Under the pieces are notes generated by a model. That model did not search any database. It was not told the origin of the DNA and saw only the letters and a list, made by a program, of their open reading frames with translations. From a virus (taxonomy: Duplodnaviria > Caudoviricetes), in the IMG/VR virus record IMGVR_UViG_3300030118_003585, positions 1 through 60,507 of that record: a stretch of 60,507 nucleotides of DNA; one strand, written 5' to 3'. Shown here one piece after another: positions 1 through 60,507 of this stretch; the stretch's first letter is position 1, and the number at the start of each line of letters is the position of its first letter. Made by a program: the position numbers and the translations under genes.

Positions 1-1
1 A

Positions 2-121
2 AGAAAAATACAAATACTAACTGTTATGGAGCAAAGATCACGTTTTGGTAAAAAACCTGAACAAGCTCGTATAGCTAAAGCTTGCAAAAACTCAATACGA
101 AGAAAAAATGCCAAAAAGTAA
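2..121 (+). CDS. 3' part of a small basic hypothetical protein (truncated by window edge)
   Basis: Open frame RKIQILTVMEQRSRFGKK...NAKK* ending TAA at 119-121 and overlapping the next ATG. Confidence 0.6.
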   Translation, partial: RKIQILTVMEQRSRFGKKPEQARIAKACKNSIRRKNAKK

Positions 122-359
122 AGTTAAAGGTGGAGGTACTAGAAAAGTTTGTTTGCCATATGCAAAATACAAAAGCATGAGCAAAGCAGAACGTCAGAAA
201 GTTATAAACGCTAAACGTGCTGCTGCGGCTAAAGGAAAATACAGAAGATCTAGTAAATCAAACGTTAAGGGTGCAAGAAAAAAAGGTGCTACATTACGAG
301 ACTGGTTTGAAAAAGAAAACTGGGTAAATATTGCAACAGGTAGGCCTTGCGGAGAATAA
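108..359 (+). CDS. small Lys/Arg-rich hypothetical phage protein
   Basis: 83-aa ORF, tightly packed with neighbours. Confidence 0.7.
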   Translation: MPKSKVKGGGTRKVCLPYAKYKSMSKAERQKVINAKRAAAAKGKYRRSSKSNVKGARKKGATLRDWFEKENWVNIATGRPCGE

Positions 360-360
360 T

Positions 361-657
361 ATGAGTAGATTAGATAAATCAAAAATGAAGTGTAACGTTC
401 CTAGACGTTCACCTAAAGCTAATAAGAAAAAAGTTGTAAAAGCTTGTTCTGGTGGTAAAGAAAAAATTATACACTATGGACATAGCTCATATGGCCACAA
501 CTACTCATCTGCTGCACGTAAAAGTTTTAGAGCAAGACACAAGTGTGGCCAAGCAAAAGATAAATTATCTGCCAGGTACTGGGCTTGTAAAGATCTATGG
601 GCCGGTAAAGGCGGTAGTAAAAAATCTAACCCTAAAGGTGTTAGGGGTAAATATTAA
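361..657 (+). CDS. small basic hypothetical phage protein
   Basis: ATG at 361 just after the upstream stop; SFRARHKC...SARYWAC motif seen in aquatic phage proteins. Confidence 0.7.
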   Translation: MSRLDKSKMKCNVPRRSPKANKKKVVKACSGGKEKIIHYGHSSYGHNYSSAARKSFRARHKCGQAKDKLSARYWACKDLWAGKGGSKKSNPKGVRGKY

Positions 658-776
658 CTAATAGTTTTTTAATTTTATCCTTTACAGTTTTATTTTTCTT
701 GATAACAAAATCACCAATATCTTCGGTGTTTAATTTACTTCCTACATATAGATGATTTACTTCTTTAAAATAATCA

Positions 777-959
777 TCATTCATTATTTGAAGATAACTC
801 TTCTTTTTCTTCATTTGTATTTTTTGTTAAAACTTCTCCATCTGGATCTATAACTGTATAACCATAACCTGTTAAAACATTTATAGCTTTTTCTATATCT
901 TCAATTTTTTGTTTCATTTTTATTCTATATGACTCAAATATTTCGTTGTGTATTACCAT
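777..959 (-). CDS. hypothetical protein
   Basis: 60-aa ORF with A-rich leader at the end of the minus-strand operon. Confidence 0.6.
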   Translation of the reverse strand: MVIHNEIFESYRIKMKQKIEDIEKAINVLTGYGYTVIDPDGEVLTKNTNEEKEELSSNNE

Positions 960-970
960 TTTATTTAATT

Positions 971-1132
971 TTATTTATCTAATATTATTGCGACGTCTAT
1001 AAACGGTATGTAAAAAACATGTACTGTTTTATCATACTCTTCATAGGTTCTGAAACCTATTAAAAAACCTGGGTAAAACCCAAAGCTTATTTCCCAATTT
1101 TTACCGCCCTTGTCTATTGTATTTTTTGACAT
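971..1132 (-). CDS. small hypothetical protein (53 aa)
   Basis: Manual translation MSKNTIDKGGKNWEISFGFYPGFLIGFRTYEEY...; fills an operon gap. Confidence 0.55.
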   Translation of the reverse strand: MSKNTIDKGGKNWEISFGFYPGFLIGFRTYEEYDKTVHVFYIPFIDVAIILDK

Positions 1133-1238
1133 AATTTTTACTTGATTTTAATCGGCTAGTTTTAGATTTAGCATGTACACCAGGTCTTTTCTTTTTATGT
1201 TTTTTTCTGTATACTGCTAGATTAATTTTTTTAGCCAT
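1101..1238 (-). CDS. small very basic protein (45 aa)
   Basis: Manual translation MAKKINLAVYRKKKHKRKRPGVHAKSKTSRLKSSKNYVKKYNRQGR; start overlaps the upstream stop. Confidence 0.6.
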   Translation of the reverse strand: MAKKINLAVYRKKHKKKRPGVHAKSKTSRLKSSKNYVKKYNRQGR

Positions 1239-1689
1239 TTATTCTACTTAATTTAATTTTATTTACTACATCATCACACTCGTTTTGATTTTGTGGTTTA
1301 AATAATTTATAATTTGGAAACTGTTTGCTAACTAATAATTTAAATAACTTCCAACGCATTGGAAAACTTTCATTAGCCCTACCTTTACACTCTATTATAA
1401 AATCATCACCAATAAAATCAGGAGTATATTTTATAGGTAATATCCTTTTGCTACCCCTGTTTTTAAAAACGCCTTTGCCATTTGACATACGTTCAAAGCT
1501 TTCATTATTAAAATGAAAACCATTTACTAAAACAAAAGTTTCACCTTCGTATTTAGATTTTATTTTTGCTTTTTTTAAAGCACAATACATATATTTTTCT
1601 AACCCTGATGCAAATTTAATACCATCGTAGGTTACTTTTTTAGATGCTACAGGCCCTCTTTTTTTTCTTTTAGCGTAATTCACCCTCAT
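1231..1689 (-). CDS. T7 endonuclease I-like PD-(D/E)XK Holliday junction resolvase
   Basis: FASGLE...YE...YTPDF...IIECKG motif. Confidence 0.8.
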   Translation of the reverse strand: MRVNYAKRKKRGPVASKKVTYDGIKFASGLEKYMYCALKKAKIKSKYEGETFVLVNGFHFNNESFERMSNGKGVFKNRGSKRILPIKYTPDFIGDDFIIECKGRANESFPMRWKLFKLLVSKQFPNYKLFKPQNQNECDDVVNKIKLSRING

Positions 1690-1951
1690 AATTAGAGTGT
1701 TTATTACCAACCAACGCTGTTGCATAAGCTGGTTTTTTTAATTCTTCAATACATTTTTTAGCCGCTTCAATATATAATAATGCGTCCATTATTTCTTCTT
1801 GGACATCTACTAAAAAGTCCATAAGATCTTTGTCTTTATTATCTACTTCTTGCATCATAGTAGCTCCATATTTAGCTTGCCCTTTTAAACTTCTTTCGTC
1901 TATTTTTTTAAGTACTGCATGTACTATTTCGTCTTTAGTTTTTATTTTCAT
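1670..1951 (-). CDS. small MazG-like/all-alpha NTP pyrophosphohydrolase-like protein
   Basis: G-x-x-KYG...EEIMDALLY acidic helix motif. Confidence 0.5.
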   Translation of the reverse strand: MKIKTKDEIVHAVLKKIDERSLKGQAKYGATMMQEVDNKDKDLMDFLVDVQEEIMDALLYIEAAKKCIEELKKPAYATALVGNKHSNYEGELR

Positions 1952-2750
1952 CTTTTATAAATGTTCCGTTAATTATTTTACCTTTTCTATTTTTAATTTC
2001 ATTATATGCTTGAGCAATACAGTCTTCAATATAATAATTTTTTAACCTAGCTAAGTTTGTTAACACAACAACAATATCGCCTATTGCATCTTGTATTTCA
2101 TGTTCATCGTTTTCTAACAAAGCTTTTGAAAGCTCACCAACTTCTTCAACTAATTTAACTAACTGTGTTTTAGGATCACCTTTTTCATATATACCTTTTT
2201 CTTTAGCCCAGTTACGTATTAACGCAAATAAATCTCTATGCGCAGGTACTACATCATAATCTTTTACTTCTATATTTTTTATAGCTTCATTTTGCATTGT
2301 GTTACTTGTTTTATACCACTCTTTTAAAGCTTTATTATACACAAAACATCTGTTATCAGTAAATTGTGATTTTTTAGCATTAGTTAAAAGCCAATTTATT
2401 GTTTCAGTATTTAATTTATACTCAATATTGTCTTTAGAGTACCACGTATGATCTTCATGCATTTTTAAATACTCTTCAAGATTATTAATACTTACTGGAA
2501 ATGTTGTTGTTTGTTCTGTTGTGTTGATTTTCATGCGGTTTTTTCTTACATTTTTATATAACGTTTTATCTATTCTATATTGATATTGTTTTTGTAATTC
2601 AATTTCTTTTTCTGAAACTAAGTTAATATCATTTGTTTCTAATAATATTTCATATTCATTTTTTTTATACCCTTGTATTTTTTCTACCCTAATTTTAGGG
2701 TTAGTTGTAACACCTATTTTTTTGCCTGGTATATGATAAATATAATACAT
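1935..2750 (-). CDS. MazG-family nucleotide pyrophosphohydrolase with N-terminal GIY-YIG-like extension
   Basis: C-terminal KLVEEVGELSKA...DAIGDIVVVL motif; N-terminal YYIYHIPGKKIGVT. Confidence 0.8.
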   Translation of the reverse strand: MYYIYHIPGKKIGVTTNPKIRVEKIQGYKKNEYEILLETNDINLVSEKEIELQKQYQYRIDKTLYKNVRKNRMKINTTEQTTTFPVSINNLEEYLKMHEDHTWYSKDNIEYKLNTETINWLLTNAKKSQFTDNRCFVYNKALKEWYKTSNTMQNEAIKNIEVKDYDVVPAHRDLFALIRNWAKEKGIYEKGDPKTQLVKLVEEVGELSKALLENDEHEIQDAIGDIVVVLTNLARLKNYYIEDCIAQAYNEIKNRKGKIINGTFIKDENKN

Positions 2751-3395
2751 TTAATTTATTTTGTTATTATACAAGTGCAAGTTGTGTGCAAAATGATAAT
2801 ATGTGCCAACTTCAATATTTAACTTCTCTGCAACATATTTTTGTAATTGGCTAAAGCAGTACTGATCGTTACAAAAGCCATACCAGAGGTCATTAGAACG
2901 CATTACAGCGGCCATATTTAACTCATTATTTAATATTGTAAATTGTACTGCGTATGTACATGGTGTATCATAATCATAATCTAACATCTCTTTACCGTCA
3001 TAAATACTAATAGCTGCTTGCCTTGTGTTTGGTTTATTCTTTAATAAATTAATAACTCTATTTAATTGATCTTCTCTTCTCCATTGCCAGCCGTAATTAG
3101 AGTTTACATTACCATTTGGGAAAGCCATTTTTTGCCATATTGGCGGTACTTTACCATATATTTCACCTAGTTTTTTAATATTTCTATCGCCTGAAATATA
3201 CCATTTCCACTCGGCGTTTGCATAGCTTAATTTCCAAGCTCTTTCTTTATTTGTTATTGCATTAGCTAATGGATTATATATTGTGAAACCAACATTAAAC
3301 AAAGCTTTTGTATCACCATATTCTACGCCTTCAAGTATAATTTTATCTAAAAAATACTCATAAGCTTCGTTAGCATTATAAAATTTAGTCTTCAT
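2751..3395 (-). CDS. thymidylate synthase-family enzyme, dCMP hydroxymethylase/methylase type (T4 gp42-like)
   Basis: NSNYGW, catalytic PCT, MRSNDLWYGFCND with Asp at the dUMP/dCMP specificity position, H-L-Y near the C-terminus. Confidence 0.8.
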   Translation of the reverse strand: MKTKFYNANEAYEYFLDKIILEGVEYGDTKALFNVGFTIYNPLANAITNKERAWKLSYANAEWKWYISGDRNIKKLGEIYGKVPPIWQKMAFPNGNVNSNYGWQWRREDQLNRVINLLKNKPNTRQAAISIYDGKEMLDYDYDTPCTYAVQFTILNNELNMAAVMRSNDLWYGFCNDQYCFSQLQKYVAEKLNIEVGTYYHFAHNLHLYNNKIN

Positions 3396-3651
3396 TTAAT
3401 CTTTTATTATAATAGTACGTATAAAATTCATACATCTTTTGCCATATAATATTTCTTCTATATTTTTCTGGCGATTTATATTTTTTATTATTTATTTTTA
3501 TTTCTATTGACCATTTATCATTAAGTTTTGTTTCAGGAAAAATAATAATATTGTTCCGTAAACACCATAGTCTAGCTTCAATCTCTTCATTTGTAGGATC
3601 GTATTTACCATAATTAATTGTATTACTACCACGGTAATTCTTTTTCCTCAT
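3385..3651 (-). CDS. hypothetical protein
   Basis: 88-aa ORF coupled to both neighbours. Confidence 0.65.
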   Translation of the reverse strand: MRKKNYRGSNTINYGKYDPTNEEIEARLWCLRNNIIIFPETKLNDKWSIEIKINNKKYKSPEKYRRNIIWQKMYEFYTYYYNKRLNED

Positions 3652-5341
3652 CTGATATTATAGGTACAAATCTACCTGATCTTGGCTCCCATGTAAAATA
3701 AGCTTCTGCTCCATTAATACCTAAGTTCTGAAATTTTACTTTTAGAACTTTGACTTTTGTTGTTTTAGCTTCATAATCTCTATGTATTAACAAACCGTGA
3801 TAACTAGCATCATACCACTCGCCACCACCTTTGATGTTGTACATGTTTGGTTCGTCAATTTTACCTTTATCATTTTTATACATTTTTGTAGGGTGTGCTA
3901 CAATAAAAACTACAACATCGTATTTTTTACAAAATGTTTCAATTTTTGTTAAATACTCCATTGTATATTTGTTTATATCTTCCGTTTTAGCATTAGTATC
4001 TCTTATTTTATTATAAGGATCTATTACTAAACATTTAATACCTTTTCTTTTTACAAGCTCTGCACCTTTTGTTAAAACGTTCTCTAAACTAAACCTTTCC
4101 ATATTTAAAAAATAAAAGTTATTGTTTATATGATCTTTTATTTCTTTCCATTTATCACCGTCTATGTCAGATTTATTAGGCATGCCACCCCATATTTTTC
4201 TAAGTATTTTGTGTATATGTAAATAAATAGGTGCGTTTTCAGGGCTAGCAAATGCTGTTTTCCAACCATATTTCTGATTATAACCTATAACCATCTGATC
4301 TACAAAATCAGATTTACCAGAGCTTGGTATACCAGTGACAGTTATAAACTGTGCTGTATAAGTTGAAAATATTTTATCAAAGTTTTCTAAACCGACTTGA
4401 AAACCTGGTTTAAAACCATGCTTTACAAAATCAACAACTTGGTTTTCTATATCATTAAATGTAGTTACGTTTTCTAGTGGTACAGGTTTTGCAGAGTTTA
4501 ATATGTTAGCTAACGCGTCTTTACCATAAAGTAATAAATACTCGTTTGCATCTTTTGCTTCTTTAAAATCAAGTGTATAGCAAAACTCTGCGCCTAATCT
4601 TCTAATTAATTCTTTTTGTAAAGCTTTACCTGCTTTATCAGTGTCTAATGCTAAATATATTTTTTCTTTGTCAGTAAAATAATCAATACAATTATCTAAA
4701 TAATCTAAGTTGTTATTATTTATTGTTGCTCCATTTGGTACTGAAACTGAGTTTTTTAAACCAGCTTCATGAAAAGCTAAAGTATCAAGCTCACCTTCAG
4801 TTATTATACATGTGTTATAACCAACTATACTATTAACGTTATAAAAAACTTTTTCTGCTCCTTTATATAGCTTAAAGTTTTTTCTACCATCTCTATATTT
4901 AATATTTACAAGCTCATCACCAACAATATAGTTAAAGTTAATTGTGTTTACTTTTTTATTTACTTGTGGCATAAATTCAATGCTTTCAGTAATGTTAAAA
5001 TCATTTAATGTTTTATATGATATTTTTCTTTTCTCAAACCAGTTGTAAACTTTTTTACTTAATTCTTTTGGATCCTGAACATTAATTGCAGCAGGTTTAT
5101 TATACTCTTTGTTTGATTTACCTTTCCTTTGGTATGTATGAAGTTGATATGTTGTATTACAGTTGTGGCAAGTGCCTAAGCCAGTTTCCCAATCATATGA
5201 AGAACATTTAGCTTTACGGTTTTCGGGTTTTCTTTCGTGAGAACATAGTGGGCAAATGCCTTGTGATTTACCCACTTCAAGTCTATATTTGTTAAACTCG
5301 TCTATTAAAAAACCATTTATCTCAGTCTGGTTTACACTCAT
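3626..5341 (-). CDS. T7 gp4/Twinkle-like DNA primase-helicase
   Basis: N-terminal CPLC...CHNC zinc finger, TOPRIM (EGELD, DTDKAG, KDANE), Walker A GIPSSGKS, LVIDP, VAHP. Confidence 0.95.
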   Translation of the reverse strand: MSVNQTEINGFLIDEFNKYRLEVGKSQGICPLCSHERKPENRKAKCSSYDWETGLGTCHNCNTTYQLHTYQRKGKSNKEYNKPAAINVQDPKELSKKVYNWFEKRKISYKTLNDFNITESIEFMPQVNKKVNTINFNYIVGDELVNIKYRDGRKNFKLYKGAEKVFYNVNSIVGYNTCIITEGELDTLAFHEAGLKNSVSVPNGATINNNNLDYLDNCIDYFTDKEKIYLALDTDKAGKALQKELIRRLGAEFCYTLDFKEAKDANEYLLLYGKDALANILNSAKPVPLENVTTFNDIENQVVDFVKHGFKPGFQVGLENFDKIFSTYTAQFITVTGIPSSGKSDFVDQMVIGYNQKYGWKTAFASPENAPIYLHIHKILRKIWGGMPNKSDIDGDKWKEIKDHINNNFYFLNMERFSLENVLTKGAELVKRKGIKCLVIDPYNKIRDTNAKTEDINKYTMEYLTKIETFCKKYDVVVFIVAHPTKMYKNDKGKIDEPNMYNIKGGGEWYDASYHGLLIHRDYEAKTTKVKVLKVKFQNLGINGAEAYFTWEPRSGRFVPIISDEEKELPW

Positions 5342-5343
5342 TG

Positions 5344-5670
5344 TTAAAATGGTAGATCGTCGTCTTGTTTAACTTCATTAGTTTGTCCTGATTTTTTTGA
5401 CCAGTTTGTTGTTACTGGATTATCATTTCTACTAGCAACAAGTTGACCATTATCCCAAACAACTTTTGCATTACCTAAATATGTTTTAGTTTCTTTAGCT
5501 TCTCTTTCATCTTTTGTTTGTGCAACAGTAACAGGACCGTCATTACCAAACTGATCCGGTTCATCGTTTAAAGTTATTGTTATAGGTAAATACTTACCTT
5601 TTTTACCGTCGATAATTTTATCTTTAGGTATTGCAGTTAAATTTATACTTGTGTTTATAATTTGTGCCAT
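5344..5670 (-). CDS. single-stranded DNA-binding protein (putative)
   Basis: Small beta-rich protein with acidic C-terminal DDDLPF tail, between nuclease and helicase; start at MAQIIN. Confidence 0.65.
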   Translation of the reverse strand: MAQIINTSINLTAIPKDKIIDGKKGKYLPITITLNDEPDQFGNDGPVTVAQTKDEREAKETKTYLGNAKVVWDNGQLVASRNDNPVTTNWSKKSGQTNEVKQDDDLPF

Positions 5671-5680
5671 ATTATTTAAT

Positions 5681-6412
5681 TTATAATGTTTGTGTTTCAA
5701 AATACTGATCTGCCTCAAAACCTTTTGTCTTGTAAAACAAATCATAAATTTCAGTTGCTTTTACAACTTTATCTTCTCCAGACATATAAAATTCTGAACT
5801 GCACTCAAAGAGTACTATTTTACCTGTTGGTTTATCTATTGCTATAAATAACATATCATAACCAAAAAGCTTCATGTATATATATGCTTGTGAGTCGTAA
5901 TTATATCGTTTAGCGCTATACCTAAAATTAGATATATCATTTGTAGTCTTCAGATCAATTACTAATTTTTCATCGTGATTTATTATATCAGCTTTACCTT
6001 TCCAATAATTATCGTAAAGCATTGCTAAACCAGGTGCTTCGTGTTCTACTAAACCTTTGTTAATCAAGTGATTACAAGTTTCATTGTTTAATAGTTTTTC
6101 TGATAGTTTTTCTATGTGGTCAACTTCATGTTGTAATAAACAAAGTTCGCCACCAGACATTTCTTTATATAACTTCGTGTTCCTAGTTGCTGAAGGTATT
6201 ACTAGGTATTTTTTAAGCTTATCTGGCTCTAAAATAGCTGTGTGAAAATATCCACCAACTAAGAACGCCGAAGTCTTTTGTTGTTCTTCGTGTAATGCCG
6301 CTGGGTTTGTAAATAAAGTTTTTATATTACTATTACTTAAAAACTTCTGACCAAACTTGCCATAATAGTTTTTATCATCTTTAAGCTTTTCTAATGCTTG
6401 TTTGATGTTCAT
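5681..6412 (-). CDS. PD-(D/E)XK exonuclease (RecE/exonuclease VIII-like)
   Basis: LSNS, G-x-x-FHTAILEP, KGKAD, IDLKTT, YDSQAYIY motifs. Confidence 0.85.
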   Translation of the reverse strand: MNIKQALEKLKDDKNYYGKFGQKFLSNSNIKTLFTNPAALHEEQQKTSAFLVGGYFHTAILEPDKLKKYLVIPSATRNTKLYKEMSGGELCLLQHEVDHIEKLSEKLLNNETCNHLINKGLVEHEAPGLAMLYDNYWKGKADIINHDEKLVIDLKTTNDISNFRYSAKRYNYDSQAYIYMKLFGYDMLFIAIDKPTGKIVLFECSSEFYMSGEDKVVKATEIYDLFYKTKGFEADQYFETQTL

Positions 6413-6837
6413 TACAACTCTTGTGTATTAATTTTTTTAAACCTAGATGTATCTACAAAGTCTTCTGATTCATCTTGTCCAAATACACCAAGCGCGTAAA
6501 AACCTGTTAGCTTTAAAACTATACGTGACATTGCACGTTTTTCAGCCATAGCTAAAACATAACTTTGTCTACAGTTTTGTTCATTTGTTTCACCGTATGT
6601 TTGTATGTTACGATTATTCCACGATGCAGTAGCTTTTACAGCTGCAGATTTACCTGGATTATATTCTTGTAAATCATACTCAATATCTATATCAGCTAAA
6701 GCTTGTATTTTATCAATACCAGATCTCCTTATAATAGTCCAACCTTGTGGACTTTTAAACGTGTCTTCAGCTACTAAACCATATTTTTTATATAAGCTGT
6801 TTAGCATTTCAGAACGTTTTTGACTAGTTTTTTCCAT
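6412..6837 (-). CDS. putative ssDNA-annealing/recombination protein
   Basis: Coupled to the exonuclease; AMAEKRA-x-SR helix resembles Rad52/Sak-type annealases. Confidence 0.45.
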   Translation of the reverse strand: MEKTSQKRSEMLNSLYKKYGLVAEDTFKSPQGWTIIRRSGIDKIQALADIDIEYDLQEYNPGKSAAVKATASWNNRNIQTYGETNEQNCRQSYVLAMAEKRAMSRIVLKLTGFYALGVFGQDESEDFVDTSRFKKINTQEL

Positions 6838-6850
6838 AATTTAATTTTAA

Positions 6851-6883
6851 TATATTATATTGTTTACTTTGTATTATATCTGT
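6851..6883 (-). promoter_or_regulatory. phage promoter motif copy (ACAGA-N4-ATACAAAGTAA-N4-TATAATATA) upstream of the replication operon
   Basis: One of 11 equally spaced copies, each upstream of a minus-strand start codon. Confidence 0.8.
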
Positions 6884-7614
6884 TAATTAATAAAGTCAAT
6901 TATAAAATCACTATCAACAGTGTTTATTAATTTTTCAATAGCTTCTTTTTTAATTTGTGATACTCTTACAAAATCAGAACTACCAACTATATTTAGCAAC
7001 CCAGCTATTTTTTTAGCAGGTAGTTTATCACAGTCAAGACCAAAGCTCATACGCACGACATCATATTCTTTATCATTTAAATGTGTTTTCATTAAAGATA
7101 AAATGTATTTGTTAAGTATATTAATATTATACTCTTTTGATTTATCTTCGACATCTTTTGTCTCATCTATGTTTTTAAAAACAGAATTAAAAAACATTTG
7201 TACCATTTTACGATCTTCACCACTTTGTTTACGCAACTCATTTAATTTATGTTCTGGTATACGTATACCCCCTCTGTTTGTATCAACTGCTCTTCTCACT
7301 GCTCCGTTTATTCTTTTTTTTATAAAACCCTTAATCTGTCTTTCATATTCGTCTTGAGAGTTCATTACTGTCCAGTCAAGCCGATCCAAAGCTAATATTA
7401 AACCTATATTTGCTTCTTGCATTATATCCATTATGTTCATAATACCTGATGCTTTATCAGAAACTGAAAAGCTGCGCGCAATTGTCTCTGCAAAAGGTAT
7501 TAATGTTATTATTAGTTCTTTTCTAGTGTAGTCTTTCCAAGCTTTTTTTTTAGGCAAACAATTTTTTAAATCACGTTTGTATTTGATATAGTTTGCTAAA
7601 TTGTAGCTTTTCAT
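6883..7614 (-). CDS. RNA polymerase sigma-70 family factor
   Basis: Region 2 DIMQEANIGLI...KRINGAVRRAVD...IRIPEH; region 4 HTH KEYDVVRMSFGL...VRVSQIKKEAIEKL. Confidence 0.88.
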   Translation of the reverse strand: MKSYNLANYIKYKRDLKNCLPKKKAWKDYTRKELIITLIPFAETIARSFSVSDKASGIMNIMDIMQEANIGLILALDRLDWTVMNSQDEYERQIKGFIKKRINGAVRRAVDTNRGGIRIPEHKLNELRKQSGEDRKMVQMFFNSVFKNIDETKDVEDKSKEYNINILNKYILSLMKTHLNDKEYDVVRMSFGLDCDKLPAKKIAGLLNIVGSSDFVRVSQIKKEAIEKLINTVDSDFIIDFIN

Positions 7615-8233
7615 TTAGTGTTGTTTTTTCATTTTTAAGGCTTTTTTCCATATTTCTATATATTGTTCTTGTTGATACTTTTAAATATTCAGCAAGTTTT
7701 TTTATGGTAATTTTATCGCCATTATCATGAATATACAACATTATTTCATAAATATCACTATTGCTAACACTGTTTTTCCTACCTATTAAGCTACCGCTTA
7801 TTTTTAATTTTTCTATAACACTTAATCCAGTACCTTGTTTAAATATTATTTTTCTTAACCTATTTTTAGGTGCTTTATCAAATGTTTCAACTAAAACTTC
7901 TTTGATAATATTATCTATAATTTCTTCTTTAAATGTTATAGTTACAAAACCATTTTTTACGTTGGTAATGTATTTTATAATTTTTTTATACATGTCATCA
8001 TCGAGATCAAAATATGGATTATCCATGTTTAAATAATAAATAGTAAACATGTGCCATTTTAAAGATTTATAACTTGTAATCATACTTTTTGAGTGAAACA
8101 AATTATAAAACTGGTATGTTCCTTGCTCAAAAAACCAACCCCACCAATAAACTTCTGTAGGTTTATCGCTTATAGGTTCTTGTCTAGTTATAACTTTTAA
8201 ATTGTTTAAATATTCTAATCTGTTATGTGACAT
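7571..8233 (-). CDS. C-terminal HTH DNA-binding protein (possible replication initiator or regulator)
   Basis: ITIKKLAEYLKVSTRTIYRNM helix-turn-helix. Confidence 0.7.
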   Translation of the reverse strand: MSHNRLEYLNNLKVITRQEPISDKPTEVYWWGWFFEQGTYQFYNLFHSKSMITSYKSLKWHMFTIYYLNMDNPYFDLDDDMYKKIIKYITNVKNGFVTITFKEEIIDNIIKEVLVETFDKAPKNRLRKIIFKQGTGLSVIEKLKISGSLIGRKNSVSNSDIYEIMLYIHDNGDKITIKKLAEYLKVSTRTIYRNMEKSLKNEKTTLNEKLQFSKLYQIQT

Positions 8234-8269
8234 AAGCTTTTATACTCTACCTATTGTCATACTTTATAT

Positions 8270-8327
8270 AAAAAAAGATCCCCCTCGAACTATGGATATA
8301 AATAAGAAGGTCGTCGAGGAGGATCTT
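8270..8327 (-). terminator. intrinsic terminator-like hairpin with an unusually large loop
   Basis: AAGATCC..CCTCGA / TCGAGG..GGATCTT arms followed by a U-run on the minus strand. Confidence 0.6.
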
Positions 8328-8348
8328 AATAAACAACTAACTAAATTA

Positions 8349-8615
8349 TTAACCCTTCTTACTAATATCGTTTGATAATCTTTTTAATCTTTCTTGCACT
8401 CTATCTATTTTAGTTTTTATTAATGCAGCTTTTTCATATTGTTCAGATGACTCATACAAATTTAATAATGTGTGAAGTCTTGCCATCTCACCTAATAATT
8501 CTTCTTCTAAAGCTTCTACAACAAATTCTTCTTTTTGTTTTTGTAAAAGTTTTTTAACTATATATTCTGCTAGCTTGTCTAGCTGATCATCAGTAATATT
8601 AATGTTTTCGGACAT
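8349..8615 (-). CDS. small protein with UvrB/UvrC-like coiled motif
   Basis: EQYEKAALIKTKI motif. Confidence 0.6.
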   Translation of the reverse strand: MSENINITDDQLDKLAEYIVKKLLQKQKEEFVVEALEEELLGEMARLHTLLNLYESSEQYEKAALIKTKIDRVQERLKRLSNDISKKG

Positions 8616-8662
8616 TAGTGTTTGCTATACACACTAATATACTATATTTTTTTCTTATTTCA

Positions 8663-9127
8663 CTAATTATACAGATCAGGTGTTTCAACACAATACATAG
8701 CTACATCTTCCCACTTACCATATTTAACATCATTATTAACTAATAAGTCAATACTATTTTTATATCTTTTATTCATAACGTCTTGTACTTTCCAATAACC
8801 ATTGTACTTACCAACACCCGTTATGTAAACTATACTACCAAAAGGATAATCATCAAGTAAATCTCTAGATACAGCTAACCACCGATGCTCATATGGTTTA
8901 TCTTTTGTTATTTTAGCGCCTGACGCAGTAATCAATGGTGTATCATCTGTTTGCATTGGCACCGCGTTGTATACTGTTGCTGTTAATAAATAATTGTTTT
9001 TAAAACAATATCTAACTTCGATAGGCGGATAATTACACATATCAGAACACCAATCAGGAATAAATTGTTGTGCTTTATTAAAATAGCTAACAAGCATTAT
9101 TATTAGCGATATAATCATTTTATTCAT
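8663..9127 (-). CDS. secreted 3D-domain (MltA-like) cell-wall enzyme
   Basis: Signal peptide; TATVY...ITASG...LAVSRDL...PFGSIV...VQDVM...IDLL. Confidence 0.8.
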   Translation of the reverse strand: MNKMIISLIIMLVSYFNKAQQFIPDWCSDMCNYPPIEVRYCFKNNYLLTATVYNAVPMQTDDTPLITASGAKITKDKPYEHRWLAVSRDLLDDYPFGSIVYITGVGKYNGYWKVQDVMNKRYKNSIDLLVNNDVKYGKWEDVAMYCVETPDLYN

Positions 9128-9306
9128 TTTATTAAATTTAAGTTTAACTCTTTAGCTACATAGTTAATATGTTTTTGAGTTGTAACACTCCAATAACCAT
9201 GCTGTATTAAATTAGGATAATCTATTGTTGCAACATGAGTACTATAAGAATATATATCATTATTAACTCTTGTTAAGTTTTGTTTATATCTATTAAATTT
9301 TTCCAT
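9124..9306 (-). CDS. hypothetical protein
   Basis: 60-aa coupled ORF (SYSTHVA...WSVTTQKHINY). Confidence 0.7.
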   Translation of the reverse strand: MEKFNRYKQNLTRVNNDIYSYSTHVATIDYPNLIQHGYWSVTTQKHINYVAKELNLNLIK

Positions 9307-9308
9307 AA

Positions 9309-9536
9309 TTAATCAAGTGTGTTTAATTCATGCTCTACGATTCCACGCGTTACTTTAATAAATTCAAGCGCTACGTCGTTTAAATACTTATCTCGTAACG
9401 GTGAGTTTTTATATTCTTCTTTTATTGCGTAAACGCTTTGCTCATAAGTTATAAGCTCCTGATCTAATTTTGCTAGCAGCGGCGGAACCTCTGCTTTATT
9501 ATAAATTGGAATATGTTTTTTATTATAATTTTTCAT
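9309..9536 (-). CDS. hypothetical protein
   Basis: ORF in a packed operon. Confidence 0.6.
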   Translation of the reverse strand: MKNYNKKHIPIYNKAEVPPLLAKLDQELITYEQSVYAIKEEYKNSPLRDKYLNDVALEFIKVTRGIVEHELNTLD

Positions 9537-9745
9537 GTTTTTGTTTCCATTAAAAAAAGTAAATATTCATATATTATTATTCTTTCATGCCACCATTTTT
9601 TAGCTTGGTTGTTTTGCGCTTTAGTTAAAAACATAGTGTCTTTATAGTTTTTTAATGTAAGCTCAGCTTTAGTTTTTCTTGCCATTAAAAAATCAAACGC
9701 TTTACTGTGTGTCGACTCTTTCTTCATTTTTTTTCTCATTTTCAA
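9533..9745 (-). CDS. hypothetical protein
   Basis: ORF in a packed operon. Confidence 0.55.
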   Translation of the reverse strand: MKMRKKMKKESTHSKAFDFLMARKTKAELTLKNYKDTMFLTKAQNNQAKKWWHERIIIYEYLLFLMETKT

Positions 9746-10094
9746 TTTTACATATATCTAAAAAAGCTTGTTCGTATAATTCAGCTAAATTTGAATCTGA
9801 TCTCTCATCAAGCTCATCATCAAAATATATATAACCACCCATCATATTTTCTATAACTTCTATTATGTCGTCATACCATGAGTCTTCATAGTAACAAACA
9901 TTATCACAAACAGAAAACTCATGTGTTGAAGTTTTTGAAATATAAACTTCATAACCATCTCTTGTTGATTCTCTATAATATAAATGTGTAGCTGCGTACC
10001 AATCATTAGTAATTTCTATATTCCAATAATCTAAAACAGCTTTTTCTAGACTTTGAAAGTCCATTTTAACTAATTGTTTTTCAGTATATTTCAT
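9702..10094 (-). CDS. acidic hypothetical early protein
   Basis: 130-aa ORF directly downstream of a promoter motif. Confidence 0.7.
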   Translation of the reverse strand: MKYTEKQLVKMDFQSLEKAVLDYWNIEITNDWYAATHLYYRESTRDGYEVYISKTSTHEFSVCDNVCYYEDSWYDDIIEVIENMMGGYIYFDDELDERSDSNLAELYEQAFLDICKIENEKKNEERVDTQ

Positions 10095-10107
10095 ATTGTT
10101 AATTTTA

Positions 10108-10140
10108 TATATTATATAAGTTACTTTGTATTAAGACTGT
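10108..10140 (-). promoter_or_regulatory. phage promoter motif copy
   Basis: ACAGTCTTAATACAAAGTAACTTATATAATATA on the minus strand. Confidence 0.8.
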
Positions 10141-10244
10141 AAACTGTTTACTACCCATATTAATACCATGCATATTACAAACAACTTAAAAGTTAAATTA
10201 AGTAGTTTAAATATTTCTTCTTCGTCTTTGTTTCTTCTATTCAT
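10131..10244 (-). CDS. small membrane peptide (37 aa)
   Basis: MNRRNKDEEEIFKLLNLTFKLFVICMVLIWVVNSLQS; hydrophobic C-terminal half. Confidence 0.45.
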   Translation of the reverse strand: MNRRNKDEEEIFKLLNLTFKLFVICMVLIWVVNSLQS

Positions 10245-10246
10245 AA

Positions 10247-10328
10247 TAAAAAAAATAAAGTGTGACAAAAATTACCCGAACACCTCGTGTGCTCTACCAA
10301 GTAATGAAAACCCATGCCACACTTTATT
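10247..10328 (-). terminator. long hairpin with U-tract (terminator or sRNA)
   Basis: 14-bp stem AAUAAAGUGUGGCA/UGUCACACUUUAUU (one G-U), inner stems, U-run, right after a stop codon. Confidence 0.6.
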
Positions 10329-10329
10329 A

Positions 10330-10698
10330 TTACAGTACAAATTCTTTAAAAACAGCTTTTTTACTTTTTGCCATTAAACCGTCTTCAAAAGCTATGGTTA
10401 GTTTTTTACCACCTACGTTCCAGATGTTTGCTATGTTTCTACTATATGACTTATCTCTTTTCCAATCATATATTGTAAACACATTATCGCCTTGTTTTAA
10501 TACCCACTCATAATTTACTTTCTGATCCATTGACTGTCCTAAAATAGGTTCGCCAAACATTTTAACTAGATCATTATAAGTGACATTACACACATAACCT
10601 AATTTAAACGTTCCTGTTGTTATTTTAAACGCCTCTTCTTTTGTCTGTACTTGTTTAAGTTTTTTTAAACCTTTAATTACATTATTAATTCTATTCAT
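10330..10698 (-). CDS. hypothetical phage protein
   Basis: 122-aa ORF (FG-P...KV-x-x-EW...FTIYDWK...WNVGG), immediately 3' of the twister ribozyme. Confidence 0.75.
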   Translation of the reverse strand: MNRINNVIKGLKKLKQVQTKEEAFKITTGTFKLGYVCNVTYNDLVKMFGEPILGQSMDQKVNYEWVLKQGDNVFTIYDWKRDKSYSRNIANIWNVGGKKLTIAFEDGLMAKSKKAVFKEFVL

Positions 10699-10709
10699 AA
10701 CTTATATTT

Positions 10710-10763
10710 GTGCTCACTCTGTATTTACACGGGCTTGTGACCGTCCTTGGCTACATTAAGCAC
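10710..10763 (-). ncRNA. twister ribozyme (type P1)
   Basis: GUGCU UAA UGUA GC CAAGG ACGG U CAC AA GC CCGU GUAAA UACA GA GUG AGCAC: P1, L1 UAA, P2, P4 and both pseudoknots (CAC/GUG, GC/GC) present in canonical order; predicted cut U^A between 10758 and 10757. Confidence 0.93.
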
Positions 10764-11126
10764 GAGTTAGACAATGTATAGACATTGTAAGGTCTAGCTA
10801 ATCGGTTATCCCGCTTAATCTCGATAGCTTGCTGTAGTGTTCAACCACTATTCTCAAGTATTACTACTCATTGAATAATCATATCTGATTACAACAGTCT
10901 GGCTAACCTCAATAGCGTGAGGTGTTCCTTACCATCAGCCAGCTTCATACCTATCATAGAACAATCTATATCGTTCGTAGTAATAGACCTTAATCACTCT
11001 CAGTATATCTCTGATTATCATACTTATATTTATAAGCACGTCGTCTAGATGACTGAGCAACCCCCTACCCCTTGTTCTCGCAAGGCTTGTTGGGTACTAA
11101 CTCTTCGGTAGGTTTGCAACCCTACC
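10764..11126 (-). ncRNA. large structured non-coding RNA, family not recognised
   Basis: No ORF of 60 aa or more, GC-enriched, four long-range helices and about 8 local hairpins; the closing helix ends at the twister. Confidence 0.75.
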
Positions 11127-11140
11127 TACGCATATATAAA

Positions 11141-11218
11141 AGTTGCGGCTGCCAGCCAAAAAATAAATATGAAAAATTCTCTACAGTATAAATCGCACGT
11201 AGAACAGCAGCCACAACT
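11141..11218 (-). ncRNA. hairpin RNA/terminator displaying an anti-start-codon segment
   Basis: 12-bp stem AGUUGUGGCUGC/GCAGCCGCAACU, inner UUCUAC/GUAGAG stem, unpaired UUUUUCAUAUUUAUUUUUU. Confidence 0.55.
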
Positions 11219-11221
11219 ATA

Positions 11222-11518
11222 TTACTTTTTAACTTTATCTAATAATTTTTTTCTCATTTTATCTAGTTCTCTCCAACTATAAAACAGATCATCACCCCAA
11301 TGCATATTCCATGGTGTTATGTTAAGTGCATCACACTTACCTAATATTTTTTCTCTTAACAACCTTGTTTCGCTTATTGTTAACTCCCAATAATTAGCTT
11401 TTGCAAGAGCTTCTTTTATTTCGTTTTTTTCATACTCAAAAGTTTTTTTAGATGCCAAAGCTTTTTCTAGCTTTTTAATTAAACCTTTTCTGAGTTTTTG
11501 TTCTAAATTTTCAAACAT
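11222..11518 (-). CDS. hypothetical protein
   Basis: 98-aa ORF under promoter 11527-11559, co-transcribed with the RNA island. Confidence 0.7.
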   Translation of the reverse strand: MFENLEQKLRKGLIKKLEKALASKKTFEYEKNEIKEALAKANYWELTISETRLLREKILGKCDALNITPWNMHWGDDLFYSWRELDKMRKKLLDKVKK

Positions 11519-11526
11519 ATTTTTAT

Positions 11527-11559
11527 TTTATTATATTATTCACCTTGTATTAAGTCTGT
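11527..11559 (-). promoter_or_regulatory. phage promoter motif copy
   Basis: ACAGACTTAATACAAGGTGAATAATATAATAAA. Confidence 0.7.
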
Positions 11560-11645
11560 AATATCGCAGTGCTCATAACAGCACGAACATATTGGTGATG
11601 TGTATAGCACTTGTGCATTACAGCAGTCACTTAATTGTATATTAC

Positions 11646-11807
11646 TCATTTCCAATTTTTACAACATCTATCACTAATCCAATAATCACCGTACGGATCA
11701 GCTACATTATACTCTGATAACAAACGTCTAGCTTCGTTAATTGTTTCAGCTTCATCTAACGTTTCGTTACCAGTAGTGTTATTAAACTTATAATTTATAT
11801 AAAACAT
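11646..11807 (-). CDS. small hypothetical protein (53 aa)
   Basis: Likely start MFYINYK; the longer ORF call runs into the tRNA-like element. Confidence 0.65.
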   Translation of the reverse strand: MFYINYKFNNTTGNETLDEAETINEARRLLSEYNVADPYGDYWISDRCCKNWK

Positions 11808-11821
11808 TTCTTTATAATTTG

Positions 11822-11895
11822 AGGACGTGGCAGGAGTCGAACCTGCGTCTGGCACCTTTGCTTACGCCGAGGTTGCCGCCAACCATTTCACGCCC
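11822..11895 (-). ncRNA. tmRNA-like tRNA-like domain (mini-tmRNA, no mRNA domain)
   Basis: Acceptor GGGCGUG/CACGUCC with G3:U70, stemless D loop AAAUGGUUGGC, P2-like GGCA(A)CCU/AGGUGCC, GAC linker, T arm GCAGG-UUCGACU-CCUGC. Confidence 0.75.
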
Positions 11896-11900
11896 ATAAA

Positions 11901-11945
11901 GGAGGTAGCGGTACGCCGCGCGTTACTGTTACTGCCACTACCTCC
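11901..11945 (-). ncRNA. GC-rich 11-bp hairpin with 23-nt loop
   Basis: GGAGGUAGUGG/CCGCUACCUCC. Confidence 0.5.
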
Positions 11946-11946
11946 G

Positions 11947-12129
11947 TCGTTAAGTTAGTGTGGTAGGCGCCCGTTTACACTTGCTGGGTTTACGCCAGTA
12001 CATGTACGCTGCCTCGACTTATAACCTCCTATTTCTTAACGATTTCGTTAAGTTAGTGTGATCATTGCGCCCTGTTACCACTACTTTAATAAGTGCAGCT
12101 CGACTTACAGATCTCCTATTTCTTAACGA
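11947..12129 (-). repeat. two tandem structured RNA units (11947-12042, 12045-12129)
   Basis: Shared UCGUUAAGAAAUAGGAG...UAAGUCGAG...GGGCGC...CACACUAACUUAACGA with variable interior and self-complementary ends. Confidence 0.8.
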
Positions 12130-12386
12130 TGACTATAATAATATTCTTCAGAAGCTATGTCTACTATTTCTCGTTCTATGTTATCAAGGGTGTCTTGATT
12201 CATATAGCTTAATAACTCCGCGTATTCATTCCTATGCACTCCATTAATTCTAACTGCCTCATACTCAACATCATAGGCGCTCGGTGTATCACGATCACCT
12301 TCTGAATAAAAATACTTATAGTCTATTTCTAAATCAATATTACCTATAGTATACTCTAATGTTCCTTGAACGTGTTTGCCTACCAT
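12123..12386 (-). CDS. acidic hypothetical early protein
   Basis: 87-aa ORF whose stop lies inside the first repeat arm. Confidence 0.6.
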   Translation of the reverse strand: MVGKHVQGTLEYTIGNIDLEIDYKYFYSEGDRDTPSAYDVEYEAVRINGVHRNEYAELLSYMNQDTLDNIEREIVDIASEEYYYSHR

Positions 12387-12595
12387 TTATCTATCCTTTT
12401 AAGTAAATTATCATAGGTTATATCCTCTAATAAACTAAACTCTTCTTGCGTTAATTTATCTGACCAAGCGCTATAACTTAAATCATTGTTTATAGTTTTG
12501 TATATATACTCAGCTATATTACTTTCAAGCTCATCTAAGAACATCTTGTACTCTTTTGAGTTTGTAATTTGGTCATCTTCAATTATTTTGTTCAT
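12380..12595 (-). CDS. hypothetical early protein
   Basis: ORF downstream of promoter 12609-12641. Confidence 0.65.
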   Translation of the reverse strand: MNKIIEDDQITNSKEYKMFLDELESNIAEYIYKTINNDLSYSAWSDKLTQEEFSLLEDITYDNLLKRIDKW

Positions 12596-12608
12596 TTTTT
12601 AATTTATT

Positions 12609-12641
12609 ATTATTATACTCTTTACTTTGTAATCTATCTGT
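12609..12641 (-). promoter_or_regulatory. phage promoter motif copy
   Basis: Matches the 33-bp consensus. Confidence 0.7.
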
Positions 12642-12705
12642 ATTACTAAGTAATCTACGTATTTCTCTATTACGTTTTATTGCGTGTAGCATTTGTCTTT
12701 CTTTC

Positions 12706-12948
12706 CTATGCCTCATCTTCATATTCTTCTCGTTCAAGCTCATCTGCGTGTTCTTGCCATCTATCTAATGCTTCTTCTATTTCTCTTTCCATACACACAA
12801 TACTTTTAGCGTGCATCAAAAGATCTCGTAACGCATCAGCTTCATAATCAGACATGTCAACACTCATTTCACCGTTTTCAATTGCATGTACACAATCTTC
12901 TAAATCGTCCGCTGTATTTTCAAAGCGGCAGTAACTCATATTACCCAT
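12706..12948 (-). CDS. very acidic hypothetical protein
   Basis: MGNMSYCRFENT...; D/E-rich. Confidence 0.7.
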   Translation of the reverse strand: MGNMSYCRFENTADDLEDCVHAIENGEMSVDMSDYEADALRDLLMHAKSIVCMEREIEEALDRWQEHADELEREEYEDEA

Positions 12949-12964
12949 AGTTTTAATTATTTAA

Positions 12965-13159
12965 TTATTTACGCCTCCAAGATTTATGAACTAATTCAGA
13001 TAGCTCTTGGCTAACTATTTGAATTGTATTACCCGTCTTGTGTTCAATGATAGGTACATAGCTATACGTTTTGACTGTTGAACAGCGAACACACGTTCTG
13101 TAACCATAGTTTAATCTGGCTTGCGGTATTGTTACACCGCATCTACAATATTTATTCAT
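12965..13159 (-). CDS. TraR/DksA-like C4 zinc-finger protein
   Basis: CRCGVTIPQARLNYGYRTCVRC resembles CxxCGxxIPxxRL...CxxC. Confidence 0.6.
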   Translation of the reverse strand: MNKYCRCGVTIPQARLNYGYRTCVRCSTVKTYSYVPIIEHKTGNTIQIVSQELSELVHKSWRRK

Positions 13160-13162
13160 ATA

Positions 13163-13195
13163 TATATTATATACTTAACTTTGTATTGAATTTGT
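13163..13195 (-). promoter_or_regulatory. phage promoter motif copy
   Basis: Matches the 33-bp consensus. Confidence 0.7.
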
Positions 13196-13274
13196 AATTT
13201 TATATGCGCGTTACTATGTATAGCATTACGCTATATAAATAACAAGCTAATATGTATATTATTACATTTTCCAT

Positions 13275-13418
13275 TTAATCTAGTTTAAATTTAGAAGCGA
13301 CATCTCTTATTTCTTGTCTATCATAACTGTCAAGTCCTGGTTTTTGAGCCGCGTACTGTCGGAGTACATAGTGTACAAATAAGCAATCGCTTTTAGTTAG
13401 TTTTACTGAGTGTTCCAT
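13275..13418 (-). CDS. small hypothetical protein (47 aa)
   Basis: Manual translation MEHSVKLTKSDCLFVHYVLRQYAAQKPGLD...; fills an operon gap. Confidence 0.55.
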   Translation of the reverse strand: MEHSVKLTKSDCLFVHYVLRQYAAQKPGLDSYDRQEIRDVASKFKLD

Positions 13419-13420
13419 GC

Positions 13421-13675
13421 TTAATCGTATTTGAATACATTTTTTTCACTTGTAACCATCCACTCACAATTACTTATTGAGTGATCTAAAAACGTTAAAA
13501 ATTCTTCAACGCTTTCATTATCTGGGCTCCAGCCGCTATATCTATAAACTCTACCTTCTGTAAAATCAAGAACAAAAACATATGTTTTCTTTGGTTTGAC
13601 AGGTCTAGGTATAGGCGGTGGTAGTTGAGCTAATTCATGTAGCTCTTTTGCTTCTTTACTTACTTTGTTTTTCAT
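13421..13675 (-). CDS. hypothetical protein
   Basis: ORF coupled to the upstream gene. Confidence 0.65.
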   Translation of the reverse strand: MKNKVSKEAKELHELAQLPPPIPRPVKPKKTYVFVLDFTEGRVYRYSGWSPDNESVEEFLTFLDHSISNCEWMVTSEKNVFKYD

Positions 13676-13926
13676 AACTCGAATAATCTTAATGTTGATT
13701 CACCTAACAGTCTATCATAATGATTTAGCTTGTCTGCGTGCTCACACATAAACTCGTCTAATGAAGCTAAACTTAGTGATATATTATACCTGTTACACAT
13801 TGCTGTCATGTAGTCTCTTGCAACTTCATGATATATGTCTTCAGCTTTTAATAAAGCATCTTCAAACCTTTTAGAATAATGTGACAAAGGTTTTATGTAT
13901 AGTCTTTTAGTATCTGTATTTTCCAT
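13672..13926 (-). CDS. hypothetical protein
   Basis: Downstream of promoter 13945-13977; likely start MENTD. Confidence 0.6.
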   Translation of the reverse strand: MENTDTKRLYIKPLSHYSKRFEDALLKAEDIYHEVARDYMTAMCNRYNISLSLASLDEFMCEHADKLNHYDRLLGESTLRLFEL

Positions 13927-13944
13927 ATTATTTAATTTCATATA

Positions 13945-13977
13945 TATATTATATTCATTACTTTGTATTTGTTTTGT
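13945..13977 (-). promoter_or_regulatory. phage promoter motif copy
   Basis: Matches the 33-bp consensus. Confidence 0.7.
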
Positions 13978-13983
13978 AACACT

Positions 13984-14214
13984 TTATTGTGCCCATGGGT
14001 GATTATCATTAAAATCTTTTTCTTGCACTTGCTCACACAGATCAGTAAACAAGTCTAGTTCAGTCTCGCCATCTTCCAAGTCACACTCATTATGAACAAA
14101 CTCGTAAATGTGTATAGCAACTGCCGCCCAACCATCGGCGTCAAGTCGATCTACAAAGTATTGTAGTGTTTCGTCTCTCCAAACAAATCTTTTATTATTT
14201 TTTTCTTTTTTCAT
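13984..14214 (-). CDS. acidic hypothetical protein
   Basis: ORF in the early operon. Confidence 0.6.
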   Translation of the reverse strand: MKKEKNNKRFVWRDETLQYFVDRLDADGWAAVAIHIYEFVHNECDLEDGETELDLFTDLCEQVQEKDFNDNHPWAQ

Positions 14215-14416
14215 AATATAACTCTTTTAATAAATCTTCTAATCGTTCTACGTTAGTATGTTTTAATCTACTATCAAACCAGTCTTGTTTTACTATATTG
14301 TTTTTTAATGCGTAGTCAAATATTATATTTTCATTATTAATATTTTCTTCTGTACCCCAATAATTAGTATCAGAAAGGTTTTTAATTTCTTTGTTTGTAA
14401 ACTTTATTATATCCAT
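14195..14416 (-). CDS. hypothetical protein
   Basis: ORF in the early operon. Confidence 0.6.
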   Translation of the reverse strand: MDIIKFTNKEIKNLSDTNYWGTEENINNENIIFDYALKNNIVKQDWFDSRLKHTNVERLEDLLKELYYEKRKK

Positions 14417-14421
14417 AGTAT

Positions 14422-14640
14422 TTAACTTAAATATTCTGGAAACCTTTTTAAAGCTTCTTCAAACTCTGATTCATGTATAAATGTAAAACCTTTTAAGTTG
14501 AACCAGTTTTTTATAGGATTATCTACACTGTTATTATTAAATCTTCTTGGCAACTTGTGTATTTGAAAGCCGAAGAATTTATTGTGTTTGAATTTAATGT
14601 AGGGTATTTGCTTGTATGTAGTATATTTAATTTTAGTCAT
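14422..14640 (-). CDS. hypothetical protein
   Basis: ORF downstream of promoter 14660-14692. Confidence 0.65.
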   Translation of the reverse strand: MTKIKYTTYKQIPYIKFKHNKFFGFQIHKLPRRFNNNSVDNPIKNWFNLKGFTFIHESEFEEALKRFPEYLS

Positions 14641-14659
14641 AATTTAATTTTTAGATATT

Positions 14660-14692
14660 AATATTATATATTTTACTTTGTATTTAATTTGT
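14660..14692 (-). promoter_or_regulatory. phage promoter motif copy
   Basis: Matches the 33-bp consensus. Confidence 0.7.
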
Positions 14693-14894
14693 TTAAGTGA
14701 TTATATCTTTTAATTAACATTGGTTCTATAATTTCCATCATAGAAGAAGTTGATGTTATACCAGATTCAAATAGAGTTTTTATAGTAAATTGTATAAAAG
14801 GATCCACACCACCATCTTTATCACATGGTGCATACTCAAAAAAGGTATATGTAAATTCATCAGTTAGTTTATCTTGAAATTCAGTATAATTCAT
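14673..14894 (-). CDS. hypothetical protein
   Basis: Likely start MNYTEF, downstream of promoter 14914-14946. Confidence 0.6.
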   Translation of the reverse strand: MNYTEFQDKLTDEFTYTFFEYAPCDKDGGVDPFIQFTIKTLFESGITSTSSMMEIIEPMLIKRYNHLNKLNTK

Positions 14895-14913
14895 AGTATT
14901 ATTTTTAATTATA

Positions 14914-14946
14914 TATATTATATACATCACTTCGTAATATAACTGT
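14914..14946 (-). promoter_or_regulatory. phage promoter motif copy
   Basis: Matches the consensus with TACGAAGTGA in the middle element. Confidence 0.65.
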
Positions 14947-15030
14947 AAAAGGGTATTACTTGTTTAGTATATGATTTGAGGTAGAGGGGTTTTATACATT
15001 ACCTCTAATTGTGTAAAGTTTAAAAAAAAC

Positions 15031-15075
15031 TGTGACATTAGGTATAGATATAGGATAGTAGAGGCTAGTGTCACA
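15031..15075. promoter_or_regulatory. spaced inverted repeat TGTGACA...TGTCACA (operator or origin element)
   Basis: TGTGACATTAG / CTAGTGTCACA in a non-coding gap; similar pair at 8226-8261. Confidence 0.5.
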
Positions 15076-15164
15076 CTTACTTTGCGTTACTTTACCTTAC
15101 TTTACCTCGCTTTGCTATACATGCTATACACACTCTGCATAAAACAGAGTGCATATCACTATAA

Positions 15165-15401
15165 TTACTTACTTACTGCAAAGTCTCTAGCAAAAGTAGG
15201 GACATTATTAGTAGCAGTGTATGATTTATATTTAATGAAGCAGGGCATTGAATCAAGTTTTGCTTTATTTGCTTTATATACTTCATCATGATTATAAGTA
15301 TACACTTTACCACTTTTGTTTGTAAAGTTGATAGTAATTCCTTTGCCAATTAAGTTTTTTCTTATGACAAATCTTTTAGTATTTAATGTATTATTTTTCA
15401 T
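15165..15401 (-). CDS. early protein, paralog of 15924-16172
   Basis: Shared TKRFVIRKNLIGK...TYNHD...YKSYTATNNVPTFAR; likely start MKNNTL. Confidence 0.75.
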   Translation of the reverse strand: MKNNTLNTKRFVIRKNLIGKGITINFTNKSGKVYTYNHDEVYKANKAKLDSMPCFIKYKSYTATNNVPTFARDFAVSK

Positions 15402-15419
15402 ATTTATAAAATTTATGTA

Positions 15420-15452
15420 GATATTATAGTTAGTAACTTGTATTGTATCTGT
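15420..15452 (-). promoter_or_regulatory. phage promoter motif copy
   Basis: Matches the 33-bp consensus. Confidence 0.7.
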
Positions 15453-15527
15453 TTTCTTCACTTCGCTTACAGAAGTGCTATACATGCTATACACAGCGCC
15501 TCACGGCGCTATGCTTGTTAAATTATA

Positions 15528-15788
15528 TTAAGATATTAAACCACCTTCACGCTCGATGATGTAATCAACTGATTCACCAATGCTTGGCTCATACTCAAAT
15601 TGTTTTGTAGTTTGCTTGTTAAAGTCAAATACAAATAATTTATCACTACCAACTTTTACCTCAGAAGTAAACGATAATACTTCTAATTGAGGTGAAGTGT
15701 TTGGGGTAAATACTATTGTAGTATTATTTAATTTAATATAATTTATATTAAAGTAATTTAAGTGGTTTGTAAGATTATTTATAGTCAT
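15528..15788 (-). CDS. hypothetical early protein
   Basis: ORF with its own promoter and downstream hairpin. Confidence 0.65.
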   Translation of the reverse strand: MTINNLTNHLNYFNINYIKLNNTTIVFTPNTSPQLEVLSFTSEVKVGSDKLFVFDFNKQTTKQFEYEPSIGESVDYIIEREGGLIS

Positions 15789-15809
15789 ATTTATTAATTT
15801 AAAGTTATG

Positions 15810-15842
15810 TATATTATATAAAGTAACTTGTATTTATTCTGT
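15810..15842 (-). promoter_or_regulatory. phage promoter motif copy
   Basis: Matches the 33-bp consensus. Confidence 0.7.
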
Positions 15843-15923
15843 TCACTCTACCGTTTTGCTATACATGCTATACACAGCAGGCCTTTCGACCCGCTGCGCT
15901 TCGCTCGCTAAGCAATGAGCTAC

Positions 15924-16172
15924 TTATTTAATAAGTAACTCTCTTGCGAATGTAGGAACATTGTTTGTAGCTGTATATGACTTATACTTTTTGAAGCAGT
16001 TCATATTATCAAACTTTGCTTTGTTAACTGAATAAACTTTATCATGATTGTATGTAAAAGTTTTATTGTCTTTATTTGTAAATTCAATTATTACATTTTT
16101 ACCAATTAGATTTTTTCTGATAACAAATCTTTTTGTTTTTAAAGTTTGAGTTTTATTATTATTATTTTTCAT
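15924..16172 (-). CDS. early protein, paralog of 15165-15401
   Basis: High similarity to the paralog; first gene of the minus-strand arm. Confidence 0.75.
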   Translation of the reverse strand: MKNNNNKTQTLKTKRFVIRKNLIGKNVIIEFTNKDNKTFTYNHDKVYSVNKAKFDNMNCFKKYKSYTATNNVPTFARELLIK

Positions 16173-16206
16173 ATTTATATTATTTAATTAATTTAAAATT
16201 TATATA

Positions 16207-16238
16207 TATATTATATAAAATACTTGTATTATTTCTGT
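16207..16238 (-). promoter_or_regulatory. phage promoter motif copy (first of the early arm)
   Basis: Matches the consensus, 1 bp shorter. Confidence 0.65.
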
Positions 16239-16453
16239 TTTCAGGCAGACTTGCTATACACAGTAATATAGTGTAAAGTAAAAAGGTAAAAGTTTATAGT
16301 AAAATTTAGTAATTTAGGGGGTGGTGGGGGTAAAAAAATATGTTTTGTGTTTTGTAGTATTTCTGTAAAATACAGGTATAACACTCAACTTCCCTATATC
16401 TTATGCTTAAAAAACACACTTAATAATTTAATTTTTTTTGTAATAATAAATAT

Positions 16454-16696
16454 ATGGCAAAACAGAAACTTAGTAAAAAAGCACGCATAGCTAAAAAGAA
16501 AAGAGATCTTGCTTTTGCATTAACTCCACGAAGACGTAAAATGAAAGCAGAAAACCAAAGAAAAAGGCGTGCAGCTAAGAAAAAAGGACTTAACATAAAA
16601 GGAAAAGACTACGACCACAATACCAATAGTTTTGTATCAGTTAAAAAGAACCGCAGTGGTCACGGTAGAGGTACAAAAAAATACAACACAAAATAA
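16454..16696 (+). CDS. small basic protein, possibly HNH-derived
   Basis: K/R-rich; KGKDYDH...NR motif. Confidence 0.65.
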   Translation: MAKQKLSKKARIAKKKRDLAFALTPRRRKMKAENQRKRRAAKKKGLNIKGKDYDHNTNSFVSVKKNRSGHGRGTKKYNTK

Positions 16697-16702
16697 ACAT
16701 GT

Positions 16703-19700
16703 ATGGCTAGAATAAGCAATTATGCTTTTGATACTAACGTAAATAGGCAAGATTTTGTTTTTGGTACTGATAGTTCAACTAACGGTACTAAGAACTTTAA
16801 ATTTGTAGATCTTACAGAGTTTTTTGCACAGCAACAAGAGATATTAGGCAATAAGTTTGCATATAAATATATTAGTGTATCTGATTATAGTAATCTTGCA
16901 GCTGCAGAATTAAGCTTTAATGTCACAACAAGTACTGTAAACTTTTCTGCAATAACAGATATTTACATATATAAGATCAACGCACACGCTGTAGATATAG
17001 AAGCTTATTTAACAGAAATAAAAACCGCAGGTGGTGCACTTACTATATTCAACGGTGCTCAAACTACATCATTTGGTGTATTTAAAATAACTAATATATC
17101 ATCGCATAGCACAAATGTATTAAGACTACAAGTAACAGTAATATCTAAAAATGGATCAATACAAGATAAAAATCTGGCAAATGTATCATTTATATCTCCA
17201 AGTAGCGCAAGTATATTCACAGGCGTAACAACTACAACATCTTCACAATTAACATTAACAAACCCTAACGGACCGGTTGCAACACTTGATATTGTAACAG
17301 GTGCCGTATCTAATAACGGGTCGGGCCTTGCTACGCAAGCGCAAATAAAAAGTTATGTTGATTCACAAATAACAGCACAAGATTTAGACTTCCAAGGTGA
17401 TTCAGGCGGTGCGTTAAACATTGATCTTGACTCTGAAACATTAACTATTACTGGTGGCAGCGGTGTATCTACAGCGGGTAGCGGTAATACTATTACTATT
17501 AATGTAGATCATGATGCAATAACTAATTTTGTAGCTAATGAACATGTTGACCATACAGCAGTGTCTATAACAGCTGGTAATGGTTTAACAGGCGGCGGAA
17601 CTATAGCTTCTACAAGAACAATAGATGTAGGTGAAGGTACAGGTATAACTGTTAGCGCAGATGCAATATCTACTAATGATAGCGAAATAGTTCATGATAA
17701 TTTAAGTGGATTTGTAGCTAATGAGCATATTGATCACAGCGCAGTAACATTAACTGCAGGAACAGGTTTATCAGGTGGTGGCGATATAACAGCTAATAGA
17801 ACATTTAATTTAGCTAACACGTCTGTAACCGCTGGATCATACGGTAGCGCAACAGCAATACCAACATTTACTGTAGATGCACAAGGTAGATTAACGGCTG
17901 CTGGTACTGCATCTATATCTACATCATTTACAATATCAGATGGCTCAACTACTGATTTAGTTAATACTAGCGAAACATTATCTTTTGTAGGAACTACAAA
18001 CGAAATAGAAACTGCAGTAACAAATAATCAAGTACAAATAGGTATTGTAACTAACCCAACATTAACTGGTAATACAACGGTAACAGGAAGTTTAGATGTT
18101 GCAGGAGTAATTAAATTTACTGGTGGCTATGTATTAGATTCAGTACACAGCTTGAGATTAGATTCTGCCGCAAGCCAACCAATTACATTTAGTGTAGCAG
18201 ATAGTGAAAAGATGCGTTTAACATCAACAGGTAATTTTGGTATTGGAACAACAACCCCGGCGTATAAAATTGATATATCAGGTAGTTTAAGAGCAACAGG
18301 CGAAAGTACATTTACATCTAATTTATTGTTTCCTGATAATTCTAGAATAAAACTAGGGACTGGCCAGGATCTAGAAATATTCCACGATGGCAATAGTGTT
18401 ATTAGAAATCAAACTGCTGACTTATTTATTGATAATTATGCTGATGATGGAGATATAAAATTTAGGACTGATGATGGCACTGGTTCTCAAACAGAATATA
18501 TGAGACTAGATGGAGGTTCAACAAACATTGTATTTAGTAAAGATTTATTCCTTAATGATAATGTTAATTTAGGTATGGGTAATGGTGGTGATTATGCACA
18601 ATTTCATGATGGCACCAATACTTATTTATCAAATGGCACTGGAGATTTTTATATAAGAAATCAAGCAGACGACAAAGATATTATATTTCAAGCTGATGAT
18701 GGTAGTGGAGGTAATACTGCTTATTTAAGATTAGATGGTTCTGACAGTATGATGAAGGCTCATAAGAAATTAAGATTTTTAGATACTGTTGAAGCTGCTT
18801 TTGGTAATAATGATGACCTAAAAATATATCACGATGGATCAAATTCTTATGTTTATGATGCAGGTACAGGCGAATTAAGATTGAATTCTGATAACGCAGT
18901 AAGAATAAGAAAACACGACAATGAAACTATGGCATTGTTTACTGTTAATGGTTCTGTTGACTTATATTACGACAATAGTAAAAAGTTTGGAACTACATCA
19001 GATGGAGTTACAATTACAGGTAGTCTAAGTGCTACTACTGAATCTTTTTTCTATGGTGGCTTTTTAGTAACAGATACAAAAATAGGTAAATTTGGAACAG
19101 GTGGAGATTTACAAATATTCCATAACGGTAGTAATTCATTTATAACAAATTTTACAGGTAATCTTACAATTACAAATGAAGCAAACGATAAAGATATTGT
19201 ATTTAAATCTGATGATGGATCTGGAGGGTTTACTGAATATTTAACTCTTGATGGAAGCGCTGAAAAAATATTGATGCATAAATCAACAGTTTTTACAGGT
19301 GGTGGTATGGATTATGGTGTTGACGGTACTGGTGCAGATGTTATATTTTACGGAGATACTGCTGGTAGAAATATGAAGTGGGATCAAAGCGAAGATCATT
19401 TATTATTTACGGATAATACTAAATTAAAACTTGGTACAGGTGGAGACTTAGAAATATATCACGATGGTAGTAATAGTAATTATATCAGATCTACAACTAG
19501 CGATATATATATTAGAAATGAAGGTGATAATGATAGAATATTTATTCAAGCTACAAATAGCAGCACGTTAGCCAACTATTTAACTATTGACGGTAATGTA
19601 GCACTAACAAAATTTCATAAAAACACAAAGCACACAGATAGTATAAAAGCTACTTTTGGCGATAGTTCAGACCTAGAAATATATCATAATGGGAATGATT

Positions 19701-22700
19701 CAGTTATTGATAATTTAACAGGTGACTTATATATTTCTAACAAGGCAGATGATAAAGATATTATATTTAGAGGCGATGATGGTAGTGGAGGATTTACTGA
19801 ATATCTTAGGCTAGATGGCAGTAATACGAATATGGTAGCGTCTAAAACTATTTTATTTTCTGATAATGTAAAAGCTAGTTTTGGTAATAATGAAGATTTA
19901 AGGATCGTACATAATGGAACAAATACAGAATTTAATAATTATAATGGAGGTGTAAATTTTGTTCAACACCAGACTGATGGTGATATGGCATTTTATGCTG
20001 ACGGTGGTTCTGGTTCTGCTGTAGAATATTTTAGGTTAGATGGTAGTCAAACATCTATCAGAATGAAACGTATTACTAAATGGGACGATAACATCAAGGC
20101 TACTTTTGGCGATAGTGGAGATTTAGAAATTTATCATGATGGCAGTAATAGTTATATTAACGAAACAGGTACAGGCGGTTTAAAAATACAAGCTAGAGAT
20201 GCTATAACATTAGAAGACGGCACTACAGGTGAAAATTATATTTATATGCAACGTGATGGTAAAGTTGAACTTTACTATGATGGTTCTGCTAAATTACAAA
20301 CTACAGCCGGCGGAATAGATATAACAGGAACACTAGATACTTCAGGCACTATTGTTTCTACAGGAGGTAATATTAGAGTTGGAAGTGATACTGGTAAGTT
20401 TTTAGCAGGAGCATCAAATGATTTACAAATATATCATGATGGTTCTAATAGTTATATTCAAGATGCAGGTACAGGAAGTTTAATTATTGAAGGCACTACA
20501 TCAACACAAATTAAAGGTAGCGTTTTTGTTATTTTAAGATCTTTAGCAGGTGAAAATATGCTTATTGGTAATGCAAATGGAAGTGTTGATTTATACTATG
20601 ACGCCGTTAAAAAATTAGAAACAACAAGTACAGGTGCAACTGTAACAGGAGACATATTAGCTACCGCTGGAAATATAACATTAGGAACAGATAGTGTTGC
20701 TGGTAACGTTTTAACACCAAGCGATGTTTTAGCATTTACAGTAGATTCAAATAGTAATACAAGCGGTACACCAAATATACAGTTTAAAGTTGGTTCAAGT
20801 GAAAAGATGCGTTTAACATCAGCAGGTAATTTAGGCATAGGCACAGCAAGCCCTAACAGAGAACTTCACGTCATAGGACAGGTTGCAATAGACAACTCAA
20901 CGTCTCCAACAGCAGGTTTTTTAATTACAGGCGATGGTACTTCCAATAAAATTTATTCAAGAGTTGCAAATAATAGTAGTACTGCACATGAATTAGAGTT
21001 TATATTAGGTTCAACTACTGCTTTAACAATATTTCCAGATTTAGCTGCAACTTTTGCAGGTAATGTTACAGTTGGGGGTAACCTAATTGTCAATGGTACA
21101 ACAACCACGTTAAATACACAAACAGTAGAAGTTGAAGATAATATATTACAATTAAACACAACTCAAGGATCACCAGATACAGCTACAGCAACCACATCTG
21201 GTATATCTGTATATAGAGGTAACGGTGTTACACAAGCAAGCTTTATATTTGACGACGCGGACGATACATGGGATTTATCAAATAATTTAGTTATAGAAAA
21301 CACAAGTTCTACTACAAATGATTCCGTTAGCGTATTAAATTTAAAAAGTTTATCTTCTGGTACAACCGCAAATGGCTTTGGTGTAGGTTTAGGGTTTTTT
21401 ACTGAAAACTCAACATATTCTACAGTTAATGAATTAGGTAGGATAGAAGTTGTAGAAACTTCGGAAGTTAATTTGCATGATAAAATGATTTTTTATGTTA
21501 AGCATAATAATGTGCTTGCTGAAAGATTAAATATAACTGGTACAGGTTCAAATTTTGCAAGCAGTGTAACAGCTAAATCTTCTGGATCAAACATAGATGA
21601 AATATCACTAATACATTCTGGTAATACTGTAAAAATAGCTTCATTAGGTCAAAGCTCCGGACACGGTAGTCTAACATTAAGGAATAATAGTGGCGTTGAA
21701 ACAATTTCTGCGTCAACAGATGGAACTGACAGTACAATAAATAATGGTACAGGAAACCTACTTATACAAAACACAGCTAATGATAAAGATATAATATTGA
21801 AGTCAGATGACGGATCGGGCGGAACTACAGAATATTTTAGGTTAGATGGTGGAAACACAAATATTATAGTTTCAAAAGAAATGAGGTTTGGTGATGGTGT
21901 TCAAGCGCAGTTTGGCGCAAGTAACAATCTACAAATACAACATAACAGTGCTAATGGCTCAATAACAAATGCAACAGGCGATTTAACAATACAAAACAGT
22001 GCGGATGATAAAGATATTATATTTAGAACTGATTCTGGCGATGGTGGTACGACTGAATATTTTAGATTAGATGGTAGTGCAGAAAGAAATGTAGCATCTA
22101 AAGAAATAAACCATATAGATAATGTTTATGCAACTTTTGGTACAGGTAGAGATTTAAGATTAATACATGATGGCTCTAATAGTTTCTTTGAAAGTTATAA
22201 TCATAATTTATATATAGATCAAAACTTCGATGATGGAGATATAGTATTTAGAAATGACAATGGTTCAGGCGGTAAAACTACTTATATGACTATTGATGGT
22301 GGAGATGAATTAGTTAAGTTTTCAAGGGGCACTAAACATGCTGACAACGTAAGGGCGCTTTTTGGTAGTGGTTCTGATTTAAATATTTATCATGATGGTA
22401 ATAATTCGATTATTGATAACAATGCAGGAGATATAATTTTAAGATGTGATAGTGATGACATAAAAATATTAGCAGAAGATGATATTGTATTAAGAGATAA
22501 TGATGATAGTACAAATTTTATACATTGTATCAATGGTGGTGCTGTGAAATTATATCATAATGGTAGCGAAAAGTTTGAAACACAAAATACAGGTGTAAAA
22601 GTAACAGGTAATATTACTGTATCATCAGGCGTTGCTATTTTTAATGATGGCAATGGAATAAACTTTGGAAATAGCGATGCAAAAATCTATGGTTCAACTG

Positions 22701-25700
22701 GTACTGGTATACAATTTAATGCAGGTGGTTCAGAAGCAATGCGTCTTAATCAATCTGGTAATTTAGGAATTGGAACAACCTCACCTACGTCGCGTTTAAC
22801 GGTAAAAAGCACTGCAGTTGCTTTAGCAAACCAACCATTAATAGTAGCTAATTTTGATGGAACAGGAACAGACGGTTTAGCATTAATATCTGTAGATCAT
22901 ACAACAGTTAGTACCGCTGCTGCTTTAGGTGCTGGTATAAGATTTAAAACAGGTGATGGAACAACTGGTTCTAACACAAAACCTGGTTATATATTTATGC
23001 AAGGTGCTGGTAATAGTGATATAAAATATATAGCGCCAAGAGCTCATGCTTTTTATGTCGATCATCATGATGATGACTTAACAGGCACAACTTATACTGA
23101 TTATGGTACTTTATCGTTAACATTAAATGAAAATGCTTCTGCAACTTTTGCAGGTAAAATTATTGGTCAAAAAGGTATAGAAATTACTGGTGGTACTATA
23201 GCAAGTTCAACAGCGGTATTACATACAAATAATGTCATTTATTTTAGAGGCGGTAGTAATGGTTTGTTTTTACAAAATTCAGATGGTAGTGATGGTATTT
23301 TTATTGCAAATGATCACATTAAATTTGAAACAGGGAGTTCAGAAAGAATCCGTATTAATTCTTCAGGAAATGTTGGTATTGGAACGACAAGCCCTTCAGG
23401 CGCTTTACACGTGTATAATGGAACATCAGAAAGATTTTTAATTACTGGAGATGTACACGTTCAAGGTTCAACTGATTTAAATATTAATGGAACAAGTAGA
23501 CGATTAAGTTTTACAGCTGGAAGTGGTACAATAAGAACTACAACTGGTAATAGTTTAATACTACAAACAGACAACACTGATGGAATTGTAATTGATGGTT
23601 CTACACAAAAAGTGGGAATAGGAACTGCATCGCCTCAAAATAATTTACATATCTTTAGTGCCGGCAATGCAGAATTAGTATTAGAGCGCAATAGTGGAGC
23701 CGAAATATTACTGCAAGCTCAATCATCAGCAGGTGTAGTAGGAACTCAAACAAATAATGATTTAGATTTAAAAACTAATTCTACTACTAGGATAAGAATA
23801 AAAAATAATGGTAAGGTAGGTATCGGAACAACTTCACCGGGCTCTGAATTACATATAAAACAGGGAGATGACAGCGGTTTTGACGGCGGTTTAACTATTG
23901 AAAGAAGCGCTAATACACAAAAAGTTCATATAGGCATGGATGGTGGTGCTGTTAATTTTAACAGCCCTGATGGTTTAAGTTATAAATTTAGAAATAATAG
24001 TACAGAAAAATTTACTATAGATGGTTCAGGCAATGTAACAGCAAGTGGGTCTAGTAGTTCTTTTGGTACAGGTAATAGCGGTACTTTTATTACAAGCGAT
24101 ACAAATAACTATCCAAGAATTACAATACATCAAGCTAGTGCTCAATTAGGATTATTTAGATCAGGTAATGCTGTTGGAGGTATGTATATAGGCGGTAATG
24201 AAACTGGTTTCCGTATATTTACAGACTCTTTTGCCGAAAAATTTCATTTAGATCAAAGCGGTAATGGAACCTTTGCAGGTTCTGTTTTTACACAATTTAT
24301 AAAAAGTAACTCATCAGTTAGGATTGATATTGATAGCGATAATAACCAAACAGATAGATCATTTTTAATTAGCAAAGACAACGCTGGTACTGAATTGATG
24401 AGAGTTAATGAAGATGGGACTGTTGGTATTGGAACAAGTTCACCTCAAGCTTTATTACACCTTACAGGTACTGGATTACAAGGAGTGCAAGCTTGGTTTG
24501 GTAATGGATTTATAAATAATTCAAATTACCATTATGATTTTGCTAGAGTTGGTTTTTCTGTTCAAGCTACAGATGGTTCTGATACAGGCGCAGGATTTCA
24601 TTTTAATACAAGAAATACAGCAAACAGCAACTGGATGCACGGATATATATATCAACCTCAAAACGGAGGTATAGCGTTTGGTACAGGTGGTGCTGGAACT
24701 ACCTTAGCAACAGAAAAAATGCGCTTAACATCAACAGGTAGTTTAGGAATCGGAACTTCATCTCCTGCTCAAAAATTAGATGTTGAAGGTAACACTAAAT
24801 TAGATTTCAGTTTAATTGGTAGAGGTTTTAGGTCAGCAAATAGAGGTGAATTACATTTAAATGCAACCGGCGCAGATGATGTTGCTGAAATGTTTTTTGG
24901 TCATGGTTCTGGTCATACTGAAGGAAATATTAGATGGGGTATTTCAGACAGAGGTAATTCTAATGGTCAATTACACATTTATCAGGGTCCAGCTTTAGGT
25001 GGTTTTCATCCATTAATGACGTTTAAATCAAGTAACGATTGTGTTGGGATTAATGTAACAGCACCTACTATAAGATTAGATGTTAATGCAGACGCGAGTG
25101 ATAGTGTCGCAAGGTTTACATCAACAGATTCAAATGCAAGAATATTAATTGCAGACGTTGATGATACAATGTACGTAGGTACACAATCAAATAAATTTTA
25201 TATAGGTGCTAACGATAGTGCAACATCTGGTAATTTAATTATTGATACTTCTGGAAACGTAGGAATCGCAACTACTTCGCCTTTGCATAATTTACAAATA
25301 GGTACAGCAGCTACAAACGGTAGTTATTCAATGATGATAGAAGGTAATTTTGGTAATGATGCGTTAGCTTCTAATCCTAGATTAAATTTAATTGACACTA
25401 ATTTTGGAATTACAGCTGGAAAATATGGTAGTGGAACATCAAATGATGCATTAGGAATTTTTGCATATCAAGGCAGTGGAAGAGGTATAATATTTGGCCA
25501 TACAACAGCAGGCACAACTACACATTTAAAAGATATGCGCCATGATATGTTTATAGATGGCGGAGATGGTGATATAGGTATCGGAACGACTACGCCTAGT
25601 ACTAAGCTACACGTGTACGGAACTTTTGATCCTGACGACGCTTTAGGTTATGTTCATATAGAAAATGCTAGTACAACATCGGGCAACCAATCAACAAACG

Positions 25701-26437
25701 CAGCACTAACTATTAAAAACCATCACGGCACGTCTCAATTTATGCAATGGGAAGAAAATGGTTTAAGAATTGGTAGTAGAATTACAACAAATTCTGGAGC
25801 TGGAGATGTTTATTTTACAGCTGGAGCAGATAGTGTTAAAATGGTTTTAAAAGCCTCAGGAAATGTAGGAATCGGAGAAACAAATCCTGATAATAAACTT
25901 CATATTAAAGGCGGCTCAACTACTAGGTTAAAAATAGAAAGTTCTGGTTCTAATACAGGTGTTTTATTAACTGAAAATGGTTCAGATAAATGGAGTGTAG
26001 CAAGTGTTTCTGGTGGTTCTTTTCAATTATTTTCTGAAGCCGCATCTACAACTAGATTTGCTATTGATACTTCAGGTAATGTAGGAATTGGAAATACAAG
26101 CCCATCACAAAAACTTCACGTTACAGGTTCTATATTAGCATCAAGTGATGTTGTAGCTTTTTCAGATAAAAAATTAAAAGAAAATATTAAAACTTTAGAT
26201 GGTTCTAAAGTATATGATATGCGCGGTGTTAGCTTTACTAGAAAAGATACTGGTAAAGATAGTAGCGGTGTTATAGCGCAAGAGATACAAAAAATAGCAC
26301 CAGAATTAGTAACTGATAATGATGGTACATTAAGTGTTGCATACGGTAACCTTACTGGATATTTAATTGAAGCAGTTAAAGAGTTAAAAGCTGAAATAGA
26401 AGAACTTAAAAAACATAGTTGTGATTGTAAAAAATAA
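16703..26437 (+). CDS. giant tail fibre with C-terminal peptidase S74 intramolecular chaperone
   Basis: 3244 aa; repeated DLEIYHDGSNS / DKDIIF-x-x-DDGSGG and GNVGIGTTSP modules; SDKKLKENIK...GVIAQE...LIEAVKEL terminus. Confidence 0.9.
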   Translation: MARISNYAFDTNVNRQDFVFGTDSSTNGTKNFKFVDLTEFFAQQQEILGNKFAYKYISVSDYSNLAAAELSFNVTTSTVNFSAITDIYIYKINAHAVDIEAYLTEIKTAGGALTIFNGAQTTSFGVFKITNISSHSTNVLRLQVTVISKNGSIQDKNLANVSFISPSSASIFTGVTTTTSSQLTLTNPNGPVATLDIVTGAVSNNGSGLATQAQIKSYVDSQITAQDLDFQGDSGGALNIDLDSETLTITGGSGVSTAGSGNTITINVDHDAITNFVANEHVDHTAVSITAGNGLTGGGTIASTRTIDVGEGTGITVSADAISTNDSEIVHDNLSGFVANEHIDHSAVTLTAGTGLSGGGDITANRTFNLANTSVTAGSYGSATAIPTFTVDAQGRLTAAGTASISTSFTISDGSTTDLVNTSETLSFVGTTNEIETAVTNNQVQIGIVTNPTLTGNTTVTGSLDVAGVIKFTGGYVLDSVHSLRLDSAASQPITFSVADSEKMRLTSTGNFGIGTTTPAYKIDISGSLRATGESTFTSNLLFPDNSRIKLGTGQDLEIFHDGNSVIRNQTADLFIDNYADDGDIKFRTDDGTGSQTEYMRLDGGSTNIVFSKDLFLNDNVNLGMGNGGDYAQFHDGTNTYLSNGTGDFYIRNQADDKDIIFQADDGSGGNTAYLRLDGSDSMMKAHKKLRFLDTVEAAFGNNDDLKIYHDGSNSYVYDAGTGELRLNSDNAVRIRKHDNETMALFTVNGSVDLYYDNSKKFGTTSDGVTITGSLSATTESFFYGGFLVTDTKIGKFGTGGDLQIFHNGSNSFITNFTGNLTITNEANDKDIVFKSDDGSGGFTEYLTLDGSAEKILMHKSTVFTGGGMDYGVDGTGADVIFYGDTAGRNMKWDQSEDHLLFTDNTKLKLGTGGDLEIYHDGSNSNYIRSTTSDIYIRNEGDNDRIFIQATNSSTLANYLTIDGNVALTKFHKNTKHTDSIKATFGDSSDLEIYHNGNDSVIDNLTGDLYISNKADDKDIIFRGDDGSGGFTEYLRLDGSNTNMVASKTILFSDNVKASFGNNEDLRIVHNGTNTEFNNYNGGVNFVQHQTDGDMAFYADGGSGSAVEYFRLDGSQTSIRMKRITKWDDNIKATFGDSGDLEIYHDGSNSYINETGTGGLKIQARDAITLEDGTTGENYIYMQRDGKVELYYDGSAKLQTTAGGIDITGTLDTSGTIVSTGGNIRVGSDTGKFLAGASNDLQIYHDGSNSYIQDAGTGSLIIEGTTSTQIKGSVFVILRSLAGENMLIGNANGSVDLYYDAVKKLETTSTGATVTGDILATAGNITLGTDSVAGNVLTPSDVLAFTVDSNSNTSGTPNIQFKVGSSEKMRLTSAGNLGIGTASPNRELHVIGQVAIDNSTSPTAGFLITGDGTSNKIYSRVANNSSTAHELEFILGSTTALTIFPDLAATFAGNVTVGGNLIVNGTTTTLNTQTVEVEDNILQLNTTQGSPDTATATTSGISVYRGNGVTQASFIFDDADDTWDLSNNLVIENTSSTTNDSVSVLNLKSLSSGTTANGFGVGLGFFTENSTYSTVNELGRIEVVETSEVNLHDKMIFYVKHNNVLAERLNITGTGSNFASSVTAKSSGSNIDEISLIHSGNTVKIASLGQSSGHGSLTLRNNSGVETISASTDGTDSTINNGTGNLLIQNTANDKDIILKSDDGSGGTTEYFRLDGGNTNIIVSKEMRFGDGVQAQFGASNNLQIQHNSANGSITNATGDLTIQNSADDKDIIFRTDSGDGGTTEYFRLDGSAERNVASKEINHIDNVYATFGTGRDLRLIHDGSNSFFESYNHNLYIDQNFDDGDIVFRNDNGSGGKTTYMTIDGGDELVKFSRGTKHADNVRALFGSGSDLNIYHDGNNSIIDNNAGDIILRCDSDDIKILAEDDIVLRDNDDSTNFIHCINGGAVKLYHNGSEKFETQNTGVKVTGNITVSSGVAIFNDGNGINFGNSDAKIYGSTGTGIQFNAGGSEAMRLNQSGNLGIGTTSPTSRLTVKSTAVALANQPLIVANFDGTGTDGLALISVDHTTVSTAAALGAGIRFKTGDGTTGSNTKPGYIFMQGAGNSDIKYIAPRAHAFYVDHHDDDLTGTTYTDYGTLSLTLNENASATFAGKIIGQKGIEITGGTIASSTAVLHTNNVIYFRGGSNGLFLQNSDGSDGIFIANDHIKFETGSSERIRINSSGNVGIGTTSPSGALHVYNGTSERFLITGDVHVQGSTDLNINGTSRRLSFTAGSGTIRTTTGNSLILQTDNTDGIVIDGSTQKVGIGTASPQNNLHIFSAGNAELVLERNSGAEILLQAQSSAGVVGTQTNNDLDLKTNSTTRIRIKNNGKVGIGTTSPGSELHIKQGDDSGFDGGLTIERSANTQKVHIGMDGGAVNFNSPDGLSYKFRNNSTEKFTIDGSGNVTASGSSSSFGTGNSGTFITSDTNNYPRITIHQASAQLGLFRSGNAVGGMYIGGNETGFRIFTDSFAEKFHLDQSGNGTFAGSVFTQFIKSNSSVRIDIDSDNNQTDRSFLISKDNAGTELMRVNEDGTVGIGTSSPQALLHLTGTGLQGVQAWFGNGFINNSNYHYDFARVGFSVQATDGSDTGAGFHFNTRNTANSNWMHGYIYQPQNGGIAFGTGGAGTTLATEKMRLTSTGSLGIGTSSPAQKLDVEGNTKLDFSLIGRGFRSANRGELHLNATGADDVAEMFFGHGSGHTEGNIRWGISDRGNSNGQLHIYQGPALGGFHPLMTFKSSNDCVGINVTAPTIRLDVNADASDSVARFTSTDSNARILIADVDDTMYVGTQSNKFYIGANDSATSGNLIIDTSGNVGIATTSPLHNLQIGTAATNGSYSMMIEGNFGNDALASNPRLNLIDTNFGITAGKYGSGTSNDALGIFAYQGSGRGIIFGHTTAGTTTHLKDMRHDMFIDGGDGDIGIGTTTPSTKLHVYGTFDPDDALGYVHIENASTTSGNQSTNAALTIKNHHGTSQFMQWEENGLRIGSRITTNSGAGDVYFTAGADSVKMVLKASGNVGIGETNPDNKLHIKGGSTTRLKIESSGSNTGVLLTENGSDKWSVASVSGGSFQLFSEAASTTRFAIDTSGNVGIGNTSPSQKLHVTGSILASSDVVAFSDKKLKENIKTLDGSKVYDMRGVSFTRKDTGKDSSGVIAQEIQKIAPELVTDNDGTLSVAYGNLTGYLIEAVKELKAEIEELKKHSCDCKK

Positions 26438-26912
26438 ATTACATAAAGATGTTTTGGCTTGGGAAATAGAAGTAGATGATTTAAATATTGATGTAGAAAA
26501 TTTAGATTATAAATTACAAAACGGTAAAATATTTAAAAAAATTAATACAAGATTTGAAAATAATAATCAAGATTTAAAAAATAAGATATTTAACAAGCTA
26601 GATATTGATTATATAAAAAAACAAATACCTGAATATAAAGAAATAAACATACATATATTTAAAGATTTACCTGGTTTTAAGTTATGGCCACATTTAGACC
26701 GAAAAGATCACAAAGGTTTTATTGTAATAAACTTAACAGATAATATAGACTCAACAGAATTTTTAGATTTTGATGAAAAATTATTAGCTAAAAGCTCTAA
26801 TAAAAAAAACAAAGGAGTTTTTCATATTTTATGGAAAAAACCATATTGCTTGCACGCAATAGAAAATACTAGTAACAAAAATAGATATACAACAATAGCA
26901 TTTATTAAATAA
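26421..26912 (+). CDS. putative 2OG-Fe(II) oxygenase
   Basis: PHLD...LHAIEN...NRYT (HxD...H...R) pattern. Confidence 0.55.
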   Translation: MIVKNKLHKDVLAWEIEVDDLNIDVENLDYKLQNGKIFKKINTRFENNNQDLKNKIFNKLDIDYIKKQIPEYKEINIHIFKDLPGFKLWPHLDRKDHKGFIVINLTDNIDSTEFLDFDEKLLAKSSNKKNKGVFHILWKKPYCLHAIENTSNKNRYTTIAFIK

Positions 26913-26914
26913 TT

Positions 26915-27385
26915 ATGGCAGTACCAGCATCAGGAACGTTATCTATGCAAGACATTGCACAAGAAAGATTAAATAGCACTTACGGAAGCGGAAGTGTATC
27001 TGGGCCTATATCTATGTATAACTTAGTAAATGGCGGAAATACAGGCGGTGCAGTAACTTCAGGTAACACTTATCCAGCTGTAAATACTGGATGTACACCA
27101 AACCCGGCAACTAGAGGATCATTACAGTTAACTGCAGTTAGAGATGATATGGGAACGGATTCTCCTGTAACATTGTATTATAGCGCGGGTATTGGAGATG
27201 CTAGTAATTTGCAAGTAGGACATATATTATATAGTGATAGTAATTTAACTACACCTGTAGATTTAACTTGTGCTTTACAAACAGGCTCTTCAGCTACTAC
27301 AACTATTTGTGGAGCTGGTGATGTTGCTGGATGTATTGATACTAATTCTAGCGGTGTTATAACAAATTTAGGATCATGCCAGTAA
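26915..27385 (+). CDS. tail fibre-associated/adhesin-like protein
   Basis: MAVPASGTLSM N-terminus; Gly/Ser/Thr/Cys-rich. Confidence 0.6.
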   Translation: MAVPASGTLSMQDIAQERLNSTYGSGSVSGPISMYNLVNGGNTGGAVTSGNTYPAVNTGCTPNPATRGSLQLTAVRDDMGTDSPVTLYYSAGIGDASNLQVGHILYSDSNLTTPVDLTCALQTGSSATTTICGAGDVAGCIDTNSSGVITNLGSCQ

Positions 27386-27675
27386 GTACTCCTTATAAAA
27401 TGTCCGATTTTTACGGTTACGACCAGGATTGTTCAACGTTAACAAGTTTTACATCAGCAAATGCTGAATCAGGTTTAGAAGGCTGTAATGAAACATTAAA
27501 TCAAACTTATTATCACGACGGCTCAGGCGCAAGGCCTGTGGCTAACGACACTGTTTATACAGATTCAGCGGGAACAACGACTATTTCTAATGGTGTTTAT
27601 AGATTAGATAATAATACTAAATTTTCAGTATTTGGAGGATCAGGTGTAGTGGCTACTGTAGATAGTTGCAGTTAA
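27376..27675 (+). CDS. tail fibre-associated small protein
   Basis: PYKMSDFYGYD motif; TYYHDGSG...VYTD. Confidence 0.6.
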   Translation: MPVSTPYKMSDFYGYDQDCSTLTSFTSANAESGLEGCNETLNQTYYHDGSGARPVANDTVYTDSAGTTTISNGVYRLDNNTKFSVFGGSGVVATVDSCS

Positions 27676-27736
27676 ATTAAATAAAAAAAGTAAAAAATAT
27701 GTAATAATTAATAAATAAATAGTAAATTTAAAAAAC

Positions 27737-28054
27737 ATGGCAATAACTTATAAATGGAACATATATGCGGTAGATGCGCATGTATCTCACGAAGGTAAAT
27801 CTGATGTTATTTATACTGTTCATTACGGTTTAAATGGATCAGAAGGTGATCATAGCGACAATATGATCGGAACTTATTCTTTAGAATATGATAAAGACAA
27901 TTTTAAAGAATATGCTGATTTAAAACAATCAGATATAATTGGTTGGCTAGAAGCAGGTTTAGATGTAGATGCTTTAAAAGCAAATATTAAAAATGACATA
28001 GATTTAAAAAAGAACCCTGTTTCTAAAACATACCATAATCCTTTTTCAGAATAA
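27737..28054 (+). CDS. tail fibre assembly-associated hypothetical protein
   Basis: 105-aa ORF in the fibre cassette. Confidence 0.6.
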   Translation: MAITYKWNIYAVDAHVSHEGKSDVIYTVHYGLNGSEGDHSDNMIGTYSLEYDKDNFKEYADLKQSDIIGWLEAGLDVDALKANIKNDIDLKKNPVSKTYHNPFSE

Positions 28055-28077
28055 ATAAACAATAAAAATTAAATAAA

Positions 28078-28323
28078 ATGGCAATAAATAAAATTAAAGA
28101 AGAAGAGTTAAAATCTTTGCAAGAAAAAGTTGGAATACAACAAAATTTACAATCACAAGTAGGTCAATTAGAACTACAAAAGTTTTTTTTACTAAATAGT
28201 GCAGCTAAAAATCAACAAGATTTATTAGAAGAGCAAAAAAAGTTAGAAGAAGAATATGGTAAAGTAAATATAAATCTTCAAGATGGTAGCTACGAAGAAA
28301 TCGAAGAAAAAGAAGAAAAATAA
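28078..28323 (+). CDS. small coiled-coil protein
   Basis: Heptad-rich, LEEEYGKVNINLQDG. Confidence 0.65.
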   Translation: MAINKIKEEELKSLQEKVGIQQNLQSQVGQLELQKFFLLNSAAKNQQDLLEEQKKLEEEYGKVNINLQDGSYEEIEEKEEK

Positions 28324-28379
28324 TTTTTGGTACACTACATTAACACGTGATGTAGTTTTTACATACATATTTAAATAAA

Positions 28380-29948
28380 ATGGAATTTAATAACCCGAGT
28401 CAAATCGTAAAAAATTTGTCTTTTGGTAATGAGGCAAATGCAAAAATAATAGAAGGTGTTGAAACGTTAACTAATGCCGTTAAGTCAACACTTGGGGCTT
28501 CTGGTAAGTGTGTTATATATGAAGACGCAAGAGGAAAACCAGTAATAACAAAAGACGGTGTAACTGTAGCAGAGTCTGTTATCCTAATGGATCCTGTCAA
28601 GAATATAGGTTGTACACTTATAAAAGAAGCCGCTAGCAACACTGTTAAAGAAGCAGGAGATGGCACAACTACAGCAACTGTACTGGCTTATCATATATTA
28701 AAATTAGCTACAGAGCAAAAGCAAGAAAATAATTTAAGAATTATAAAATCTGGCATCGATACTTATTTAGAAAAAGTAATTAAGTATTTAAATAAAAGCT
28801 CAAAAAAAGTTGTTGGTAAAATGCTTGATCAAGTTTCTACAATTAGCTGCAACAATGATAAAGTTTTAGGTAATATTATATCAGAAGCTTATAAAGTTGT
28901 AGGTAAAAATGGTGTAGTTTTAATGGAAGAATCACAAACTGAAGAAACATACTTTGAAACAGTAGATGGTGTACAGTTTGATAGTCCATTAAAATCACAA
29001 CATTTAGCAACAAATGAAGATAAAGATAAATCTATATTAGATAATCCTTATATATTAATTGTTGCATCACCTATACCTAATATAAGAAAGATACAAGCTG
29101 TACTAGAGCATACTATAAAAAACAAAAGATCTTTATTAATTGTTGCTAATGTAGATCAACAACCTACAGCTGCTTTAATGACAAACAAAGTAAAAGGTAA
29201 TATTAAAGTTAATATTATAGATTTACCAGGTTTTGGTTCAACAAAAAGAGATACATTAGAAGACTTAGCTTGTTTGACAGGAGCAAAAATAATCGATGAA
29301 CAATTAGGTGATGATTTAGATTTAATACAACCTGATGTTTTAGGCGAAGCTTTAAAAAGTGTTACAGATAATAAAAATACTGTAATTACAATAAATGAGG
29401 TACCTGACATAGCTACAGAGCGTATTGATTTAGTTGAAGAAAAAATTAAAAAAGAAAAAGATCCGTTTATAAAAATAAAACTAGAACAAAGACTAGCAAT
29501 GTTATCAGGATCTGTCGGTATTGTCAAAGTAGGAGCTAATAGCAAAATAGAATTAAAAGAAAAAAAAGACAGAGTTGAAGATGCTATTTATGCTACTAAA
29601 GCCGCTTTACAAGAAGGTATTGTTGCAGGTGGTGGTGTTGCTTTGTTAAACGCATCGGAAAAAATTAAAGCAGTAAACGTAGGTGAAATGGTATTATCAG
29701 AAGCTATAAAACAACCATTTTATACAATTATAAATAATGCTGATATTATACCACCTATAAAACTACAACCTAAAAAAGGTATAAATGTAGTAACAGGAGA
29801 TGTTGTAGATATGATAAAATCTGGAATTATAGATCCAGTATTAGTTACAAAAACGGCTTTAAAAAACGCTGTTAGCGTTGCTAAAACCATAATATCTGCA
29901 GACTGTGTAATATCAAATAAAAGAGTTGAAGAAGATGCAAGCAGTTAA
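28380..29948 (+). CDS. groEL: chaperonin GroEL (Cpn60)
   Basis: ITKDGVTVA, AGDGTTTATVLA, GIVAGGG, IIDP motifs. Confidence 0.97.
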   Translation: MEFNNPSQIVKNLSFGNEANAKIIEGVETLTNAVKSTLGASGKCVIYEDARGKPVITKDGVTVAESVILMDPVKNIGCTLIKEAASNTVKEAGDGTTTATVLAYHILKLATEQKQENNLRIIKSGIDTYLEKVIKYLNKSSKKVVGKMLDQVSTISCNNDKVLGNIISEAYKVVGKNGVVLMEESQTEETYFETVDGVQFDSPLKSQHLATNEDKDKSILDNPYILIVASPIPNIRKIQAVLEHTIKNKRSLLIVANVDQQPTAALMTNKVKGNIKVNIIDLPGFGSTKRDTLEDLACLTGAKIIDEQLGDDLDLIQPDVLGEALKSVTDNKNTVITINEVPDIATERIDLVEEKIKKEKDPFIKIKLEQRLAMLSGSVGIVKVGANSKIELKEKKDRVEDAIYATKAALQEGIVAGGGVALLNASEKIKAVNVGEMVLSEAIKQPFYTIINNADIIPPIKLQPKKGINVVTGDVVDMIKSGIIDPVLVTKTALKNAVSVAKTIISADCVISNKRVEEDASS

Positions 29949-30189
29949 TAATTTTGTTATTATAGAAAGAATAAAAGAAAAAAGCAAAACCGCAAGTGGT
30001 TTTATAATTGATAGCGCAAAAAAAGAAATACGATATTTAAAAGGCAAAATAGTCAGCGTTGGTAATATTACTCAAGGTCTCAAGGTAAATGATATTATAT
30101 ATTACGATAAACACGCTGGTCACTCTGTAGAAGTTGATAGCCAAGTTTTTTGCGTTATAAAACAACAAGATGTTGTTATAGTTTTATGA
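29935..30189 (+). CDS. groES: co-chaperonin GroES (Cpn10)
   Basis: KTASGFII...GKIVSVG...LKVND; adjacent to groEL. Confidence 0.85.
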   Translation: MQAVNNFVIIERIKEKSKTASGFIIDSAKKEIRYLKGKIVSVGNITQGLKVNDIIYYDKHAGHSVEVDSQVFCVIKQQDVVIVL

Positions 30190-30626
30190 TTATATCACCA
30201 GCTGATATAAGAGAATTACAAATATTAAAATACTATAGATTAGTCCGTAAATGGGCTTGTAAAAGCTACAGTTTAAAAGAAGCTGATCTAGAACTTTTAA
30301 TATATCTTGATTGTGTAAACAGGTTTACAATAAATGATTTTAAAAATGCTGTTTATATTTACAGTTGGGATAAAAAACGTTGGGATCGTTTGCGTCAAAA
30401 TGGTTGGGTAGATGTATGGAGACATAGAAATAGAACTACTATTAAATATTCTATTTTTAAAACTTCATATAAAACTAAACAGTTGATAAATAGAATTTAC
30501 AGGATTTTATTATCACAAGAAGACGTACCAACTTCTGATAAAAATATATTTTACAGAAATAAAACGTACACGGACAAAGTTTTCAATAAAGCTTTAAATG
30601 ATATGATAAATGATAAAAATAGATAA
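30186..30626 (+). CDS. hypothetical protein (possible winged HTH)
   Basis: ATGA overlap with groES; LKEADLELLIYL helix. Confidence 0.65.
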   Translation: MIISPADIRELQILKYYRLVRKWACKSYSLKEADLELLIYLDCVNRFTINDFKNAVYIYSWDKKRWDRLRQNGWVDVWRHRNRTTIKYSIFKTSYKTKQLINRIYRILLSQEDVPTSDKNIFYRNKTYTDKVFNKALNDMINDKNR

Positions 30627-30656
30627 AACAAAGTTAAACCTTAAAAATTAGAAATT

Positions 30657-30743
30657 ATGCCTTACAATTATAAAAGTAGTTCTAAAAAAAGTGGTAGTAA
30701 AAAAACCATGAAAAAGAAGTCAATGAAAAAAAAGAAAAAATAA
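30657..30743 (+). CDS. Lys-rich micropeptide (28 aa)
   Basis: MPYNYKSSSKKSGSKKTMKKKSMKKKKK, good A-rich leader. Confidence 0.5.
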   Translation: MPYNYKSSSKKSGSKKTMKKKSMKKKKK

Positions 30744-30744
30744 T

Positions 30745-30858
30745 ATGAAAAAGTTATCTCCAAAACAAAAGAAGATAGCTAGAGCAGCGCACCCGTACGA
30801 TAAAATTACGGGTGCTGACTTCGCTGTCTTACGCAAGAAAAAGAAAAAAAGAAAATAA
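30745..30858 (+). CDS. Lys-rich micropeptide (37 aa)
   Basis: MKKLSPKQKKIARAAHPYDKITGADFAVLRKKKKKRK. Confidence 0.6.
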   Translation: MKKLSPKQKKIARAAHPYDKITGADFAVLRKKKKKRK

Positions 30859-30860
30859 TT

Positions 30861-30953
30861 ATGGGTTATAAAAGTGACGCACAAAGGAAAGCCGTGTGGG
30901 CTTCTCGTAATGAAAAGAAAAAAAAGAAAAAACGTAGAAAAAAGAAAAAATAG
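30861..30953 (+). CDS. Lys-rich micropeptide (30 aa)
   Basis: MGYKSDAQRKAVWASRNEKKKKKKRRKKKK. Confidence 0.6.
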   Translation: MGYKSDAQRKAVWASRNEKKKKKKRRKKKK

Positions 30954-30955
30954 TT

Positions 30956-32104
30956 ATGGCAAATGGCTCATTGTTTAACGGTAAAAGAGATCCAAGAAAT
31001 AAAATTAAAAACTTATTTCCTACTAATAATGCTGTAGTTGATAACACAAATATTAGAAGAGTTTCTTTTAATAAAATGTTTACAGAAATAGATAAAGAAA
31101 AAATAAAAATCAACGAAAAATTAATAAAAGAAATAAGATCTGATAGAGCTCCAATAAATATGCCTGACTATAAAAGAGACAAAGCTATATATGATGTCGT
31201 AAACAAAAATGTTTCTTTTAATGTTGATAATATTAAAGTAAATGGCAAATTAACAAGTAAAGGTACTGATTCAATCACTAAATTATATTCTGGTATGAAT
31301 ATGAAAGCTTTTGATGATAGACAAATACAAATGGCTAAAGATTATGGTATTAAATATAGCACTAGTGTAGATAATGCAACTTTAGGTTTTCAGAAAAATC
31401 AAACAATAAATTTAGCTAAAGTTAGAAATAAGCTTTTTGATGAACAATACAGTGAAGAAGATTTACAAAAATTAATAAATTTAGAAGGCTATGGACAAAA
31501 CTTTCGTAGCGTTGCAGCTTTAAAAGCTGAAGTTTATAAAACACCAGTTAAGATAACAAATTTAAATTATGGGTTATTTGGACAATTAAGAAGTAGTAAA
31601 GATGTTAATCCAACAAACACTAACTTTATCAGTCGCATGGATATAAGTGATCAATTTTATAGTAAAAAAAATAAAACTTTTAATACTAGTCTTGATCAAA
31701 TATTAATACATGAAACAGCGCATAGCATGGGATCAGGCTACGCGTACCCAATGATAGAATATGCAAAACAAAATTTTGGTGTAAAAGGTGATTTTAAAAA
31801 TTATTTAAAAGGTTATTTTTATTCTGGTAAAGACAAATCTGGTGAATTATTTGCAAGATATAATCAGGCTAAATCATATTTTAGAAATAATAAAAACGCT
31901 GATCCAAATAAACTTTATATGACAATGATAGATTTACATAAAAAATTTAATAAAGACAAAAGTATACCTTTAACTAATGTTGTTGGTCAAGATTTAATTA
32001 GTTATGGCGAAACAACAGAATTTTTGCTAGGTAAAAATTTATATACTAAAATGCCAACAATGCAAGATGCAAAAAATTTAAGTAAACTTATAAAAGAATT
32101 TTAA
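30956..32104 (+). CDS. hypothetical protein with HExxH zincin-like motif
   Basis: ILIHETAHSMG...ELFAR. Confidence 0.55.
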   Translation: MANGSLFNGKRDPRNKIKNLFPTNNAVVDNTNIRRVSFNKMFTEIDKEKIKINEKLIKEIRSDRAPINMPDYKRDKAIYDVVNKNVSFNVDNIKVNGKLTSKGTDSITKLYSGMNMKAFDDRQIQMAKDYGIKYSTSVDNATLGFQKNQTINLAKVRNKLFDEQYSEEDLQKLINLEGYGQNFRSVAALKAEVYKTPVKITNLNYGLFGQLRSSKDVNPTNTNFISRMDISDQFYSKKNKTFNTSLDQILIHETAHSMGSGYAYPMIEYAKQNFGVKGDFKNYLKGYFYSGKDKSGELFARYNQAKSYFRNNKNADPNKLYMTMIDLHKKFNKDKSIPLTNVVGQDLISYGETTEFLLGKNLYTKMPTMQDAKNLSKLIKEF

Positions 32105-32105
32105 A

Positions 32106-32276
32106 ATGAAATCAAGAGGACTTGGAGATACAATACATAAAATAACAACAGCTACAGGTATAAAAACTGTAGTAGATATGGTAAGTGAAGGTTTAAATAT
32201 ACCATGTGGTTGTGAAGCTAGACGTAAAAGATTAAACGAAATAATACCTTATGAGCAAAGAAAAAAAGAAGTTTAA
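32106..32276 (+). CDS. small Cys-containing phage protein (56 aa)
   Basis: MKSRGLGDTIHKITTATGIK...PCGCEARRKRLN. Confidence 0.65.
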   Translation: MKSRGLGDTIHKITTATGIKTVVDMVSEGLNIPCGCEARRKRLNEIIPYEQRKKEV

Positions 32277-32709
32277 AGACACAAAAGTTGGTAAATTTTT
32301 AAGTAAAGCTGCACCAGGTATATTAGGTACTGTTGGTAACGTTTTGCCAGATAATGGCGTGCTTGGTGTTGTCAAAAATTTAATAAGCAAAGATGAAACA
32401 ATGCCTGTCGAAGATAAAGAAAAAGCAATGAAGCTTTTAGAAATGGATATTGTAGAAATGCAAGAAGTTTCAAAACGTTGGGACAGCGATATGAAGTCAG
32501 ACTCATGGTTAAGTAAAAACACACGGCCGATGAGTTTGATATTTTTAACAATATCTATGATTTTATTAATTTTACTTGATAGCTTTGAGTGGAGCTTTAG
32601 TGTATCAACCGGGTGGGTCGATTTACTTCAAACACTTTTGGTTACTGTTTACGTAGCCTATTTTGGTTCTCGAGGCGCTGAAAAGTTTCAGACAATTAGG
32701 AATAAATAA
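32251..32709 (+). CDS. holin (3TM/GTA-holin-like)
   Basis: SDSWLSKNTRP, two hydrophobic helices, AYFGSRGAEK. Confidence 0.7.
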   Translation: MSKEKKKFKDTKVGKFLSKAAPGILGTVGNVLPDNGVLGVVKNLISKDETMPVEDKEKAMKLLEMDIVEMQEVSKRWDSDMKSDSWLSKNTRPMSLIFLTISMILLILLDSFEWSFSVSTGWVDLLQTLLVTVYVAYFGSRGAEKFQTIRNK

Positions 32710-32716
32710 AATTAAA

Positions 32717-32935
32717 ATGAATTTAATAAGAAAAATAAGTATAGGCAGAGACTATAAAGATGATGCTATGCACTATGCTGTAGGACAAGAAGTTTATGGT
32801 GGTCATACAATATCTGACATTGTTGAAGATAATGACAAATATTCTATATTTATAAAAAAAGGTAATGAAGTTTTACCATGGAAACAATTTAATAAAAACA
32901 TGGCTATATCTGTAGAGTTTAATTTAAAGTACTAA
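32717..32935 (+). CDS. hypothetical protein
   Basis: MNLIRKISIGRDYK...; packed in operon. Confidence 0.7.
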   Translation: MNLIRKISIGRDYKDDAMHYAVGQEVYGGHTISDIVEDNDKYSIFIKKGNEVLPWKQFNKNMAISVEFNLKY

Positions 32936-33531
32936 TGAAAGGACTTTTTTGTTTTATAATTAAACCTAAAAACGGTAGATATAATAATACTAAAAAAGTA
33001 GGCGATGTTGATTTAATTTTAAATACAGAAATACAAAATCATAATTTTGTAAATCGTACAGGTATAGTTTTAGCTACACCTATAAACATGCCTAGTGAAA
33101 TACAAGTTGGAGATGAAGTAATTGTTCATCATAATGTTTTTAGAAGGTTTCATAATGTGCGAGGTATTGAAGTTAATAGTACATGTTACTTTGATGAAGA
33201 CACTTATATTGTTTACATAGATCAAATATTTATGTATAAAAGAAATAACCAATGGTTTAGCTTAGACGATTATTGTTTTGTAAAACCAATAAAAAATGAA
33301 CAAGAATATAGTATGTTAAAAGAAGTTTGGTTAAAAGGTATTATTAAATATGGTAATAAAAATTTAGAAAAAATAGGTTTATATAAAGGCAGTAAAATAG
33401 GTTTTTCACCAAATAGTGATTATGAATTTATAATTGATAATGAAAAACTATATAGAGTTAAAAACGATAGTGTAACTATAAACTATGGACATAAAGAACA
33501 AGAAAAAGAATATAATCCAAGCTGGTTATAA
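32935..33531 (+). CDS. GroES-like protein (apparent tandem domains)
   Basis: FIIKP...GIVLATP...IQVGDEVIV, then CFVKP...KGIIKYG repeat of a Cpn10-like pattern. Confidence 0.5.
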   Translation: MKGLFCFIIKPKNGRYNNTKKVGDVDLILNTEIQNHNFVNRTGIVLATPINMPSEIQVGDEVIVHHNVFRRFHNVRGIEVNSTCYFDEDTYIVYIDQIFMYKRNNQWFSLDDYCFVKPIKNEQEYSMLKEVWLKGIIKYGNKNLEKIGLYKGSKIGFSPNSDYEFIIDNEKLYRVKNDSVTINYGHKEQEKEYNPSWL

Positions 33532-33757
33532 AGCTGTTGATGAATTAATAAAGGTTGCAAAAGAACCTATAGTAGATACAGAAGACGATGTATCTGCAGA
33601 TCGTTTAAAAAATGCGGCAGCTACAAAAAAATTAGCAATATTAGATGCTTTTGAAATATTAAATCGTATAGAAGAAGAAAATAGTATTTTAGAAAATAAA
33701 CCAATAGCTAATAATACGAAAACGTTTAAAGGTTTTGCAGAGAAAAGATCAAGATAA
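33485..33757 (+). CDS. putative terminase small subunit
   Basis: Small helical protein directly upstream of terL. Confidence 0.55.
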   Translation: MDIKNKKKNIIQAGYKAVDELIKVAKEPIVDTEDDVSADRLKNAAATKKLAILDAFEILNRIEEENSILENKPIANNTKTFKGFAEKRSR

Positions 33758-35964
33758 TGTATAAGCAAAATCTATATAAAATTATAAAACCGATTAAAAT
33801 AAATACAGTCAATAGACTTAACAAAAGTAAAAAGTGGAAATATGGATATAATAAAGAACACGATATTATCGTTATATCAAAAACTGGTAAAATTGGTGAA
33901 ATATATGAAATACAAAATTTACGTATTGCTTTACCTAAACCCGAAAGCGTATGTAAAAAGTATAATAAGTGGCATAAAGAAATATATCCAAAAGAGTTAA
34001 AAAATTTAAAAAGTATTTTTGACTGGAAAGATTTACCACAAAATTACAAAGACAAGTGGCATACTTATATTGACACAGAGTTTACAAGACGTGAAGAAGG
34101 TTATTGGTTTTATAATAAAAATAAACCTACTTATATTACAGGTACTCATTACATGTATTTGCAATGGGCTAAAATAGATGTAGGTAAACCAGAGTTTAGA
34201 GAGGCAAATAGGTTGTTTTATATTTTTTGGGAAGCTTGTAAAGCAGACCATAGATCATATGGTATGTGTTATTTAAAAAATAGACGTTCAGGTTTTTCTT
34301 TTATGGCTTCTTCTGAAGTTGTAAATTTAGCAACAATATCGTCAGACTCAAGATATGGTATATTATCAAAATCAGGTGCTGACGCTAAAAAAATGTTTAC
34401 TGATAAAGTAGTACCAATATCTGTTAATTATCCGTTTTTTTTTAAACCAATACAAGATGGTATGGATCGACCAAAAACAGAATTAGCTTATAGAGTACCT
34501 GCTTCTAAGTTTACTAGAAAAAAACTTTTAACAAATGTCAAAACAGAGGAGCTAGAAGGACTAGATACAACAATTGATTGGAAAAATACAGGTGACAATA
34601 GCTACGATGGAGAAAAATTAAATTTATTAGTACATGACGAAGCTGGTAAATGGGAAAGGCCAGAAAATATTTTAAACAACTGGCGAGTAACTAAAACAAC
34701 ATTAAGATTAGGTAGCAGAATTATAGGTAAATGCATGATGGGTTCAACTAGTAATGCATTAGATAAAGGTGGTGATAATTTTAAAAAACTTTATAATGAT
34801 TCTGATGTAACTAAACGTAATGCAAACGGCCAAACTAAAAGTGGTTTATATAGTTTGTTTATACCAATGGAGTGGAATTATGAAGGTTTTATTGATGAGT
34901 ATGGTATACCAGTATTTGATAACCCAAAAAATATGACAAAAGGCCCTTATGGCGATATTATAGATGTTGGTGTTATACAACACTGGCAAAATGAAGCTGA
35001 AGGTTTAAAAAATGATCAAGATTCATTAAATGAATTTTATAGACAGTTTCCAAGGACAGAAGAGCATGCTTTTAGAGATGAAACAAAAAATAGTATATTT
35101 AATTTAGTTAAAATATACGAGCAAATAGATTATAACGAAGGTATAAACACTACAAATGTTGTTACTAAAGGTAATTTTCAATGGTTAAATGGTATAAAAG
35201 ACACTGAAGTAGTTTTTTATCCTGATTTAAATGGTAGATTTTTAATATCTTGGGTGCCTAGTAATAGTTTAACAAATAGAATTAAATTTAAAAATGGTTT
35301 CAAATATCCTGGTAACGATCATATTGGCGCTTTTGGCTGTGACTCTTACGATATATCTGGTACTGTTGATGCAAAAGGATCAAAAGGGTCCTTACATGGA
35401 TTAACTAAGTTTTCTATGGAAGACGCGCCTATAAATAGTTTTTTTTTAGAATATATTGCAAGACCACAAACTGCAGAAATATTTTTTGAAGATGTTTTAA
35501 TGGCATTAGTTTTTTATGGCATGCCAGTTTTAGCAGAAAACAATAAACCTAGACTTTTATATTATTTAAAAAGACGAGGTTATAGAGGTTATTCAATGAA
35601 TAGGCCAGATAAATTAATAAACAAACTATCAATTACAGAAAGAGAGATAGGTGGTATACCAAATACAGGCGAAGATATTAAACAAGCTCATGCAGCTGCA
35701 ATAGAGACTTATATACAAGATCATGTAGGTTTAAAAAGTGATAATACTTATGGTAATATGTATTTTAATAAAACTTTAAATGATTGGGGTAAATTCGATA
35801 TTAATAAAAGAACAAAATTTGATGCTACAATAAGCTCAGGTTTAGCAATTATGGCTTGTAATAAACATAAATACACGCCAAAAGCAATTAAACAAACAAA
35901 AAAATTAGACTTTGGTTTTAAAAAATATAACAACAAAGGTTTCATATCAAAAATAATAGAATAA
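33757..35964 (+). CDS. terL: terminase large subunit
   Basis: LKNRRSGFS Walker A variant, LLVHDEAGKW Walker B, GST, RNase H-like GCDSYD...AENN...FDATISS. Confidence 0.9.
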   Translation: MYKQNLYKIIKPIKINTVNRLNKSKKWKYGYNKEHDIIVISKTGKIGEIYEIQNLRIALPKPESVCKKYNKWHKEIYPKELKNLKSIFDWKDLPQNYKDKWHTYIDTEFTRREEGYWFYNKNKPTYITGTHYMYLQWAKIDVGKPEFREANRLFYIFWEACKADHRSYGMCYLKNRRSGFSFMASSEVVNLATISSDSRYGILSKSGADAKKMFTDKVVPISVNYPFFFKPIQDGMDRPKTELAYRVPASKFTRKKLLTNVKTEELEGLDTTIDWKNTGDNSYDGEKLNLLVHDEAGKWERPENILNNWRVTKTTLRLGSRIIGKCMMGSTSNALDKGGDNFKKLYNDSDVTKRNANGQTKSGLYSLFIPMEWNYEGFIDEYGIPVFDNPKNMTKGPYGDIIDVGVIQHWQNEAEGLKNDQDSLNEFYRQFPRTEEHAFRDETKNSIFNLVKIYEQIDYNEGINTTNVVTKGNFQWLNGIKDTEVVFYPDLNGRFLISWVPSNSLTNRIKFKNGFKYPGNDHIGAFGCDSYDISGTVDAKGSKGSLHGLTKFSMEDAPINSFFLEYIARPQTAEIFFEDVLMALVFYGMPVLAENNKPRLLYYLKRRGYRGYSMNRPDKLINKLSITEREIGGIPNTGEDIKQAHAAAIETYIQDHVGLKSDNTYGNMYFNKTLNDWGKFDINKRTKFDATISSGLAIMACNKHKYTPKAIKQTKKLDFGFKKYNNKGFISKIIE

Positions 35965-38382
35965 ATGGCAAAAACACCAACAAAAGGCATATTTCCTAGT
36001 CAAGCTGTTAGCGATGTTGAGAAAATGGATCCTCAATATGGTTTACAGGTTGCAAAAGCTATAGAGTCTGAGTGGTTTAAACGCGACTCAGGTAGTTCTA
36101 GGTATTATGCTAATAGAGATAATTTTCATAGATTAAGATTATATGCAAGAGGAGAACAAAGTATACAAAAATATAAAGATGAATTATCTATAAACGGTGA
36201 TTTGTCTTATTTAAATTTAGACTGGAAGCCAGTACCTATAATACCTAAATTTGTAGATATAGTAGTAAATGGTATATCAGAACGTATGTATGATATAAAA
36301 GCATATTCACAAGATCCATCAGCTTTAAAACAAAAAACTGAATATGTAGCAAATTTACAAAGAGACATGCTTAACAGACAGTTGATAGAAAAAATACAAC
36401 AAACGTTAGGCGTTAATACTCGAAGATCACAAACAGATTATATACCTGAAAATGATGAAGAGTTACAATTACATATGCAACTTAATTACAAGCAGTCTAT
36501 AGAAATAGCAGAAGAGCAAGCTATAAATAACGTTTTCGACTATAATAAATATGAATTATTAAAGAAAAGACTTGATTATGATTTAACAGTAATAGGTATA
36601 TCAGCTGTTAAAAATAGTTTTAATACTGCAGAAGGTATAAAATTAGAATATGTTGATCCTGCCGATTTAGTATATTCTTATAGTGACTCACCTTATTTTG
36701 ATGATATATACTATGTAGGTGAAGTTAGAAAAGTTAGTATAGTTGATTTAAAAAAGCAGTTTCCTAATTTAACTGATGAGTATATAAATAAAATACAAGG
36801 TTATGGTAGTAATGCTTTAATGATAAATAAAAGCTATAATACTAACGATGATAATGATAGAAATTATGTTTATGTTTTATATTTTGAGTATAAAACTTAT
36901 GAAAACCAAGTATATAAAATAAAACAAACATCTACTGGTGCAGATAAAGCAATTAAAAAAACTGATACTTTTAATCCACCAAAAGACGCAAGATCACGAT
37001 TTGAAAAAGTTAATAGAAGTATAGAGTGTTTATATGAAGGTGCAAAAATAATAGGTTCAGAGGATATGTTAATGTGGAATAAAGCAATTAACATGACAAG
37101 ACCTAAGTCAGATACTACAAAAGTGCAAATGAGTTATAATATAGTTGCGCCTCGTATGTACAAAGGTAAAATAGAATCTCTTGTTAGCCGTATGACTAGT
37201 TTTGCAGATATGATACAGTTAACACATTTAAAATTACAACAAGTGTTATCACGTATGGTACCTGACGGTGTATTTTTAGATGCTGATGGTATTGCAGAAA
37301 TAGATTTAGGTAACGGTACTAATTATAATCCACAAGAAGCTTTAAACATGTATTTTCAAACTGGTAGTGTTATAGGTAGATCAATGACACAAGACGGTGA
37401 TTTTAATAATGCAAGAGTACCTATACAAGAGCTTAGAACAGGCGGTGGTAATAATAAAATTGGTCCATTAATTAATTCTTATAATTATTATTTACAAATG
37501 ATGAGAGATGTTACTGGATTAAATGAAGCAAGAGATGGTACAACACCAGATAAAAATGCTTTAGTAGGTTTACAAAAATTAGCAGCGGCTAATAGTAATA
37601 CTGCTACAAGACATATATTACAATCAGGTTTGTATTTAACACTAAAAACAGCAGAAGCAATATCATTACGTATATCGGATGTTTTAGAGTTTTCTAATAC
37701 TTCAAACGCTTTTATAGCTGGTATAGGTAAATTTAATGTTGCTACGTTAAGAGAAGTAGCAGAATTACATTTACATGACTTTGGTATATTTTTAGAGTTA
37801 GCACCTGATGAAGAACAAAAACAATTATTAGAAAATAATATACAACAAGCTTTAGCTCAAAAAAGTATACATTTAGAAGACGCTATAGATGTTAGAGAAA
37901 TTAAAAATTTAAAACTTGCAAATCAACTTTTAAAATTAAGAAGAAAAAGAAAACAAGCTGAAGATCGACAAGTAGCTTTACAAAATATACAAGCACAGTC
38001 TGAAAGTAATGCTAAAGCTGCACAAGCAGCCGCTACTGTTGAAATGCAAAAAGAACAAGCGCTAGCACAAACTAAAGTACAAGTAAACAAAGCGCAGCAT
38101 TTATTAAATGTAAATATGCTTGAAAAAGAAGCAATGATTAAAAAAGAACTTATGATACACGAGTTTGAGCTTAATTTAAAGCTTAAACAAATGGAATTAC
38201 AAGTAATTAATAATAAAGATACGATGAAAGAAGATCGTAAAGATAAAAGAACAAAAATACAAGCTACACAACAAAGTGAGCTTATAAACCAAAGGCAAAC
38301 AGGCAAGCCACCAAAAAATTTCGAGTCGGCTGGTTTTGATAATCTAGGCGGTTTTGGTTTAGAACAATTTGAGCCTAGATAA
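35965..38382 (+). CDS. portal protein
   Basis: 805 aa after terL; PIIPKFVDIVVNG, RDVTGLNEARDG, C-terminal coiled-coil barrel. Confidence 0.85.
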   Translation: MAKTPTKGIFPSQAVSDVEKMDPQYGLQVAKAIESEWFKRDSGSSRYYANRDNFHRLRLYARGEQSIQKYKDELSINGDLSYLNLDWKPVPIIPKFVDIVVNGISERMYDIKAYSQDPSALKQKTEYVANLQRDMLNRQLIEKIQQTLGVNTRRSQTDYIPENDEELQLHMQLNYKQSIEIAEEQAINNVFDYNKYELLKKRLDYDLTVIGISAVKNSFNTAEGIKLEYVDPADLVYSYSDSPYFDDIYYVGEVRKVSIVDLKKQFPNLTDEYINKIQGYGSNALMINKSYNTNDDNDRNYVYVLYFEYKTYENQVYKIKQTSTGADKAIKKTDTFNPPKDARSRFEKVNRSIECLYEGAKIIGSEDMLMWNKAINMTRPKSDTTKVQMSYNIVAPRMYKGKIESLVSRMTSFADMIQLTHLKLQQVLSRMVPDGVFLDADGIAEIDLGNGTNYNPQEALNMYFQTGSVIGRSMTQDGDFNNARVPIQELRTGGGNNKIGPLINSYNYYLQMMRDVTGLNEARDGTTPDKNALVGLQKLAAANSNTATRHILQSGLYLTLKTAEAISLRISDVLEFSNTSNAFIAGIGKFNVATLREVAELHLHDFGIFLELAPDEEQKQLLENNIQQALAQKSIHLEDAIDVREIKNLKLANQLLKLRRKRKQAEDRQVALQNIQAQSESNAKAAQAAATVEMQKEQALAQTKVQVNKAQHLLNVNMLEKEAMIKKELMIHEFELNLKLKQMELQVINNKDTMKEDRKDKRTKIQATQQSELINQRQTGKPPKNFESAGFDNLGGFGLEQFEPR

Positions 38383-38403
38383 AATATTTAATACTATTAT
38401 ATT

Positions 38404-39594
38404 ATGTCAGAAAATAAAAACGTTGCTGAAGCAGCAGTTGATGAAACTCCTTCAGTACAAGAAACAGAAACAAAATTAGCAAAAGACTCTGGAACAGTTG
38501 TTGAACAAGACGGAGTTTATAAAGTAGATTTAACAAAAAAACCAGATCAAAATGCCGTTCAAGAGCAAAGCACAGATGAGGTACCTGTACGCGACGAACC
38601 CGAAGCTAGCGAAAAAGTGGTCGAAAAAGTACAAGAACAGGAAGAACCTACCGGAGAAAGTCAAGAAGAAAAAACGATAGAGCTAGTTAATGAAGAGTCT
38701 GTTGAAGAAAAAACAGAGCCTACAGAACAAAAAGTAGAAGAAAAAATACCTGAACCACAAGTACAACTACCTCCGGGTGTTGACAAACTTGTAAGTTTTT
38801 TACAAGAAACAGGTGGTAGCATGGAAGACTATGTAAGATTAAATCAGGACTTTGATAGTTATGATGATAGCACTTTAATATCAGAATACTATAAACAAAC
38901 AAAGCCACATCTAAACATGGAAGAAATAAATTTTTTATTGGAAGATAAATTTAGTTACAATGAAGATGAAGATGATCCAATAAATATTAAACGTAAAAAA
39001 CTTGCTTATAAAGAAGAAATAGCAAGTGCTAGAAATTATTTATCTAGTCAAAAGAATAAATATTATGAAGACATAAAATCAGGCGCTAATGCTTCACCAG
39101 AAGTAAAAGAAGCCTTAGGTTTTTATAATAATTATAAAAAAGAACAGGAAGAACTAACTGTTCGACAGCAAAAATTGGCTGAACATTTTAAAAACAAAAC
39201 AAATAATCTTTTCAACGATAATTTCAAAGGTTTTGATTTCAAAGTAGGTGAAAATAAATATAGGTTTAATGTTAAAGATGTTCAAAGTACCAAGGAAGTT
39301 CAAAGTGATATTTTAAAAACATTTAAGACGTTCTTAGATAAAGATAATATGCTTAACGATGCCAAAGGTTATCATAAAGCTTTATTTGCTGCTAGAAACG
39401 CTGATAGTATTGCGAGTCATTTTTATGAACAAGGTAAAGCAGATGCAATAAAACAAATATCTGCAGAATCTAAAAATATAAACATGGATCCAAGACGTGC
39501 TGCTCAAAACAATGAAACTACTGGTTTTAAAGTTAGAGCATTATCTGGCGATGATAGTTCAAAATTAAAAGTTAAAATAAGAAAATCAATTTAA
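38404..39594 (+). CDS. capsid scaffolding protein (putative)
   Basis: Acidic disordered N-terminus, helical; between portal and capsid. Confidence 0.65.
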   Translation: MSENKNVAEAAVDETPSVQETETKLAKDSGTVVEQDGVYKVDLTKKPDQNAVQEQSTDEVPVRDEPEASEKVVEKVQEQEEPTGESQEEKTIELVNEESVEEKTEPTEQKVEEKIPEPQVQLPPGVDKLVSFLQETGGSMEDYVRLNQDFDSYDDSTLISEYYKQTKPHLNMEEINFLLEDKFSYNEDEDDPINIKRKKLAYKEEIASARNYLSSQKNKYYEDIKSGANASPEVKEALGFYNNYKKEQEELTVRQQKLAEHFKNKTNNLFNDNFKGFDFKVGENKYRFNVKDVQSTKEVQSDILKTFKTFLDKDNMLNDAKGYHKALFAARNADSIASHFYEQGKADAIKQISAESKNINMDPRRAAQNNETTGFKVRALSGDDSSKLKVKIRKSI

Positions 39595-39605
39595 AAATTT
39601 AAAAT

Positions 39606-41027
39606 ATGGCAATTACATTAGGTAGTGGAGGCGTAGTCCCTTCACCAGTCAAACAAGCTGCTTCTAGTAATTACTTAAATTTCCACAACGGTGACGGAAC
39701 ACCTGTTACTGACTGGGCACAACAATATCTACCAGAGCTTTATGCTGCTGAAGTAGAAAAGTTTGGTAACAGATCAGTATCTGGTTTTTTAAGTATGGTA
39801 GGCGCAGAAATGCCGATGGCTTCAGATCAAGTTATTTGGTCAGAACAAGGCAGACTACATTTACATTATACAGGTGCTACTTTGGGTGCAGACTCAGGTG
39901 GCGCTAACACAATAACAGGTTTAACAAGTCATGCGATCAGACTTAACGATTTAGTTGTTATTGGTGACGATGAGTCAGAAGTAAAAGCAATAGTTACTGC
40001 AATTCCAAATGCTAACTCAATTACAGTAAAATGTTTGAGCAATAGCACTGGTTGTAATGATGCAGGTATAACTACAGTAGCATCTAAAACTAAACTATTT
40101 GTTTTTGGTTCTGAGTTTAAAAAAGGTACGGTAGGACAAACAGAAGCAATTGAGCCAAAGTTTTTATCACTAACAAATAAACCTTTTATCATTAAAGATT
40201 TTTATAAAGTTTCAGGTTCTGATGCTAGCCAAATTGGTTGGGTTGAAGTAACAGGTGAAGGTGGTCAATCCGGTTTTATGTGGTACTTAAAAGCAGAAGG
40301 TGATACAAGAATGAGATTTAATGATTATTTAGAAATGTCTATTATTGAAGCTGAAAAAGTTGTTAATACTAATATTTCTGAAGCAGAAGGATCTGAAGGA
40401 TTATTTGCAGCGATTAAAGACAGAGGTCATTTTAATTCTGAAATAGATAACACTGGTAGTGGTGCAGCTGCAGCTAACTTAGCAGATTTTGATGCTATGT
40501 TAAAAAAGTTGGACAAACAAGGTGCTATTGAAGAAAACGTAATCTTTGCAAATAAAAGCTTATCATTAACTATTGATGATATGCTAGCAGGTATTGGTAA
40601 TGCTGGATATTCAAATGGTACATCTTTTGGTGTATTCCAAAACTCTGAAGACATGGCGTTAAATTTAGGTTTTTCTGGTTTTAGAAGAGGTGGTTATGAC
40701 TTCTATAAAACTGATTGGAAATACTTAAACGACGCAGCAACTAGAGGTATATTTGATGCTGATGGCAACGATACTTTTGTAAGAGGCGTAGTAGTACCAG
40801 CAGGAACTTCAACTGTTTATGATCAAGTTATCGGTAAAAACTTAAAAAGACCTTATCTACATGTTAGATATAGAGCTTCTGAGTCTGATAGCAGAAAAAT
40901 GAAAATTTGGGTTACTGGTTCTGTAGGTGCAGCAACTTCTGATCTAGACGCTATGAATGTACATTACTTATCTGAAAGATGTTTAGTTGTACAAGGCGCA
41001 AACAACTTTGTATTAATTAACGGTTAA
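39606..41027 (+). CDS. major capsid protein
   Basis: 473 aa after the scaffold, followed by a terminator; WSEQGRLH, SEGLFAAI motifs. Confidence 0.8.
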   Translation: MAITLGSGGVVPSPVKQAASSNYLNFHNGDGTPVTDWAQQYLPELYAAEVEKFGNRSVSGFLSMVGAEMPMASDQVIWSEQGRLHLHYTGATLGADSGGANTITGLTSHAIRLNDLVVIGDDESEVKAIVTAIPNANSITVKCLSNSTGCNDAGITTVASKTKLFVFGSEFKKGTVGQTEAIEPKFLSLTNKPFIIKDFYKVSGSDASQIGWVEVTGEGGQSGFMWYLKAEGDTRMRFNDYLEMSIIEAEKVVNTNISEAEGSEGLFAAIKDRGHFNSEIDNTGSGAAAANLADFDAMLKKLDKQGAIEENVIFANKSLSLTIDDMLAGIGNAGYSNGTSFGVFQNSEDMALNLGFSGFRRGGYDFYKTDWKYLNDAATRGIFDADGNDTFVRGVVVPAGTSTVYDQVIGKNLKRPYLHVRYRASESDSRKMKIWVTGSVGAATSDLDAMNVHYLSERCLVVQGANNFVLING

Positions 41028-41046
41028 TACTTGTTAAAATAATGCT

Positions 41047-41069
41047 AGCCCCTGTTAATTCAGGGGTTT
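41047..41069 (+). terminator. intrinsic terminator after the capsid gene
   Basis: AGCCCCTG-TTAATT-CAGGGGTT-T. Confidence 0.6.
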
Positions 41070-41103
41070 GCATTATATTTTAATTATTATATATTATTTT
41101 ATT

Positions 41104-41856
41104 ATGAAAGAAACTAAAGAAAAAAAGAAAAAAGACACATGGGTACTTAAAGATCGTATCTATATGTTAAAAAACAATGTATCTCCAGTAACATATACTA
41201 TTAAATCAAAAAATATTTATTGGTTTGATGAAGAAAAAGGTTACGAAAGAGAACTAAAATATACGGTAAATCAAAAAACACCATTTGTAGATGAGTTCAA
41301 AGGGCCAGAAACATTAGGTCATGTTATTTTTGAAGATGGTGTTTTAAGAGTGCCAAGAGAAAAACAAACATTACAAAAACTATTAAGCTTATATCACCCT
41401 AAAAGAAACATACTTTTTTATGAGTATGATCCTGAAGTAGAAGCTAAAGACGAAGTAGATATTATAGAACTAGAAATAGAAGCTTTATTATTAGCAAAAC
41501 AAATGGAATTAGCACAAGCAGAAGCTATAGTAAGGGTAAACGTTGGCTCTGAGGTGTCTAAGATGACATCTAAAGAGATTAAACGTGATTTATTAGTATT
41601 TGCTAAAAAAGATCCTGAGTTGTTCTTAGAATTAGCTAATGACGAAAATATTGAATTAAGAAATATTGGTATAAAAGCAATAGAACAATCAATTATTACG
41701 TTATCGCCAGACAGAAGAACAATAAATTGGGCTAGTACAAATAAAAAATTAATGACAGTACCTTTTGACGAAAACCCATATTCAGCATTAGCTGCGTGGT
41801 TTAAAACTGATGAAGGTGTTGAAGTTTTAAAAACTATAGAAAAAAAGCTAGCATAA
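41104..41856 (+). CDS. conserved hypothetical virion-module protein
   Basis: ORF after the capsid gene. Confidence 0.7.
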   Translation: MKETKEKKKKDTWVLKDRIYMLKNNVSPVTYTIKSKNIYWFDEEKGYERELKYTVNQKTPFVDEFKGPETLGHVIFEDGVLRVPREKQTLQKLLSLYHPKRNILFYEYDPEVEAKDEVDIIELEIEALLLAKQMELAQAEAIVRVNVGSEVSKMTSKEIKRDLLVFAKKDPELFLELANDENIELRNIGIKAIEQSIITLSPDRRTINWASTNKKLMTVPFDENPYSALAAWFKTDEGVEVLKTIEKKLA

Positions 41857-41865
41857 ATTATAGCG

Positions 41866-41891
41866 GTTAGGCCGCTTAATTGCGGCTTAAT
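41866..41891 (+). terminator. hairpin between structural genes
   Basis: TTAGGCCGC-TTAATT-GCGGCTTAA. Confidence 0.45.
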
Positions 41892-41911
41892 CCTATATAA
41901 TAAATAAAAAT

Positions 41912-42649
41912 ATGGCTATAAACGTAAATTCAGTATACAGAACAGTTTTAACAATTTTAAATAAAGAAGAAAGAGGAACATTAACACCAGATGCTTATAA
42001 TAGATTAGCTAGACAAGCTCAAATTGAGTTATTAGATAAAGCATTTTATGATTATAATAGAGCTATTTTAAAAATTAATGCTGGTGGTGCTGTAGATGAA
42101 TATGGCGATATTGAAGAAAAAATTACAGATAAAATAGATCCATTTTATAAAGCATCAGATATAACATTAACTAATGGCTTAGGTACATTACCAACTGATA
42201 TTTATAAAATAATTAAAATTACAATTACTAACAAAACAATAGAACTAGAAAGAGTTAACAAACATAAACTTTCATATTTATTGTCATCTCCACTAACAAA
42301 ACCTAGCGCATCATTTCCAGTTTATTATGTTAGAGCAAACCCAAGCGCAGTACAAGACATAATAGTTGAACCAGCTTTTACAGATCAAAGTTGGACACTA
42401 GGTGATTTAAACATAGAATATATTAAAAAACCAACTGCACCTATATGGGCATTTACAACTGAATCAGTTAGTGGTGTAAATACTAAAAGACACGACGCAA
42501 CTAATAGCGTAAACTTTGAATTACATCCAACAGATGAACCAGATTTAGTAACAAAAATATTATCATATTTAGGTGTGATATTAAAAGATCCAGCCTTATT
42601 ACAAGCTGCATCGCAAAAAATTCAAAATGACTTTATTAAAGAACAATAA
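41912..42649 (+). CDS. putative head-tail adaptor/tail ring protein
   Basis: Position and size; helical ends with a beta core (IEYIKKP). Confidence 0.55.
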   Translation: MAINVNSVYRTVLTILNKEERGTLTPDAYNRLARQAQIELLDKAFYDYNRAILKINAGGAVDEYGDIEEKITDKIDPFYKASDITLTNGLGTLPTDIYKIIKITITNKTIELERVNKHKLSYLLSSPLTKPSASFPVYYVRANPSAVQDIIVEPAFTDQSWTLGDLNIEYIKKPTAPIWAFTTESVSGVNTKRHDATNSVNFELHPTDEPDLVTKILSYLGVILKDPALLQAASQKIQNDFIKEQ

Positions 42650-43761
42650 TGGGATTATTAGATAACAAAACAGATCAGTCGTATTACGCAGGTTCGCAGA
42701 ACTTTACGTATACAAGTGGTAATCAAACATTTACTTTATCAACATTGAGCCCGATGCCTACACTAGCAAGCGAGTTTAATGTTTTCATAAATGGTTTAGT
42801 TACAAGTAGTTCTAATATAGCTTATAATAATTCTAGTAAAGTTGTAACAATATCTAACGTTACATTAAGCGCAAATGATCTTATAACAGTTACTTTAAAA
42901 TCAAAAGTATTTGGTACTTATAGATATATATCATTAGTTGATATTATAAATAACTATATGATAGCTTATGTAGGTAACGGTAAATTAATTAATAAAGCAA
43001 GAAGAAGTGATGTTTTATTTCATGCAAAAAGAGGTATACAAGAGTTTGCTTACGATATTACAAGAGTAGAAAAAATACAAGAAGTTGAAGTTGGACCTAC
43101 ATTATCAATACCTATGCCAAAAGATTATGTTAGTATAGTTAATATTTCATGGGTTGACCTAGCTGGTATAGAACATCCAATACCTAAAGGTAGAATAACA
43201 TCAAAACCATCAGAAGCAGTTGCACAAGACAGTGATTTTAATTATACGTTTGACGCAGATGGCAACTTAATTAAATCAACATCATTAACTAGTGAAAGGT
43301 TTAAAGACTTTAACAATGGCACATTAACACATGCTTATACAAATGATGACTACTTTTTTAATCAAGAGTTTCCTGAAGAAAAATTAATAGAGTCAGGTAA
43401 AAGGTTTGGTGGTGAACCTGAATTAATGAATCGTAATGGTATATATATTATTGATGAAGCAAATGGTACAATAAACTTTAGTAGTGAAATAAATGAAAAA
43501 CTAGTAAACATAAGATATATATCTGATAGTTTAGGTAGTGATGCTGAAATGAAAGTGCACAAGTTTGCAGAAGACGCAATATACAAATATATTAGTTTTA
43601 GTTTAGCTAATACAAAAGTAGGTTTACCAGAGTATATTATTAATAGATTAAGAAAAGATAAACGAGCTGCAATGCGTAATGCTAAAATTAGATTATATGA
43701 AATAAGTTTATCAGAGATTAATCAAACCATGAAAGGTAAAAGTAAACATATAAAACATTAA
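42649..43761 (+). CDS. putative tail ring/structural protein
   Basis: MPKDYV motif; position in the tail module. Confidence 0.55.
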   Translation: MGLLDNKTDQSYYAGSQNFTYTSGNQTFTLSTLSPMPTLASEFNVFINGLVTSSSNIAYNNSSKVVTISNVTLSANDLITVTLKSKVFGTYRYISLVDIINNYMIAYVGNGKLINKARRSDVLFHAKRGIQEFAYDITRVEKIQEVEVGPTLSIPMPKDYVSIVNISWVDLAGIEHPIPKGRITSKPSEAVAQDSDFNYTFDADGNLIKSTSLTSERFKDFNNGTLTHAYTNDDYFFNQEFPEEKLIESGKRFGGEPELMNRNGIYIIDEANGTINFSSEINEKLVNIRYISDSLGSDAEMKVHKFAEDAIYKYISFSLANTKVGLPEYIINRLRKDKRAAMRNAKIRLYEISLSEINQTMKGKSKHIKH

Positions 43762-43764
43762 TAA

Positions 43765-46700
43765 ATGCCGGATATTAAAAATACCTTTGTAAAAGGTAAA
43801 ATGAATAAGGACTTAGATCCTCGTTTAATACCGCCTGGAGAATATTTAGAAGCGGTAAATGCTTATATATCCAAAAGTGAAAAAAGCGACGCTGGCACAG
43901 TACAAACAATATCAAGCAACACGCAAGTTGCAAACGTAAGAGGTAGCGGTGTAACTGGTACTTTTTTTCCAAGAACAGATTATGGATCTAGTGGTAACGA
44001 CTCATTTGGTACAGCTATACGTTTTGAAACAATAGGTTATTATGTAGATGAAGAAAATGATTGTGTATATTGGTTTATAACTAGTTATCCAGGTATTGAC
44101 TCAGGTTTTCATAGAGCAAAATTAAATACACACGACTGTGGTATATTTAAATATGATTTAAGTAGTGGATTAACTACTGTAGTTTTAAAAAGCGTATACT
44201 TAAACTTTGCTAAGTCACATCCTATAATACATGTAAATAAAATAGATGATTTATTATTTTGGACTGATAACTTAAATCAACCGCGTGTATATAATTTAAC
44301 TTCTAATTATTTACCTTATAGCAGTGTTAATGGTGGTAATTTAGAAGATCAATTAAGTGTAGCAAAACTTGCACCATATTTAGCACCAAGATTTTTAACG
44401 CCAAAATATATTTTACAAACTAACGGAACAGTAAATAACTCAACTACCGTAACAATAGACGCTCCACCTTCAGATTTAGCTACTGATTTATCTGCAGGTG
44501 TTAAATTTTTAGTAAGACATGTAGCTATAGATGATGATGTAAAAGTAGTAAGTGTTTCTGGTACTAATAATACAACATTAACATTAAATAAAGCTATAAC
44601 GTTAACAAAAGATGATCAAAAACTAACATTAGTAACTGGTTCAATGATAAACAGTACTGATCAAAGTATTGATAATAAATATATAAAAGAGCGTTTTGTT
44701 AGGTTTTCATATAGATATAAATTTGCAGATAATACTTTTTCTACTTTTGCACCGTTTTCACAAATAGCTTTTATACCAGCACTTGGTACTTTAACAGATG
44801 ATTTACAAAAAGAAGCATATCAAACTACAAAGCTTAATACTTTTGTAAACAATGTAAATCAACTAGAACTTGAGCTAATATTACCTTCTAATAGACCATT
44901 TTTACATTATCATATAAAAGAAATAGAAATATTAATTAAAGAGTCTGATGACTTAGCTGTAAAAGTATTAGATACAATAGATGTATCAGAAAATCAAAAT
45001 GCTACTTCAGGCGCAATGTTTGATTTACGTAAAGATGTATCAACTATAACTGCTGGCGCTATAGGTTCAACTAAATTAAAAGCATACATAAACAATATAA
45101 ACGAGTCTGCAAATGCTGATAATAGTTTATTTAATAATAGACAAACTGATCTTTATTATGTTTATAGATCAGAACAAGGTTTTAAAACGTTACCAGAAGC
45201 ACAAACATTAAGAACTTTTGATAAAGTACCTACAAAAGCTTTAGCACAAGAAGTATCAGGTAACAGAGTTATATATGGTAATTTTACAACAGGTAAAGTT
45301 TTACCAACTATAGATTATGTTGTTAGCAGTGGTTTAAAAAACAATGATGATGAATTTTTGTATGGTGAACTACCTAGACATACTCTAAAACAAAATAGAA
45401 CTTATGTTGTTGGTGTAGTATTAGCTGATCGTTATGGAAGACAGTCACCAGTTTTATTAGCAAAAGACTCATCTTCGTCGCTTTTACATCGTAGAGCATC
45501 TAAGTCTGATACTTGGCCAGGCGATTGTTTAAAAATTACATTTAACGATATTATAGCGCCAACTAATCAGCTTTATGACTATGGTACTTATGATACTATA
45601 AATCCTTTAGGTTGGTACTCATATAGAGTTGTAGTGAAACAATTACAACAAGAATATTATAATGTATACACGCCAGGCGTAACAATATACCCTTCAAGTT
45701 CAACAAATGCAGGTTTTGGTTATTTAGCTTTATACGGTGACAATATAAATAAAATACCAAGAAACGAAATAAACCAAAATTTAGATATTGATTTAGCAAC
45801 TAGTAATGTTAAACTACATGGTATAGTAGAAAACAAAGATCAAACAGGTTTACAAACATCAGAACACTCAATAATTAGTATTGGTAAATTAAAAGATTTA
45901 GGTATACCACAAGCAGACCAAGATGAATTTTTTGGTGGCACTGGCGTTACTGATGGTGATGCTAAAAATTATTTGTTTGCACAAATGAAAAATGATTTTG
46001 GTGAGTTACATAGTGTAAATGCTAATAATGCTGATGATAACTTAGCTGTTTTTGAAACTGCACCATTTGAAAGTAAAATAGATATATTTTATGAAACATC
46101 AACATCTGGTTTAATAAAAGATTTAAATACTAAAATATTATCAGGTACATCTAATATACCATTTGCTGCTAGTCTAAGTGCTACAAGTTTTGCTGAAAGT
46201 GCTACAGAAAATAGTTTTTTAGCAAACTTAGTTATAAAAGATAATGCAGACAATACTTTAAGTAATTCAAGTCATAGTTTAGCTGTAACAATAACTTCTA
46301 TACAAAGAAGTAACAGCCCTGATCCTGGCACGCCATTTAGTTTTACATTAGATAATGGTGTGTATAAATTAAAATTACTAACCGCACAACAGTTTTTAGG
46401 TACAGGCAAAAATATATTTACAATTAATTTTACAGCAACAACTTCAACAGGTTCTGCTAATTTTTCTTTAGACGTAAATATAACTAATGTAGCTCCTTCT
46501 GCTTTTAATAATGCTACACCATCAAATACAAGTACAGCTAATATAAGTTATACTCCAGGTGTTACAGGTACTTTAACTACAGTAAACGTAAGTGGTGTTA
46601 TAAAAGCGATAAACGGTAGTAGTAGCACATCAAAACAAACAGAAAATTTAACTTTTTCTAAACTAAGTGGTAGTGCAAAAGTTGATGTTAGTTCTGCAGG

Positions 46701-47340
46701 AGTAATATCACTAAACACAGCTATAGGCTCTACAGAAGCAACAAATACATTTGTTTTAAGAACTACAGATATTGGAGGTTTAACACACGATTTAACAGTA
46801 AGTTTGGTTTTGGGTACGACAAATTATATTGAAATAAATACTACTTGTGGTGGTACAACTACACCTAGATTTAATTTTTATGATTTATGTTATGGCGGTG
46901 ATCAAGGAGAACAAGGTGATAAAGAACAATATGAGTTTGTACCAAGTGTACCATGTATTGTAGAAATAAGTGGTGCCTGTAGTGGTAATTTTCAAAAATT
47001 TACTTCAAATAACACAGAGAGAACACACAATAGTCCACAAGTAAATCCTGCGCCTGCAGCTGAAATATTCGAGTCAATACAGGTAAGTGGTACAACAATT
47101 TTACAATTAAGTGATTTAGGTAGCGCTCCTAATAATTCTAATAATGAATATAGGTTTTTCTATAGACCAGGTACTGGAACTACAGCAAACGCAAGTAACT
47201 TTAATGTAACAATAAACAGCGTTGTATATACATTGATCGTAGGTGCAAACGGTAGAAGTATATTTACACCTATAAAATTTTATTTAGTACCAGTAGCTAA
47301 TTTAACAACAACACAACATACTAATTCACCATTAAGTTAA
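43765..47340 (+). CDS. tail nozzle/stabilisation protein with Ig/cadherin-like extensions
   Basis: F-x-x-GKMNKDLDPRL...EY-x-x-A-x-N start, LFWTD-x-x-NQPR, RFSYRYKF, NRVIYGNF. Confidence 0.7.
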   Translation: MPDIKNTFVKGKMNKDLDPRLIPPGEYLEAVNAYISKSEKSDAGTVQTISSNTQVANVRGSGVTGTFFPRTDYGSSGNDSFGTAIRFETIGYYVDEENDCVYWFITSYPGIDSGFHRAKLNTHDCGIFKYDLSSGLTTVVLKSVYLNFAKSHPIIHVNKIDDLLFWTDNLNQPRVYNLTSNYLPYSSVNGGNLEDQLSVAKLAPYLAPRFLTPKYILQTNGTVNNSTTVTIDAPPSDLATDLSAGVKFLVRHVAIDDDVKVVSVSGTNNTTLTLNKAITLTKDDQKLTLVTGSMINSTDQSIDNKYIKERFVRFSYRYKFADNTFSTFAPFSQIAFIPALGTLTDDLQKEAYQTTKLNTFVNNVNQLELELILPSNRPFLHYHIKEIEILIKESDDLAVKVLDTIDVSENQNATSGAMFDLRKDVSTITAGAIGSTKLKAYINNINESANADNSLFNNRQTDLYYVYRSEQGFKTLPEAQTLRTFDKVPTKALAQEVSGNRVIYGNFTTGKVLPTIDYVVSSGLKNNDDEFLYGELPRHTLKQNRTYVVGVVLADRYGRQSPVLLAKDSSSSLLHRRASKSDTWPGDCLKITFNDIIAPTNQLYDYGTYDTINPLGWYSYRVVVKQLQQEYYNVYTPGVTIYPSSSTNAGFGYLALYGDNINKIPRNEINQNLDIDLATSNVKLHGIVENKDQTGLQTSEHSIISIGKLKDLGIPQADQDEFFGGTGVTDGDAKNYLFAQMKNDFGELHSVNANNADDNLAVFETAPFESKIDIFYETSTSGLIKDLNTKILSGTSNIPFAASLSATSFAESATENSFLANLVIKDNADNTLSNSSHSLAVTITSIQRSNSPDPGTPFSFTLDNGVYKLKLLTAQQFLGTGKNIFTINFTATTSTGSANFSLDVNITNVAPSAFNNATPSNTSTANISYTPGVTGTLTTVNVSGVIKAINGSSSTSKQTENLTFSKLSGSAKVDVSSAGVISLNTAIGSTEATNTFVLRTTDIGGLTHDLTVSLVLGTTNYIEINTTCGGTTTPRFNFYDLCYGGDQGEQGDKEQYEFVPSVPCIVEISGACSGNFQKFTSNNTERTHNSPQVNPAPAAEIFESIQVSGTTILQLSDLGSAPNNSNNEYRFFYRPGTGTTANASNFNVTINSVVYTLIVGANGRSIFTPIKFYLVPVANLTTTQHTNSPLS

Positions 47341-47345
47341 TAATT

Positions 47346-48686
47346 ATGGCAACAACAATAGACATAGGATATTTTAATTCTTTTTTTATACAAAGTGCTG
47401 CTAGCTCAGATGATTGGCATGTAGAAGAAAGTAGAATAAAAGGTGAGTTTAATGGTGTAAGTGTAGATCTTGGTGTTAGAGCTTATGTAATAGATGAAAC
47501 GTTTTCAGAAGAAACAAGAGGTAATGCAATGATATTTTCTGGTATATATAATAGTAGAACAGGAGTAAATAAAACAAACGAGTTTTCTGTTGCTGAAAAT
47601 ATTACAAAAGCAGTAGACTCTGCAAATGGCACAATACAAAGGTTATATGCTGAAGACACAAACTTATTAATATTACAAGAAGACAAAGTAAGTAAAGCTT
47701 TAATAGACAAAGACGCAATATTTAGTGCAGAAGGCGGTGGTACAGTAACTAGTACTAATGTTGTTATCGGACAAATAGTTCCTTTTCCAGGTAAGTTTGG
47801 TATTAGTCAAAATCCAGAAAGTTTTGCTGCATATGGTGCAGATAAATATTTTGCCGATAGAAACAGAGGTTTAATTATAAAATTAAATAATCAAGGCGTT
47901 ATACCTATATCAGAATTAGGTATGCGTAGTTTTTTTAGAGATGAATTAAAAGATGCTGTAAGAATATCTGGCGGTTATGATGGTTATCATAAAATGTATT
48001 TTGTAACTATAGCACAAAACGATAATACTTATAAAACATTAAGTTATGATGATAGTGTAAAAGGTTGGACATCTTTATATACGTATAATCCTAAGTTTTC
48101 GTTTAGTTTAAACAATAATTATTATAGCATTAGAGCTGATCTTGGTGTTACATCAGATTTTGTAAGAACAAATATATGGAGACATTATGATACTACTAGT
48201 AGTAGTTTTAATCAGTTTTATGGAGTTGCACCAGCCGCAACAACTATAGAATTTTTTGTAAACGCTAATAGTAATAATAAAAATGTATTTAAAAATATTT
48301 GTTATTATGGTACAGATTATTGGTCAGTTGAAACAATTAGAACTAACACAGACTCTTTTAATAGATTTTTAGATAGTGGTTTGTCAATAGCTAACTCTAA
48401 AACAAGCATTGGTAATGCTTATGTAGCTGACTCTGTATTTTATAAAAAAGACAATAAATATTATGCTGACATATATAATAACACAAATATAAAAGAAGGT
48501 GAAATATATGATCCAGCACATTTTGACCCCGCAGGAACAACTAGATTACAAACAGATGTTACAGGTGTAAAAGGTAATTATTTAAAATTAAAATTTAGTA
48601 CTGGAACAAATACAGCAGCGCATGGTGGCGAAGGTCCACAAGAATTATATAGTGTAGATACTAATGTATCTCAGATGTACAATTAA
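47346..48686 (+). CDS. tail nozzle/stabilisation protein, C-terminal beta-propeller part
   Basis: FGISQNPESFA...YFAD-x-x-RG...PISELGM...GWTS. Confidence 0.65.
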   Translation: MATTIDIGYFNSFFIQSAASSDDWHVEESRIKGEFNGVSVDLGVRAYVIDETFSEETRGNAMIFSGIYNSRTGVNKTNEFSVAENITKAVDSANGTIQRLYAEDTNLLILQEDKVSKALIDKDAIFSAEGGGTVTSTNVVIGQIVPFPGKFGISQNPESFAAYGADKYFADRNRGLIIKLNNQGVIPISELGMRSFFRDELKDAVRISGGYDGYHKMYFVTIAQNDNTYKTLSYDDSVKGWTSLYTYNPKFSFSLNNNYYSIRADLGVTSDFVRTNIWRHYDTTSSSFNQFYGVAPAATTIEFFVNANSNNKNVFKNICYYGTDYWSVETIRTNTDSFNRFLDSGLSIANSKTSIGNAYVADSVFYKKDNKYYADIYNNTNIKEGEIYDPAHFDPAGTTRLQTDVTGVKGNYLKLKFSTGTNTAAHGGEGPQELYSVDTNVSQMYN

Positions 48687-48701
48687 AAAAATTTAAATTA
48701 T

Positions 48702-49103
48702 ATGCAATTTAATATAAGGAAGCTAGAAGTATCTGATCTTGATACTTTAAAAGCTTGGTGGGCAGCATATCCAGACTGGGGTGCACCACCTGTAGATATG
48801 TTACCAGGTAATGGTACAACAGGTTTTATAGTAGAACACAAACAAACACCTGTAGTTGCAGGTTTTATTTATTTTACTAACGCTAAAGTTTCTTGGTTAG
48901 AGTGGATTATATCTAATCCAACTTTTAAAAATAAAAAAGAAGCTATATTTTTATTAATAAATACAATAGAAAAAGTGTTAAAAGAAAAACAAACAAAGTA
49001 TGTGTTTTCTATATGTAGAAATAAAAATTTAAAAAAATATTTTAAAGAATTAGGTTACCATGTAGATGATAAACCTTCTTATGAAATTATAAAAACAATA
49101 TAA
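48702..49103 (+). CDS. GNAT-fold protein (T7 gp13-like position)
   Basis: GNAT pattern ending FKELGY; lies between tail and ejection genes. Confidence 0.6.
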   Translation: MQFNIRKLEVSDLDTLKAWWAAYPDWGAPPVDMLPGNGTTGFIVEHKQTPVVAGFIYFTNAKVSWLEWIISNPTFKNKKEAIFLLINTIEKVLKEKQTKYVFSICRNKNLKKYFKELGYHVDDKPSYEIIKTI

Positions 49104-49106
49104 GAT

Positions 49107-49883
49107 ATGGCAGGAGCAACAGCAATAGCAGCAGGTTTTGGCGCTGCAACAAATATATTTGCGGCAGGTTCTTCAGCATCAGCTGCAAGAAGAGCTAGAG
49201 CCGACGCTAGATATAGACAAAATCAAATAAGAGCATTAGAAAACAATAGACAAGACATAATTGATCCTTTTGCTAGTATACAAGATTTAAGTGGTATGAT
49301 AGATAACCCATTTGATAATTTACAAGTTGGTACAAGAGCCGCAGAGTTTCAAGCTTCAGAAACAGATTTAGCTTTGAGCACAGCGTTAGACACTTCAACT
49401 ACATTAGGTTTTGCGTCTGGTGGCGCTACAGCAATATCTAGAGAAGCTGCTAGAAGTAAATTAGGCATAGCTGCAAATATTGAACAACAAGAGTTACAAA
49501 ATGAAAGATTAAGAGCACAAGGAGCTTTTGAAGCAAATAGATTAAGGCTTGGTGAATTAGCAAGAGTACAAGGTGCTAGAGCACAAGGTGCAATGTTCAT
49601 GTTTAACACACAAGAACAAAGAGATATGCAAAGGTTAAATAGGTTAGCTGGTTTTCAACAACAAGCACAACAAAACGCCATGAGCGGTCAAGCCGGTGTG
49701 TTTTCTGCACTAGGATCACTTGGTGGCGCTGCGTTAAGTTTTGCAGCTAATTATCAAGCACCACAAACAAACACAGGTACAGGGTTTGATTTTCAACCGA
49801 CATTAACTTCTACACCACAAATAAACATACCACAAACAAACCTTGGTTTAATGAACCCTAGTTATAATAATCCATTAACTTAA
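49107..49883 (+). CDS. internal virion/ejection protein
   Basis: Ala/Gly/Gln-rich with hydrophobic N-terminus. Confidence 0.6.
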   Translation: MAGATAIAAGFGAATNIFAAGSSASAARRARADARYRQNQIRALENNRQDIIDPFASIQDLSGMIDNPFDNLQVGTRAAEFQASETDLALSTALDTSTTLGFASGGATAISREAARSKLGIAANIEQQELQNERLRAQGAFEANRLRLGELARVQGARAQGAMFMFNTQEQRDMQRLNRLAGFQQQAQQNAMSGQAGVFSALGSLGGAALSFAANYQAPQTNTGTGFDFQPTLTSTPQINIPQTNLGLMNPSYNNPLT

Positions 49884-49889
49884 TAAATT

Positions 49890-51899
49890 ATGGGAGCATA
49901 CGATAATCCACAAATATTACAAACACCTAATTACGGTGAAATTTACAACAGAAGTTTTTGGAACAGCTATAACTCTTTAGCACAAGTATTTGCTAGAATA
50001 GAAGAAAGAGATAGAAGAGCTGTAGCAGAAAAAAGACAAACAACAAATGATATTATAAATTTTAGAAACTCTATTAATAATATTAGAGCAGGCGATGCAA
50101 CTTTGCAGTTACAAACTACAGCTATGGGTTTAGTAGACGGTTTAAATACATGTTTAACTAGTAATAGTACAACTGCAGAACAAAAAGAAGCTTGTAGATT
50201 AGACGCAAACAAAAAAGTAAATCTGTTAGATGCTGTTGGAAAAACTATAGGTGCTAAAAATAAAGAACTAAAAAATGTAATATTAAGTGGTTATCAACGT
50301 AATCCTGATTTAATAGGTCTAGGTCAAGCATATGAAAATGGCGCGTTTAGATTTAAATTTAATGGTGATGATCTTGAAATATACTTTCAAACACGTAATG
50401 AAGATGGTGCATTAGTAAATAGAGCAGTAGATACGCAATGGCTTGCAGATGCTGCTAATTATGATTTTAATGACATGTATAATACTAATGAACTTAATGA
50501 AAAATTAGAAAGTTTATTAAGAAGTAAAATAATACAAACAACTGAAGGTGTAACAACAGATATGGGAAGTACATCAGTTATAGTAGAAAAATGGAAAGAT
50601 GGTTATGATGATATAAATACTAGAAAAAATGGTTTAGTAAATAATTCAAATCTAAACAACTTAGATGATTTACAAATAGGATCAATTTATGTTGATTATT
50701 TATTAAAAAACAAATTAATATCAAAAGATGATAAAGGTGTTATTAATGATGAAAAATTAATAAACATTATAAGAGCAAAAAACTTAGATAAAAGCGTTGA
50801 AGAAGATTTAATTAAAAATATTTCTAATGGTTTTGTAGAAACTATAATTAGTGACAAAAATGGTAACGCTGTAAATACAGCTCAAGTTTTAGGCACATAT
50901 GTAAAACAAAAATTAATAGATGATGCTATCGATAAAGTACAATTACAAACTTTACCTAGAAGTAATATAGTTGATAGTAGGACTACTAGTATAACAGCGC
51001 TTGAAAGAAGAAGCAACGAACTTATTAATAAAATTGAAGGACGTACAGAACAACAAAACTTAGATGATTTAACACAATATTATTTAAATGAAGGATTTAC
51101 TGTTAATACAGATCCTAAAAATCCAGGATTTTTAATAGTAAGCGCTAGCGAAGAAGTAAATGGTAAGGTCGTTTCAGTACCAAAGGATACAATAAATATT
51201 TCAGATGCAGCAGGTATCAACGAAACTTTAGCTACTGTTGTTTACGGTGATAAAGGTGCTAGTGATTATTTTAGAAATATACAAGCTGAAGAAAGAAGAA
51301 GACTAAGTTCTGTAATGGTAAATCAAACACAAGAAGTACAACGACAACAAGAAGTACAACAATTACCTGAGCTTGATAGATTATCACTTGCTGATGCAGA
51401 GTTAGAGTTACAAGAAAACATATCTATTATAAATCAAATTGATAATTATGATAAAAACAATATTGAGCCTGGACAATTTGGTATAAATGCTAATAGACAA
51501 GATATAGTAGAATTATCTAGCTTTTTACCTGCAGATATTATTGATCCTAATCTTGATAAAACATTTATTAATGTTAACAAAATAAGAAATTATAAAAATA
51601 AATTAATTGAAAGGAATAAACAATTACAACAAGTTGTAAGTAAAAGAAAAGTTTCAGATATAGATATACAAAACGACATTGATAATAAAACATCACAGAT
51701 AAACGATTTAAAATCTATAACAGAAAGTGAACAGTTTAAAACTTCTAGTTTTTATAATTACCAAGGTAAAAGAGTTAGAGGATCACGTATTTTACAAGTT
51801 ATAAAACAACTTGAAAACGATATAAAAGATTTACAACAAAGACAAGGCGCTCGTTTAACAAGAGGTGAAAACAACGCTAATCAAGAATTTAACATATAA
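49890..51899 (+). CDS. internal virion/ejection protein
   Basis: 669-aa helical protein in the ejectosome position. Confidence 0.55.
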   Translation: MGAYDNPQILQTPNYGEIYNRSFWNSYNSLAQVFARIEERDRRAVAEKRQTTNDIINFRNSINNIRAGDATLQLQTTAMGLVDGLNTCLTSNSTTAEQKEACRLDANKKVNLLDAVGKTIGAKNKELKNVILSGYQRNPDLIGLGQAYENGAFRFKFNGDDLEIYFQTRNEDGALVNRAVDTQWLADAANYDFNDMYNTNELNEKLESLLRSKIIQTTEGVTTDMGSTSVIVEKWKDGYDDINTRKNGLVNNSNLNNLDDLQIGSIYVDYLLKNKLISKDDKGVINDEKLINIIRAKNLDKSVEEDLIKNISNGFVETIISDKNGNAVNTAQVLGTYVKQKLIDDAIDKVQLQTLPRSNIVDSRTTSITALERRSNELINKIEGRTEQQNLDDLTQYYLNEGFTVNTDPKNPGFLIVSASEEVNGKVVSVPKDTINISDAAGINETLATVVYGDKGASDYFRNIQAEERRRLSSVMVNQTQEVQRQQEVQQLPELDRLSLADAELELQENISIINQIDNYDKNNIEPGQFGINANRQDIVELSSFLPADIIDPNLDKTFINVNKIRNYKNKLIERNKQLQQVVSKRKVSDIDIQNDIDNKTSQINDLKSITESEQFKTSSFYNYQGKRVRGSRILQVIKQLENDIKDLQQRQGARLTRGENNANQEFNI

Positions 51900-51901
51900 T
51901 T

Positions 51902-54900
51902 ATGAATGAATTTTATCTAGTCAATGGGCAACTTTATGAAGTGTCGCCCGGTGGCAAAGAAGCATTTTTACAAAAATTTCCAAATGCTGTATTACAAGAA
52001 CAACAAGAACAAGTAAAGACAGCAGGAGTCGGCATGGGTGCGGCTGCTCCCACAGAGCTAGCACCCAATATGGTATCAAACTTGGACGCTGGTTTATCGG
52101 TATATCAAGAACCTGAGCTTGGTGTTTTTGAGTCAATAAAAAATTCATTTTCTAACTTTGGTAGAGACATTGTAAAAATAGGTGAGTTTTACACAGGTGA
52201 GTCTGCGGCCATGGATCTTGCAAGCGCAGCTTTATTTGATGAAGTTTTTGGTGAACAAGCTGTATTAAACTTAGATGAAAAATATGGCAAAGACAGTTGG
52301 CTAACTCAAGGTATAGGTTTAGATGAAATATTAGATGCAATACCAAGGTATAGAGAACAAGAAGCTTTACGTAAGCCAACAATAGCAATTACAGACGCTA
52401 TTAGCGAAGGTGATGTAGGTGGTGTTTTAGCAGGTGTTGTAAACTCTGTTGTAAACGCAGCAGGTTCTATAGCTTATGGTATATCAACTTTAGGTGCAGG
52501 TTATGCTTTTGATTTTATGGCTGAAAATTACATAAACTATAATCAAGCAAGAGCAGACAGATTAGGTACGAGTTTAGAAGAGCTTATTGTTGAAGAAAAA
52601 GATGCAACATGGGCACCTGCATTATTAGGTGTTAGCCAAGCTTTGTTAGAGCGTATAGGTATTGGCAAAATGACTGGCTTATTATTAAGAAGTACAGGCA
52701 AAAGTGTTTTTAGGGATCGTATAATGGACGTTTTAAATACTGGTGTAACAGAAGCTATAACTGAGTGGGGACAATACGGTATAAAAGAAGGTAATAAAGT
52801 ATTAGGTGAAACTGAAGACGGCTTAGAAGCTAGTAAAACAGCTATATACAGAATGTTTACAGAACAAGAGTCATTAGAAAGTGTATTACAAGGATTTTTA
52901 GGCGGTGGCGGTATAAAAGGTGGTAGATATGCTTTAAAATCATCTAATGCCGTTAGAACTAAAGAAGAGGCAAACGAAATAGACAGAAATATTAGTGCTT
53001 TAGTTAAAAATAAAAAAGTACTTGAAAACACAAATGATGAAAATACTATAGCAATAGCAGAACAAAACATAGAAACAGCAAAACAAAATATTGCAGGTTT
53101 AGTACAAAGATCAAATGACAGAATTAAAAATTTAAGCGAAGAAGAACAAAAAAAAGTAGCAGAAATAAATGATCAAGCTGTAAAACAAGTTGAAAAAATA
53201 AACGAATTACAAGATAAGTTTAAAGCTAAAAAAATAACTAAATCAGCATACGAAATTGGTCTTGACAATGCTAAATCAGAATTTAAAAATAATTTACTTA
53301 AAATTAGAGGAGTTTTACTTAAAAACCAAACAGCTAAAGGTAAAGTTAGTTCTAGTATAAGGTTTGGTAAAGCTTGGGCTAAAGCATTAAATATACCAAC
53401 TACGACAGCAAAAACTAACAAAGAGTTTGCAGAACTACTTAACTTAGATGAAAAACAAGCCGCTAATATAGGCGGCGTTTACAGAAACGGACAAGCCGTT
53501 TTTAATCCAACAAGCGCATCAAACACATTTCAAATAAACATAGGCGCACACGAAATTTTACACCCAATACTTAATTCACAAATAGGCGATGCAGTACAGC
53601 AGTCTAAATTTGTTAAAGGTTTTAAAAAGCGTTTAACAACTAGGCAAAAAGCTGAGATGGATCGTATTATGGAAAGTAGAGGTTATGGTATAGACAGTGG
53701 TAAATATGATACAGAATATTTAACTGTTTTTTCTGATGCTGTAGCTAATAAGCAATTACCATTAGACAAAACATTAACAGAGCGTATAGTAGATTACATT
53801 AAAAAGTTCTTTAAAATGTATGACATGGAAATAGGTTTTGATAACGCAGATCAAGTTTTTAATTTTATAAATGAGTTTAATAAAAGCTCAGAAAGTGGTG
53901 AAGTGTCTGCTAACTTATTAGATGCTATTGATACATATAAACTACAAAAAGAATTAAATCAAGATAATTTACAATTAAGTAAAGATGATAGTTCAAACGT
54001 TGGTGATTATGAAACTAAAATAAGTAACTTAAATAAAAAAGTAGACAACATAATACCAAGAGCAAAAAACAAAAAAAGCGGTAAGTTTGAATATATTATA
54101 AGCCAAAACGATTATAACACAGAGTACGTGTCTGATGTATATGAAGCGTTAGTTAATGGTAATATGATTGATGCTTTATTAACTAAAGGTAAGTTTTTTA
54201 AAACAAAACAAGAAAGAGCACAGTTTTTACAAGAAATAAAAACAGAGGACAGAAATAACTTAACAGATATAATATTTAAGTTTAACCCAGAAAAAAACAA
54301 TAGTTTAATAGGTTGGATAAACTCACAGTTAAGGTTTACTAGATTAGAATCATATAAAGATCAAACAAACAAAGACATGACAACTTCATTAGATATTGAA
54401 GCGGGTGAGATCGGTGCTGTTAGAGAAATATCAACCACAGAAGATTATGATTTGTTTGAAAACGAGCTTATATATTCTGCTAAAACTTCTGAAAAAACAA
54501 ATAAAGACATTAAAATAGATTTATCACAAACATTTGGTATACAAGATAAAATAACAAAAAACACAAAAAGTTTTTTAGAAAGTCCTGAAAGCAAAAATGT
54601 TAAAGATCTAACCTTTGCTAATACTCCTATAGATATTGCTGTAAACGAAATAAGCGAAATAACTGGCGTGCCTGTTAAAAAAATAGTTGATTTAGGTGTT
54701 AACTTGTCAACTAGTCAATATATTTCTGGTAGAGATTTTATATATGATTTTATAGAGGATATTGCACAAATATTACCTTTAAGAAATTATGTAAGTAAAT
54801 TCAAAGATCAACCTGCTCCTGATGATTTACTTGGTAGTTCTATATTATTACCAAAAAAATTAATAAACGATGAAAAGTTTGGTTTACACTTATATAGCGT

Positions 54901-57900
54901 AAAAGGTCCAGAGGTTAGCATGAAAGGTAGAGATCCTAATATTATAACAAGATTTTTACCTGAAAACCATTTAACGATGGTTAACGGTGAAATAAGGTTA
55001 TCACCAGAATTTAAAAAACAATTTACTAGACTTATTGGTTTAGATGAAAATGGTAATCCTTTACCAAGAGACGCAAAAGGTGATAATTTTAGTGGTAGAA
55101 GTCCCGAAGCGCAAAGAGTAAAATCTTTATTAAACTTTTTATCAAGGGTAATTAGTAATACAGCTATAAGGCAAAATATTTTAAATAGTGGTATTGATCC
55201 TGCAACCGCACAAAGTTTGGCAACTAGGATAGCTGCAGGTAAAGGTCCATTACAGTTAAGTCAAGCTGAAGATTATGGTAACATAAAATTAAATGAGTTG
55301 ATCAAAATGTACAACGAACAACAAGACTTTTCAAGGTTTGCTGTTGTAACATTTAATAAAGATGAGCTTAGAGAATTTGCAAAAGAAACACTTAACATAG
55401 ATATAGACAAACGAGATGTTTACAGAACTTTTGTAAAAGGTAAAACTACTATTGATGATAAAGTAGCTACAGGTTATTTTTATAATCAGTTAATGGAAAC
55501 AAGAAAATATCAAAAAGATTTTTTAAGCTTTTTACCTGATATATTTAAAGACAATAAAAACTTAGCGTTGTCTATAGCAGGTTTTAACGGTATAAATACA
55601 CTACATAACGATACACAACAGTTATATAATTCTACTGATATAGTATTATTAGATGGTGATTTAAATGTTATTAGAGATAAAAGGATAGAAAATTTAGTTG
55701 AAAAAGATGGAACTTTAAAAAAAGGTATATCAATTAAAAAACTAAAAGCTAACAATATTTTAAAAGAAAGCGATTTAGAAATAATTGATGATTTAAATAA
55801 CTATTTGAAAAAACAAAAAAATACTAAAAACATACCTTTATTAATTAAGTTAAAAACAGTATTAAATGATCCTACTATAAAGCTAGACACAAAAGAGCAA
55901 CAAATAAAATTATTTAAAGATCAAAATATTAATAGAGTTATAATGTATAACTTATTAAATCAATATAAAATGGCTTATATAAAAGCCGGTAATACAGAAC
56001 AAGAAAGAAAAAATAGATTTTTGTTTATTGCAAAAACTTTAAAATTTGATACTACCAGTATTGATGGTGTTGGCTCGTTAGGTTCATTAGATTTTACAGT
56101 AATAGATCCTAATGACGATGTATCTTTAGAAAATTATGATACAGTTGGTACTATAAGTAAAAATTTGCTACATAACATGTTTTTAGGCCAAATGCCAATA
56201 TTTGAACCTGGTGATTTAAAAGCTGGTTTTGTGCCGCAAAGTATGTTATCTGTAGCACCTAATATTAGTGCGCAAGAAAAAATAGATATAGTTAAAAGAA
56301 ATACACAAGATAAAAACCAATATAGCCAAGCAGAAGACTCTAAAAATAAAAAGGTAGAACCTATTAATAAATTTGATTTACCTGCTTTAACTAGGCAAAT
56401 GCAAGATATATTATCTCGTAAGGATAAAAGATATAAGCCTGGTGAAGACTTAGATGAAGCAACAGCTAAAAACTTAGCTAATGACAGGAAAAAAAGCTTT
56501 AGTATTATAGCACCAGAAGCAGATGACTTTGTTGGTTTATTATATAGATTTTTAGGCAAAGGTAAACAAGGAGATAAAGATTTACAGTTTTTCCAACAAC
56601 ATCTTTTATTTCCTTTTGAAAGAGCTATGTATAAGCTAAATCAAGCAAGAGTTGGTACTAGCAGAAAATATACTACGTTAAATAAAGAATATAAAGATGT
56701 AAGGTCAAGATTAAATAAACCTATTGGTATTAAAGAATTTACAGTTGATCAAGCGTTAAGAGTTCATATGTATATTAACAACTCTGGTGGTATACCAGAC
56801 TTCCAAAAATTAGTAGGTGATAGTATTAGTTTAGATAATATAAGGGCTTTACATCTTGCTGTTTTAAGAGACAAAAGGTTAAAATCTTATGCAAAAAATT
56901 TAGGTCAGTTAACTAAAACACAAGCTTTTTATCTTCCGCCTGATGGTAACACTTGGCTTGTAGATAATATAGATTCAGATGTTAATAGAAGTATTGAAAA
57001 TTTAAGAAGGGCAGATTTTTTACAAACATTTAATAAAAATAAAGCTGAAATATTTGATAAACAAAATTATAATAGAATAGAAGCAACTTATGGCAAAAAG
57101 TTTGTTAATGCGTTAAGAAATATATTAACTCGTATGGAAACAGGTTCGTCTTTTGAACAAACAACAAATTATGAGTTAAAAAATATTTTAGACTGGATGC
57201 GACAGTCTGTTGCTGTAACAATGTTTTTAAATACAAGATCTGCTGTGTTACAAACAATATCTATGGTAAACTTTATAAATTGGGGTGATAACAATGTTTT
57301 TAAACAAAGACCGTTTAGTCCTCAATGGAATAAAGATTTTATATATTTATTAAATTCTGACTTTTTAACAGAAAGACGAGAAGGTTTAAGAGCAGATATA
57401 TTAGAACAAGATATTGCAGAAATAGCTGCTGATACTCGTACTGGTTGGCGAGGTAAAATGAAACAATTGCATTTTAAATTATTACAAAAAGGTTTTATTT
57501 TTACTAAATACGGTGATAGTTTAGCTATTGCAACTGGTGGTGCTAGTTTTTATAGAAATAGGATTAATACTTATTTAAAACAAGGCAAAAGCCAAAACGA
57601 CGCAGAAAGACAAGCTTTTTTAGATTTTCAGCAAATAGCTAATGAGTCGCAACAGTCAGCTAGACCAGATCGTTTATCAGCACAACAAACAAATGAAGTT
57701 GGTAGAATATTTTTAGCTTTTGCAAATACACCAATGCAGTATAGTAGATTAGTAGTAAAAGCAGCTAAAGATTTAATAGCAGGTAGAGGTGATAAAAAAA
57801 CAAATATTAGTAAAATGATATATTATGGTGCTGTACAAAGTATAATATTTAATTCCTTGCAACAAGCTTTGTTTAAATCATTTTTAGAAGATGAAGAAGA

Positions 57901-58489
57901 TAAAGAAGATGAAGACATGAAAGAAAGAGTTGCGTTGACCGCTGAAAGAACTGTAACTTCGTTTTTAATAGGTTTAGGTTTAAAAGGTGTATTAGTTGCT
58001 GGTTTAGGAAAAGTTATAAAAGGTTTAATTGAAGATGTTAAAGATGGTAAAGATGCAGATCAGATGACAAGAGCAACAATGCTCGAAATAGCTAATATTG
58101 CTCCTGCTTTTGGTATCAAAATGAGCCAAGTAAATACAGCAATAAGTCAAGCTTATTATAATAGAAATTATATAGATAAAATAGGTTTATCATTAAGTAA
58201 TCCTATATTGGATATAGTTGGTAGTACAGCTTCATTAGCAAATATACCTTTAAATAGACTTATAAATAAAACTAGAAACATTGAAGCTATATTTGATAGT
58301 TCAAATGATAATTGGCAAAGGATAGCTGTTGCTTTAGGTTGGAACAGGTGGAACGTTGGTATTGAAGATAAAGAATTAGAACAAGCAAAACAAGAATATG
58401 CTATTGAAAGGAAATTATTAAAATCTGGATCATCAAGACGTAGTATGAGGCGTAGAACTACAAGAAGATTAGGTACTCGTAGAAGGTAA
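51902..58489 (+). CDS. very large internal virion/ejection protein
   Basis: 2195 aa; Gly-rich membrane-like segments, HEILH motif, Arg-rich tail. Confidence 0.65.
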   Translation: MNEFYLVNGQLYEVSPGGKEAFLQKFPNAVLQEQQEQVKTAGVGMGAAAPTELAPNMVSNLDAGLSVYQEPELGVFESIKNSFSNFGRDIVKIGEFYTGESAAMDLASAALFDEVFGEQAVLNLDEKYGKDSWLTQGIGLDEILDAIPRYREQEALRKPTIAITDAISEGDVGGVLAGVVNSVVNAAGSIAYGISTLGAGYAFDFMAENYINYNQARADRLGTSLEELIVEEKDATWAPALLGVSQALLERIGIGKMTGLLLRSTGKSVFRDRIMDVLNTGVTEAITEWGQYGIKEGNKVLGETEDGLEASKTAIYRMFTEQESLESVLQGFLGGGGIKGGRYALKSSNAVRTKEEANEIDRNISALVKNKKVLENTNDENTIAIAEQNIETAKQNIAGLVQRSNDRIKNLSEEEQKKVAEINDQAVKQVEKINELQDKFKAKKITKSAYEIGLDNAKSEFKNNLLKIRGVLLKNQTAKGKVSSSIRFGKAWAKALNIPTTTAKTNKEFAELLNLDEKQAANIGGVYRNGQAVFNPTSASNTFQINIGAHEILHPILNSQIGDAVQQSKFVKGFKKRLTTRQKAEMDRIMESRGYGIDSGKYDTEYLTVFSDAVANKQLPLDKTLTERIVDYIKKFFKMYDMEIGFDNADQVFNFINEFNKSSESGEVSANLLDAIDTYKLQKELNQDNLQLSKDDSSNVGDYETKISNLNKKVDNIIPRAKNKKSGKFEYIISQNDYNTEYVSDVYEALVNGNMIDALLTKGKFFKTKQERAQFLQEIKTEDRNNLTDIIFKFNPEKNNSLIGWINSQLRFTRLESYKDQTNKDMTTSLDIEAGEIGAVREISTTEDYDLFENELIYSAKTSEKTNKDIKIDLSQTFGIQDKITKNTKSFLESPESKNVKDLTFANTPIDIAVNEISEITGVPVKKIVDLGVNLSTSQYISGRDFIYDFIEDIAQILPLRNYVSKFKDQPAPDDLLGSSILLPKKLINDEKFGLHLYSVKGPEVSMKGRDPNIITRFLPENHLTMVNGEIRLSPEFKKQFTRLIGLDENGNPLPRDAKGDNFSGRSPEAQRVKSLLNFLSRVISNTAIRQNILNSGIDPATAQSLATRIAAGKGPLQLSQAEDYGNIKLNELIKMYNEQQDFSRFAVVTFNKDELREFAKETLNIDIDKRDVYRTFVKGKTTIDDKVATGYFYNQLMETRKYQKDFLSFLPDIFKDNKNLALSIAGFNGINTLHNDTQQLYNSTDIVLLDGDLNVIRDKRIENLVEKDGTLKKGISIKKLKANNILKESDLEIIDDLNNYLKKQKNTKNIPLLIKLKTVLNDPTIKLDTKEQQIKLFKDQNINRVIMYNLLNQYKMAYIKAGNTEQERKNRFLFIAKTLKFDTTSIDGVGSLGSLDFTVIDPNDDVSLENYDTVGTISKNLLHNMFLGQMPIFEPGDLKAGFVPQSMLSVAPNISAQEKIDIVKRNTQDKNQYSQAEDSKNKKVEPINKFDLPALTRQMQDILSRKDKRYKPGEDLDEATAKNLANDRKKSFSIIAPEADDFVGLLYRFLGKGKQGDKDLQFFQQHLLFPFERAMYKLNQARVGTSRKYTTLNKEYKDVRSRLNKPIGIKEFTVDQALRVHMYINNSGGIPDFQKLVGDSISLDNIRALHLAVLRDKRLKSYAKNLGQLTKTQAFYLPPDGNTWLVDNIDSDVNRSIENLRRADFLQTFNKNKAEIFDKQNYNRIEATYGKKFVNALRNILTRMETGSSFEQTTNYELKNILDWMRQSVAVTMFLNTRSAVLQTISMVNFINWGDNNVFKQRPFSPQWNKDFIYLLNSDFLTERREGLRADILEQDIAEIAADTRTGWRGKMKQLHFKLLQKGFIFTKYGDSLAIATGGASFYRNRINTYLKQGKSQNDAERQAFLDFQQIANESQQSARPDRLSAQQTNEVGRIFLAFANTPMQYSRLVVKAAKDLIAGRGDKKTNISKMIYYGAVQSIIFNSLQQALFKSFLEDEEDKEDEDMKERVALTAERTVTSFLIGLGLKGVLVAGLGKVIKGLIEDVKDGKDADQMTRATMLEIANIAPAFGIKMSQVNTAISQAYYNRNYIDKIGLSLSNPILDIVGSTASLANIPLNRLINKTRNIEAIFDSSNDNWQRIAVALGWNRWNVGIEDKELEQAKQEYAIERKLLKSGSSRRSMRRRTTRRLGTRRR

Positions 58490-58520
58490 AAAAAATAAAA
58501 AATACGTAATTATTAATAAT

Positions 58521-59705
58521 ATGGTAAAGAAACTTTTAATAACGTTATTAGTGTTATTTACACTAAACATCAACTCACAAGAAAAAAAAGGTATATTTAA
58601 AAGCGTTTATGACGAACTATTTAAATATGGTACTTTTTACATAGCAGGTAATGTTGGTAATGCTTACGAAACTCAACGTAAAGATTATTTTATAAGAACA
58701 AACCCTGAAAACTTATACGATATACCACAAGTTATTGACGAAACAATATATCACCCATTTGATTATAGGTATGGTATTGGTTTGCGTAAACTAGCAAGAT
58801 TTGGTTATGAAGATAAACCTAATTGGTATAACGGTACAGAAAATAATATAGCTTTATCAGCGCCTACATCAGCTGTAAAAGGTTTTGAGTATTTAATACA
58901 CTGGGAAAAAGAAAGAGAAAGATCTGAAGAGTTTATAAATTCTAGATTTTTTATTAGACATACAGGTAAATACCACATTGTAAAACTAGAACAAAGAGAA
59001 CAAGGTAATGTTGGTTTTAAATATCAATCAGCTGAGTTAAGAGCAAGACTACCAATAGGTAAAAAGTTTAGTATATCAGCAGGTGCTATTTATAGAACAC
59101 ATCAAAAACCTTATGGCTATAATCCTATAGAAATTTGGTTAAACGAAGAAGATGATCAAGGTAATGCTTTAAATCCATGGTACAGTTTAGGTTTTGAATA
59201 TGGTTATGATGATATATTTTATCAATCATATGATGAGTTAGGTAATCAAACTTATGACTGGTATTGGATAGATCCAGACGGAAACATAGTAGCTTATACT
59301 GATAGACAGTTTAGAGATTTGGTGTTTGGTGAGTTAATGAATAGATATAACAACGAAATATGGGACGCATTAGATCCTTATGCTGAAGTTGCTCCTGTTG
59401 TTGGTTTTGATTTTTATCATTATAAAAGTAAATTCTGGTTACATGCATTTGCTAACTGGATATTACCGTATCACAAATATGTAAAAGGCGACGAAGACTT
59501 TAGTTATTTAAATAGAAACAACTGGGGCCTTGGCGGTTTGAAAAAAGATTCACAACCAGAACAATGGGACGATTATCAAGCAGGTTTGATGTTTGGTTGG
59601 AAAGTTACAAAATCAATTGGTGTATTTATTGAAGGTGAATATACTAAGTTTTGGGACTCAGAAATTTACAACAGTAATGTTGGATTAAATATAACATTTA
59701 GATAA
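58521..59705 (+). CDS. secreted outer-membrane beta-barrel-like protein
   Basis: Signal peptide; aromatic alternating strands; C-terminal YNSNVGLNITFR. Confidence 0.65.
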   Translation: MVKKLLITLLVLFTLNINSQEKKGIFKSVYDELFKYGTFYIAGNVGNAYETQRKDYFIRTNPENLYDIPQVIDETIYHPFDYRYGIGLRKLARFGYEDKPNWYNGTENNIALSAPTSAVKGFEYLIHWEKERERSEEFINSRFFIRHTGKYHIVKLEQREQGNVGFKYQSAELRARLPIGKKFSISAGAIYRTHQKPYGYNPIEIWLNEEDDQGNALNPWYSLGFEYGYDDIFYQSYDELGNQTYDWYWIDPDGNIVAYTDRQFRDLVFGELMNRYNNEIWDALDPYAEVAPVVGFDFYHYKSKFWLHAFANWILPYHKYVKGDEDFSYLNRNNWGLGGLKKDSQPEQWDDYQAGLMFGWKVTKSIGVFIEGEYTKFWDSEIYNSNVGLNITFR

Positions 59706-59715
59706 AATTAAAAAT

Positions 59716-59754
59716 ATGTGTGAATTATGTCAAGGTCATTGCGGCCTTTGTTAA
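59716..59754 (+). CDS. Cys-rich micropeptide MCELCQGHCGLC
   Basis: Fills the intergenic gap with a strong A-rich leader (AAATTAAAAAT-ATG); 4 Cys in 12 aa. Confidence 0.5.
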   Translation: MCELCQGHCGLC

Positions 59755-59763
59755 TATAAAGTA

Positions 59764-60048
59764 ATGGCAACTGAATTAAACGAAAATACAAAATTAACTC
59801 TTGACCTTAAGACAATAGGTATGGTTATCGCAGGCACTGTCTCACTTGCAAGTATGTGGTTTGTTTTGCAAGGTGATATTGCAGAAGCAAAAGAACTTCC
59901 TAAACCAGAAATATCAAGAACAGAGTATGATTTAAAAGACGAATTAATAAGATCAACTATATTAGATACTCAAGATGATGTTGAAGACATTAAAGAAAAA
60001 CTTGATAAGATCGATGAAAGGTTGTATGAAATACAAAAACAAAGATGA
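59764..60048 (+). CDS. single-pass membrane coiled-coil protein
   Basis: One TM helix, then heptad repeats. Confidence 0.65.
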   Translation: MATELNENTKLTLDLKTIGMVIAGTVSLASMWFVLQGDIAEAKELPKPEISRTEYDLKDELIRSTILDTQDDVEDIKEKLDKIDERLYEIQKQR

Positions 60049-60452
60049 GATATATATTATTACTGTTAGTTTCAAGTTTATATACACAAGTAGATGTACC
60101 TGATAAATATTGGTTAGATGATACAAACTTTGAAGACGTTATAAGTGATTCAAGCGCTTTTGGTGACGATAACAGTGATACAATAGTTGTTGAATTTTGG
60201 GCTGAATTTAATGCTGATAATTGCTTAGAAGAGTGGCAAGATATTAAAAACGCTAAATATTATAGGGTTGATATAGAAAAAGCACCTAAAGCAAAAAAAG
60301 AATATAGAGTACGTATGGTACCGACTATATTAATATTTAAAGAAGGAAGCGTTGAAACAAGTTTTAAAGCAGGTTTAGATTTATCTTTACCAACAGACAT
60401 AGCAGAGTTACAAGAAACTATTGATGAAATAAATACAGCTTCTGCTTTTTAA
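60045..60452 (+). CDS. exported thioredoxin-fold protein lacking CXXC
   Basis: Signal peptide; VVEFWAEFN, YRVDIE, RVRMVPTILIFKEG. Confidence 0.7.
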   Translation: MRYILLLLVSSLYTQVDVPDKYWLDDTNFEDVISDSSAFGDDNSDTIVVEFWAEFNADNCLEEWQDIKNAKYYRVDIEKAPKAKKEYRVRMVPTILIFKEGSVETSFKAGLDLSLPTDIAELQETIDEINTASAF

Positions 60453-60462
60453 ATAGTATATT

Positions 60463-60507
60463 ATGAAAAATATTAGCGAACACATTACTTATAAAGAAGG
60501 TGTGTAT
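60463..60507 (+). CDS. 5' end of a probable peptidase M15-type endolysin (truncated)
   Basis: MKNISEHITYKEGVY resembles the N-terminus of phage M15 peptidases; only 15 aa visible. Confidence 0.4.
   Translation, partial: MKNISEHITYKEGVY

What the first reader, a model, noticed from the sequence alone, without database searches (positions are those of the whole stretch)
10710..10763. Twister ribozyme splitting an early transcript between a large ncRNA and a gene
All twister elements are present in canonical order and spacing. Known: twister cleaves at U^A, leaving a 2',3'-cyclic phosphate and a 5'-OH. Here the cut (10758/10757) would define the 3' end of the upstream structured RNA 6 nt past its closing helix. 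It would also give the downstream mRNA (ATG at 10698) a structured 5'-OH end. This implies a dedicated RNA-maturation role.
Basis: partly seen in the sequence, partly recalled or inferred. Interest (0 to 1): 0.8.

Follow-up and report, generated by a model that had tools for sequence, protein, structure and literature searches.

The report
Twister ribozyme trimming a phage RNA
A marine phage carries a genuine self-cutting "twister" RNA fused to the end of a previously uncatalogued, about 370-base folded RNA, and probably uses it to cut that RNA free, which would give this orphan ribozyme class a concrete natural job.

Summary
On the minus strand, 10763-10710 is a minimal (P3-less) type-P1 twister. 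Rfam RF03160 scores it 56.2 bits, E 6e-10 over the whole window. That is below the 67.2-bit cut-off only because the optional P3 stem is absent. All strongly conserved consensus positions aligned by the model match, apart from a compensated T1 pair. The predicted cut is U10758|A10757.

Directly upstream lies a roughly 370-nt non-coding RNA (about 11131/11124 to 10758). It matches no Rfam 15 family. It occurs in 43 distinct marine phage and metagenome sequences. Covariation is strong: 98.9% of cells paired against 33-43% for slid controls. Every homologue with enough sequence ends in a twister, 53 of 53. The flanking genes differ, and so do the phage lineages (terminase 23-83% identical).

Metatranscriptome contigs from four studies cover only this RNA. 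One 365-nt contig runs 11124-10760, 2 nt short of the predicted cut.

Best reading: the twister makes the 3' end of a stable phage RNA, leaving a 6-nt tail. The RNA's function and the origin of its 5' end are unknown, and cleavage was not assayed.

Earlier notes of this scan describe twisters bounding other large phage RNAs on other DNA. None describes this RNA family.

The parts
10710..10763 (-). Minimal type-P1 twister ribozyme lacking P0, P3 and P5. Helices: P1 10763-10759/10714-10710; P2 10755-10752/10723-10720; P4 10743-10741/10732-10730; pseudoknot T1 10739-10737/10717-10715; pseudoknot T2 10751-10750/10734-10733.
   Evidence: RF03160 at 56.2 bits, E 6.1e-10 over the window. Coordinates. 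P1, P2 and P4 covary across 41 homologues. The T1 middle pair is kept in 65 of 66 unique phage twisters.
10757..10758 (-). Predicted scissile bond U10758 | A10757. The upstream product would end in U with a 2',3'-cyclic phosphate. The downstream product would begin with 5'-OH A.
   Evidence: These bases align to model positions U5-A6 of RF03160. The U-A cleavage site of twisters is described in PMC6154101 (passages read). A 365-nt RNA-library contig ends at 10760. Cleavage was not assayed.
10758..11131 (-). Roughly 367-374-nt structured non-coding RNA of an uncatalogued family. The 5' end is approximate (11131-11116 by RNA contigs). The 3' end is the twister cut.
   Evidence: Homologues were found. 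A 41-sequence alignment (A4) has 82 pairs, 44 with changes on both sides, and 98.9% of cells paired. No Rfam family matches. No open frame exists under code 11 or single stop reassignments. RNA contigs of four studies cover only this stretch.
11107..11126 (-). 5' hairpin of the ncRNA. Its 8-nt loop (11120-11113) displays the 6-nt palindrome UUGCAA (11119-11114), a candidate kissing-loop self-association site.
   Evidence: The stem covaries (helix 1; 5 pairs). The loop is present in 5 of 5 homologues found without using it as a search anchor (window, L085, L049, L155, L158). In the other homologues its presence follows from the search pattern. Dimerisation is inference only.
11097..11103 (-). 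5' strand (GAGUUAG) of the long-range closing helix of the ncRNA.
   Evidence: It pairs with 10770-10764. Of 7 pairs, 2 have double changes and 2 have one-sided changes across 41 sequences, with 99.7% paired (helix 2).
10764..10770 (-). 3' strand (CUAACUC) of the closing helix. It abuts twister P1 (G10763) with no spacer.
   Evidence: and 73/74. The two columns are contiguous in all 41 aligned sequences.
10330..10698 (-). Downstream 122-aa ORF of unknown function. Its ATG lies 11 nt after the twister's last paired base, and no Shine-Dalgarno sequence is evident.
   Evidence: ORF list. No PHROG or Pfam match. No relative found in viral contigs.
11222..11518 (-). Upstream 98-aa ORF of unknown function. 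It is probably on the same primary transcript.
   Evidence: ORF list. No PHROG or Pfam match. The nearest copy of the window's repeated early-promoter motif lies just upstream, at about 11527-11570.
11141..11218 (-). Long imperfect hairpin between the upstream ORF and the ncRNA, followed by CUUUUAUAUAU. It is terminator-like and is not conserved in the other ncRNA loci.
   Evidence: MFE fold. Terminator-like site at 11158-11146. It is absent from the RNA contigs.

Best explanation
The early minus-strand transcript of this marine phage (probable Flavobacteriia host) carries three elements in a row: a roughly 370-nt highly structured non-coding RNA, a minimal type-P1 twister ribozyme, and the next gene. 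As the twister is transcribed it folds into P1-P2-P4 with pseudoknots T1 and T2. It then cuts its own backbone between U10758 and A10757.

Because a type-P1 twister cuts near its own 5' edge, almost the whole ribozyme stays on the downstream fragment. The 5-bp P1 melts, and the upstream RNA is released with only a 6-nt tail (GUGCUU) beyond its closing helix and a 2',3'-cyclic phosphate end. That RNA accumulates as a discrete, stable species, while the flanking mRNA parts decay.

Status of each step:
- Shown here: the ribozyme motif and its covariation; the conserved structured RNA; their invariable linkage; RNA-library cover restricted to the ncRNA.
- Inferred: cleavage itself; the nature of the end groups; that the cyclic phosphate and terminal helix protect the RNA from 3' exonucleases.
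- Unknown: what the RNA does, and how its 5' end is made. In several relatives the upstream ORF's stop codon lies at the conserved 5' edge of the RNA. Processing or decay up to the structure is therefore more likely than a dedicated promoter.
For: Twister identity.
- RF03160 gives 56.2 bits, E 6.1e-10 over the window, as a full-length match. All strongly conserved consensus letters that the model aligns match, except the middle of T1 (the third letter of the consensus GCC lies at the edge of the P3 deletion and was not aligned). There C>A is compensated by G>U.
- The T1 middle pair is A:U 54, U:A 5, C:G 4, U:G 1 and G:C 1 in 65 of 66 unique phage twisters of this subtype. One had no recognisable partner motif.
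- Within the family, P1 has 2 pairs with double changes, P2 has 3 of 4, and P4 has 1 of 3. None is broken beyond 1 cell.
- P3 is optional, present in 78% of annotated twisters. The solved rice twister lacks it (PMC6154101, passages).

The ncRNA.
- Alignment A4 holds 41 distinct sequences. Of 82 pairs, 44 have changes on both sides.
- 98.9% of cells are paired, against 85.1% in column shuffles (0 of 500 shuffles reach the observed value) and 33-43% when partners are slid.
- No Rfam family matches besides twister, in the window or in 12 of 12 homologous loci.
- No open frame exists.

Linkage.
- 53 of 53 loci with enough downstream sequence carry the twister core at +377 to +434. Six further contigs end too early.
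- Two sequence variants of the twister occur. The variant form was found only next to this RNA: 8 of 8 testable loci out of 11 found.
- Neighbouring ORFs fall into 13 downstream clusters (of 33) and 11 upstream clusters (of 30).
- Carrier phages have terminases 83% or only 23-24% identical to the window's.

RNA evidence.
- All 6 RNA runs listed hold about 19% of the sampled words of 10300-11600, whereas the best DNA runs hold 0.97-1.00.
- Four RNA runs from four studies were laid, and their contigs lie within 10740-11131 only. They include a complete 365-nt contig at 10760-11124 with no loose end.

General pattern. For 62 unique phage twisters of this subtype, the 40 nt upstream fold to a mean of -9.46 kcal/mol, against -5.93 for 310 control 40-mers (Mann-Whitney p 1e-8). 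In 34 of 62 a hairpin ends within 3 nt of P1.
Against: - No cleavage assay exists.
- The score is under Rfam's curated cut-off, so the default scan reports nothing.
- The RNA data are assembled contigs. They cannot show true ends, strand or level, and they may break at strain differences.
- Three of the four runs do not reach the cut: their contigs stop at 10809 or 10810, or resume only at 10928. One contig (X20) runs 18 nt past the cut, to 10740, so some uncleaved RNA or DNA is present.
- The contigs differ from the window by 1-7 letters, so they come from related strains.
- The ncRNA homologues were collected with patterns taken from the ncRNA itself. The family as sampled is therefore shallow, with 75% mean column identity.
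- Part of the '53 of 53' count is the same sequence held in two collections. There are 43 distinct modules.
- T1 and most of T2 are invariant within the family, so they are uninformative there.
- Two complete relatives in the GenBank phage set (one an isolate, one a metagenome-derived complete genome) have neither element, so no laboratory system is at hand.
Confidence: 0.78

Rival explanations
1. The selected function is on the downstream side. Cleavage would detach the next gene's mRNA from a bulky folded RNA and give it a 5'-OH end capped by the folded ribozyme. It would also free the P1 3' strand, which lies 11 nt before the ATG. The result would be changed stability or translation of the 122-aa gene. 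On this view the ncRNA is an independent passenger.
For: The start codon follows the twister closely: 8-39 nt in 24 of 33 loci with a callable downstream ORF, and 11 nt in the window. Processing of polycistronic mRNAs has been proposed for bacterial twisters and hammerheads (PMC6765202, passages). Ribozymes in 5' UTRs serve translation in some RNA viruses (PMC13725137, abstract and passages).
Against: The downstream gene is not conserved: 13 clusters among 33, the largest holding 16. In 9 of 33 loci the first ORF starts 64-142 nt away. The variant twister was found only together with this ncRNA. The ribozyme-plus-mRNA fragment is not seen in the RNA contigs, whereas the ncRNA is. Short intergenic distances are normal in phages. 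The two roles are not mutually exclusive.
Confidence: 0.12
2. The large RNA is a sensor domain that gates the ribozyme, working as an allosteric ribozyme or riboswitch in the manner of glmS. Its closing helix stacks directly on P1, so the cut, and with it the fate of the downstream gene, would respond to a ligand or protein bound by the RNA.
For: The closing helix and P1 are contiguous with no spacer in all 41 aligned sequences. This would allow mechanical coupling.
Against: A roughly 370-nt aptamer would be without precedent. Downstream genes vary. The RNA accumulates as a free species, which fits a trans-acting product better than a leader. The twister has a complete, self-sufficient core.
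Confidence: 0.05
3. The ncRNA plus twister is a selfish mobile cassette. The ribozyme would serve the cassette's own spread, for example processing of an RNA intermediate, rather than the phage.
For: The same module, about 60-75% identical at the nucleotide level, sits between different genes and in phages whose terminases are only 23-24% identical.
Against: No reverse transcriptase, transposase, homing endonuclease or terminal repeats were seen next to it. Flanking ORFs are small and have no Pfam or PHROG match. There is one copy per genome. No RNA joint suggesting circles was found (table 5). Only one ribozyme is present, so unit-length excision by self-cleavage alone is impossible.
Confidence: 0.03
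4. The motif is an inactive relic or a chance look-alike, and the 3' end of the RNA is made by a host nuclease or a terminator.
For: The score is below Rfam's gathering cut-off. There are no biochemical data.
Against: E is 6e-10 over the window. All conserved nucleotides are kept (one, at the edge of the P3 deletion, was not aligned), and helices vary by compensated changes in 43 distinct modules. Only one member (L116) has a core substitution. No terminator-like site lies at the ncRNA's 3' end.
Confidence: 0.02

Closest known systems
Twister self-cleaving ribozyme, type P1 (Rfam RF03160), in its minimal form as in the rice Osa-1-4 ribozyme (PDB 4OJI, as summarised in PMC6154101)
   Same: Same order and spacing of P1, the UAA cleavage loop, P2, P4 and the L4 loop. 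Same two pseudoknots and same conserved nucleotides. Predicted cut at U-A.
   Different: It scores under Rfam's cut-off because P3 is missing. The T1 middle pair is A:U rather than the consensus C:G. A sister variant in the same RNA family has a 3-nt longer junction between P4 and P2. Here the ribozyme is welded to the closing helix of a large RNA. No published role of this kind was found.
Theta (minimal HDV-like) ribozymes next to phage tRNAs (Kienbeck et al. 2024, PMC10879173; abstract read)
   Same: A small self-cleaving ribozyme in a phage, placed with its cleavage site against the end of a structured RNA, so that RNA catalysis replaces a 3'-end processing enzyme.
   Different: Different ribozyme class (HDV-like, not twister). 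The partner there is a tRNA, here a roughly 370-nt RNA of unknown function. Those are gut phages, these are marine phages. No tRNA was found in the window or in 18 related loci.
GOLLD and ROOL, large 'ornate' phage and prophage RNAs (Rfam; Kretsch et al. 2025, PMC12286853, passages read)
   Same: Phage-encoded, long, densely base-paired with covariation, abundant as RNA, of unknown function, and not tied to one neighbouring gene.
   Different: No covariance-model similarity at E <= 10 in the stretch or E <= 1 in 12 homologous loci. It is about half the size or less. It is not near tRNA islands. It is always followed by a twister, which that paper does not mention. Oligomerisation here is only a guess from a palindromic loop.
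Engineered ribozyme-defined RNA ends (HDV or twister placed after a transcript to give an exact 3' end). This rests on general knowledge and comes from no call.
   Same: Same logic: a ribozyme that cuts at its own 5' edge leaves the upstream RNA almost scar-free.
   Different: This would be a natural, evolutionarily conserved use.

Membership tests
Twister ribozyme, type P1 (RF03160) | Significant match to the family covariance model over its full length | tested here: met
   56.2 bits, model positions 1-68 of 68. E is 6.1e-10 for the whole window on both strands against 4227 families.
Twister ribozyme, type P1 (RF03160) | Score at or above Rfam's curated gathering cut-off (67.2 bits) | tested here: not met
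   56.2 bits here and 41.9-57.5 bits in 15 homologous loci. The deficit comes from the deleted P3 hairpin, shown as gaps. P3 is optional, present in 78% of twisters (PMC6154101). This is a curation threshold rather than a structural requirement.
Twister ribozyme, type P1 (RF03160) | Helices P1, P2 and P4 in the canonical order, supported by covariation | tested here: met
   P1 has 5 pairs (2 with double changes), P2 has 4 pairs (3 with double changes), P4 has 3 pairs (1 with double changes). 99.5-100% of cells are paired in 41 sequences.
Twister ribozyme, type P1 (RF03160) | Double pseudoknot T1 and T2 between loop L4 and loops L1 and L2 | tested here: met
   T1 is CAC/GUG and T2 is GC/GC. Both can form in every sequence that has letters at those columns (one T2 pair is gapped in 21 of the 41), but they are invariant or nearly so there. 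Across 66 unique phage twisters the T1 middle pair is a standard pair in 65, of five types.
Twister ribozyme, type P1 (RF03160) | Highly conserved nucleotides, including the U-A cleavage step and the L4 and junction purines | tested here: met
   The alignment shows every upper-case consensus letter that the model aligns matched (UAA, GC, CGGUC-CAAGCCCG, GUAAA, GAG-GA); the third letter of the consensus GCC lies at the edge of the P3 deletion and is not aligned. The only mismatch is the compensated T1 position.
Twister ribozyme, type P1 (RF03160) | Site-specific self-cleavage giving 2',3'-cyclic phosphate and 5'-OH ends | not testable with these tools
   The only indirect hint is a 365-nt RNA-library contig that ends at 10760, 2 nt before the predicted cut.
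GOLLD / ROOL / OLE and other catalogued large RNAs (for the upstream RNA) | Match to the family covariance model | tested here: not met
   No Rfam 15 family other than twister matches at E <= 10 in 10300-11400 (only two miRNA-model noise hits). None matches at E <= 0.1 in the window or at E <= 1 in 12 homologous loci.
tRNA / tmRNA (for the upstream RNA) | Detected by ARAGORN | tested here: not met
   0 genes in the window and 0 genes in 18 related loci.

The most novel reading that the evidence does not exclude
The roughly 370-nt RNA is a new class of trans-acting 'ornate' phage RNA. It has spread horizontally among unrelated marine Flavobacteriia phages and is abundant enough to assemble from ocean metatranscriptomes. 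Its maturation depends obligately on RNA catalysis: the twister supplies a cyclic-phosphate 3' end next to the closing helix. It self-associates through the palindromic UUGCAA loop of its 5' hairpin, as the known large phage RNAs form homo-oligomers. Together with the hairpin-then-twister pattern seen in other phages, this would mean that the long-sought natural job of bacterial and phage twisters is enzyme-free formation of RNA 3' ends.
Probability: 0.3. Interest if true: 0.85.

Novelty: new variant of a known kind. Interest (0 to 1): 0.66.

Why it matters
Twister ribozymes have been known since 2014 and are fast and widespread. Reviews from 2019 and a 2026 paper still call their roles in bacteria and phages elusive (PMC6765202; PMC13725137).

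Here the ribozyme has a definable substrate and product. It is a conserved, uncatalogued, abundant phage RNA whose 3' end coincides with the cut. That makes the role directly testable with a cleavage assay, cyclic-phosphate sequencing and ribozyme-dead mutants.

It also adds a new large structured RNA family from ocean phages to the short list of such RNAs. The module is shared by very different phages, which suggests it matters to infection. The broader pattern, a stable stem immediately before the twister in 34 of 62 other phage twisters, hints that this may be a general way for phages to make protected RNA 3' ends without host enzymes or terminators.

Tried and rejected
Searches that led nowhere:
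- The Rfam gathering-threshold scan of the window found nothing.
- blastn ('distant') of 10300-11600 against 50,697 GenBank phage records found no match.
- A search for relatives of the downstream 122-aa protein in viral contigs found none.
- PHROGs and Pfam gave no match for the ORFs flanking the RNA.
- tRNA and tmRNA scans found none in the window or in 18 related loci.

Ideas considered and dropped for the upstream RNA:
- A coding region under another genetic code. No frame is open across it under code 11 or with TGA, TAG or TAA read through.
- A group I intron, RNase P RNA, tmRNA, 6S, GOLLD, ROOL, IMES or RAGATH motif. No Rfam match was found.
- A guide RNA of a TnpB- or IscB-type nuclease, or a retron RNA. 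No such gene is nearby, and neighbours are small ORFs without family matches.
- A circular RNA. No joints were seen in the RNA contigs and only one ribozyme is present.
- A dedicated promoter for the RNA. The window's repeated early-promoter motif is absent in front of it. In 8 of 30 relatives the upstream ORF's stop codon lies at the RNA's conserved 5' edge. A weak -10-like TATATA remains possible in the window.

Searches for the RNA elsewhere:
- A host-encoded counterpart. The pattern scan of 185,579 species genomes gave one hit, in a Paenibacillus genome. It scores 6 bits with model R1, so it is a chance match. A covariance-model search of Flavobacteriia genomes could not be set up, because a virus record has no 'relatives' and I had no handle in that class.
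- GenBank relatives. The two complete relatives checked, MW202828.1 and NC_055854.1, have neither the RNA (R1) nor a twister.
- Other twister-bearing phage loci. R1 over 87 sources (739 kb) found only the window, L085 and L049.

RNA-library cover. Parts of 10300-11600 without cover are not evidence of absence. The short pieces at 10653-10686, 11231-11269, 11400-11433 and 11540-11600 mostly have loose ends on both sides, and I read them as unrelated sequences.

Papers. Motif lists in the supplements of Weinberg et al. 2017 (PMC5737381, seen only in a search listing) and of other catalogues of candidate viral RNAs could already contain this RNA under another label. Roth et al. 2014 was not read; statements about it are recalled or taken from the reviews cited. 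Searches for a published description of a twister maturing a phage ncRNA found none.
Full report
WHAT THE WINDOW IS. The window is a whole IMG/VR virus record of 60,507 bases, estimated 94% complete, with about 30% G+C. It has a minus-strand block of small early genes (about 1-16,300) and a plus-strand block of structural genes. These include a large terminase, a GroEL-like chaperonin and a primase/helicase, and a 3244-aa ORF ending in a Peptidase_S74 domain. The terminase is 62% identical to that of an uncultured podovirus genome. It is about 45% identical to terminases of Flavobacterium phages; Cellulophaga, Tenacibaculum and Maribacter phages match at under 60% (87 records). The host is therefore probably a marine member of the Flavobacteriia. 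DNA runs that hold the stretch are labelled marine or seawater metagenomes.

THE OBSERVATION.
- The default Rfam scan at gathering thresholds reports nothing in the window.
- With E-value reporting, the only match at E <= 0.1 in the whole window is RF03160, type-P1 twister. It lies at 10762-10711 on the minus strand, covers the full model, and scores 56.2 bits with E 6.1e-10. For the 1.1-kb stretch the E-value is 1.1e-11.
- The family cut-off is 67.2 bits. The printed alignment shows that the shortfall is the deleted P3 hairpin, replaced by a 5-nt connector.
- Every strongly conserved consensus letter that the model aligns is present except the middle of pseudoknot T1. There the consensus C:G is replaced on both sides by A:U.
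- According to a review I read in passages (PMC6154101), P0, P3 and P5 occur in 21%, 78% and 1% of annotated twisters. The solved rice ribozyme is the basic form without them, and the cut is at a U-A step.
- Mapped to the window: P1 is 10763-10759 with 10714-10710; P2 is 10755-10752 with 10723-10720; P4 is 10743-10741 with 10732-10730; T1 is 10739-10737 with 10717-10715; T2 is 10751-10750 with 10734-10733. The scissile bond is U10758|A10757.

IS THIS SUBTYPE A REAL TWISTER?
- A scan of viral contigs with the L4-to-junction core found 86 stretches, giving 66 unique twister contexts.
- In 65 of the 66, the base in the middle of the L4 half of T1 pairs with the base in the middle of the 3' half: A:U 54, U:A 5, C:G 4, U:G 1, G:C 1. 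One had no recognisable 3' motif.
- That is covariation in a pseudoknot, which is hard to obtain by chance.

THE UPSTREAM RNA.
- Between the 98-aa ORF (11518-11222) and the 122-aa ORF (10698-10330) lie 523 non-coding bases.
- They fold well below shuffled controls: -152.8 kcal/mol, z -3.84, with 0 of 100 shuffles as good. The minimum-energy fold already contains the twister helices and a long-range closing helix.
- Among the 86 twister loci, nhmmer found two with homology to the whole stretch (L085, E 2e-113; L049, E 1e-15) and one partial (L082).
- Patterns taken from conserved blocks of the RNA found 11 true homologues among 16 viral hits; the other 5 were judged false by eye. They also found 47 marine metagenome stretches.
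- A scan with the variant twister alone added two more full-length loci (L155, L158).
- Forty-one distinct full-length sequences were aligned (A4, 75% mean column identity).
- RNAalifold predicts 79 pairs, 44 of them with compensatory changes.
- I counted that structure with the two spurious pairs at the cleavage site removed and T1 and T2 added. This gives 82 pairs in 17 helices, with 98.9% of 3317 cells forming standard pairs. Shuffled columns give 85.1% (0 of 500 shuffles reach the observed value). Sliding the partners by 1-3 columns gives 33-43%.
- 44 pairs have changes on both sides, against 5-12 in the slid controls.
- The alignment comes from fairly close relatives and the structure was derived from it, so these figures flatter the structure somewhat. 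The gap to the controls is nonetheless large.
- No frame is open across the region in any of six frames under code 11 or with any one stop codon read through.
- No Rfam family other than twister matches the stretch (E <= 10) or 12 homologous loci (E <= 1).
- ARAGORN finds no tRNA or tmRNA.

I conclude that this is a genuine structured non-coding RNA of a family absent from Rfam 15. Its architecture is as follows:
- a 5' hairpin (11126-11107);
- a 7-bp closing helix (11103-11097 with 10770-10764);
- inside that helix, two multi-branched domains with at least nine further covarying helices;
- in seven members of A4, a roughly 40-nt extra hairpin.

THE LINKAGE.
- Of 59 loci that carry the RNA's 5' pattern, 52 have the strict twister core 377-434 nt downstream.
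- One full-length locus (L116) has the core with a single substitution and still scores 42.3 bits.
- Six contigs end too early to tell.
- So 53 of 53 informative loci have the twister. Counting each sequence once, that is 43 distinct modules.
- Two forms of the twister occur in the family. They differ in P4 (ACGG/CCGU or CUGG/CCAG), in the connector, and in a 3-nt longer junction. P1 and P2 also vary by compensated changes.
- The variant form was found in viral contigs only next to this RNA: 11 loci, of which 8 are testable, and 8 of 8 are positive.
- The closing helix and P1 are adjacent columns in all 41 sequences.
- By contrast the neighbours are not fixed. The first downstream ORF falls into 13 clusters (33 loci, largest cluster 16). 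The upstream ORF falls into 11 clusters (30 loci).
- Carrier phages are not one lineage. The terminase of the window is 83% identical to that of the L085 phage, but only 23-24% identical to those of three other carriers, and not found in a fourth, incomplete one.
- Two complete relatives of the window's phage (MW202828.1, NC_055854.1) have neither the RNA nor a twister.
- Model R1, built on the 5' domain, finds the RNA in only 3 of 87 sources that carry twisters of this subtype. Most such twisters therefore serve other partners.
- The RNA and its twister thus behave as one module that is kept together while everything around it changes.

RNA EVIDENCE.
- A search of public runs found 14 DNA runs holding 0.42-1.00 of the sampled words of 10300-11600. 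It also found six metatranscriptome runs each holding about 0.19.
- I laid four RNA runs from four studies. Their contigs lie only on the non-coding RNA:
  - X15: 10760-11124, a complete 365-nt contig at depth 25 with no loose end.
  - X16: 10809-11116.
  - X18: 10810-11035 and 10938-11131.
  - X20: 10740-10905 and 10928-11123.
- The few other pieces are 34-61-nt partial matches, most with unrelated sequence on both sides.
- The RNA is therefore far more abundant or stable than the coding parts of the same transcript. Its 5' limit is near 11116-11131. In the best-covered run its 3' limit is 2 nt before the predicted cut.
- These are assemblies, not reads. They cannot give true ends or strand, and they differ from the window at 1-7 positions. 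One contig extends 18 nt beyond the cut. The tool itself calls coincident contig ends a weak hint, and I treat them so.

MECHANISM.
- A type-P1 twister cuts five to six nucleotides into its own 5' strand. Nearly the whole ribozyme stays with the downstream fragment, and the upstream RNA keeps only the 5' strand of P1.
- Here that means a 6-nt tail (GUGCUU) beyond the closing helix, ending in a 2',3'-cyclic phosphate by the known chemistry of the class (PMC6154101; PMC8782182 abstract).
- After the cut, five base pairs of P1 are all that hold the pieces together.
- I infer that the terminal helix and the cyclic phosphate shield the RNA from 3' exonucleases and tailing. This would explain why it outlasts its flanks.
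- The 5' end is unexplained. The window's eleven-fold early-promoter motif, whose copies I read out, is absent in front of the RNA. Its nearest copy is upstream of the 98-aa ORF.
- In 8 of 30 relatives the stop codon of the upstream ORF lies at the conserved 5' edge of the RNA. The RNA is therefore most likely cut or trimmed out of a longer transcript.

A WIDER PATTERN. For 62 unique phage twisters of this subtype, the 40 nt before P1 fold to a mean of -9.46 kcal/mol, against -5.93 for 310 random 40-mers from the same loci (Mann-Whitney p 1e-8). In 34 of 62 a hairpin of -8 kcal/mol or better ends within 3 nt of P1; for comparison, 81 of 310 controls reach -8 kcal/mol. A stable stem followed at once by a twister therefore looks like a general phage device, and the present module is its most elaborate example here.

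WHAT THE RNA MIGHT DO.
- Nothing in the sequence tells. The neighbouring ORFs have no family matches.
- One lead is the loop of the 5' hairpin, which shows the palindrome UUGCAA. It is present in all five homologues found without using it as a search anchor. In the rest its presence follows from my search patterns.
- A palindromic loop could mediate kissing-loop self-association. The known large phage RNAs GOLLD and ROOL form homo-oligomeric cages, and OLE forms a dimer (PMC12286853, passages). This is a hypothesis only.

COMPARISON WITH WHAT IS KNOWN.
- The ribozyme is an ordinary member of the twister class by every structural criterion I could test. Only the curated bit-score threshold is missed, for an understood reason.
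- The closest functional precedent is the theta (HDV-like) ribozymes placed against phage tRNAs (PMC10879173, abstract).
- The closest relatives in kind for the RNA are GOLLD and ROOL, with which it shares no detectable similarity.
- Reviews state that the biological roles of bacterial and phage twisters are unknown, with mRNA processing suggested (PMC6765202; PMC13725137).
- Five full-text searches found no description of a twister maturing a phage non-coding RNA.

EARLIER NOTES OF THIS SCAN.
- On this window, other first-stage notes describe the hairpin at 11141-11218, a repeated early promoter, a tRNA-like element at 11822-11895 and two tandem RNAs at 11947-12129. I checked only the promoter motif, and partly the hairpin.
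- On other genomes, follow-up notes report twisters at the borders of GOLLD, ROOL and unknown large phage RNAs. They agree with the general reading but are unverified by me.
- None concerns this RNA family. The look-up by sequence found no look-alike elsewhere.

VERDICT.
- The twister is a new member of a known class. The RNA it serves is a new family. The conserved pairing of the two is a new variant of how a known ribozyme is used.
- Confidence that the motif is an active twister making the 3' end of the RNA: about 0.78.
- Interest: 0.66.

Noticed in passing
window 6851-16260, minus strand (copies near 6851, 10108, 11527, 12609, 13163, 13945, 14660, 14914, 15420, 15810, 16207): A repeated early-promoter-like motif (TACAG, about 5 nt, AATACAAAGT, about 7 nt, TATAAT) precedes eleven minus-strand genes. 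It was listed by another first-stage note. I read the eleven sites out and they do share the motif. None lies directly before the ncRNA.
   Followed up: partly
window 11141-11218, minus strand: A long imperfect hairpin with a large loop lies between the 98-aa ORF and the ncRNA. It is followed by a U-rich run and is terminator-like by the simple scan. It is not conserved in the other ncRNA loci and is absent from the RNA-library contigs.
   Followed up: partly
window 11520-12130, minus strand: A further gene-poor stretch lies upstream. Other first-stage notes see a tRNA-like (tmRNA-TLD-like) element at 11822-11895 and two tandem roughly 90-nt RNAs at 11947-12129. ARAGORN and Rfam report nothing there, and I did not study it.
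   Followed up: no
L085:7470-7500 (plus strand), just upstream of its ncRNA copy: A T-arm-like sequence (GGTTCGACTCC flanked by complementary bases) precedes the hairpin and ncRNA in the closest relative. ARAGORN calls no tRNA in that locus.
   Followed up: no
L102, L103, L147 and L117, L121, L123, L131 (directly after their twisters): Two groups of loci share conserved, apparently non-coding sequence right after the twister instead of an immediate start codon. This may be further RNA modules downstream of the cut.
   Followed up: no
A4 columns 224-262 (L093, L100, L103, L114, L125, L135, L145): Seven family members carry an extra roughly 40-nt hairpin inserted in the central domain of the ncRNA. 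The insertion has two sequence versions of its tip.
   Followed up: no
window 16703-26437 (+) and 51902-58489 (+): Two giant ORFs of 3244 and 2195 aa. The first ends in a Peptidase_S74 (intramolecular chaperone of tail fibres or spikes) domain. The second has no Pfam match.
   Followed up: no
window 28380-29948 (+): A phage-encoded GroEL-like chaperonin (PHROG 5725, E 1e-131).
   Followed up: no
L038 (two twisters about 1 kb apart, minus strand): One viral contig carries two twisters of the same subtype 1003 nt apart. Each is preceded by the same GC-rich hairpin, so the pair could excise an RNA segment between them.
   Followed up: no

What the first reader, a model, noticed from the sequence alone, without database searches (positions are those of the whole stretch)
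10764..11126. Unrecognised ~340-360 nt multi-domain RNA, apparently ribozyme-processed
Seen (plus-strand coordinates): closing helix 10764-10770/11097-11103, nested helices 10788-10796/10984-10992, 10861-10867/10977-10983 and 10899-10906/10935-10942. Local hairpins lie near 10771, 10835, 10876, 10907, 10956, 11000, 11019, 11070 and 11107. Segment 11051-11060 could form two adjacent 5-bp pseudoknots with 10895-10899 and 10829-10833. G-U pairs favour the minus strand. I see no RNase P, group I/II intron, tmRNA or SRP signatures. Inference: a new class of large phage ncRNA (ribozyme, scaffold or anti-defence decoy). This is the best candidate for an undescribed system, possibly acting with the flanking 98-aa and 122-aa proteins.
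Basis: partly seen in the sequence, partly recalled or inferred. Interest (0 to 1): 0.9.

Follow-up and report, generated by a model that had tools for sequence, protein, structure and literature searches.

The report
Twister-tailed large structured phage RNA
A marine phage makes a roughly 370-base, intricately folded non-coding RNA whose tail end is cut by a built-in self-cleaving (twister) ribozyme; it belongs to a previously uncatalogued RNA family shared by two unrelated phage groups, and its job is still unknown.

Summary
On the minus strand, 11131..10758 encodes a ~374-nt RNA. It folds better than shuffles (z -5.3) and matches no Rfam family, even at E<=10.

A compact twister-P1 ribozyme follows directly (10762..10711, 56.2 bits, E 3.5e-11).

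I found 17 full-length and 3 truncated relatives in marine viral and metagenome contigs. Every one has a twister directly 3'.

They form two clades that are about 52% identical to each other. The clades sit in phage lineages whose terminases are only 23-24% identical.

Covariation is strong:
- Clade B: 102 pairs, 32 with double changes, 0/500 shuffles.
- Family-wide 5' domain: 30 of 42 pairs with double changes.

A model built from clade B alone finds the window RNA (E 5e-11).

Metatranscriptome contigs from four studies cover only this RNA. One is a 365-nt contig spanning 10760-11124.

What was not supported:
- any link to the 98-aa and 122-aa proteins.

A different pseudoknot is supported, and so is an invariant palindromic hairpin loop.

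Function is unknown. My best reading is a stable, trans-acting, possibly self-associating RNA whose 3' end is matured by the twister.

First-stage notes of this scan describe the same family on two other genomes.

The parts
10758..11131 (-). Mature large RNA, about 374 nt. The 5' end is near 11131-11116. The 3' end is at the predicted twister cut after 10758.
   Evidence: Family alignment limits. RNA-library contigs: 10760-11124 (a whole 365-nt contig, no loose ends), 10809-11116, 10810-11035 plus 10938-11131, and 10740-10905 plus 10928-11123.
11107..11126 (-). P1: 6-bp hairpin outside the closing helix. Its 8-nt loop holds the palindrome UUGCAA.
   Evidence: The stem covaries: all 5 modelled pairs have double changes family-wide (strands; L344). 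The loop hexamer is identical in all 17 full-length members.
11097..11103 (-). P2 closing helix, 5' strand. Pairs with 10764-10770.
   Evidence: Four different compensating versions across the family. In clade B, 2 of 7 pairs have double changes and none is broken.
10764..10770 (-). P2 closing helix, 3' strand. It is followed by the 6-nt tail 10763-10758, of which 10763-10759 form the 5' strand of twister P1.
10999..11095 (-). 5' domain: P3 (11092-11095/11060-11063), P3a hairpin (11081-11085/11070-11074), P4 (11052-11057/10999-11004, register ambiguous) and P4b hairpin (11032-11040/11019-11027).
   Evidence: A covariance model built from clade B only matches window 10990-11128(-) at 49.3 bits, E about 5e-11. 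Family-wide, 42 pairs are 99.1% paired and 30 have double changes.
11041..11054 (-). Near-invariant 14-nt motif containing a 3-bp mini-hairpin (P4a in clade B). Probably a functional or tertiary-contact site.
   Evidence: Conserved in all members apart from single-base changes. No antisense target in the phage genome beyond chance: 6 matches with up to 3 mismatches, the motif's own site (one exact match and an overlapping opposite-strand match) plus four others with 2-3 mismatches, against 2.8 +/- 1.6 expected.
10985..10992 (-). P5 long-range helix, 5' strand. Pairs with 10788-10795.
   Evidence: One double change plus one wobble change between the window and L270. The clade B equivalent has 4 of 7 pairs with double changes.
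10788..10795 (-). P5 long-range helix, 3' strand.
10835..10976 (-). Central domain: P5a hairpin (10959-10976), P6 5' strand (10951-10955), P7/P7a (10899-10942), P8 hairpin (10875-10892) and P10 hairpin (10835-10850).
   Evidence: Homologous helices in clade B carry double changes. Coordinates and pairs were checked.
10823..10827 (-). P6 3' strand. Pairs with 10951-10955. The MFE fold misses this helix.
   Evidence: Conserved flanking sequence on both strands, and G-C/C-G and other exchanges between clades.
11075..11078 (-). Pseudoknot PK1, loop side (in the P3a hexaloop). Pairs with 10958-10961.
   Evidence: A-U becomes G-C as a double change in L270. In clade B, 12 of 12 sequences are compatible over 6 pairs, with one U-A to G-C double change in L238.
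10958..10961 (-). Pseudoknot PK1, partner side. It overlaps the outer pairs of P5a, so the two pairings are alternatives there.
10772..10813 (-). P11 hairpin (10803-10813) and P12 hairpin (10772-10787).
   Evidence: P12 has two double changes and two wobble changes among the window, L164 and L270.
10711..10762 (-). Compact type-P1 twister ribozyme lacking the optional hairpin. Predicted cut between 10758 and 10757.
   Evidence: Rfam RF03160: 56.2 bits, E 3.5e-11, whole model matched, below the gathering score of 67.2. Twisters of relatives score 41.9-56.2 bits, 8 of 8 scanned. P1 covaries. The position of the cut within the motif is recalled knowledge.
11141..11218 (-). Upstream long hairpin ending in a T-run (terminator-like), directly before the RNA. 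Not part of the conserved RNA.
   Evidence: Terminator-like site at 11158..11146. The hairpin is kept in L165 with stem changes. RNA contigs do not cover it. It is present upstream in only some family members.

Best explanation
The stretch encodes a member of an uncatalogued family of large (about 375-430 nt), highly structured, phage-encoded non-coding RNAs. A cis-acting twister ribozyme makes the 3' end.

Proposed course of events:
1. The RNA is transcribed on the minus strand within the early-gene region.
2. Once the twister just downstream has folded, it cuts after U10758.
3. The RNA is released with a 2',3'-cyclic phosphate on a 6-nt tail behind its closing helix.
4. The downstream message starts with a 5'-OH and the folded ribozyme.
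5. The released RNA folds into about 15 helices closed by P2, tied by at least one loop-to-linker pseudoknot.
6. It persists as a discrete stable species while the neighbouring messages do not.

Inferred, not shown: it acts in trans as a structural RNA. It may associate with itself through the invariant palindromic loop of hairpin P1 (dimer or higher), in the manner of ROOL, GOLLD and OLE RNAs. Alternatively it may bind a host factor. The near-invariant 14-nt motif would be the likely active or contact site.

The unit of RNA plus twister behaves as a transferable cassette.
For: Structure above chance: z -5.33.

No known family: 0 Rfam matches at gathering thresholds in the window, 0 at E<=10 on 10755-11140, and nothing but twisters at E<=0.05 in 8 relatives.

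Family membership: 17 full-length and 3 contig-truncated members.

Formal homology: a model built from clade B only finds the window at 49.3 bits, E about 5e-11.

Covariation:
- Clade B: 102 pairs, 98.9% of cells paired, 32 pairs with double changes against 19.5 +/- 2.3 in shuffles (0/500), slid controls 1-5.
- Clade A: 101 pairs, 6 with double changes, 3/500 shuffles.
- Family-wide 5' domain: 30 of 42 pairs with double changes, 0/500 shuffles.

Non-coding: the longest internal ORF is 18-43 aa.

Twister linkage:
- All 14 IMG/VR members found with a 5'-domain pattern that does not require a twister have one directly 3'.
- 8 of 8 were confirmed by the Rfam model.

Expression:
- 6 RNA-library runs hold about half of the 523-nt query.
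- In 4 runs from 4 studies, the contigs laid on 10699-11221 all lie within 10740-11131.
- One whole 365-nt contig spans 10760-11124.
- No genuine cover of either flanking ORF.

Cassette behaviour:
- Absent, together with the twister, from 24 of 24 searched records of TerL relatives (positive control).
- Replaced by another cargo in L165.
- Present in lineages whose TerL is 23-24% identical.

The palindromic loop is invariant, including in 13 of 13 full-length members retrieved by a pattern that does not contain it. Symmetric palindromic kissing loops are the signature of RNA homo-oligomers in OLE, GOLLD and ROOL (PMC12286853, passages read).
Against: - Self-cleavage was not assayed, and the twister scores below Rfam's gathering score (56.2 against 67.2).
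- Contigs cannot show RNA ends, strand or level, and RNA libraries can contain DNA (tool caveat).
- One RNA-library contig (10740-10905) runs 18 nt past the predicted cut, so uncleaved precursor or DNA is present.
- How the 5' end forms is unknown. No consensus sigma-70 promoter was reported upstream. In several relatives the RNA starts right after, or overlapping, an upstream ORF stop.
- Nothing tests self-association. The loop never varies, so covariation cannot support an intermolecular pairing.
- No function-revealing partner gene is conserved.
- The family-wide alignment was fitted to the model structure and leans towards it.
Confidence: 0.8

Rival explanations
1. The structured RNA is a cis-regulatory leader, a sensor or 'aptazyme' domain. 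Its folding or ligand state would control twister cleavage and so the fate of the downstream message. It would not be a trans-acting RNA.
For: The RNA is always immediately 5' of the twister. The closing helix abuts twister P1 with no linker, so the two folds could be coupled. An ORF always follows within about 60-190 nt of the RNA's end.
Against: The downstream genes belong to at least five unrelated families across members. The size and the roughly 15 helices far exceed known riboswitch aptamers. RNA-library contigs cover the RNA but not the downstream ORF, as expected for a stable product rather than a leader.
Confidence: 0.12
2. The RNA-plus-twister unit is a selfish mobile cassette, possibly derived from a viroid-like, retrozyme-like or intron-like element. 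It would spread among phages without serving them.
For: Patchy distribution within the window's lineage (0 of 24 searched relatives). Presence in an unrelated lineage. Replacement by another cargo between conserved flanks in L165.
Against: Only one ribozyme flanks it. No back-joined (circular) junction or loose end appeared in the RNA contigs (tables 5 and 7). There is no transposase, reverse transcriptase or homing endonuclease nearby. Strong purifying selection acts on about 100 base pairs across clades.
Confidence: 0.1
3. It is a very divergent member of a known large RNA class (GOLLD, ROOL, group I intron, RNase P, 6S, tmRNA) that the Rfam models miss.
For: Phage-encoded large RNAs such as GOLLD and ROOL vary widely. 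A tmRNA-like tRNA domain lies 700 nt upstream, and a weak tRNA-like match lies 80 nt upstream in L270. That context recalls GOLLD and ROOL (PMC12286853, passages read).
Against: No Rfam match at E<=10 on the RNA alone, where filters are most permissive. None in 8 relatives at E<=0.05. The RNA interrupts no gene, so it is not an intron.
Confidence: 0.04
4. There is no functional RNA. The fold is a chance or compositional effect in a GC-enriched spacer, or the region encodes small proteins.
For: ORFs of 41-43 aa exist inside the region in the window.
Against: Compensatory changes far exceed the controls. The internal ORFs are not conserved, with longest ORFs of 18-36 aa in clade B. RNA-library cover is confined to the element.
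Confidence: 0.01

Closest known systems
GOLLD and ROOL (and OLE) large 'ornate' RNAs
   Same: - Large, many-helix, pseudoknotted non-coding RNAs of unknown function, encoded by phages or prophages and often near tRNA-like genes.
- Conserved palindromic hairpin loops that make symmetric kissing contacts between copies (PMC12286853, passages read).
- ROOL and GOLLD context also appears in PMC5737381 (passages read).
   Different: - No sequence or structure match to any Rfam model.
- Smaller (about 375-430 nt, against about 580-800+ nt; the larger sizes are partly recalled, and PMC12286853 says many GOLLD exceed 800 nt).
- Always carries a 3' twister.
- Found so far only in uncultured marine phages.
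- Oligomerisation is untested here.
Theta (HDV-like) ribozymes next to phage tRNAs
   Same: A small self-cleaving ribozyme sits in cis with its cut site abutting the 3' end of a phage non-coding RNA. The proposed role is to mature that end without host RNases (PMC10879173, abstract and passages read).
   Different: The ribozyme class is twister, not HDV-like. The cargo is a 374-nt unknown RNA, not a tRNA. The phages are marine, not gut.
Type-P1 twister ribozyme (Rfam RF03160)
   Same: The 3' element matches the whole model with the conserved core. P1 and P2 covary among relatives.
   Different: It lacks the optional hairpin and so falls below the gathering score. Most compact twisters of this subtype in IMG/VR sit 37 nt or less behind an ORF (43 of 58 scorable) and are preceded by a short GC hairpin. 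Here a large RNA sits in that position.
Early, persistent long non-coding RNAs of Cellulophaga phage phi14:2
   Same: Intergenic RNAs of a marine Bacteroidota phage that are more abundant than most messages, present from early infection, and of unknown function (bioRxiv 10.1101/2020.03.07.982082, passages read).
   Different: No sequence relation was detected. blastn of three family members against 50,697 GenBank phage records hit only a twister in one gut phage. That paper's passages mention no ribozyme.
phi29 prohead RNA (pRNA)
   Different: No Rfam match. This phage has a large terminase and a portal but no evidence of an RNA-dependent packaging motor. The loop here is self-complementary rather than a pair of complementary loops.

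Membership tests
Twister-P1 ribozyme (RF03160), for 10711-10762 | Match to the covariance model over its full length with the conserved core nucleotides. | tested here: met
   Model positions 1-68 of 68 matched, E 3.5e-11. E 1.5e-13 in the whole-record search.
Twister-P1 ribozyme (RF03160), for 10711-10762 | Score at or above Rfam's curated gathering score (67.2 bits). | tested here: not met
   56.2 bits. The shortfall coincides with the missing optional hairpin (model positions 14-33 are replaced by 5 nt). This is a curated threshold, not a structural feature.
Twister-P1 ribozyme (RF03160), for 10711-10762 | Helices kept by compensatory change among homologues. | tested here: met
   P1 has a U-A to C-G double change in L270. 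P2 occurs in three complementary versions across the family (sequences).
Twister-P1 ribozyme (RF03160), for 10711-10762 | Self-cleavage at the U-A step, giving a 2',3'-cyclic phosphate and a 5'-OH. | not testable with these tools
   The only hint is indirect: a 365-nt RNA-library contig ends at 10760, 2 nt from the predicted cut.
GOLLD / ROOL / OLE / raiA large RNAs | Match to the family's Rfam covariance model. | tested here: not met
   No match to any of 4227 families at E<=10 on 10755-11140 or at gathering scores in the window.
GOLLD / ROOL / OLE / raiA large RNAs | RNA-only homo-oligomer held by symmetric kissing loops. | not testable with these tools
   Only the invariant palindromic P1 loop is seen.
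Group I/II intron, RNase P, tmRNA, SRP, 6S | Match to the family's Rfam covariance model. For introns, also interruption of a gene. | tested here: not met
   The RNA lies between complete ORFs. The tmRNA-like match at 11819-11895 is a separate element.
Ribozyme-matured phage ncRNA (theta-ribozyme/tRNA type arrangement) | A self-cleaving ribozyme whose cut site abuts the 3' end of the ncRNA, conserved among relatives. | tested here: met
   All 17 full-length members have a twister starting 0-1 nt after the 6-nt tail. 8 of 8 were confirmed by the Rfam model.
Ribozyme-matured phage ncRNA (theta-ribozyme/tRNA type arrangement) | HDV-like ribozyme fold and a tRNA cargo. | tested here: not met
   The ribozyme is a twister. 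ARAGORN finds no tRNA in the window or in 16 related loci.
The new family itself (twister-tailed large RNA) | Match of the window to a covariance model built without it or its clade. | tested here: met
   Model R1 (clade B 5' domain only): window 10990-11128(-), 49.3 bits, E about 5e-11, full model length.

The most novel reading that the evidence does not exclude
This is a new class of self-assembling RNA: a dimer or larger RNA-only particle built through the invariant palindromic P1 loop. It would be a further natural example beside OLE, ROOL and GOLLD, and the first whose exact 3' end is set by a ribozyme. That would also give the twister class a defined natural job: it tails a non-coding RNA inside a phage operon and at the same time insulates the downstream message. 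The near-invariant 14-nt motif could then be a binding or catalytic site aimed at a host factor early in infection.
Probability: 0.25. Interest if true: 0.9.

Novelty: new variant of a known kind. Interest (0 to 1): 0.72.

Why it matters
**A role for twister ribozymes.** Twisters are widespread, but their biological roles are largely unknown. Here one is invariably coupled to the 3' end of a conserved large RNA. That suggests a concrete and testable role: ribozyme tailing of a non-coding RNA embedded in a phage operon.

**An uncatalogued large RNA.** The RNA has about 15 helices plus a pseudoknot, matches nothing in Rfam 15, and turns up in marine RNA libraries from several studies. Large, ornate natural RNAs are rare. 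Those studied recently turned out to form unexpected RNA-only assemblies.

**Well-defined material for experiments.** The family has exactly predicted ends, an invariant self-complementary loop and enough natural variation for structure work.

**Evidence of selection for the cassette.** It is shared by two unrelated phage lineages, and a near-identical strain carries a different cargo in the same slot. This points to selection for whatever these early phage RNAs do.

Tried and rejected
**Routes that did not find relatives**
1. Flanking proteins. Single-protein scans of IMG/VR found no relatives of either the 122-aa or the 98-aa protein. The 122-aa family alignment gave 205 loci. I examined the best 80. 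None has the RNA by nhmmer or blastn, and none has a twister core by regex.
3. TerL relatives at 75-79% identity. I searched 24 of the 80 kept loci, choosing the longer records. There was no blastn match to the RNA and no twister. The control on the window's own record was positive. Many of these records are fragments.
4. GenBank phages. Only the twister of one gut phage matched, and a third query matched nothing. In that gut phage the twister sits in a short spacer with no large RNA.
5. Prokaryote genomes. 45 pattern matches, none belonging to the family.

**Structural and functional ideas dropped**
6. The MFE fold of the central part is replaced by the homology-guided fold.
8. Antisense targets of the 14-nt motif within the phage are at chance level.
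9. A C/D-box-like kink-turn at P7/P7a is present in most but not all of clade B and absent in clade A (by eye). I did not pursue it.
10. No tRNAs by ARAGORN.
11. The L165 cargo has no copy in 347 other fetched loci.
12. Parts of the laid stretch have no contig cover in the RNA runs.

**Papers.** Supplements were closed and I did not consult them. They may hold motif lists (PMC5737381) or ribozyme contexts (PMC10879173) that bear on novelty. None listed this RNA.
Full report
**Setting**

The window is a whole IMG/VR virus record of 60,507 bases, estimated 94% complete. Genes around the finding run on the minus strand.

Reading the minus strand 5' to 3', the layout is:
- a 98-aa ORF (11518..11222);
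- a long hairpin ending in a T-run (11218..11141; terminator-like site);
- the structured stretch of the finding;
- a twister ribozyme (10762..10711);
- a 122-aa ORF (10698..10330).

G+C rises to about 0.39-0.42 over the element, against about 0.28-0.32 in the flanks.

Yes.
Shuffles average -84.7 +/- 4.7 (z -5.33; 0 of 100 as good).
- The plus strand reaches only -94.2 kcal/mol (z -4.47).
- Rfam 15 gives no match at gathering thresholds in the whole window.
- With permissive filters, the region 9500-13000 gives only three matches:
  - a twister-P1 match (56.2 bits, E 3.5e-11, full model, below the 67.2-bit gathering score);
  - a tmRNA-like tRNA domain at 11819-11895;
  - a chance-level miRNA match.
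- The structured stretch alone matches nothing at E<=10.

**Finding relatives**

Several routes failed.
- Flanking proteins. The 122-aa protein belongs to a widespread phage family: 205 IMG/VR loci, of which the best 80 were kept. None of those 80 has the RNA or a twister core.
- Large-terminase relatives (75-79% identity; more than 600 hits, best 80 kept). I searched 24 of the longer records. None has the RNA by blastn or a twister by the Rfam model. The same search finds the window's own twister.

The single metagenome scan gave three close relatives:
- one identical copy;
- L164, whose locus is 96% identical while the 523-nt spacer differs at only 4 positions;
- L165, whose flanks are about 94% identical. 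It keeps the hairpin and an identical twister, but the large RNA is replaced by an unrelated 119-nt stretch closed by its own 7-bp helix (fold z -3.0).

The breakthrough was a scan for this compact twister subtype, which returned 61 IMG/VR loci.
- In 43 of the 58 scorable loci, the twister lies 37 nt or less behind an ORF. By eye, a short GC hairpin precedes it.
- Two AT-rich loci with long gene-free gaps, L187 and L203, hold a diverged homologue of the large RNA.

I then scanned with motifs conserved between the two versions and confirmed the hits with nhmmer.
- The family now has 17 full-length members (18 with the identical copy) plus 3 cut by contig ends.
- None is in 185,579 prokaryote species genomes by pattern plus profile.
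- None is in 50,697 GenBank phage records by blastn.

**Two clades**

- Clade A (window, L164, L270) and clade B (14 sequences including L344) are 49-55% identical to each other. Within clade B, identity is 75-99% (which did not include L344).
- L270's record has a terminase 83% identical to the window's.
- Three clade B records have terminases only 23-24% identical. A fourth showed no match; that record is 69% complete.
- The RNA is therefore shared by two unrelated phage lineages, and it is patchy within the window's own lineage.
- A covariance model built from the clade B 5' domain alone finds the window at 10990-11128(-) with 49.3 bits, E about 5e-11, over the full model length.

**Structure**

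Clade B (12 sequences):
- RNAalifold predicts 102 pairs in 17 helices.
- 98.9% of cells are paired.
- 32 pairs have changes on both sides, against 19.5 +/- 2.3 in shuffles (0 of 500).
- Slid controls give 1-5 such pairs.

Clade A:
- I transferred the helices to the window by homology and checked them by coordinates.
- The result is 91 pairs, 5 of them G-U. Its energy is -95.4 kcal/mol, against -110.5 for the MFE, which is wrong in the central part.
- On the clade A alignment, which adds PK1 and two twister helices (101 pairs), 6 pairs show double changes. They lie in P1, PK1, P5, P12 (two) and twister P1. Only 3 of 500 shuffles do as well, and slid controls give 0-1.

Family-wide 5' domain:
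- 30 of 42 pairs have double changes (0 of 500 shuffles; slid controls 3-11).
- This alignment was fitted to the model's structure and leans towards it.

- Confirmed: the closing helix, 10788-10796/10984-10992, 10899-10906/10935-10942, and eight of the nine hairpins.
- Not conserved: helix 10861-10867/10977-10983, which crosses the homology-supported P6, and the two pseudoknots.
- A different pseudoknot is supported. The P3a hexaloop pairs with the linker before P6. All 12 clade B sequences are compatible, and there is one independent double change in each clade.

**Invariant features**

- The 8-nt loop of hairpin P1 contains the self-complementary hexamer UUGCAA in all 17 full-length members. 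The stem beneath it changes completely.
- Part of that invariance is ascertainment, because the pattern contains the hexamer. However, the pattern does not, and all 13 full-length members it returned have it.
- A 14-nt motif (11054..11041) is nearly invariant. It has no antisense target in the phage beyond chance.

**Ribozyme linkage**

- All 14 IMG/VR members retrieved with the 5'-domain pattern, which does not require a twister, have one beginning right after a 6-nt tail behind the closing helix.
- 8 of 8 members scanned with Rfam confirm it, at 41.9-56.2 bits.
- The twisters covary in P1 and P2.
- From recalled knowledge of twister chemistry, the cut lies between U10758 and A10757. It would leave a cyclic phosphate on the large RNA and a 5'-OH on the ribozyme-headed downstream message.

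**Expression**

- Of the 24 public runs listed, 20 hold the 523-nt stretch or part of it: 14 DNA and 6 RNA libraries, from 13 studies. Each RNA library holds about half of its words.
- I laid four RNA runs from four studies on 10000-12400. Around the finding, the contigs cover only the RNA:
  - 10760-11124, a whole 365-nt contig with no loose ends;
  - 10809-11116;
  - 10810-11035 and 10938-11131;
  - 10740-10905 and 10928-11123.
- The two small pieces on the flanking ORFs have loose ends on both sides and are not genuine.
- No back-joined junction was reported.
- Of 11 variant positions in these contigs, 8 fall in unpaired positions. Two keep a pair as G-U, and one turns a G-U into U-U, as in L270.
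- Caveats: contigs cannot prove ends, strand or abundance. One contig crosses the predicted cut by 18 nt.

**Context and partners**

- No protein partner is conserved.
- The 98-aa protein occurs only in the window's nearest relatives.
- The 122-aa homologue lies upstream of the RNA in L270.
- Neither protein matches Pfam or PHROGs.
- In clade B the RNA sits upstream of small ORFs, a ~200-aa ORF and a family-A DNA polymerase.
- In the window it sits upstream of an HTH protein, a sigma-like factor and a primase/helicase.
- Both positions are early or replication regions.

**Interpretation**

Shown:
- a conserved, structured, non-coding RNA family with an obligatory 3' twister;
- cover in RNA libraries restricted to the RNA;
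- cassette-like distribution.

Inferred:
- The twister tails the RNA. This lets it sit inside an operon without a terminator, and it insulates the downstream message.
- The RNA is a stable trans-acting molecule.
- The palindromic loop mediates self-association, as the symmetric kissing loops of OLE, GOLLD and ROOL do (PMC12286853, passages read).

The nearest processing analogue is the theta ribozyme next to phage tRNAs (PMC10879173, abstract and passages read). Abundant early long non-coding RNAs of unknown function are known in the marine phage phi14:2 (bioRxiv 10.1101/2020.03.07.982082, passages read), but I detected no relation to them.

**Novelty**

- I found no description in Rfam 15 or in five literature searches. 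Supplements were closed.
- Within this scan, first-stage notes on two other genomes describe what is clearly the same family. e1-6356445 shares 67 of 74 words with L203's RNA. e1-6106521 lists helices that match clade B.
- Other follow-ups report different twister-linked phage RNAs, including a GOLLD-like one. These are unchecked AI notes. I used them only as leads.

Noticed in passing
L165:339-457 (equivalent to window 10764-11126): A phage strain with about 94% identical flanks keeps the upstream hairpin and an identical twister. In place of the 374-nt RNA it carries an unrelated 119-nt structured cargo closed by its own 7-bp helix (z -3.0). The slot before the twister seems to accept interchangeable RNAs. 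No other copy of this cargo occurs in 347 fetched loci.
   Followed up: partly
L166-L226 (61 IMG/VR loci): Compact twisters lacking the optional hairpin are common in phage contigs. In 43 of 58 scorable loci they lie 37 nt or less after an ORF. By eye, a GC-rich hairpin directly precedes them, as if the ribozyme makes a hairpin-protected 3' end for the upstream message.
   Followed up: partly
L175:7285-7672 (+): Another 388-nt gene-free, strongly structured stretch (MFE -131 kcal/mol, z -4.5) ends at a twister. Neither nhmmer nor the covariance model places it in this family, so it may be a second twister-tailed large RNA.
   Followed up: partly
window 11819-11895 (-); L270:7400-7499 (+): A tmRNA-like tRNA domain without a tag-coding part (Rfam tmRNA 31.7 bits, below threshold) lies about 700 nt upstream of the RNA. 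In L270 a weak tRNA-like match (22.7 bits, E 0.043) lies about 80 nt upstream. ARAGORN calls neither.
   Followed up: partly
window 11947-12129: RNA-library contigs of two studies join 12025 to 12113, skipping 87 nt with 18 shared letters. That is a variant with one copy fewer of the tandem ~90-nt unit. This neighbouring RNA-like region is also present in RNA libraries.
   Followed up: no
window 11141-11218 (-): The long hairpin before the RNA ends in a T-run and looks like a terminator for the 98-aa gene. Several relatives have a similar hairpin plus an A/T-rich box just before the RNA, while others have the RNA directly after an ORF stop. How the 5' end is made is unexplained.
   Followed up: partly
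window 16703-26437 (+), 6883-7614 (-), 28380-29948 (+): The 3244-aa ORF has only a C-terminal Peptidase_S74 (endosialidase chaperone) hit, so it looks like a giant tail fibre rather than a virion RNA polymerase. The phage also encodes a sigma-factor-like protein and a GroEL-like chaperonin.
   Followed up: no
clade B loci, junction of helices P7 and P7a (A5 columns 212-274): Most clade B members have tandem G-A on both strands next to a U-U and Watson-Crick pairs, like a box C/D kink-turn. Some members and clade A lack it.
   Followed up: no
L279 and L291 (A5 columns 212-262): Two members carry an insertion of about 40 nt, an extra hairpin, inside P7. This shows where the fold tolerates expansion.
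   Followed up: no

Follow-up and report, generated by a model that had tools for sequence, protein, structure and literature searches.

Two tandem phage RNAs carry a conserved hairpin that is helix 2 of miniature tmRNA-like RNAs in related phages

tmRNAs do occur in phages, though rarely, and their role there is not settled. Short structured RNAs in direct tandem on phages or mobile elements are familiar from type III toxin–antitoxin systems of the ToxI type, in which tandem repeats of the antitoxin RNA adjoin the gene for the toxin, an endoribonuclease. Phage tmRNAs are tabulated in PMC9004378 (Table S1) and PMC8776804 (SI file 7). The ssrA of mycobacteriophage DS6A, as the accessible parts of PMC4131195 and PMC11915505 describe it, consists of little beyond the tRNA-like domain, and a molecule of this type inhibits tmRNA, perhaps by titrating SmpB. 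In the two-piece tmRNAs of Alphaproteobacteria, cyanobacteria and phages such as Melnitz, the functions are spread over separate RNA pieces of one locus; according to the available part of PMC9004378, the gene is permuted and the pieces pair via the acceptor stem and helix 2. A tmRNA helix 2 that stands free as a module is not described in the partial texts that a limited literature search returned.

We analysed a stretch of phage DNA of 60,507 nt (the window), in which a first-pass annotation had proposed two tandem RNAs with a constant frame. The proposal is correct, in that the shared ends occur exactly twice and the frame recurs in 27 other contigs. The features of the locus are as follows.

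12129..12045, minus strand: unit A, 85 nt, with a 52-nt core inside frame-1
12107..12099, minus strand: UAAGUCGAG, 5' element of the Z-type core of unit A, from the module alignment
12072..12067, minus strand: GGGCGC, 3' element of the Z-type core of unit A, from the module alignment
12042..11947, minus strand: unit B, 96 nt, with a 63-nt core inside frame-1
12021..12013, minus strand: UAAGUCGAG, 5' element of the Z-type core of unit B, from the module alignment
11972..11967, minus strand: GGGCGC, 3' element of the Z-type core of unit B, from the module alignment
11945..11901, minus strand: hairpin C, GGAGGUAGUGG...CCGCUACCUCC, from the predicted fold; 5 nt upstream of the tRNA-like domain
11895..11819, minus strand: mini-tmRNA, tRNA-like domain only; Rfam tmRNA model, 31.7 bits (cut-off 47), E 7e-11

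The two units are separated by AA, and the first 7 nt of unit A overlap the 3' end, including the TAA stop codon, of an ORF at 12123..12386. Each unit is closed by an 8-bp stem, UCGUUAAG/CUUAACGA, which encloses an exact match to the motif that we call frame-1, with AAGAAAUAGGAG and CACACUAACUU on opposite strands. Frame-1 is defined as AAGAAAUAGGAG...CACACUAACUU with a variable closing stem below and a G–C pair and a variable stem above; it forms a 31-nt hairpin with the internal loops AAA/A and GA/ACA around UAG/CUA. The ends of the units are identical over 16–17 nt around unlike cores: CGTTAAGAAATAGGAG occurs exactly twice (12128..12113 and 12041..12026), as does CACACTAACTTAACGA (12060..12045 and 11962..11947). 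The inner stem reported earlier, GAUC/GAUC in one unit versus GGU/ACC in the other, is present, and apart from UAAGUCGAG and GGGCGC the cores cannot be aligned. G+C content is 43% in the units versus 29–30% in the flanks. Folding energy alone gives modest support: unit A, at -22.1 kcal/mol (z = -3.0), was equalled by 2 of 200 shuffles, and unit B, at -23.8 kcal/mol (z = -1.32), by 21 of 200, and is not distinguishable from them. A promoter scan of the window returned 14 sites against 11.9 +/- 3.4 expected, which is chance level, with a consensus that is not that of Bacteroidota; one promoter-like site, 12163..12135 on the minus strand, stops 6 nt short of unit A.

Stronger evidence comes from comparison. 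In 15 short-core copies of frame-1 every position is invariant except G17, which is A in one copy, with loss of the pair; the internal loops do not change and the flanking stems covary. Pair 8–40 is UA in ten copies, CG in three and AU in two, and pair 21–28 is AU in six, GC in five, GU in two and UA in two. The covariation score of frame-1 was 0.270, versus 0.120 in shuffles, and none of 500 shuffles reached it. G.U pairs are found on the units' strand only (GU twice at pair 21–28, UG four times at pair 22–27), and the RNA strand is therefore the strand of the genes. Within frame-1 only paired positions vary, with compensatory changes, a pattern that points to selection on RNA structure, in agreement with the covarying stem, variable core and structural selection claimed at first. 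The closing stems of free-standing copies differ (UCGUUAAG, GAAGAAG, GAAAAAG, GGUGGGU), with pairing always kept, and inserts into frame-1 are always at the apical loop. In unit B, a variant (12005 T>C) turns an A–U pair of the predicted fold into G.U. We conclude that frame-1 is conserved as an RNA, and consider the 31-nt hairpin, with its two invariant internal loops, a probable binding site for a partner.

Building a covariance model and searching viromes with it had been proposed as a check, and the frame was indeed recovered in other phages. Model R1, trained solely on the 15 short-core copies from other contigs, scores unit A at 28.3 bits (E 5.5e-3) and unit B at 34.8 bits (E 1.7e-4); it misses the long-core copies in L005 and L033. 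Across the window and the 27 other viral or phage-like contigs there are 25 distinct copies of frame-1; exact-pattern scans of IMG/VR gave 23 stretches, and 7 of the 45 loci found through primase carry the frame. In these 28 contigs, frame-1 is helix 2 of a tRNA-like domain in 13, stem-closed and free-standing in six, on a hairpin followed by a U-run (terminator-like) in four, nested in another conserved frame in three, and after an ORF ending in ...DLPF in two. A scan of metagenomes added at least 60 stretches in which frame-1 is joined to a tRNA-like domain (60 of 119 among the matches listed, the other 59 being chance matches). Both halves of frame-1 lie on the contig in 58 of these 60 among the matches listed, and the minimal 8-nt core, a stem and tetraloop, is the commonest (41 of the 58). 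Also among the metagenome matches listed, the acceptor stem comes in three variants, all with G3.U70, and its position 4 covaries (C–G, A–U or G–C).

Frame-1 is single in 88 of the 89 other stretches that carry it among the matches listed; L156 has two copies, not in tandem. Frame-1 and the tRNA-like domain also occur apart. Frame-1 is present in two near-complete records, G003 (96% completeness) and G004 (100%), neither of which gave a tRNA-like domain in a pattern search; conversely, L008, L010, L020, L023, L024 and L035 have the tRNA-like domain and no frame-1 in the DNA examined. This autonomy of the hairpin had been overlooked in the annotation. The exact short-core pattern, searched in one genome per prokaryote species, matched once, on a phage-like contig of a MAG; that scan is blind to host tmRNA because the helix-2 strands there lie far apart. 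No full-length host-type tmRNA with frame-1 was among the 119 metagenome stretches listed. In GenBank phages, blastn with 11500..12500 gave no match, and blastn with the one-piece RNA of L049 gave T-arm matches only, in six unrelated phages. A separate motif scan, for AAATAGGAG...TAAGTCGAG, had a sole match, in L002, which we judged to be due to chance.

The usual setting of frame-1 is that of helix 2 in a tmRNA-like RNA of ~79–185 nt with a G3.U70 acceptor stem. The Rfam tmRNA model (RF00023) scores the one-piece RNA of L049 at 45.2 bits (cut-off 47; E 6e-17), and the resulting alignment puts frame-1 at the helix-2 position. In the Ala-type tRNA-like domains of the relatives, it is flanked by the 5' acceptor/D-analogue strand and the T arm, at the place of helix 2, which joins this domain to the body of a tmRNA. 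Frame-1 is helix 2 of a mini tmRNA-like RNA in many related marine Flavobacteriia-type phages, and that RNA consists of an alanine-type tRNA-like domain and helix 2, without a conserved tag frame. The first-pass annotation had not recognized its constant frame as the helix-2 module of the tmRNA-like family to which the neighbouring mini-tmRNA belongs. The units themselves differ from tmRNA: they lie in tandem, are closed by their own stem, contain neither a T arm nor a tRNA-like domain, match no Rfam family and lack a conserved tag frame; the invariant loop sequences of frame-1 are outside the general tmRNA consensus.

The mini-tmRNA of this phage comprises 74 nt and a trailing CAA. It has an acceptor stem GGGCGUG/CACGUCC with G3.U70 and a T arm GCAGG-UUCGACU-CCUGC, with no CCA encoded, and its helix 2 is a hairpin other than frame-1; ARAGORN made no call in the window, this RNA included. 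Hairpin C stands where L023, L026, L042 and L008 have a stem-closed 'domain 3' ahead of the tRNA-like domain. Like the DS6A and organellar coding-less tmRNAs, the mini-tmRNA and the ~79-nt RNAs of relatives are a tRNA-like domain plus a hairpin, and, judged by its letters, 11895..11819 appears to be a molecule of the DS6A type, with the G3.U70 alanine identity pair, a T arm and little else. The DS6A-type reports, in the parts available, concern the tRNA-like domain, whereas here it is the helix-2 hairpin that is found apart from the domain.

On balance, we take the units to be free-standing copies of tmRNA helix 2, which would act as autonomous factor-binding RNAs, probably tied to trans-translation. 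That frame-1 can be autonomous is seen directly; the link to trans-translation is drawn from its context in relatives. In this phage, the tRNA-like domain would have acquired a different helix 2, with frame-1 placed upstream as two tandem units whose apical loops carry Z-type insert modules, themselves shuffled between phages. The RNA cluster would be transcribed together with the surrounding early genes, and a cut by RNase P at the 5' end of the tRNA-like domain would free the upstream units, each then presumably a stable small RNA that shows its invariant internal loops to a trans-acting partner. The likeliest partner would be that of helix 2 in the mini-tmRNA, namely the host trans-translation or ribosome machinery (e.g. 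SmpB, the ribosome), and the whole locus may manipulate ribosome rescue during infection. No SmpB is detectable in the phage window, so that any SmpB involved would be the host's. Because frame-1 also occurs in phages in which no tRNA-like domain was found, the partner need not be a trans-translation factor.

The annotation had suggested a protein-binding RNA such as a decoy, antitoxin mimic, 6S-like RNA or guide scaffold. Binding of a partner is still the most reasonable reading; the 6S-like, antitoxin and guide versions of it find no support. The recommended comparison with Rfam (cmscan of 11500..12400 at E <= 10) returned the tmRNA match only and none to the units, and the whole window has no match at the gathering threshold, which leaves a 6S-like RNA, a riboswitch and any known self-cleaving ribozyme unsupported. 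The units resemble ToxI-type arrays as short structured RNAs in direct tandem on a phage, but they number only two, have unlike cores and adjoin no toxin-like gene, Pfam giving nothing above cut-off in the 10 neighbouring ORFs. Scaffolded guide or regulatory small RNAs, in which the frame binds a protein and the core pairs with a host or phage target, are in our estimate very unlikely. A constant scaffold around cores that differ between units and between phages has the architecture expected of them, but nothing else in the 60.5-kb phage is complementary to core A, core B or hairpin C (best 11 nt, E 0.4; E >= 0.4 throughout), each core pairs mostly with itself in the predicted folds, the commonest core among the matches listed is merely an 8-nt stem and tetraloop, and Pfam found no guide-using protein family in the same 10 ORFs. 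It is somewhat easier to imagine, and still quite improbable, that the units serve as the mRNA-like part of a split tmRNA whose other piece is the neighbouring tRNA-like domain, on the pattern of two-piece tmRNAs, with the Z core as a resume region (UAAGUC, then GAG...) and a short tag frame. The locus would then share with two-piece tmRNAs the spreading of functions over separate RNA pieces; moreover, the core lies inside the tRNA-like domain in the one-piece RNAs of L033, which ARAGORN calls a tmRNA (tag ERTEVYYIC*), and L049, and the frames that follow UAAGUC end in a hairpin, after 6 codons in unit A and after 5 in L037 and in L156, with the stop in the hairpin loop. These frames are not conserved, however: that of unit B is open for 21 codons and extends into the closing stem, no stop precedes the T arm in L049, and a 10-nt deletion between L005 and L033 shifts the frame. 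Further, the 8-nt core, 41 of 58 among the matches listed, has no room for a tag, no complementary stretch by which the self-closed units could be held to the tRNA-like domain was seen, and that domain forms a complete hairpin-closed molecule in one piece, in contrast to the permuted two-piece genes in the available part of PMC9004378.

The units could instead be non-functional recombination debris, a tmRNA body that was cut out of its tRNA-like domain, doubled by unequal crossing-over and left to decay, as might be thought from the coexistence of one-unit and two-unit alleles, the mosaic locus of every relative, the complete absence of frame-1 from some of them and a unit B fold no better than shuffles. 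We regard this as unlikely: the two units and 25 distinct copies with unalignable flanks keep the same frame, only stem and loop positions vary and do so in a compensatory manner, the differing closing stems of free-standing copies always pair, and even the 12005 T>C variant of unit B preserves pairing in the predicted fold. Least probable of all is that frame-1 is a small selfish DNA element which inserts into hairpin tips and owes its uniformity to recent spread. Such an element would account for a 31-nt hairpin that is nearly identical everywhere, atop unrelated stems and in contexts as different as helix 2, other frames and terminator-like hairpins; against it, there is no sign of a transposase, integrase or target-site duplication (the window has no Phage_integrase, PF00589), variation within the frame is limited to paired positions and is compensatory, and inserts always enter at the apical loop.

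The locus shows a miniature and apparently tag-less tmRNA retained across a widespread group of uncultured marine phages, with a helix 2 that is better conserved than its surroundings, and this helix can exist alone, in tandem, or in phages in which no tRNA-like domain was found. Frame-1 is a candidate RNA family absent from Rfam, and its hairpin offers a concrete handle on the purpose of phage tmRNA-like RNAs. A broader reading, which we think rather unlikely, is that marine Flavobacteriia-type phages have a modular RNA 'display' locus of a few invariant scaffolds with rapidly exchanged apical modules, the units being arms-race cassettes. The scaffolds could be the Ala-type tRNA-like domain, the helix-2-derived frame-1 and at least two further frames; the units could be decoys or sponges for host ribosome-rescue factors or for RNA-sensing defence proteins with SmpB-like folds; and recombination within the constant frames would keep changing both copy number and cargo.

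The cores behave as modules, and alleles differ in the number of units. When copy number was compared, as had been advised, all three alleles were found: both units in runs X17 and X18 (contigs of RNA libraries, in which DNA may be present), unit A only in run X16, in which 12045 runs straight into the letters preceding 11947, and unit B only in run X15, where a joint of 12025 to 12113 skips 87 nt. Coverage by RNA-library contigs is patchy (11740..11887 and other bins are uncovered) and uninformative either way, and their ends at 11940, 11920 and 11934 do not coincide and so give no evidence of processing. The cores of units A and B have in common a module, Z, that is also found in L037, L156 and L071, UAAGUCG being invariant in five aligned copies, and the apical inserts of frame-1 are swapped between phages. 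The complementarity noted earlier between AGUCGAG of the core and the T loop UUCGACU of the mini-tmRNA is literally true and is not conserved in relatives; it is probably coincidence, since L037 has the same core module in an RNA locus with a tRNA-Met whose T loop is different and no tRNA-like domain. The core of unit B and the module of L037 share 20 and 14 identical nt around a 23-nt insertion, and the unit B-like module is placed in a different helix in L037, and in L156 inside a frame-1 that is itself nested in frame-2.

The RNA cluster lies on the minus strand of the window and comprises four elements:

12129..12045, minus strand: unit A
12042..11947, minus strand: unit B
11945..11901, minus strand: hairpin C
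11895..11819, minus strand: tmRNA-like tRNA-like domain

The stop codon of an ORF at 12123..12386 lies within unit A and the next ORF starts at 11807, which places the cluster within a same-strand gene run, here one of small leftward ORFs. G+C is 43% in the units, 59% in hairpin C and the tRNA-like domain, and 29–30% in the flanks. The first-pass annotation had described two tandem RNAs with a constant frame around a variable core, and this description holds: the closing stem UCGUUAAG/CUUAACGA is common to both units, the frame AAGAAAUAGGAG...CACACUAACUU is exactly duplicated, and UAAGUCGAG and GGGCGC recur in both cores, the rest of which is not alignable. The cmscan check that it had proposed found no Rfam family covering the units. 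Folding energies support unit A moderately (z −3.0) and unit B weakly (−1.32), and the case rests on relatives. A sigma-70-like TAGACA-17-TATTAT (12135-12163, minus strand) ends 6 nt before unit A; overall, hits were at chance level, and the Bacteroidota promoter consensus differs.

A primase/helicase search gave 45 related loci (65–75% identity), to which the RNA-cluster DNA could be aligned only in the T arm and, for contig L037, over one stretch of 19 nt in the unit B core. Motif searches nevertheless located the hairpin frame common to both units, frame-1, in 7 of these loci. With exact-pattern scans of IMG/VR at three gap ranges (2, 19 and 2 stretches, 4 of them contigs already found), the total reached 25 distinct copies on 27 contigs plus the window; no carrier was found among GenBank phages at blastn sensitivity. 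The shortest and commonest form is a 31-nt hairpin, AAG AAA UAG GA G-NN-GAAA-NN-C ACA CUA A CUU. The copy-number comparison in relatives that had also been recommended left the tandem pair unique to the window among 90 frame-1 stretches (some contigs counted twice); contig L156 has two copies that are not in tandem, one on a tRNA-like domain and one nested upstream.

For the alignment we took 15 distinct short-core copies and 8 nt of flank for each. Frame positions are invariant save for G17, which is A in one copy with loss of the pair. The first flanking pair forms in every copy, as UA in 10, CG in 3 and AU in 2; on the apical side the first pair is AU (6), GC (5), GU (2) or UA (2), and the second CG (11) or UG (4). 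Paired cells amounted to 84.3% against 76.7% after shuffling and the covariation score to 0.270 against 0.120, values reached in 0 of 500 shuffles for either measure, and control structures with partners shifted by 1–3 columns were 22–44% paired. G.U pairs in frame-1 are confined to one strand, the gene strand. Closing stems of free-standing copies vary (UCGUUAAG, GAAGAAG, GAAAAAG, GGUGGGU, ACUGGU and others) and pair in all. A covariance model, a check also suggested at first pass, was built from the 15 foreign copies; it recovered unit B with 34.8 bits (E 1.7e-4) and unit A with 28.3 bits (E 5.5e-3) among 9 matches in 802,497 bases, but missed the two longest-core copies (L005, L033). These alignments show frame-1 to be an RNA hairpin under selection, its internal loops invariant. 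Were the units neutral debris, or a simple duplication undergoing the neutral decay that had been named as a refutation, the loops would hardly be invariant amid unalignable flanks, nor the changes compensatory.

In 13 of 28 contigs, frame-1 lies between GGGCGUGAAAUGG...GAC and ...ACGCAGGUUCGAxUCCUGCCACGUCCA, or variants of these, and so takes the position of helix 2 in an RNA with a 7-bp acceptor stem, G3.U70 and a T arm. ARAGORN calls the 186-nt form in L033 a tmRNA, and the 146-nt form in L049 scores 45.2 bits against the Rfam tmRNA model (cut-off 47; E 6e-17), the alignment putting frame-1 in the helix-2 columns. Metagenomes were scanned for the frame-1 3′ half followed by the start of a T arm, which returned at least 119 stretches; among the 119 matches listed, 60 join frame-1 to a tRNA-like domain and 59 are chance matches to the loose pattern. 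Both frame halves are on the contig in 58 of the 60, and core lengths in these 58, again among the matches listed, are 8 nt (41), 26 nt (2), 44 nt (2), 61 nt (9), 67 nt (1), 71 nt (1) and 114 nt (2). The acceptors among the matches listed are GGGCGUG/CACGUCC, GGGAGUG/CACUUCC and GGGGGUG/CACCUCC, all retaining G3.U70 with covariation at position 4. By these counts the native and commonest context of frame-1 is a mini-tmRNA of ∼79 nt, tRNA-like domain plus frame-1. No tag frame is conserved in these RNAs: in L049 the reading reaches the T arm without a stop, a 10-nt deletion separates L005 from L033, and an 8-nt core is too short for any tag. The comparisons thus show frame-1 usually in the position of helix 2 in a mini-tmRNA of Ala type, apparently without a tag.

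The window departs from this arrangement. Its mini-tmRNA (11819-11895, minus strand) is a tRNA-like domain only, with G3.U70 and a helix 2 unrelated to frame-1; the discriminator is U (A in relatives), CCA is not encoded, and the DNA after the acceptor stem reads UCAA. Eight further contigs (L008, L010, L011, L020, L023, L024, L035, L042) likewise have a non-frame-1 helix 2, and the helix-2 position of the scaffold is hypervariable. Frame-1 itself has varied settings away from the domain:

window, L004, L037, L042, L068, L071: stem-closed, alone
L011, L059, L067: atop a second conserved frame, GACGAGUAGCUUAAUUAGG...ACAUAAGUGAAU
L056, L069, L061, L065: at the tip of a hairpin followed by a U-run, in other phage-contig kinds
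L052, L072: 3′ of an ORF ending ...DLPF

A search for the T arm/acceptor pattern in the five records holding L056, L061, L052, L065 and L072 found none, and two of these records are 96% and 100% complete. Given these settings, frame-1 behaves as an autonomous module, one that has been detached and duplicated in the window phage.

The cores are also mobile. That of unit B matches a module in L037 (20 + 14 identical nt, separated in unit B by a 23-nt insertion), where it occupies another helix, within a larger domain that lies 5′ of tRNA-Met and not of a tRNA-like domain; the module recurs within a frame-1 copy of L156, and UAAGUCG is common to core variants of unit A, L071 and L023. By this recurrence across phages the cores are exchangeable modules, rather than mutually decayed copies. 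Contigs from four RNA-library runs in three studies (X15–X18), aligned to the window, include a two-unit allele (X17, 11940..12314; X18, 11920..12122), a unit-A-only allele (X16), in which 12045 follows on the ten letters found before 11947 in the window, and a unit-B-only allele (X15), in which 12025 is joined to 12113, skipping 87 nt inside the shared frame. Unit B variants at 11988 and 11994 lie within or next to the loop that tops the predicted apical hairpin, that at 12005 turns an A-U pair of the predicted fold into G.U, and that at 12022 changes AUAAGUC to the unit A form, GUAAGUC. These contigs demonstrate alleles, and are proof neither of transcription nor of RNA ends; with the module matches, they show shuffled apical modules and polymorphic unit copy number.

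How might such units act? The cluster would be transcribed together with early genes, and RNase P cleavage at the 5′ end of the tRNA-like domain would release the upstream units, the domain itself requiring 3′ trimming and CCA addition because of the UCAA that follows its acceptor stem. The units would endure as stable hairpin RNAs, offering the frame-1 loops to the partner of helix 2 in the mini-tmRNA; the locus would then manipulate host ribosome rescue, with the units as extra copies of a putative helix-2 binding site. We call this reading the most economical because tRNA-like-domain-only molecules are reported to inhibit trans-translation. The source cited for such inhibition is reportedly Mao et al. 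2009. Passages of two papers describe, from the sequence of mycobacteriophage DS6A, a phage tmRNA cut down to its tRNA-like domain, and inhibition of tmRNA by such a molecule, perhaps through SmpB titration (PMC4131195, PMC11915505); the window mini-tmRNA resembles it in being a tRNA-like domain only. A passage elsewhere puts tmRNA genes in 2.3% of phage genomes (PMC9004378). We regard the identity of the frame-1 units as highly probable and their link to trans-translation as rather less likely than not, and lean slightly towards the combined statement.

The units might instead be coding pieces of a split tmRNA, as suggested by the recurrent insert module of units A and B, L037, L156 and L071, which resembles a resume region and then a hairpin; frames are not conserved, however, and no tether between the units and the tRNA-like domain was seen. 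As guide RNAs they would need targets, and none for the cores was found within the phage. A selfish mini-element would account for a frame in many settings, yet neither enzymes nor target duplications were seen, and internal variation preserves structure. The tRNA-like-domain-only kind of mini-tmRNA is already known; what appears new is detached, tandem helix-2 units with swappable cargo, and the literature searched yielded no account of a free-standing tmRNA helix-2 module.

The window, a whole IMG/VR virus record of 60,507 bases, is an estimated 94% complete, with a G+C of ∼30%, and encodes a large terminase, portal and primase/helicase as well as:

16703-26437, plus strand: giant ORF of 3244 residues, probably a giant tail fibre; Peptidase_S74 (endosialidase chaperone) at its C-terminus is the sole Pfam match
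28380-29948, plus strand: GroEL-like phage chaperonin

The terminase is 62% identical to one uncultured Caudoviricetes record and ∼45% identical to those of Flavobacterium podophages, and its 87 matching records also include phages of Cellulophaga, Tenacibaculum and Maribacter, which makes a marine member of the Flavobacteriia the probable host.

Other RNA elements accompany these loci. L010 (1-45, 275-358) and L066 (60-330) each have two tRNA-like-domain RNAs; in L066, the RNA with a GGACGUG acceptor (A3-U70, no G.U) carries frame-1, and immediately after it comes a GGGAGUG-type domain bearing another insert. A similar domain in L068 has the acceptor AGACAUG, without G3.U70. The second conserved frame, GACGAGUAGCUUAAUUAGG...ACAUAAGUGAAU(U/A)GC with variable inserts, occurs in L004, L008, L011, L048, L049, L055, L057, L059, L064, L066, L067, L071 and L156, usually directly 3′ of a small zinc-finger-like ORF ending ...WRRK. 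A third stem-closed domain, 5′ of the tRNA-like domain, is closed by AGGUGAGG...CCUCACCU or GAGAGGU...ACCUCUC; its conserved inner frame is GGAUAAA...CCAGUCC, the stem of which covaries (GACAGGA/UCCUGUC versus GUGUGGA/UCCACAAC):

L037, 1360-1585
L042, 4030-4210
L049, 6090-6160, minus strand
L051, L053 and L060

The window also holds, downstream of the cluster on the same strand:

10711-10762, minus strand: candidate type-P1 twister ribozyme (56.2 bits against a cut-off of 67.2, E 6e-12)

Its conserved core letters are aligned, one hairpin is absent, and 13 nt separate its end from the start of an ORF at 10330..10698. Just upstream of it, ∼460 nt at 10763-11221 (minus strand; 40% G+C) contain no gene-strand ORF of at least 45 residues and no other Rfam match; this stretch is probably another structured RNA, and has a 448-nt copy in L071 (7567-8014) at 91% identity.
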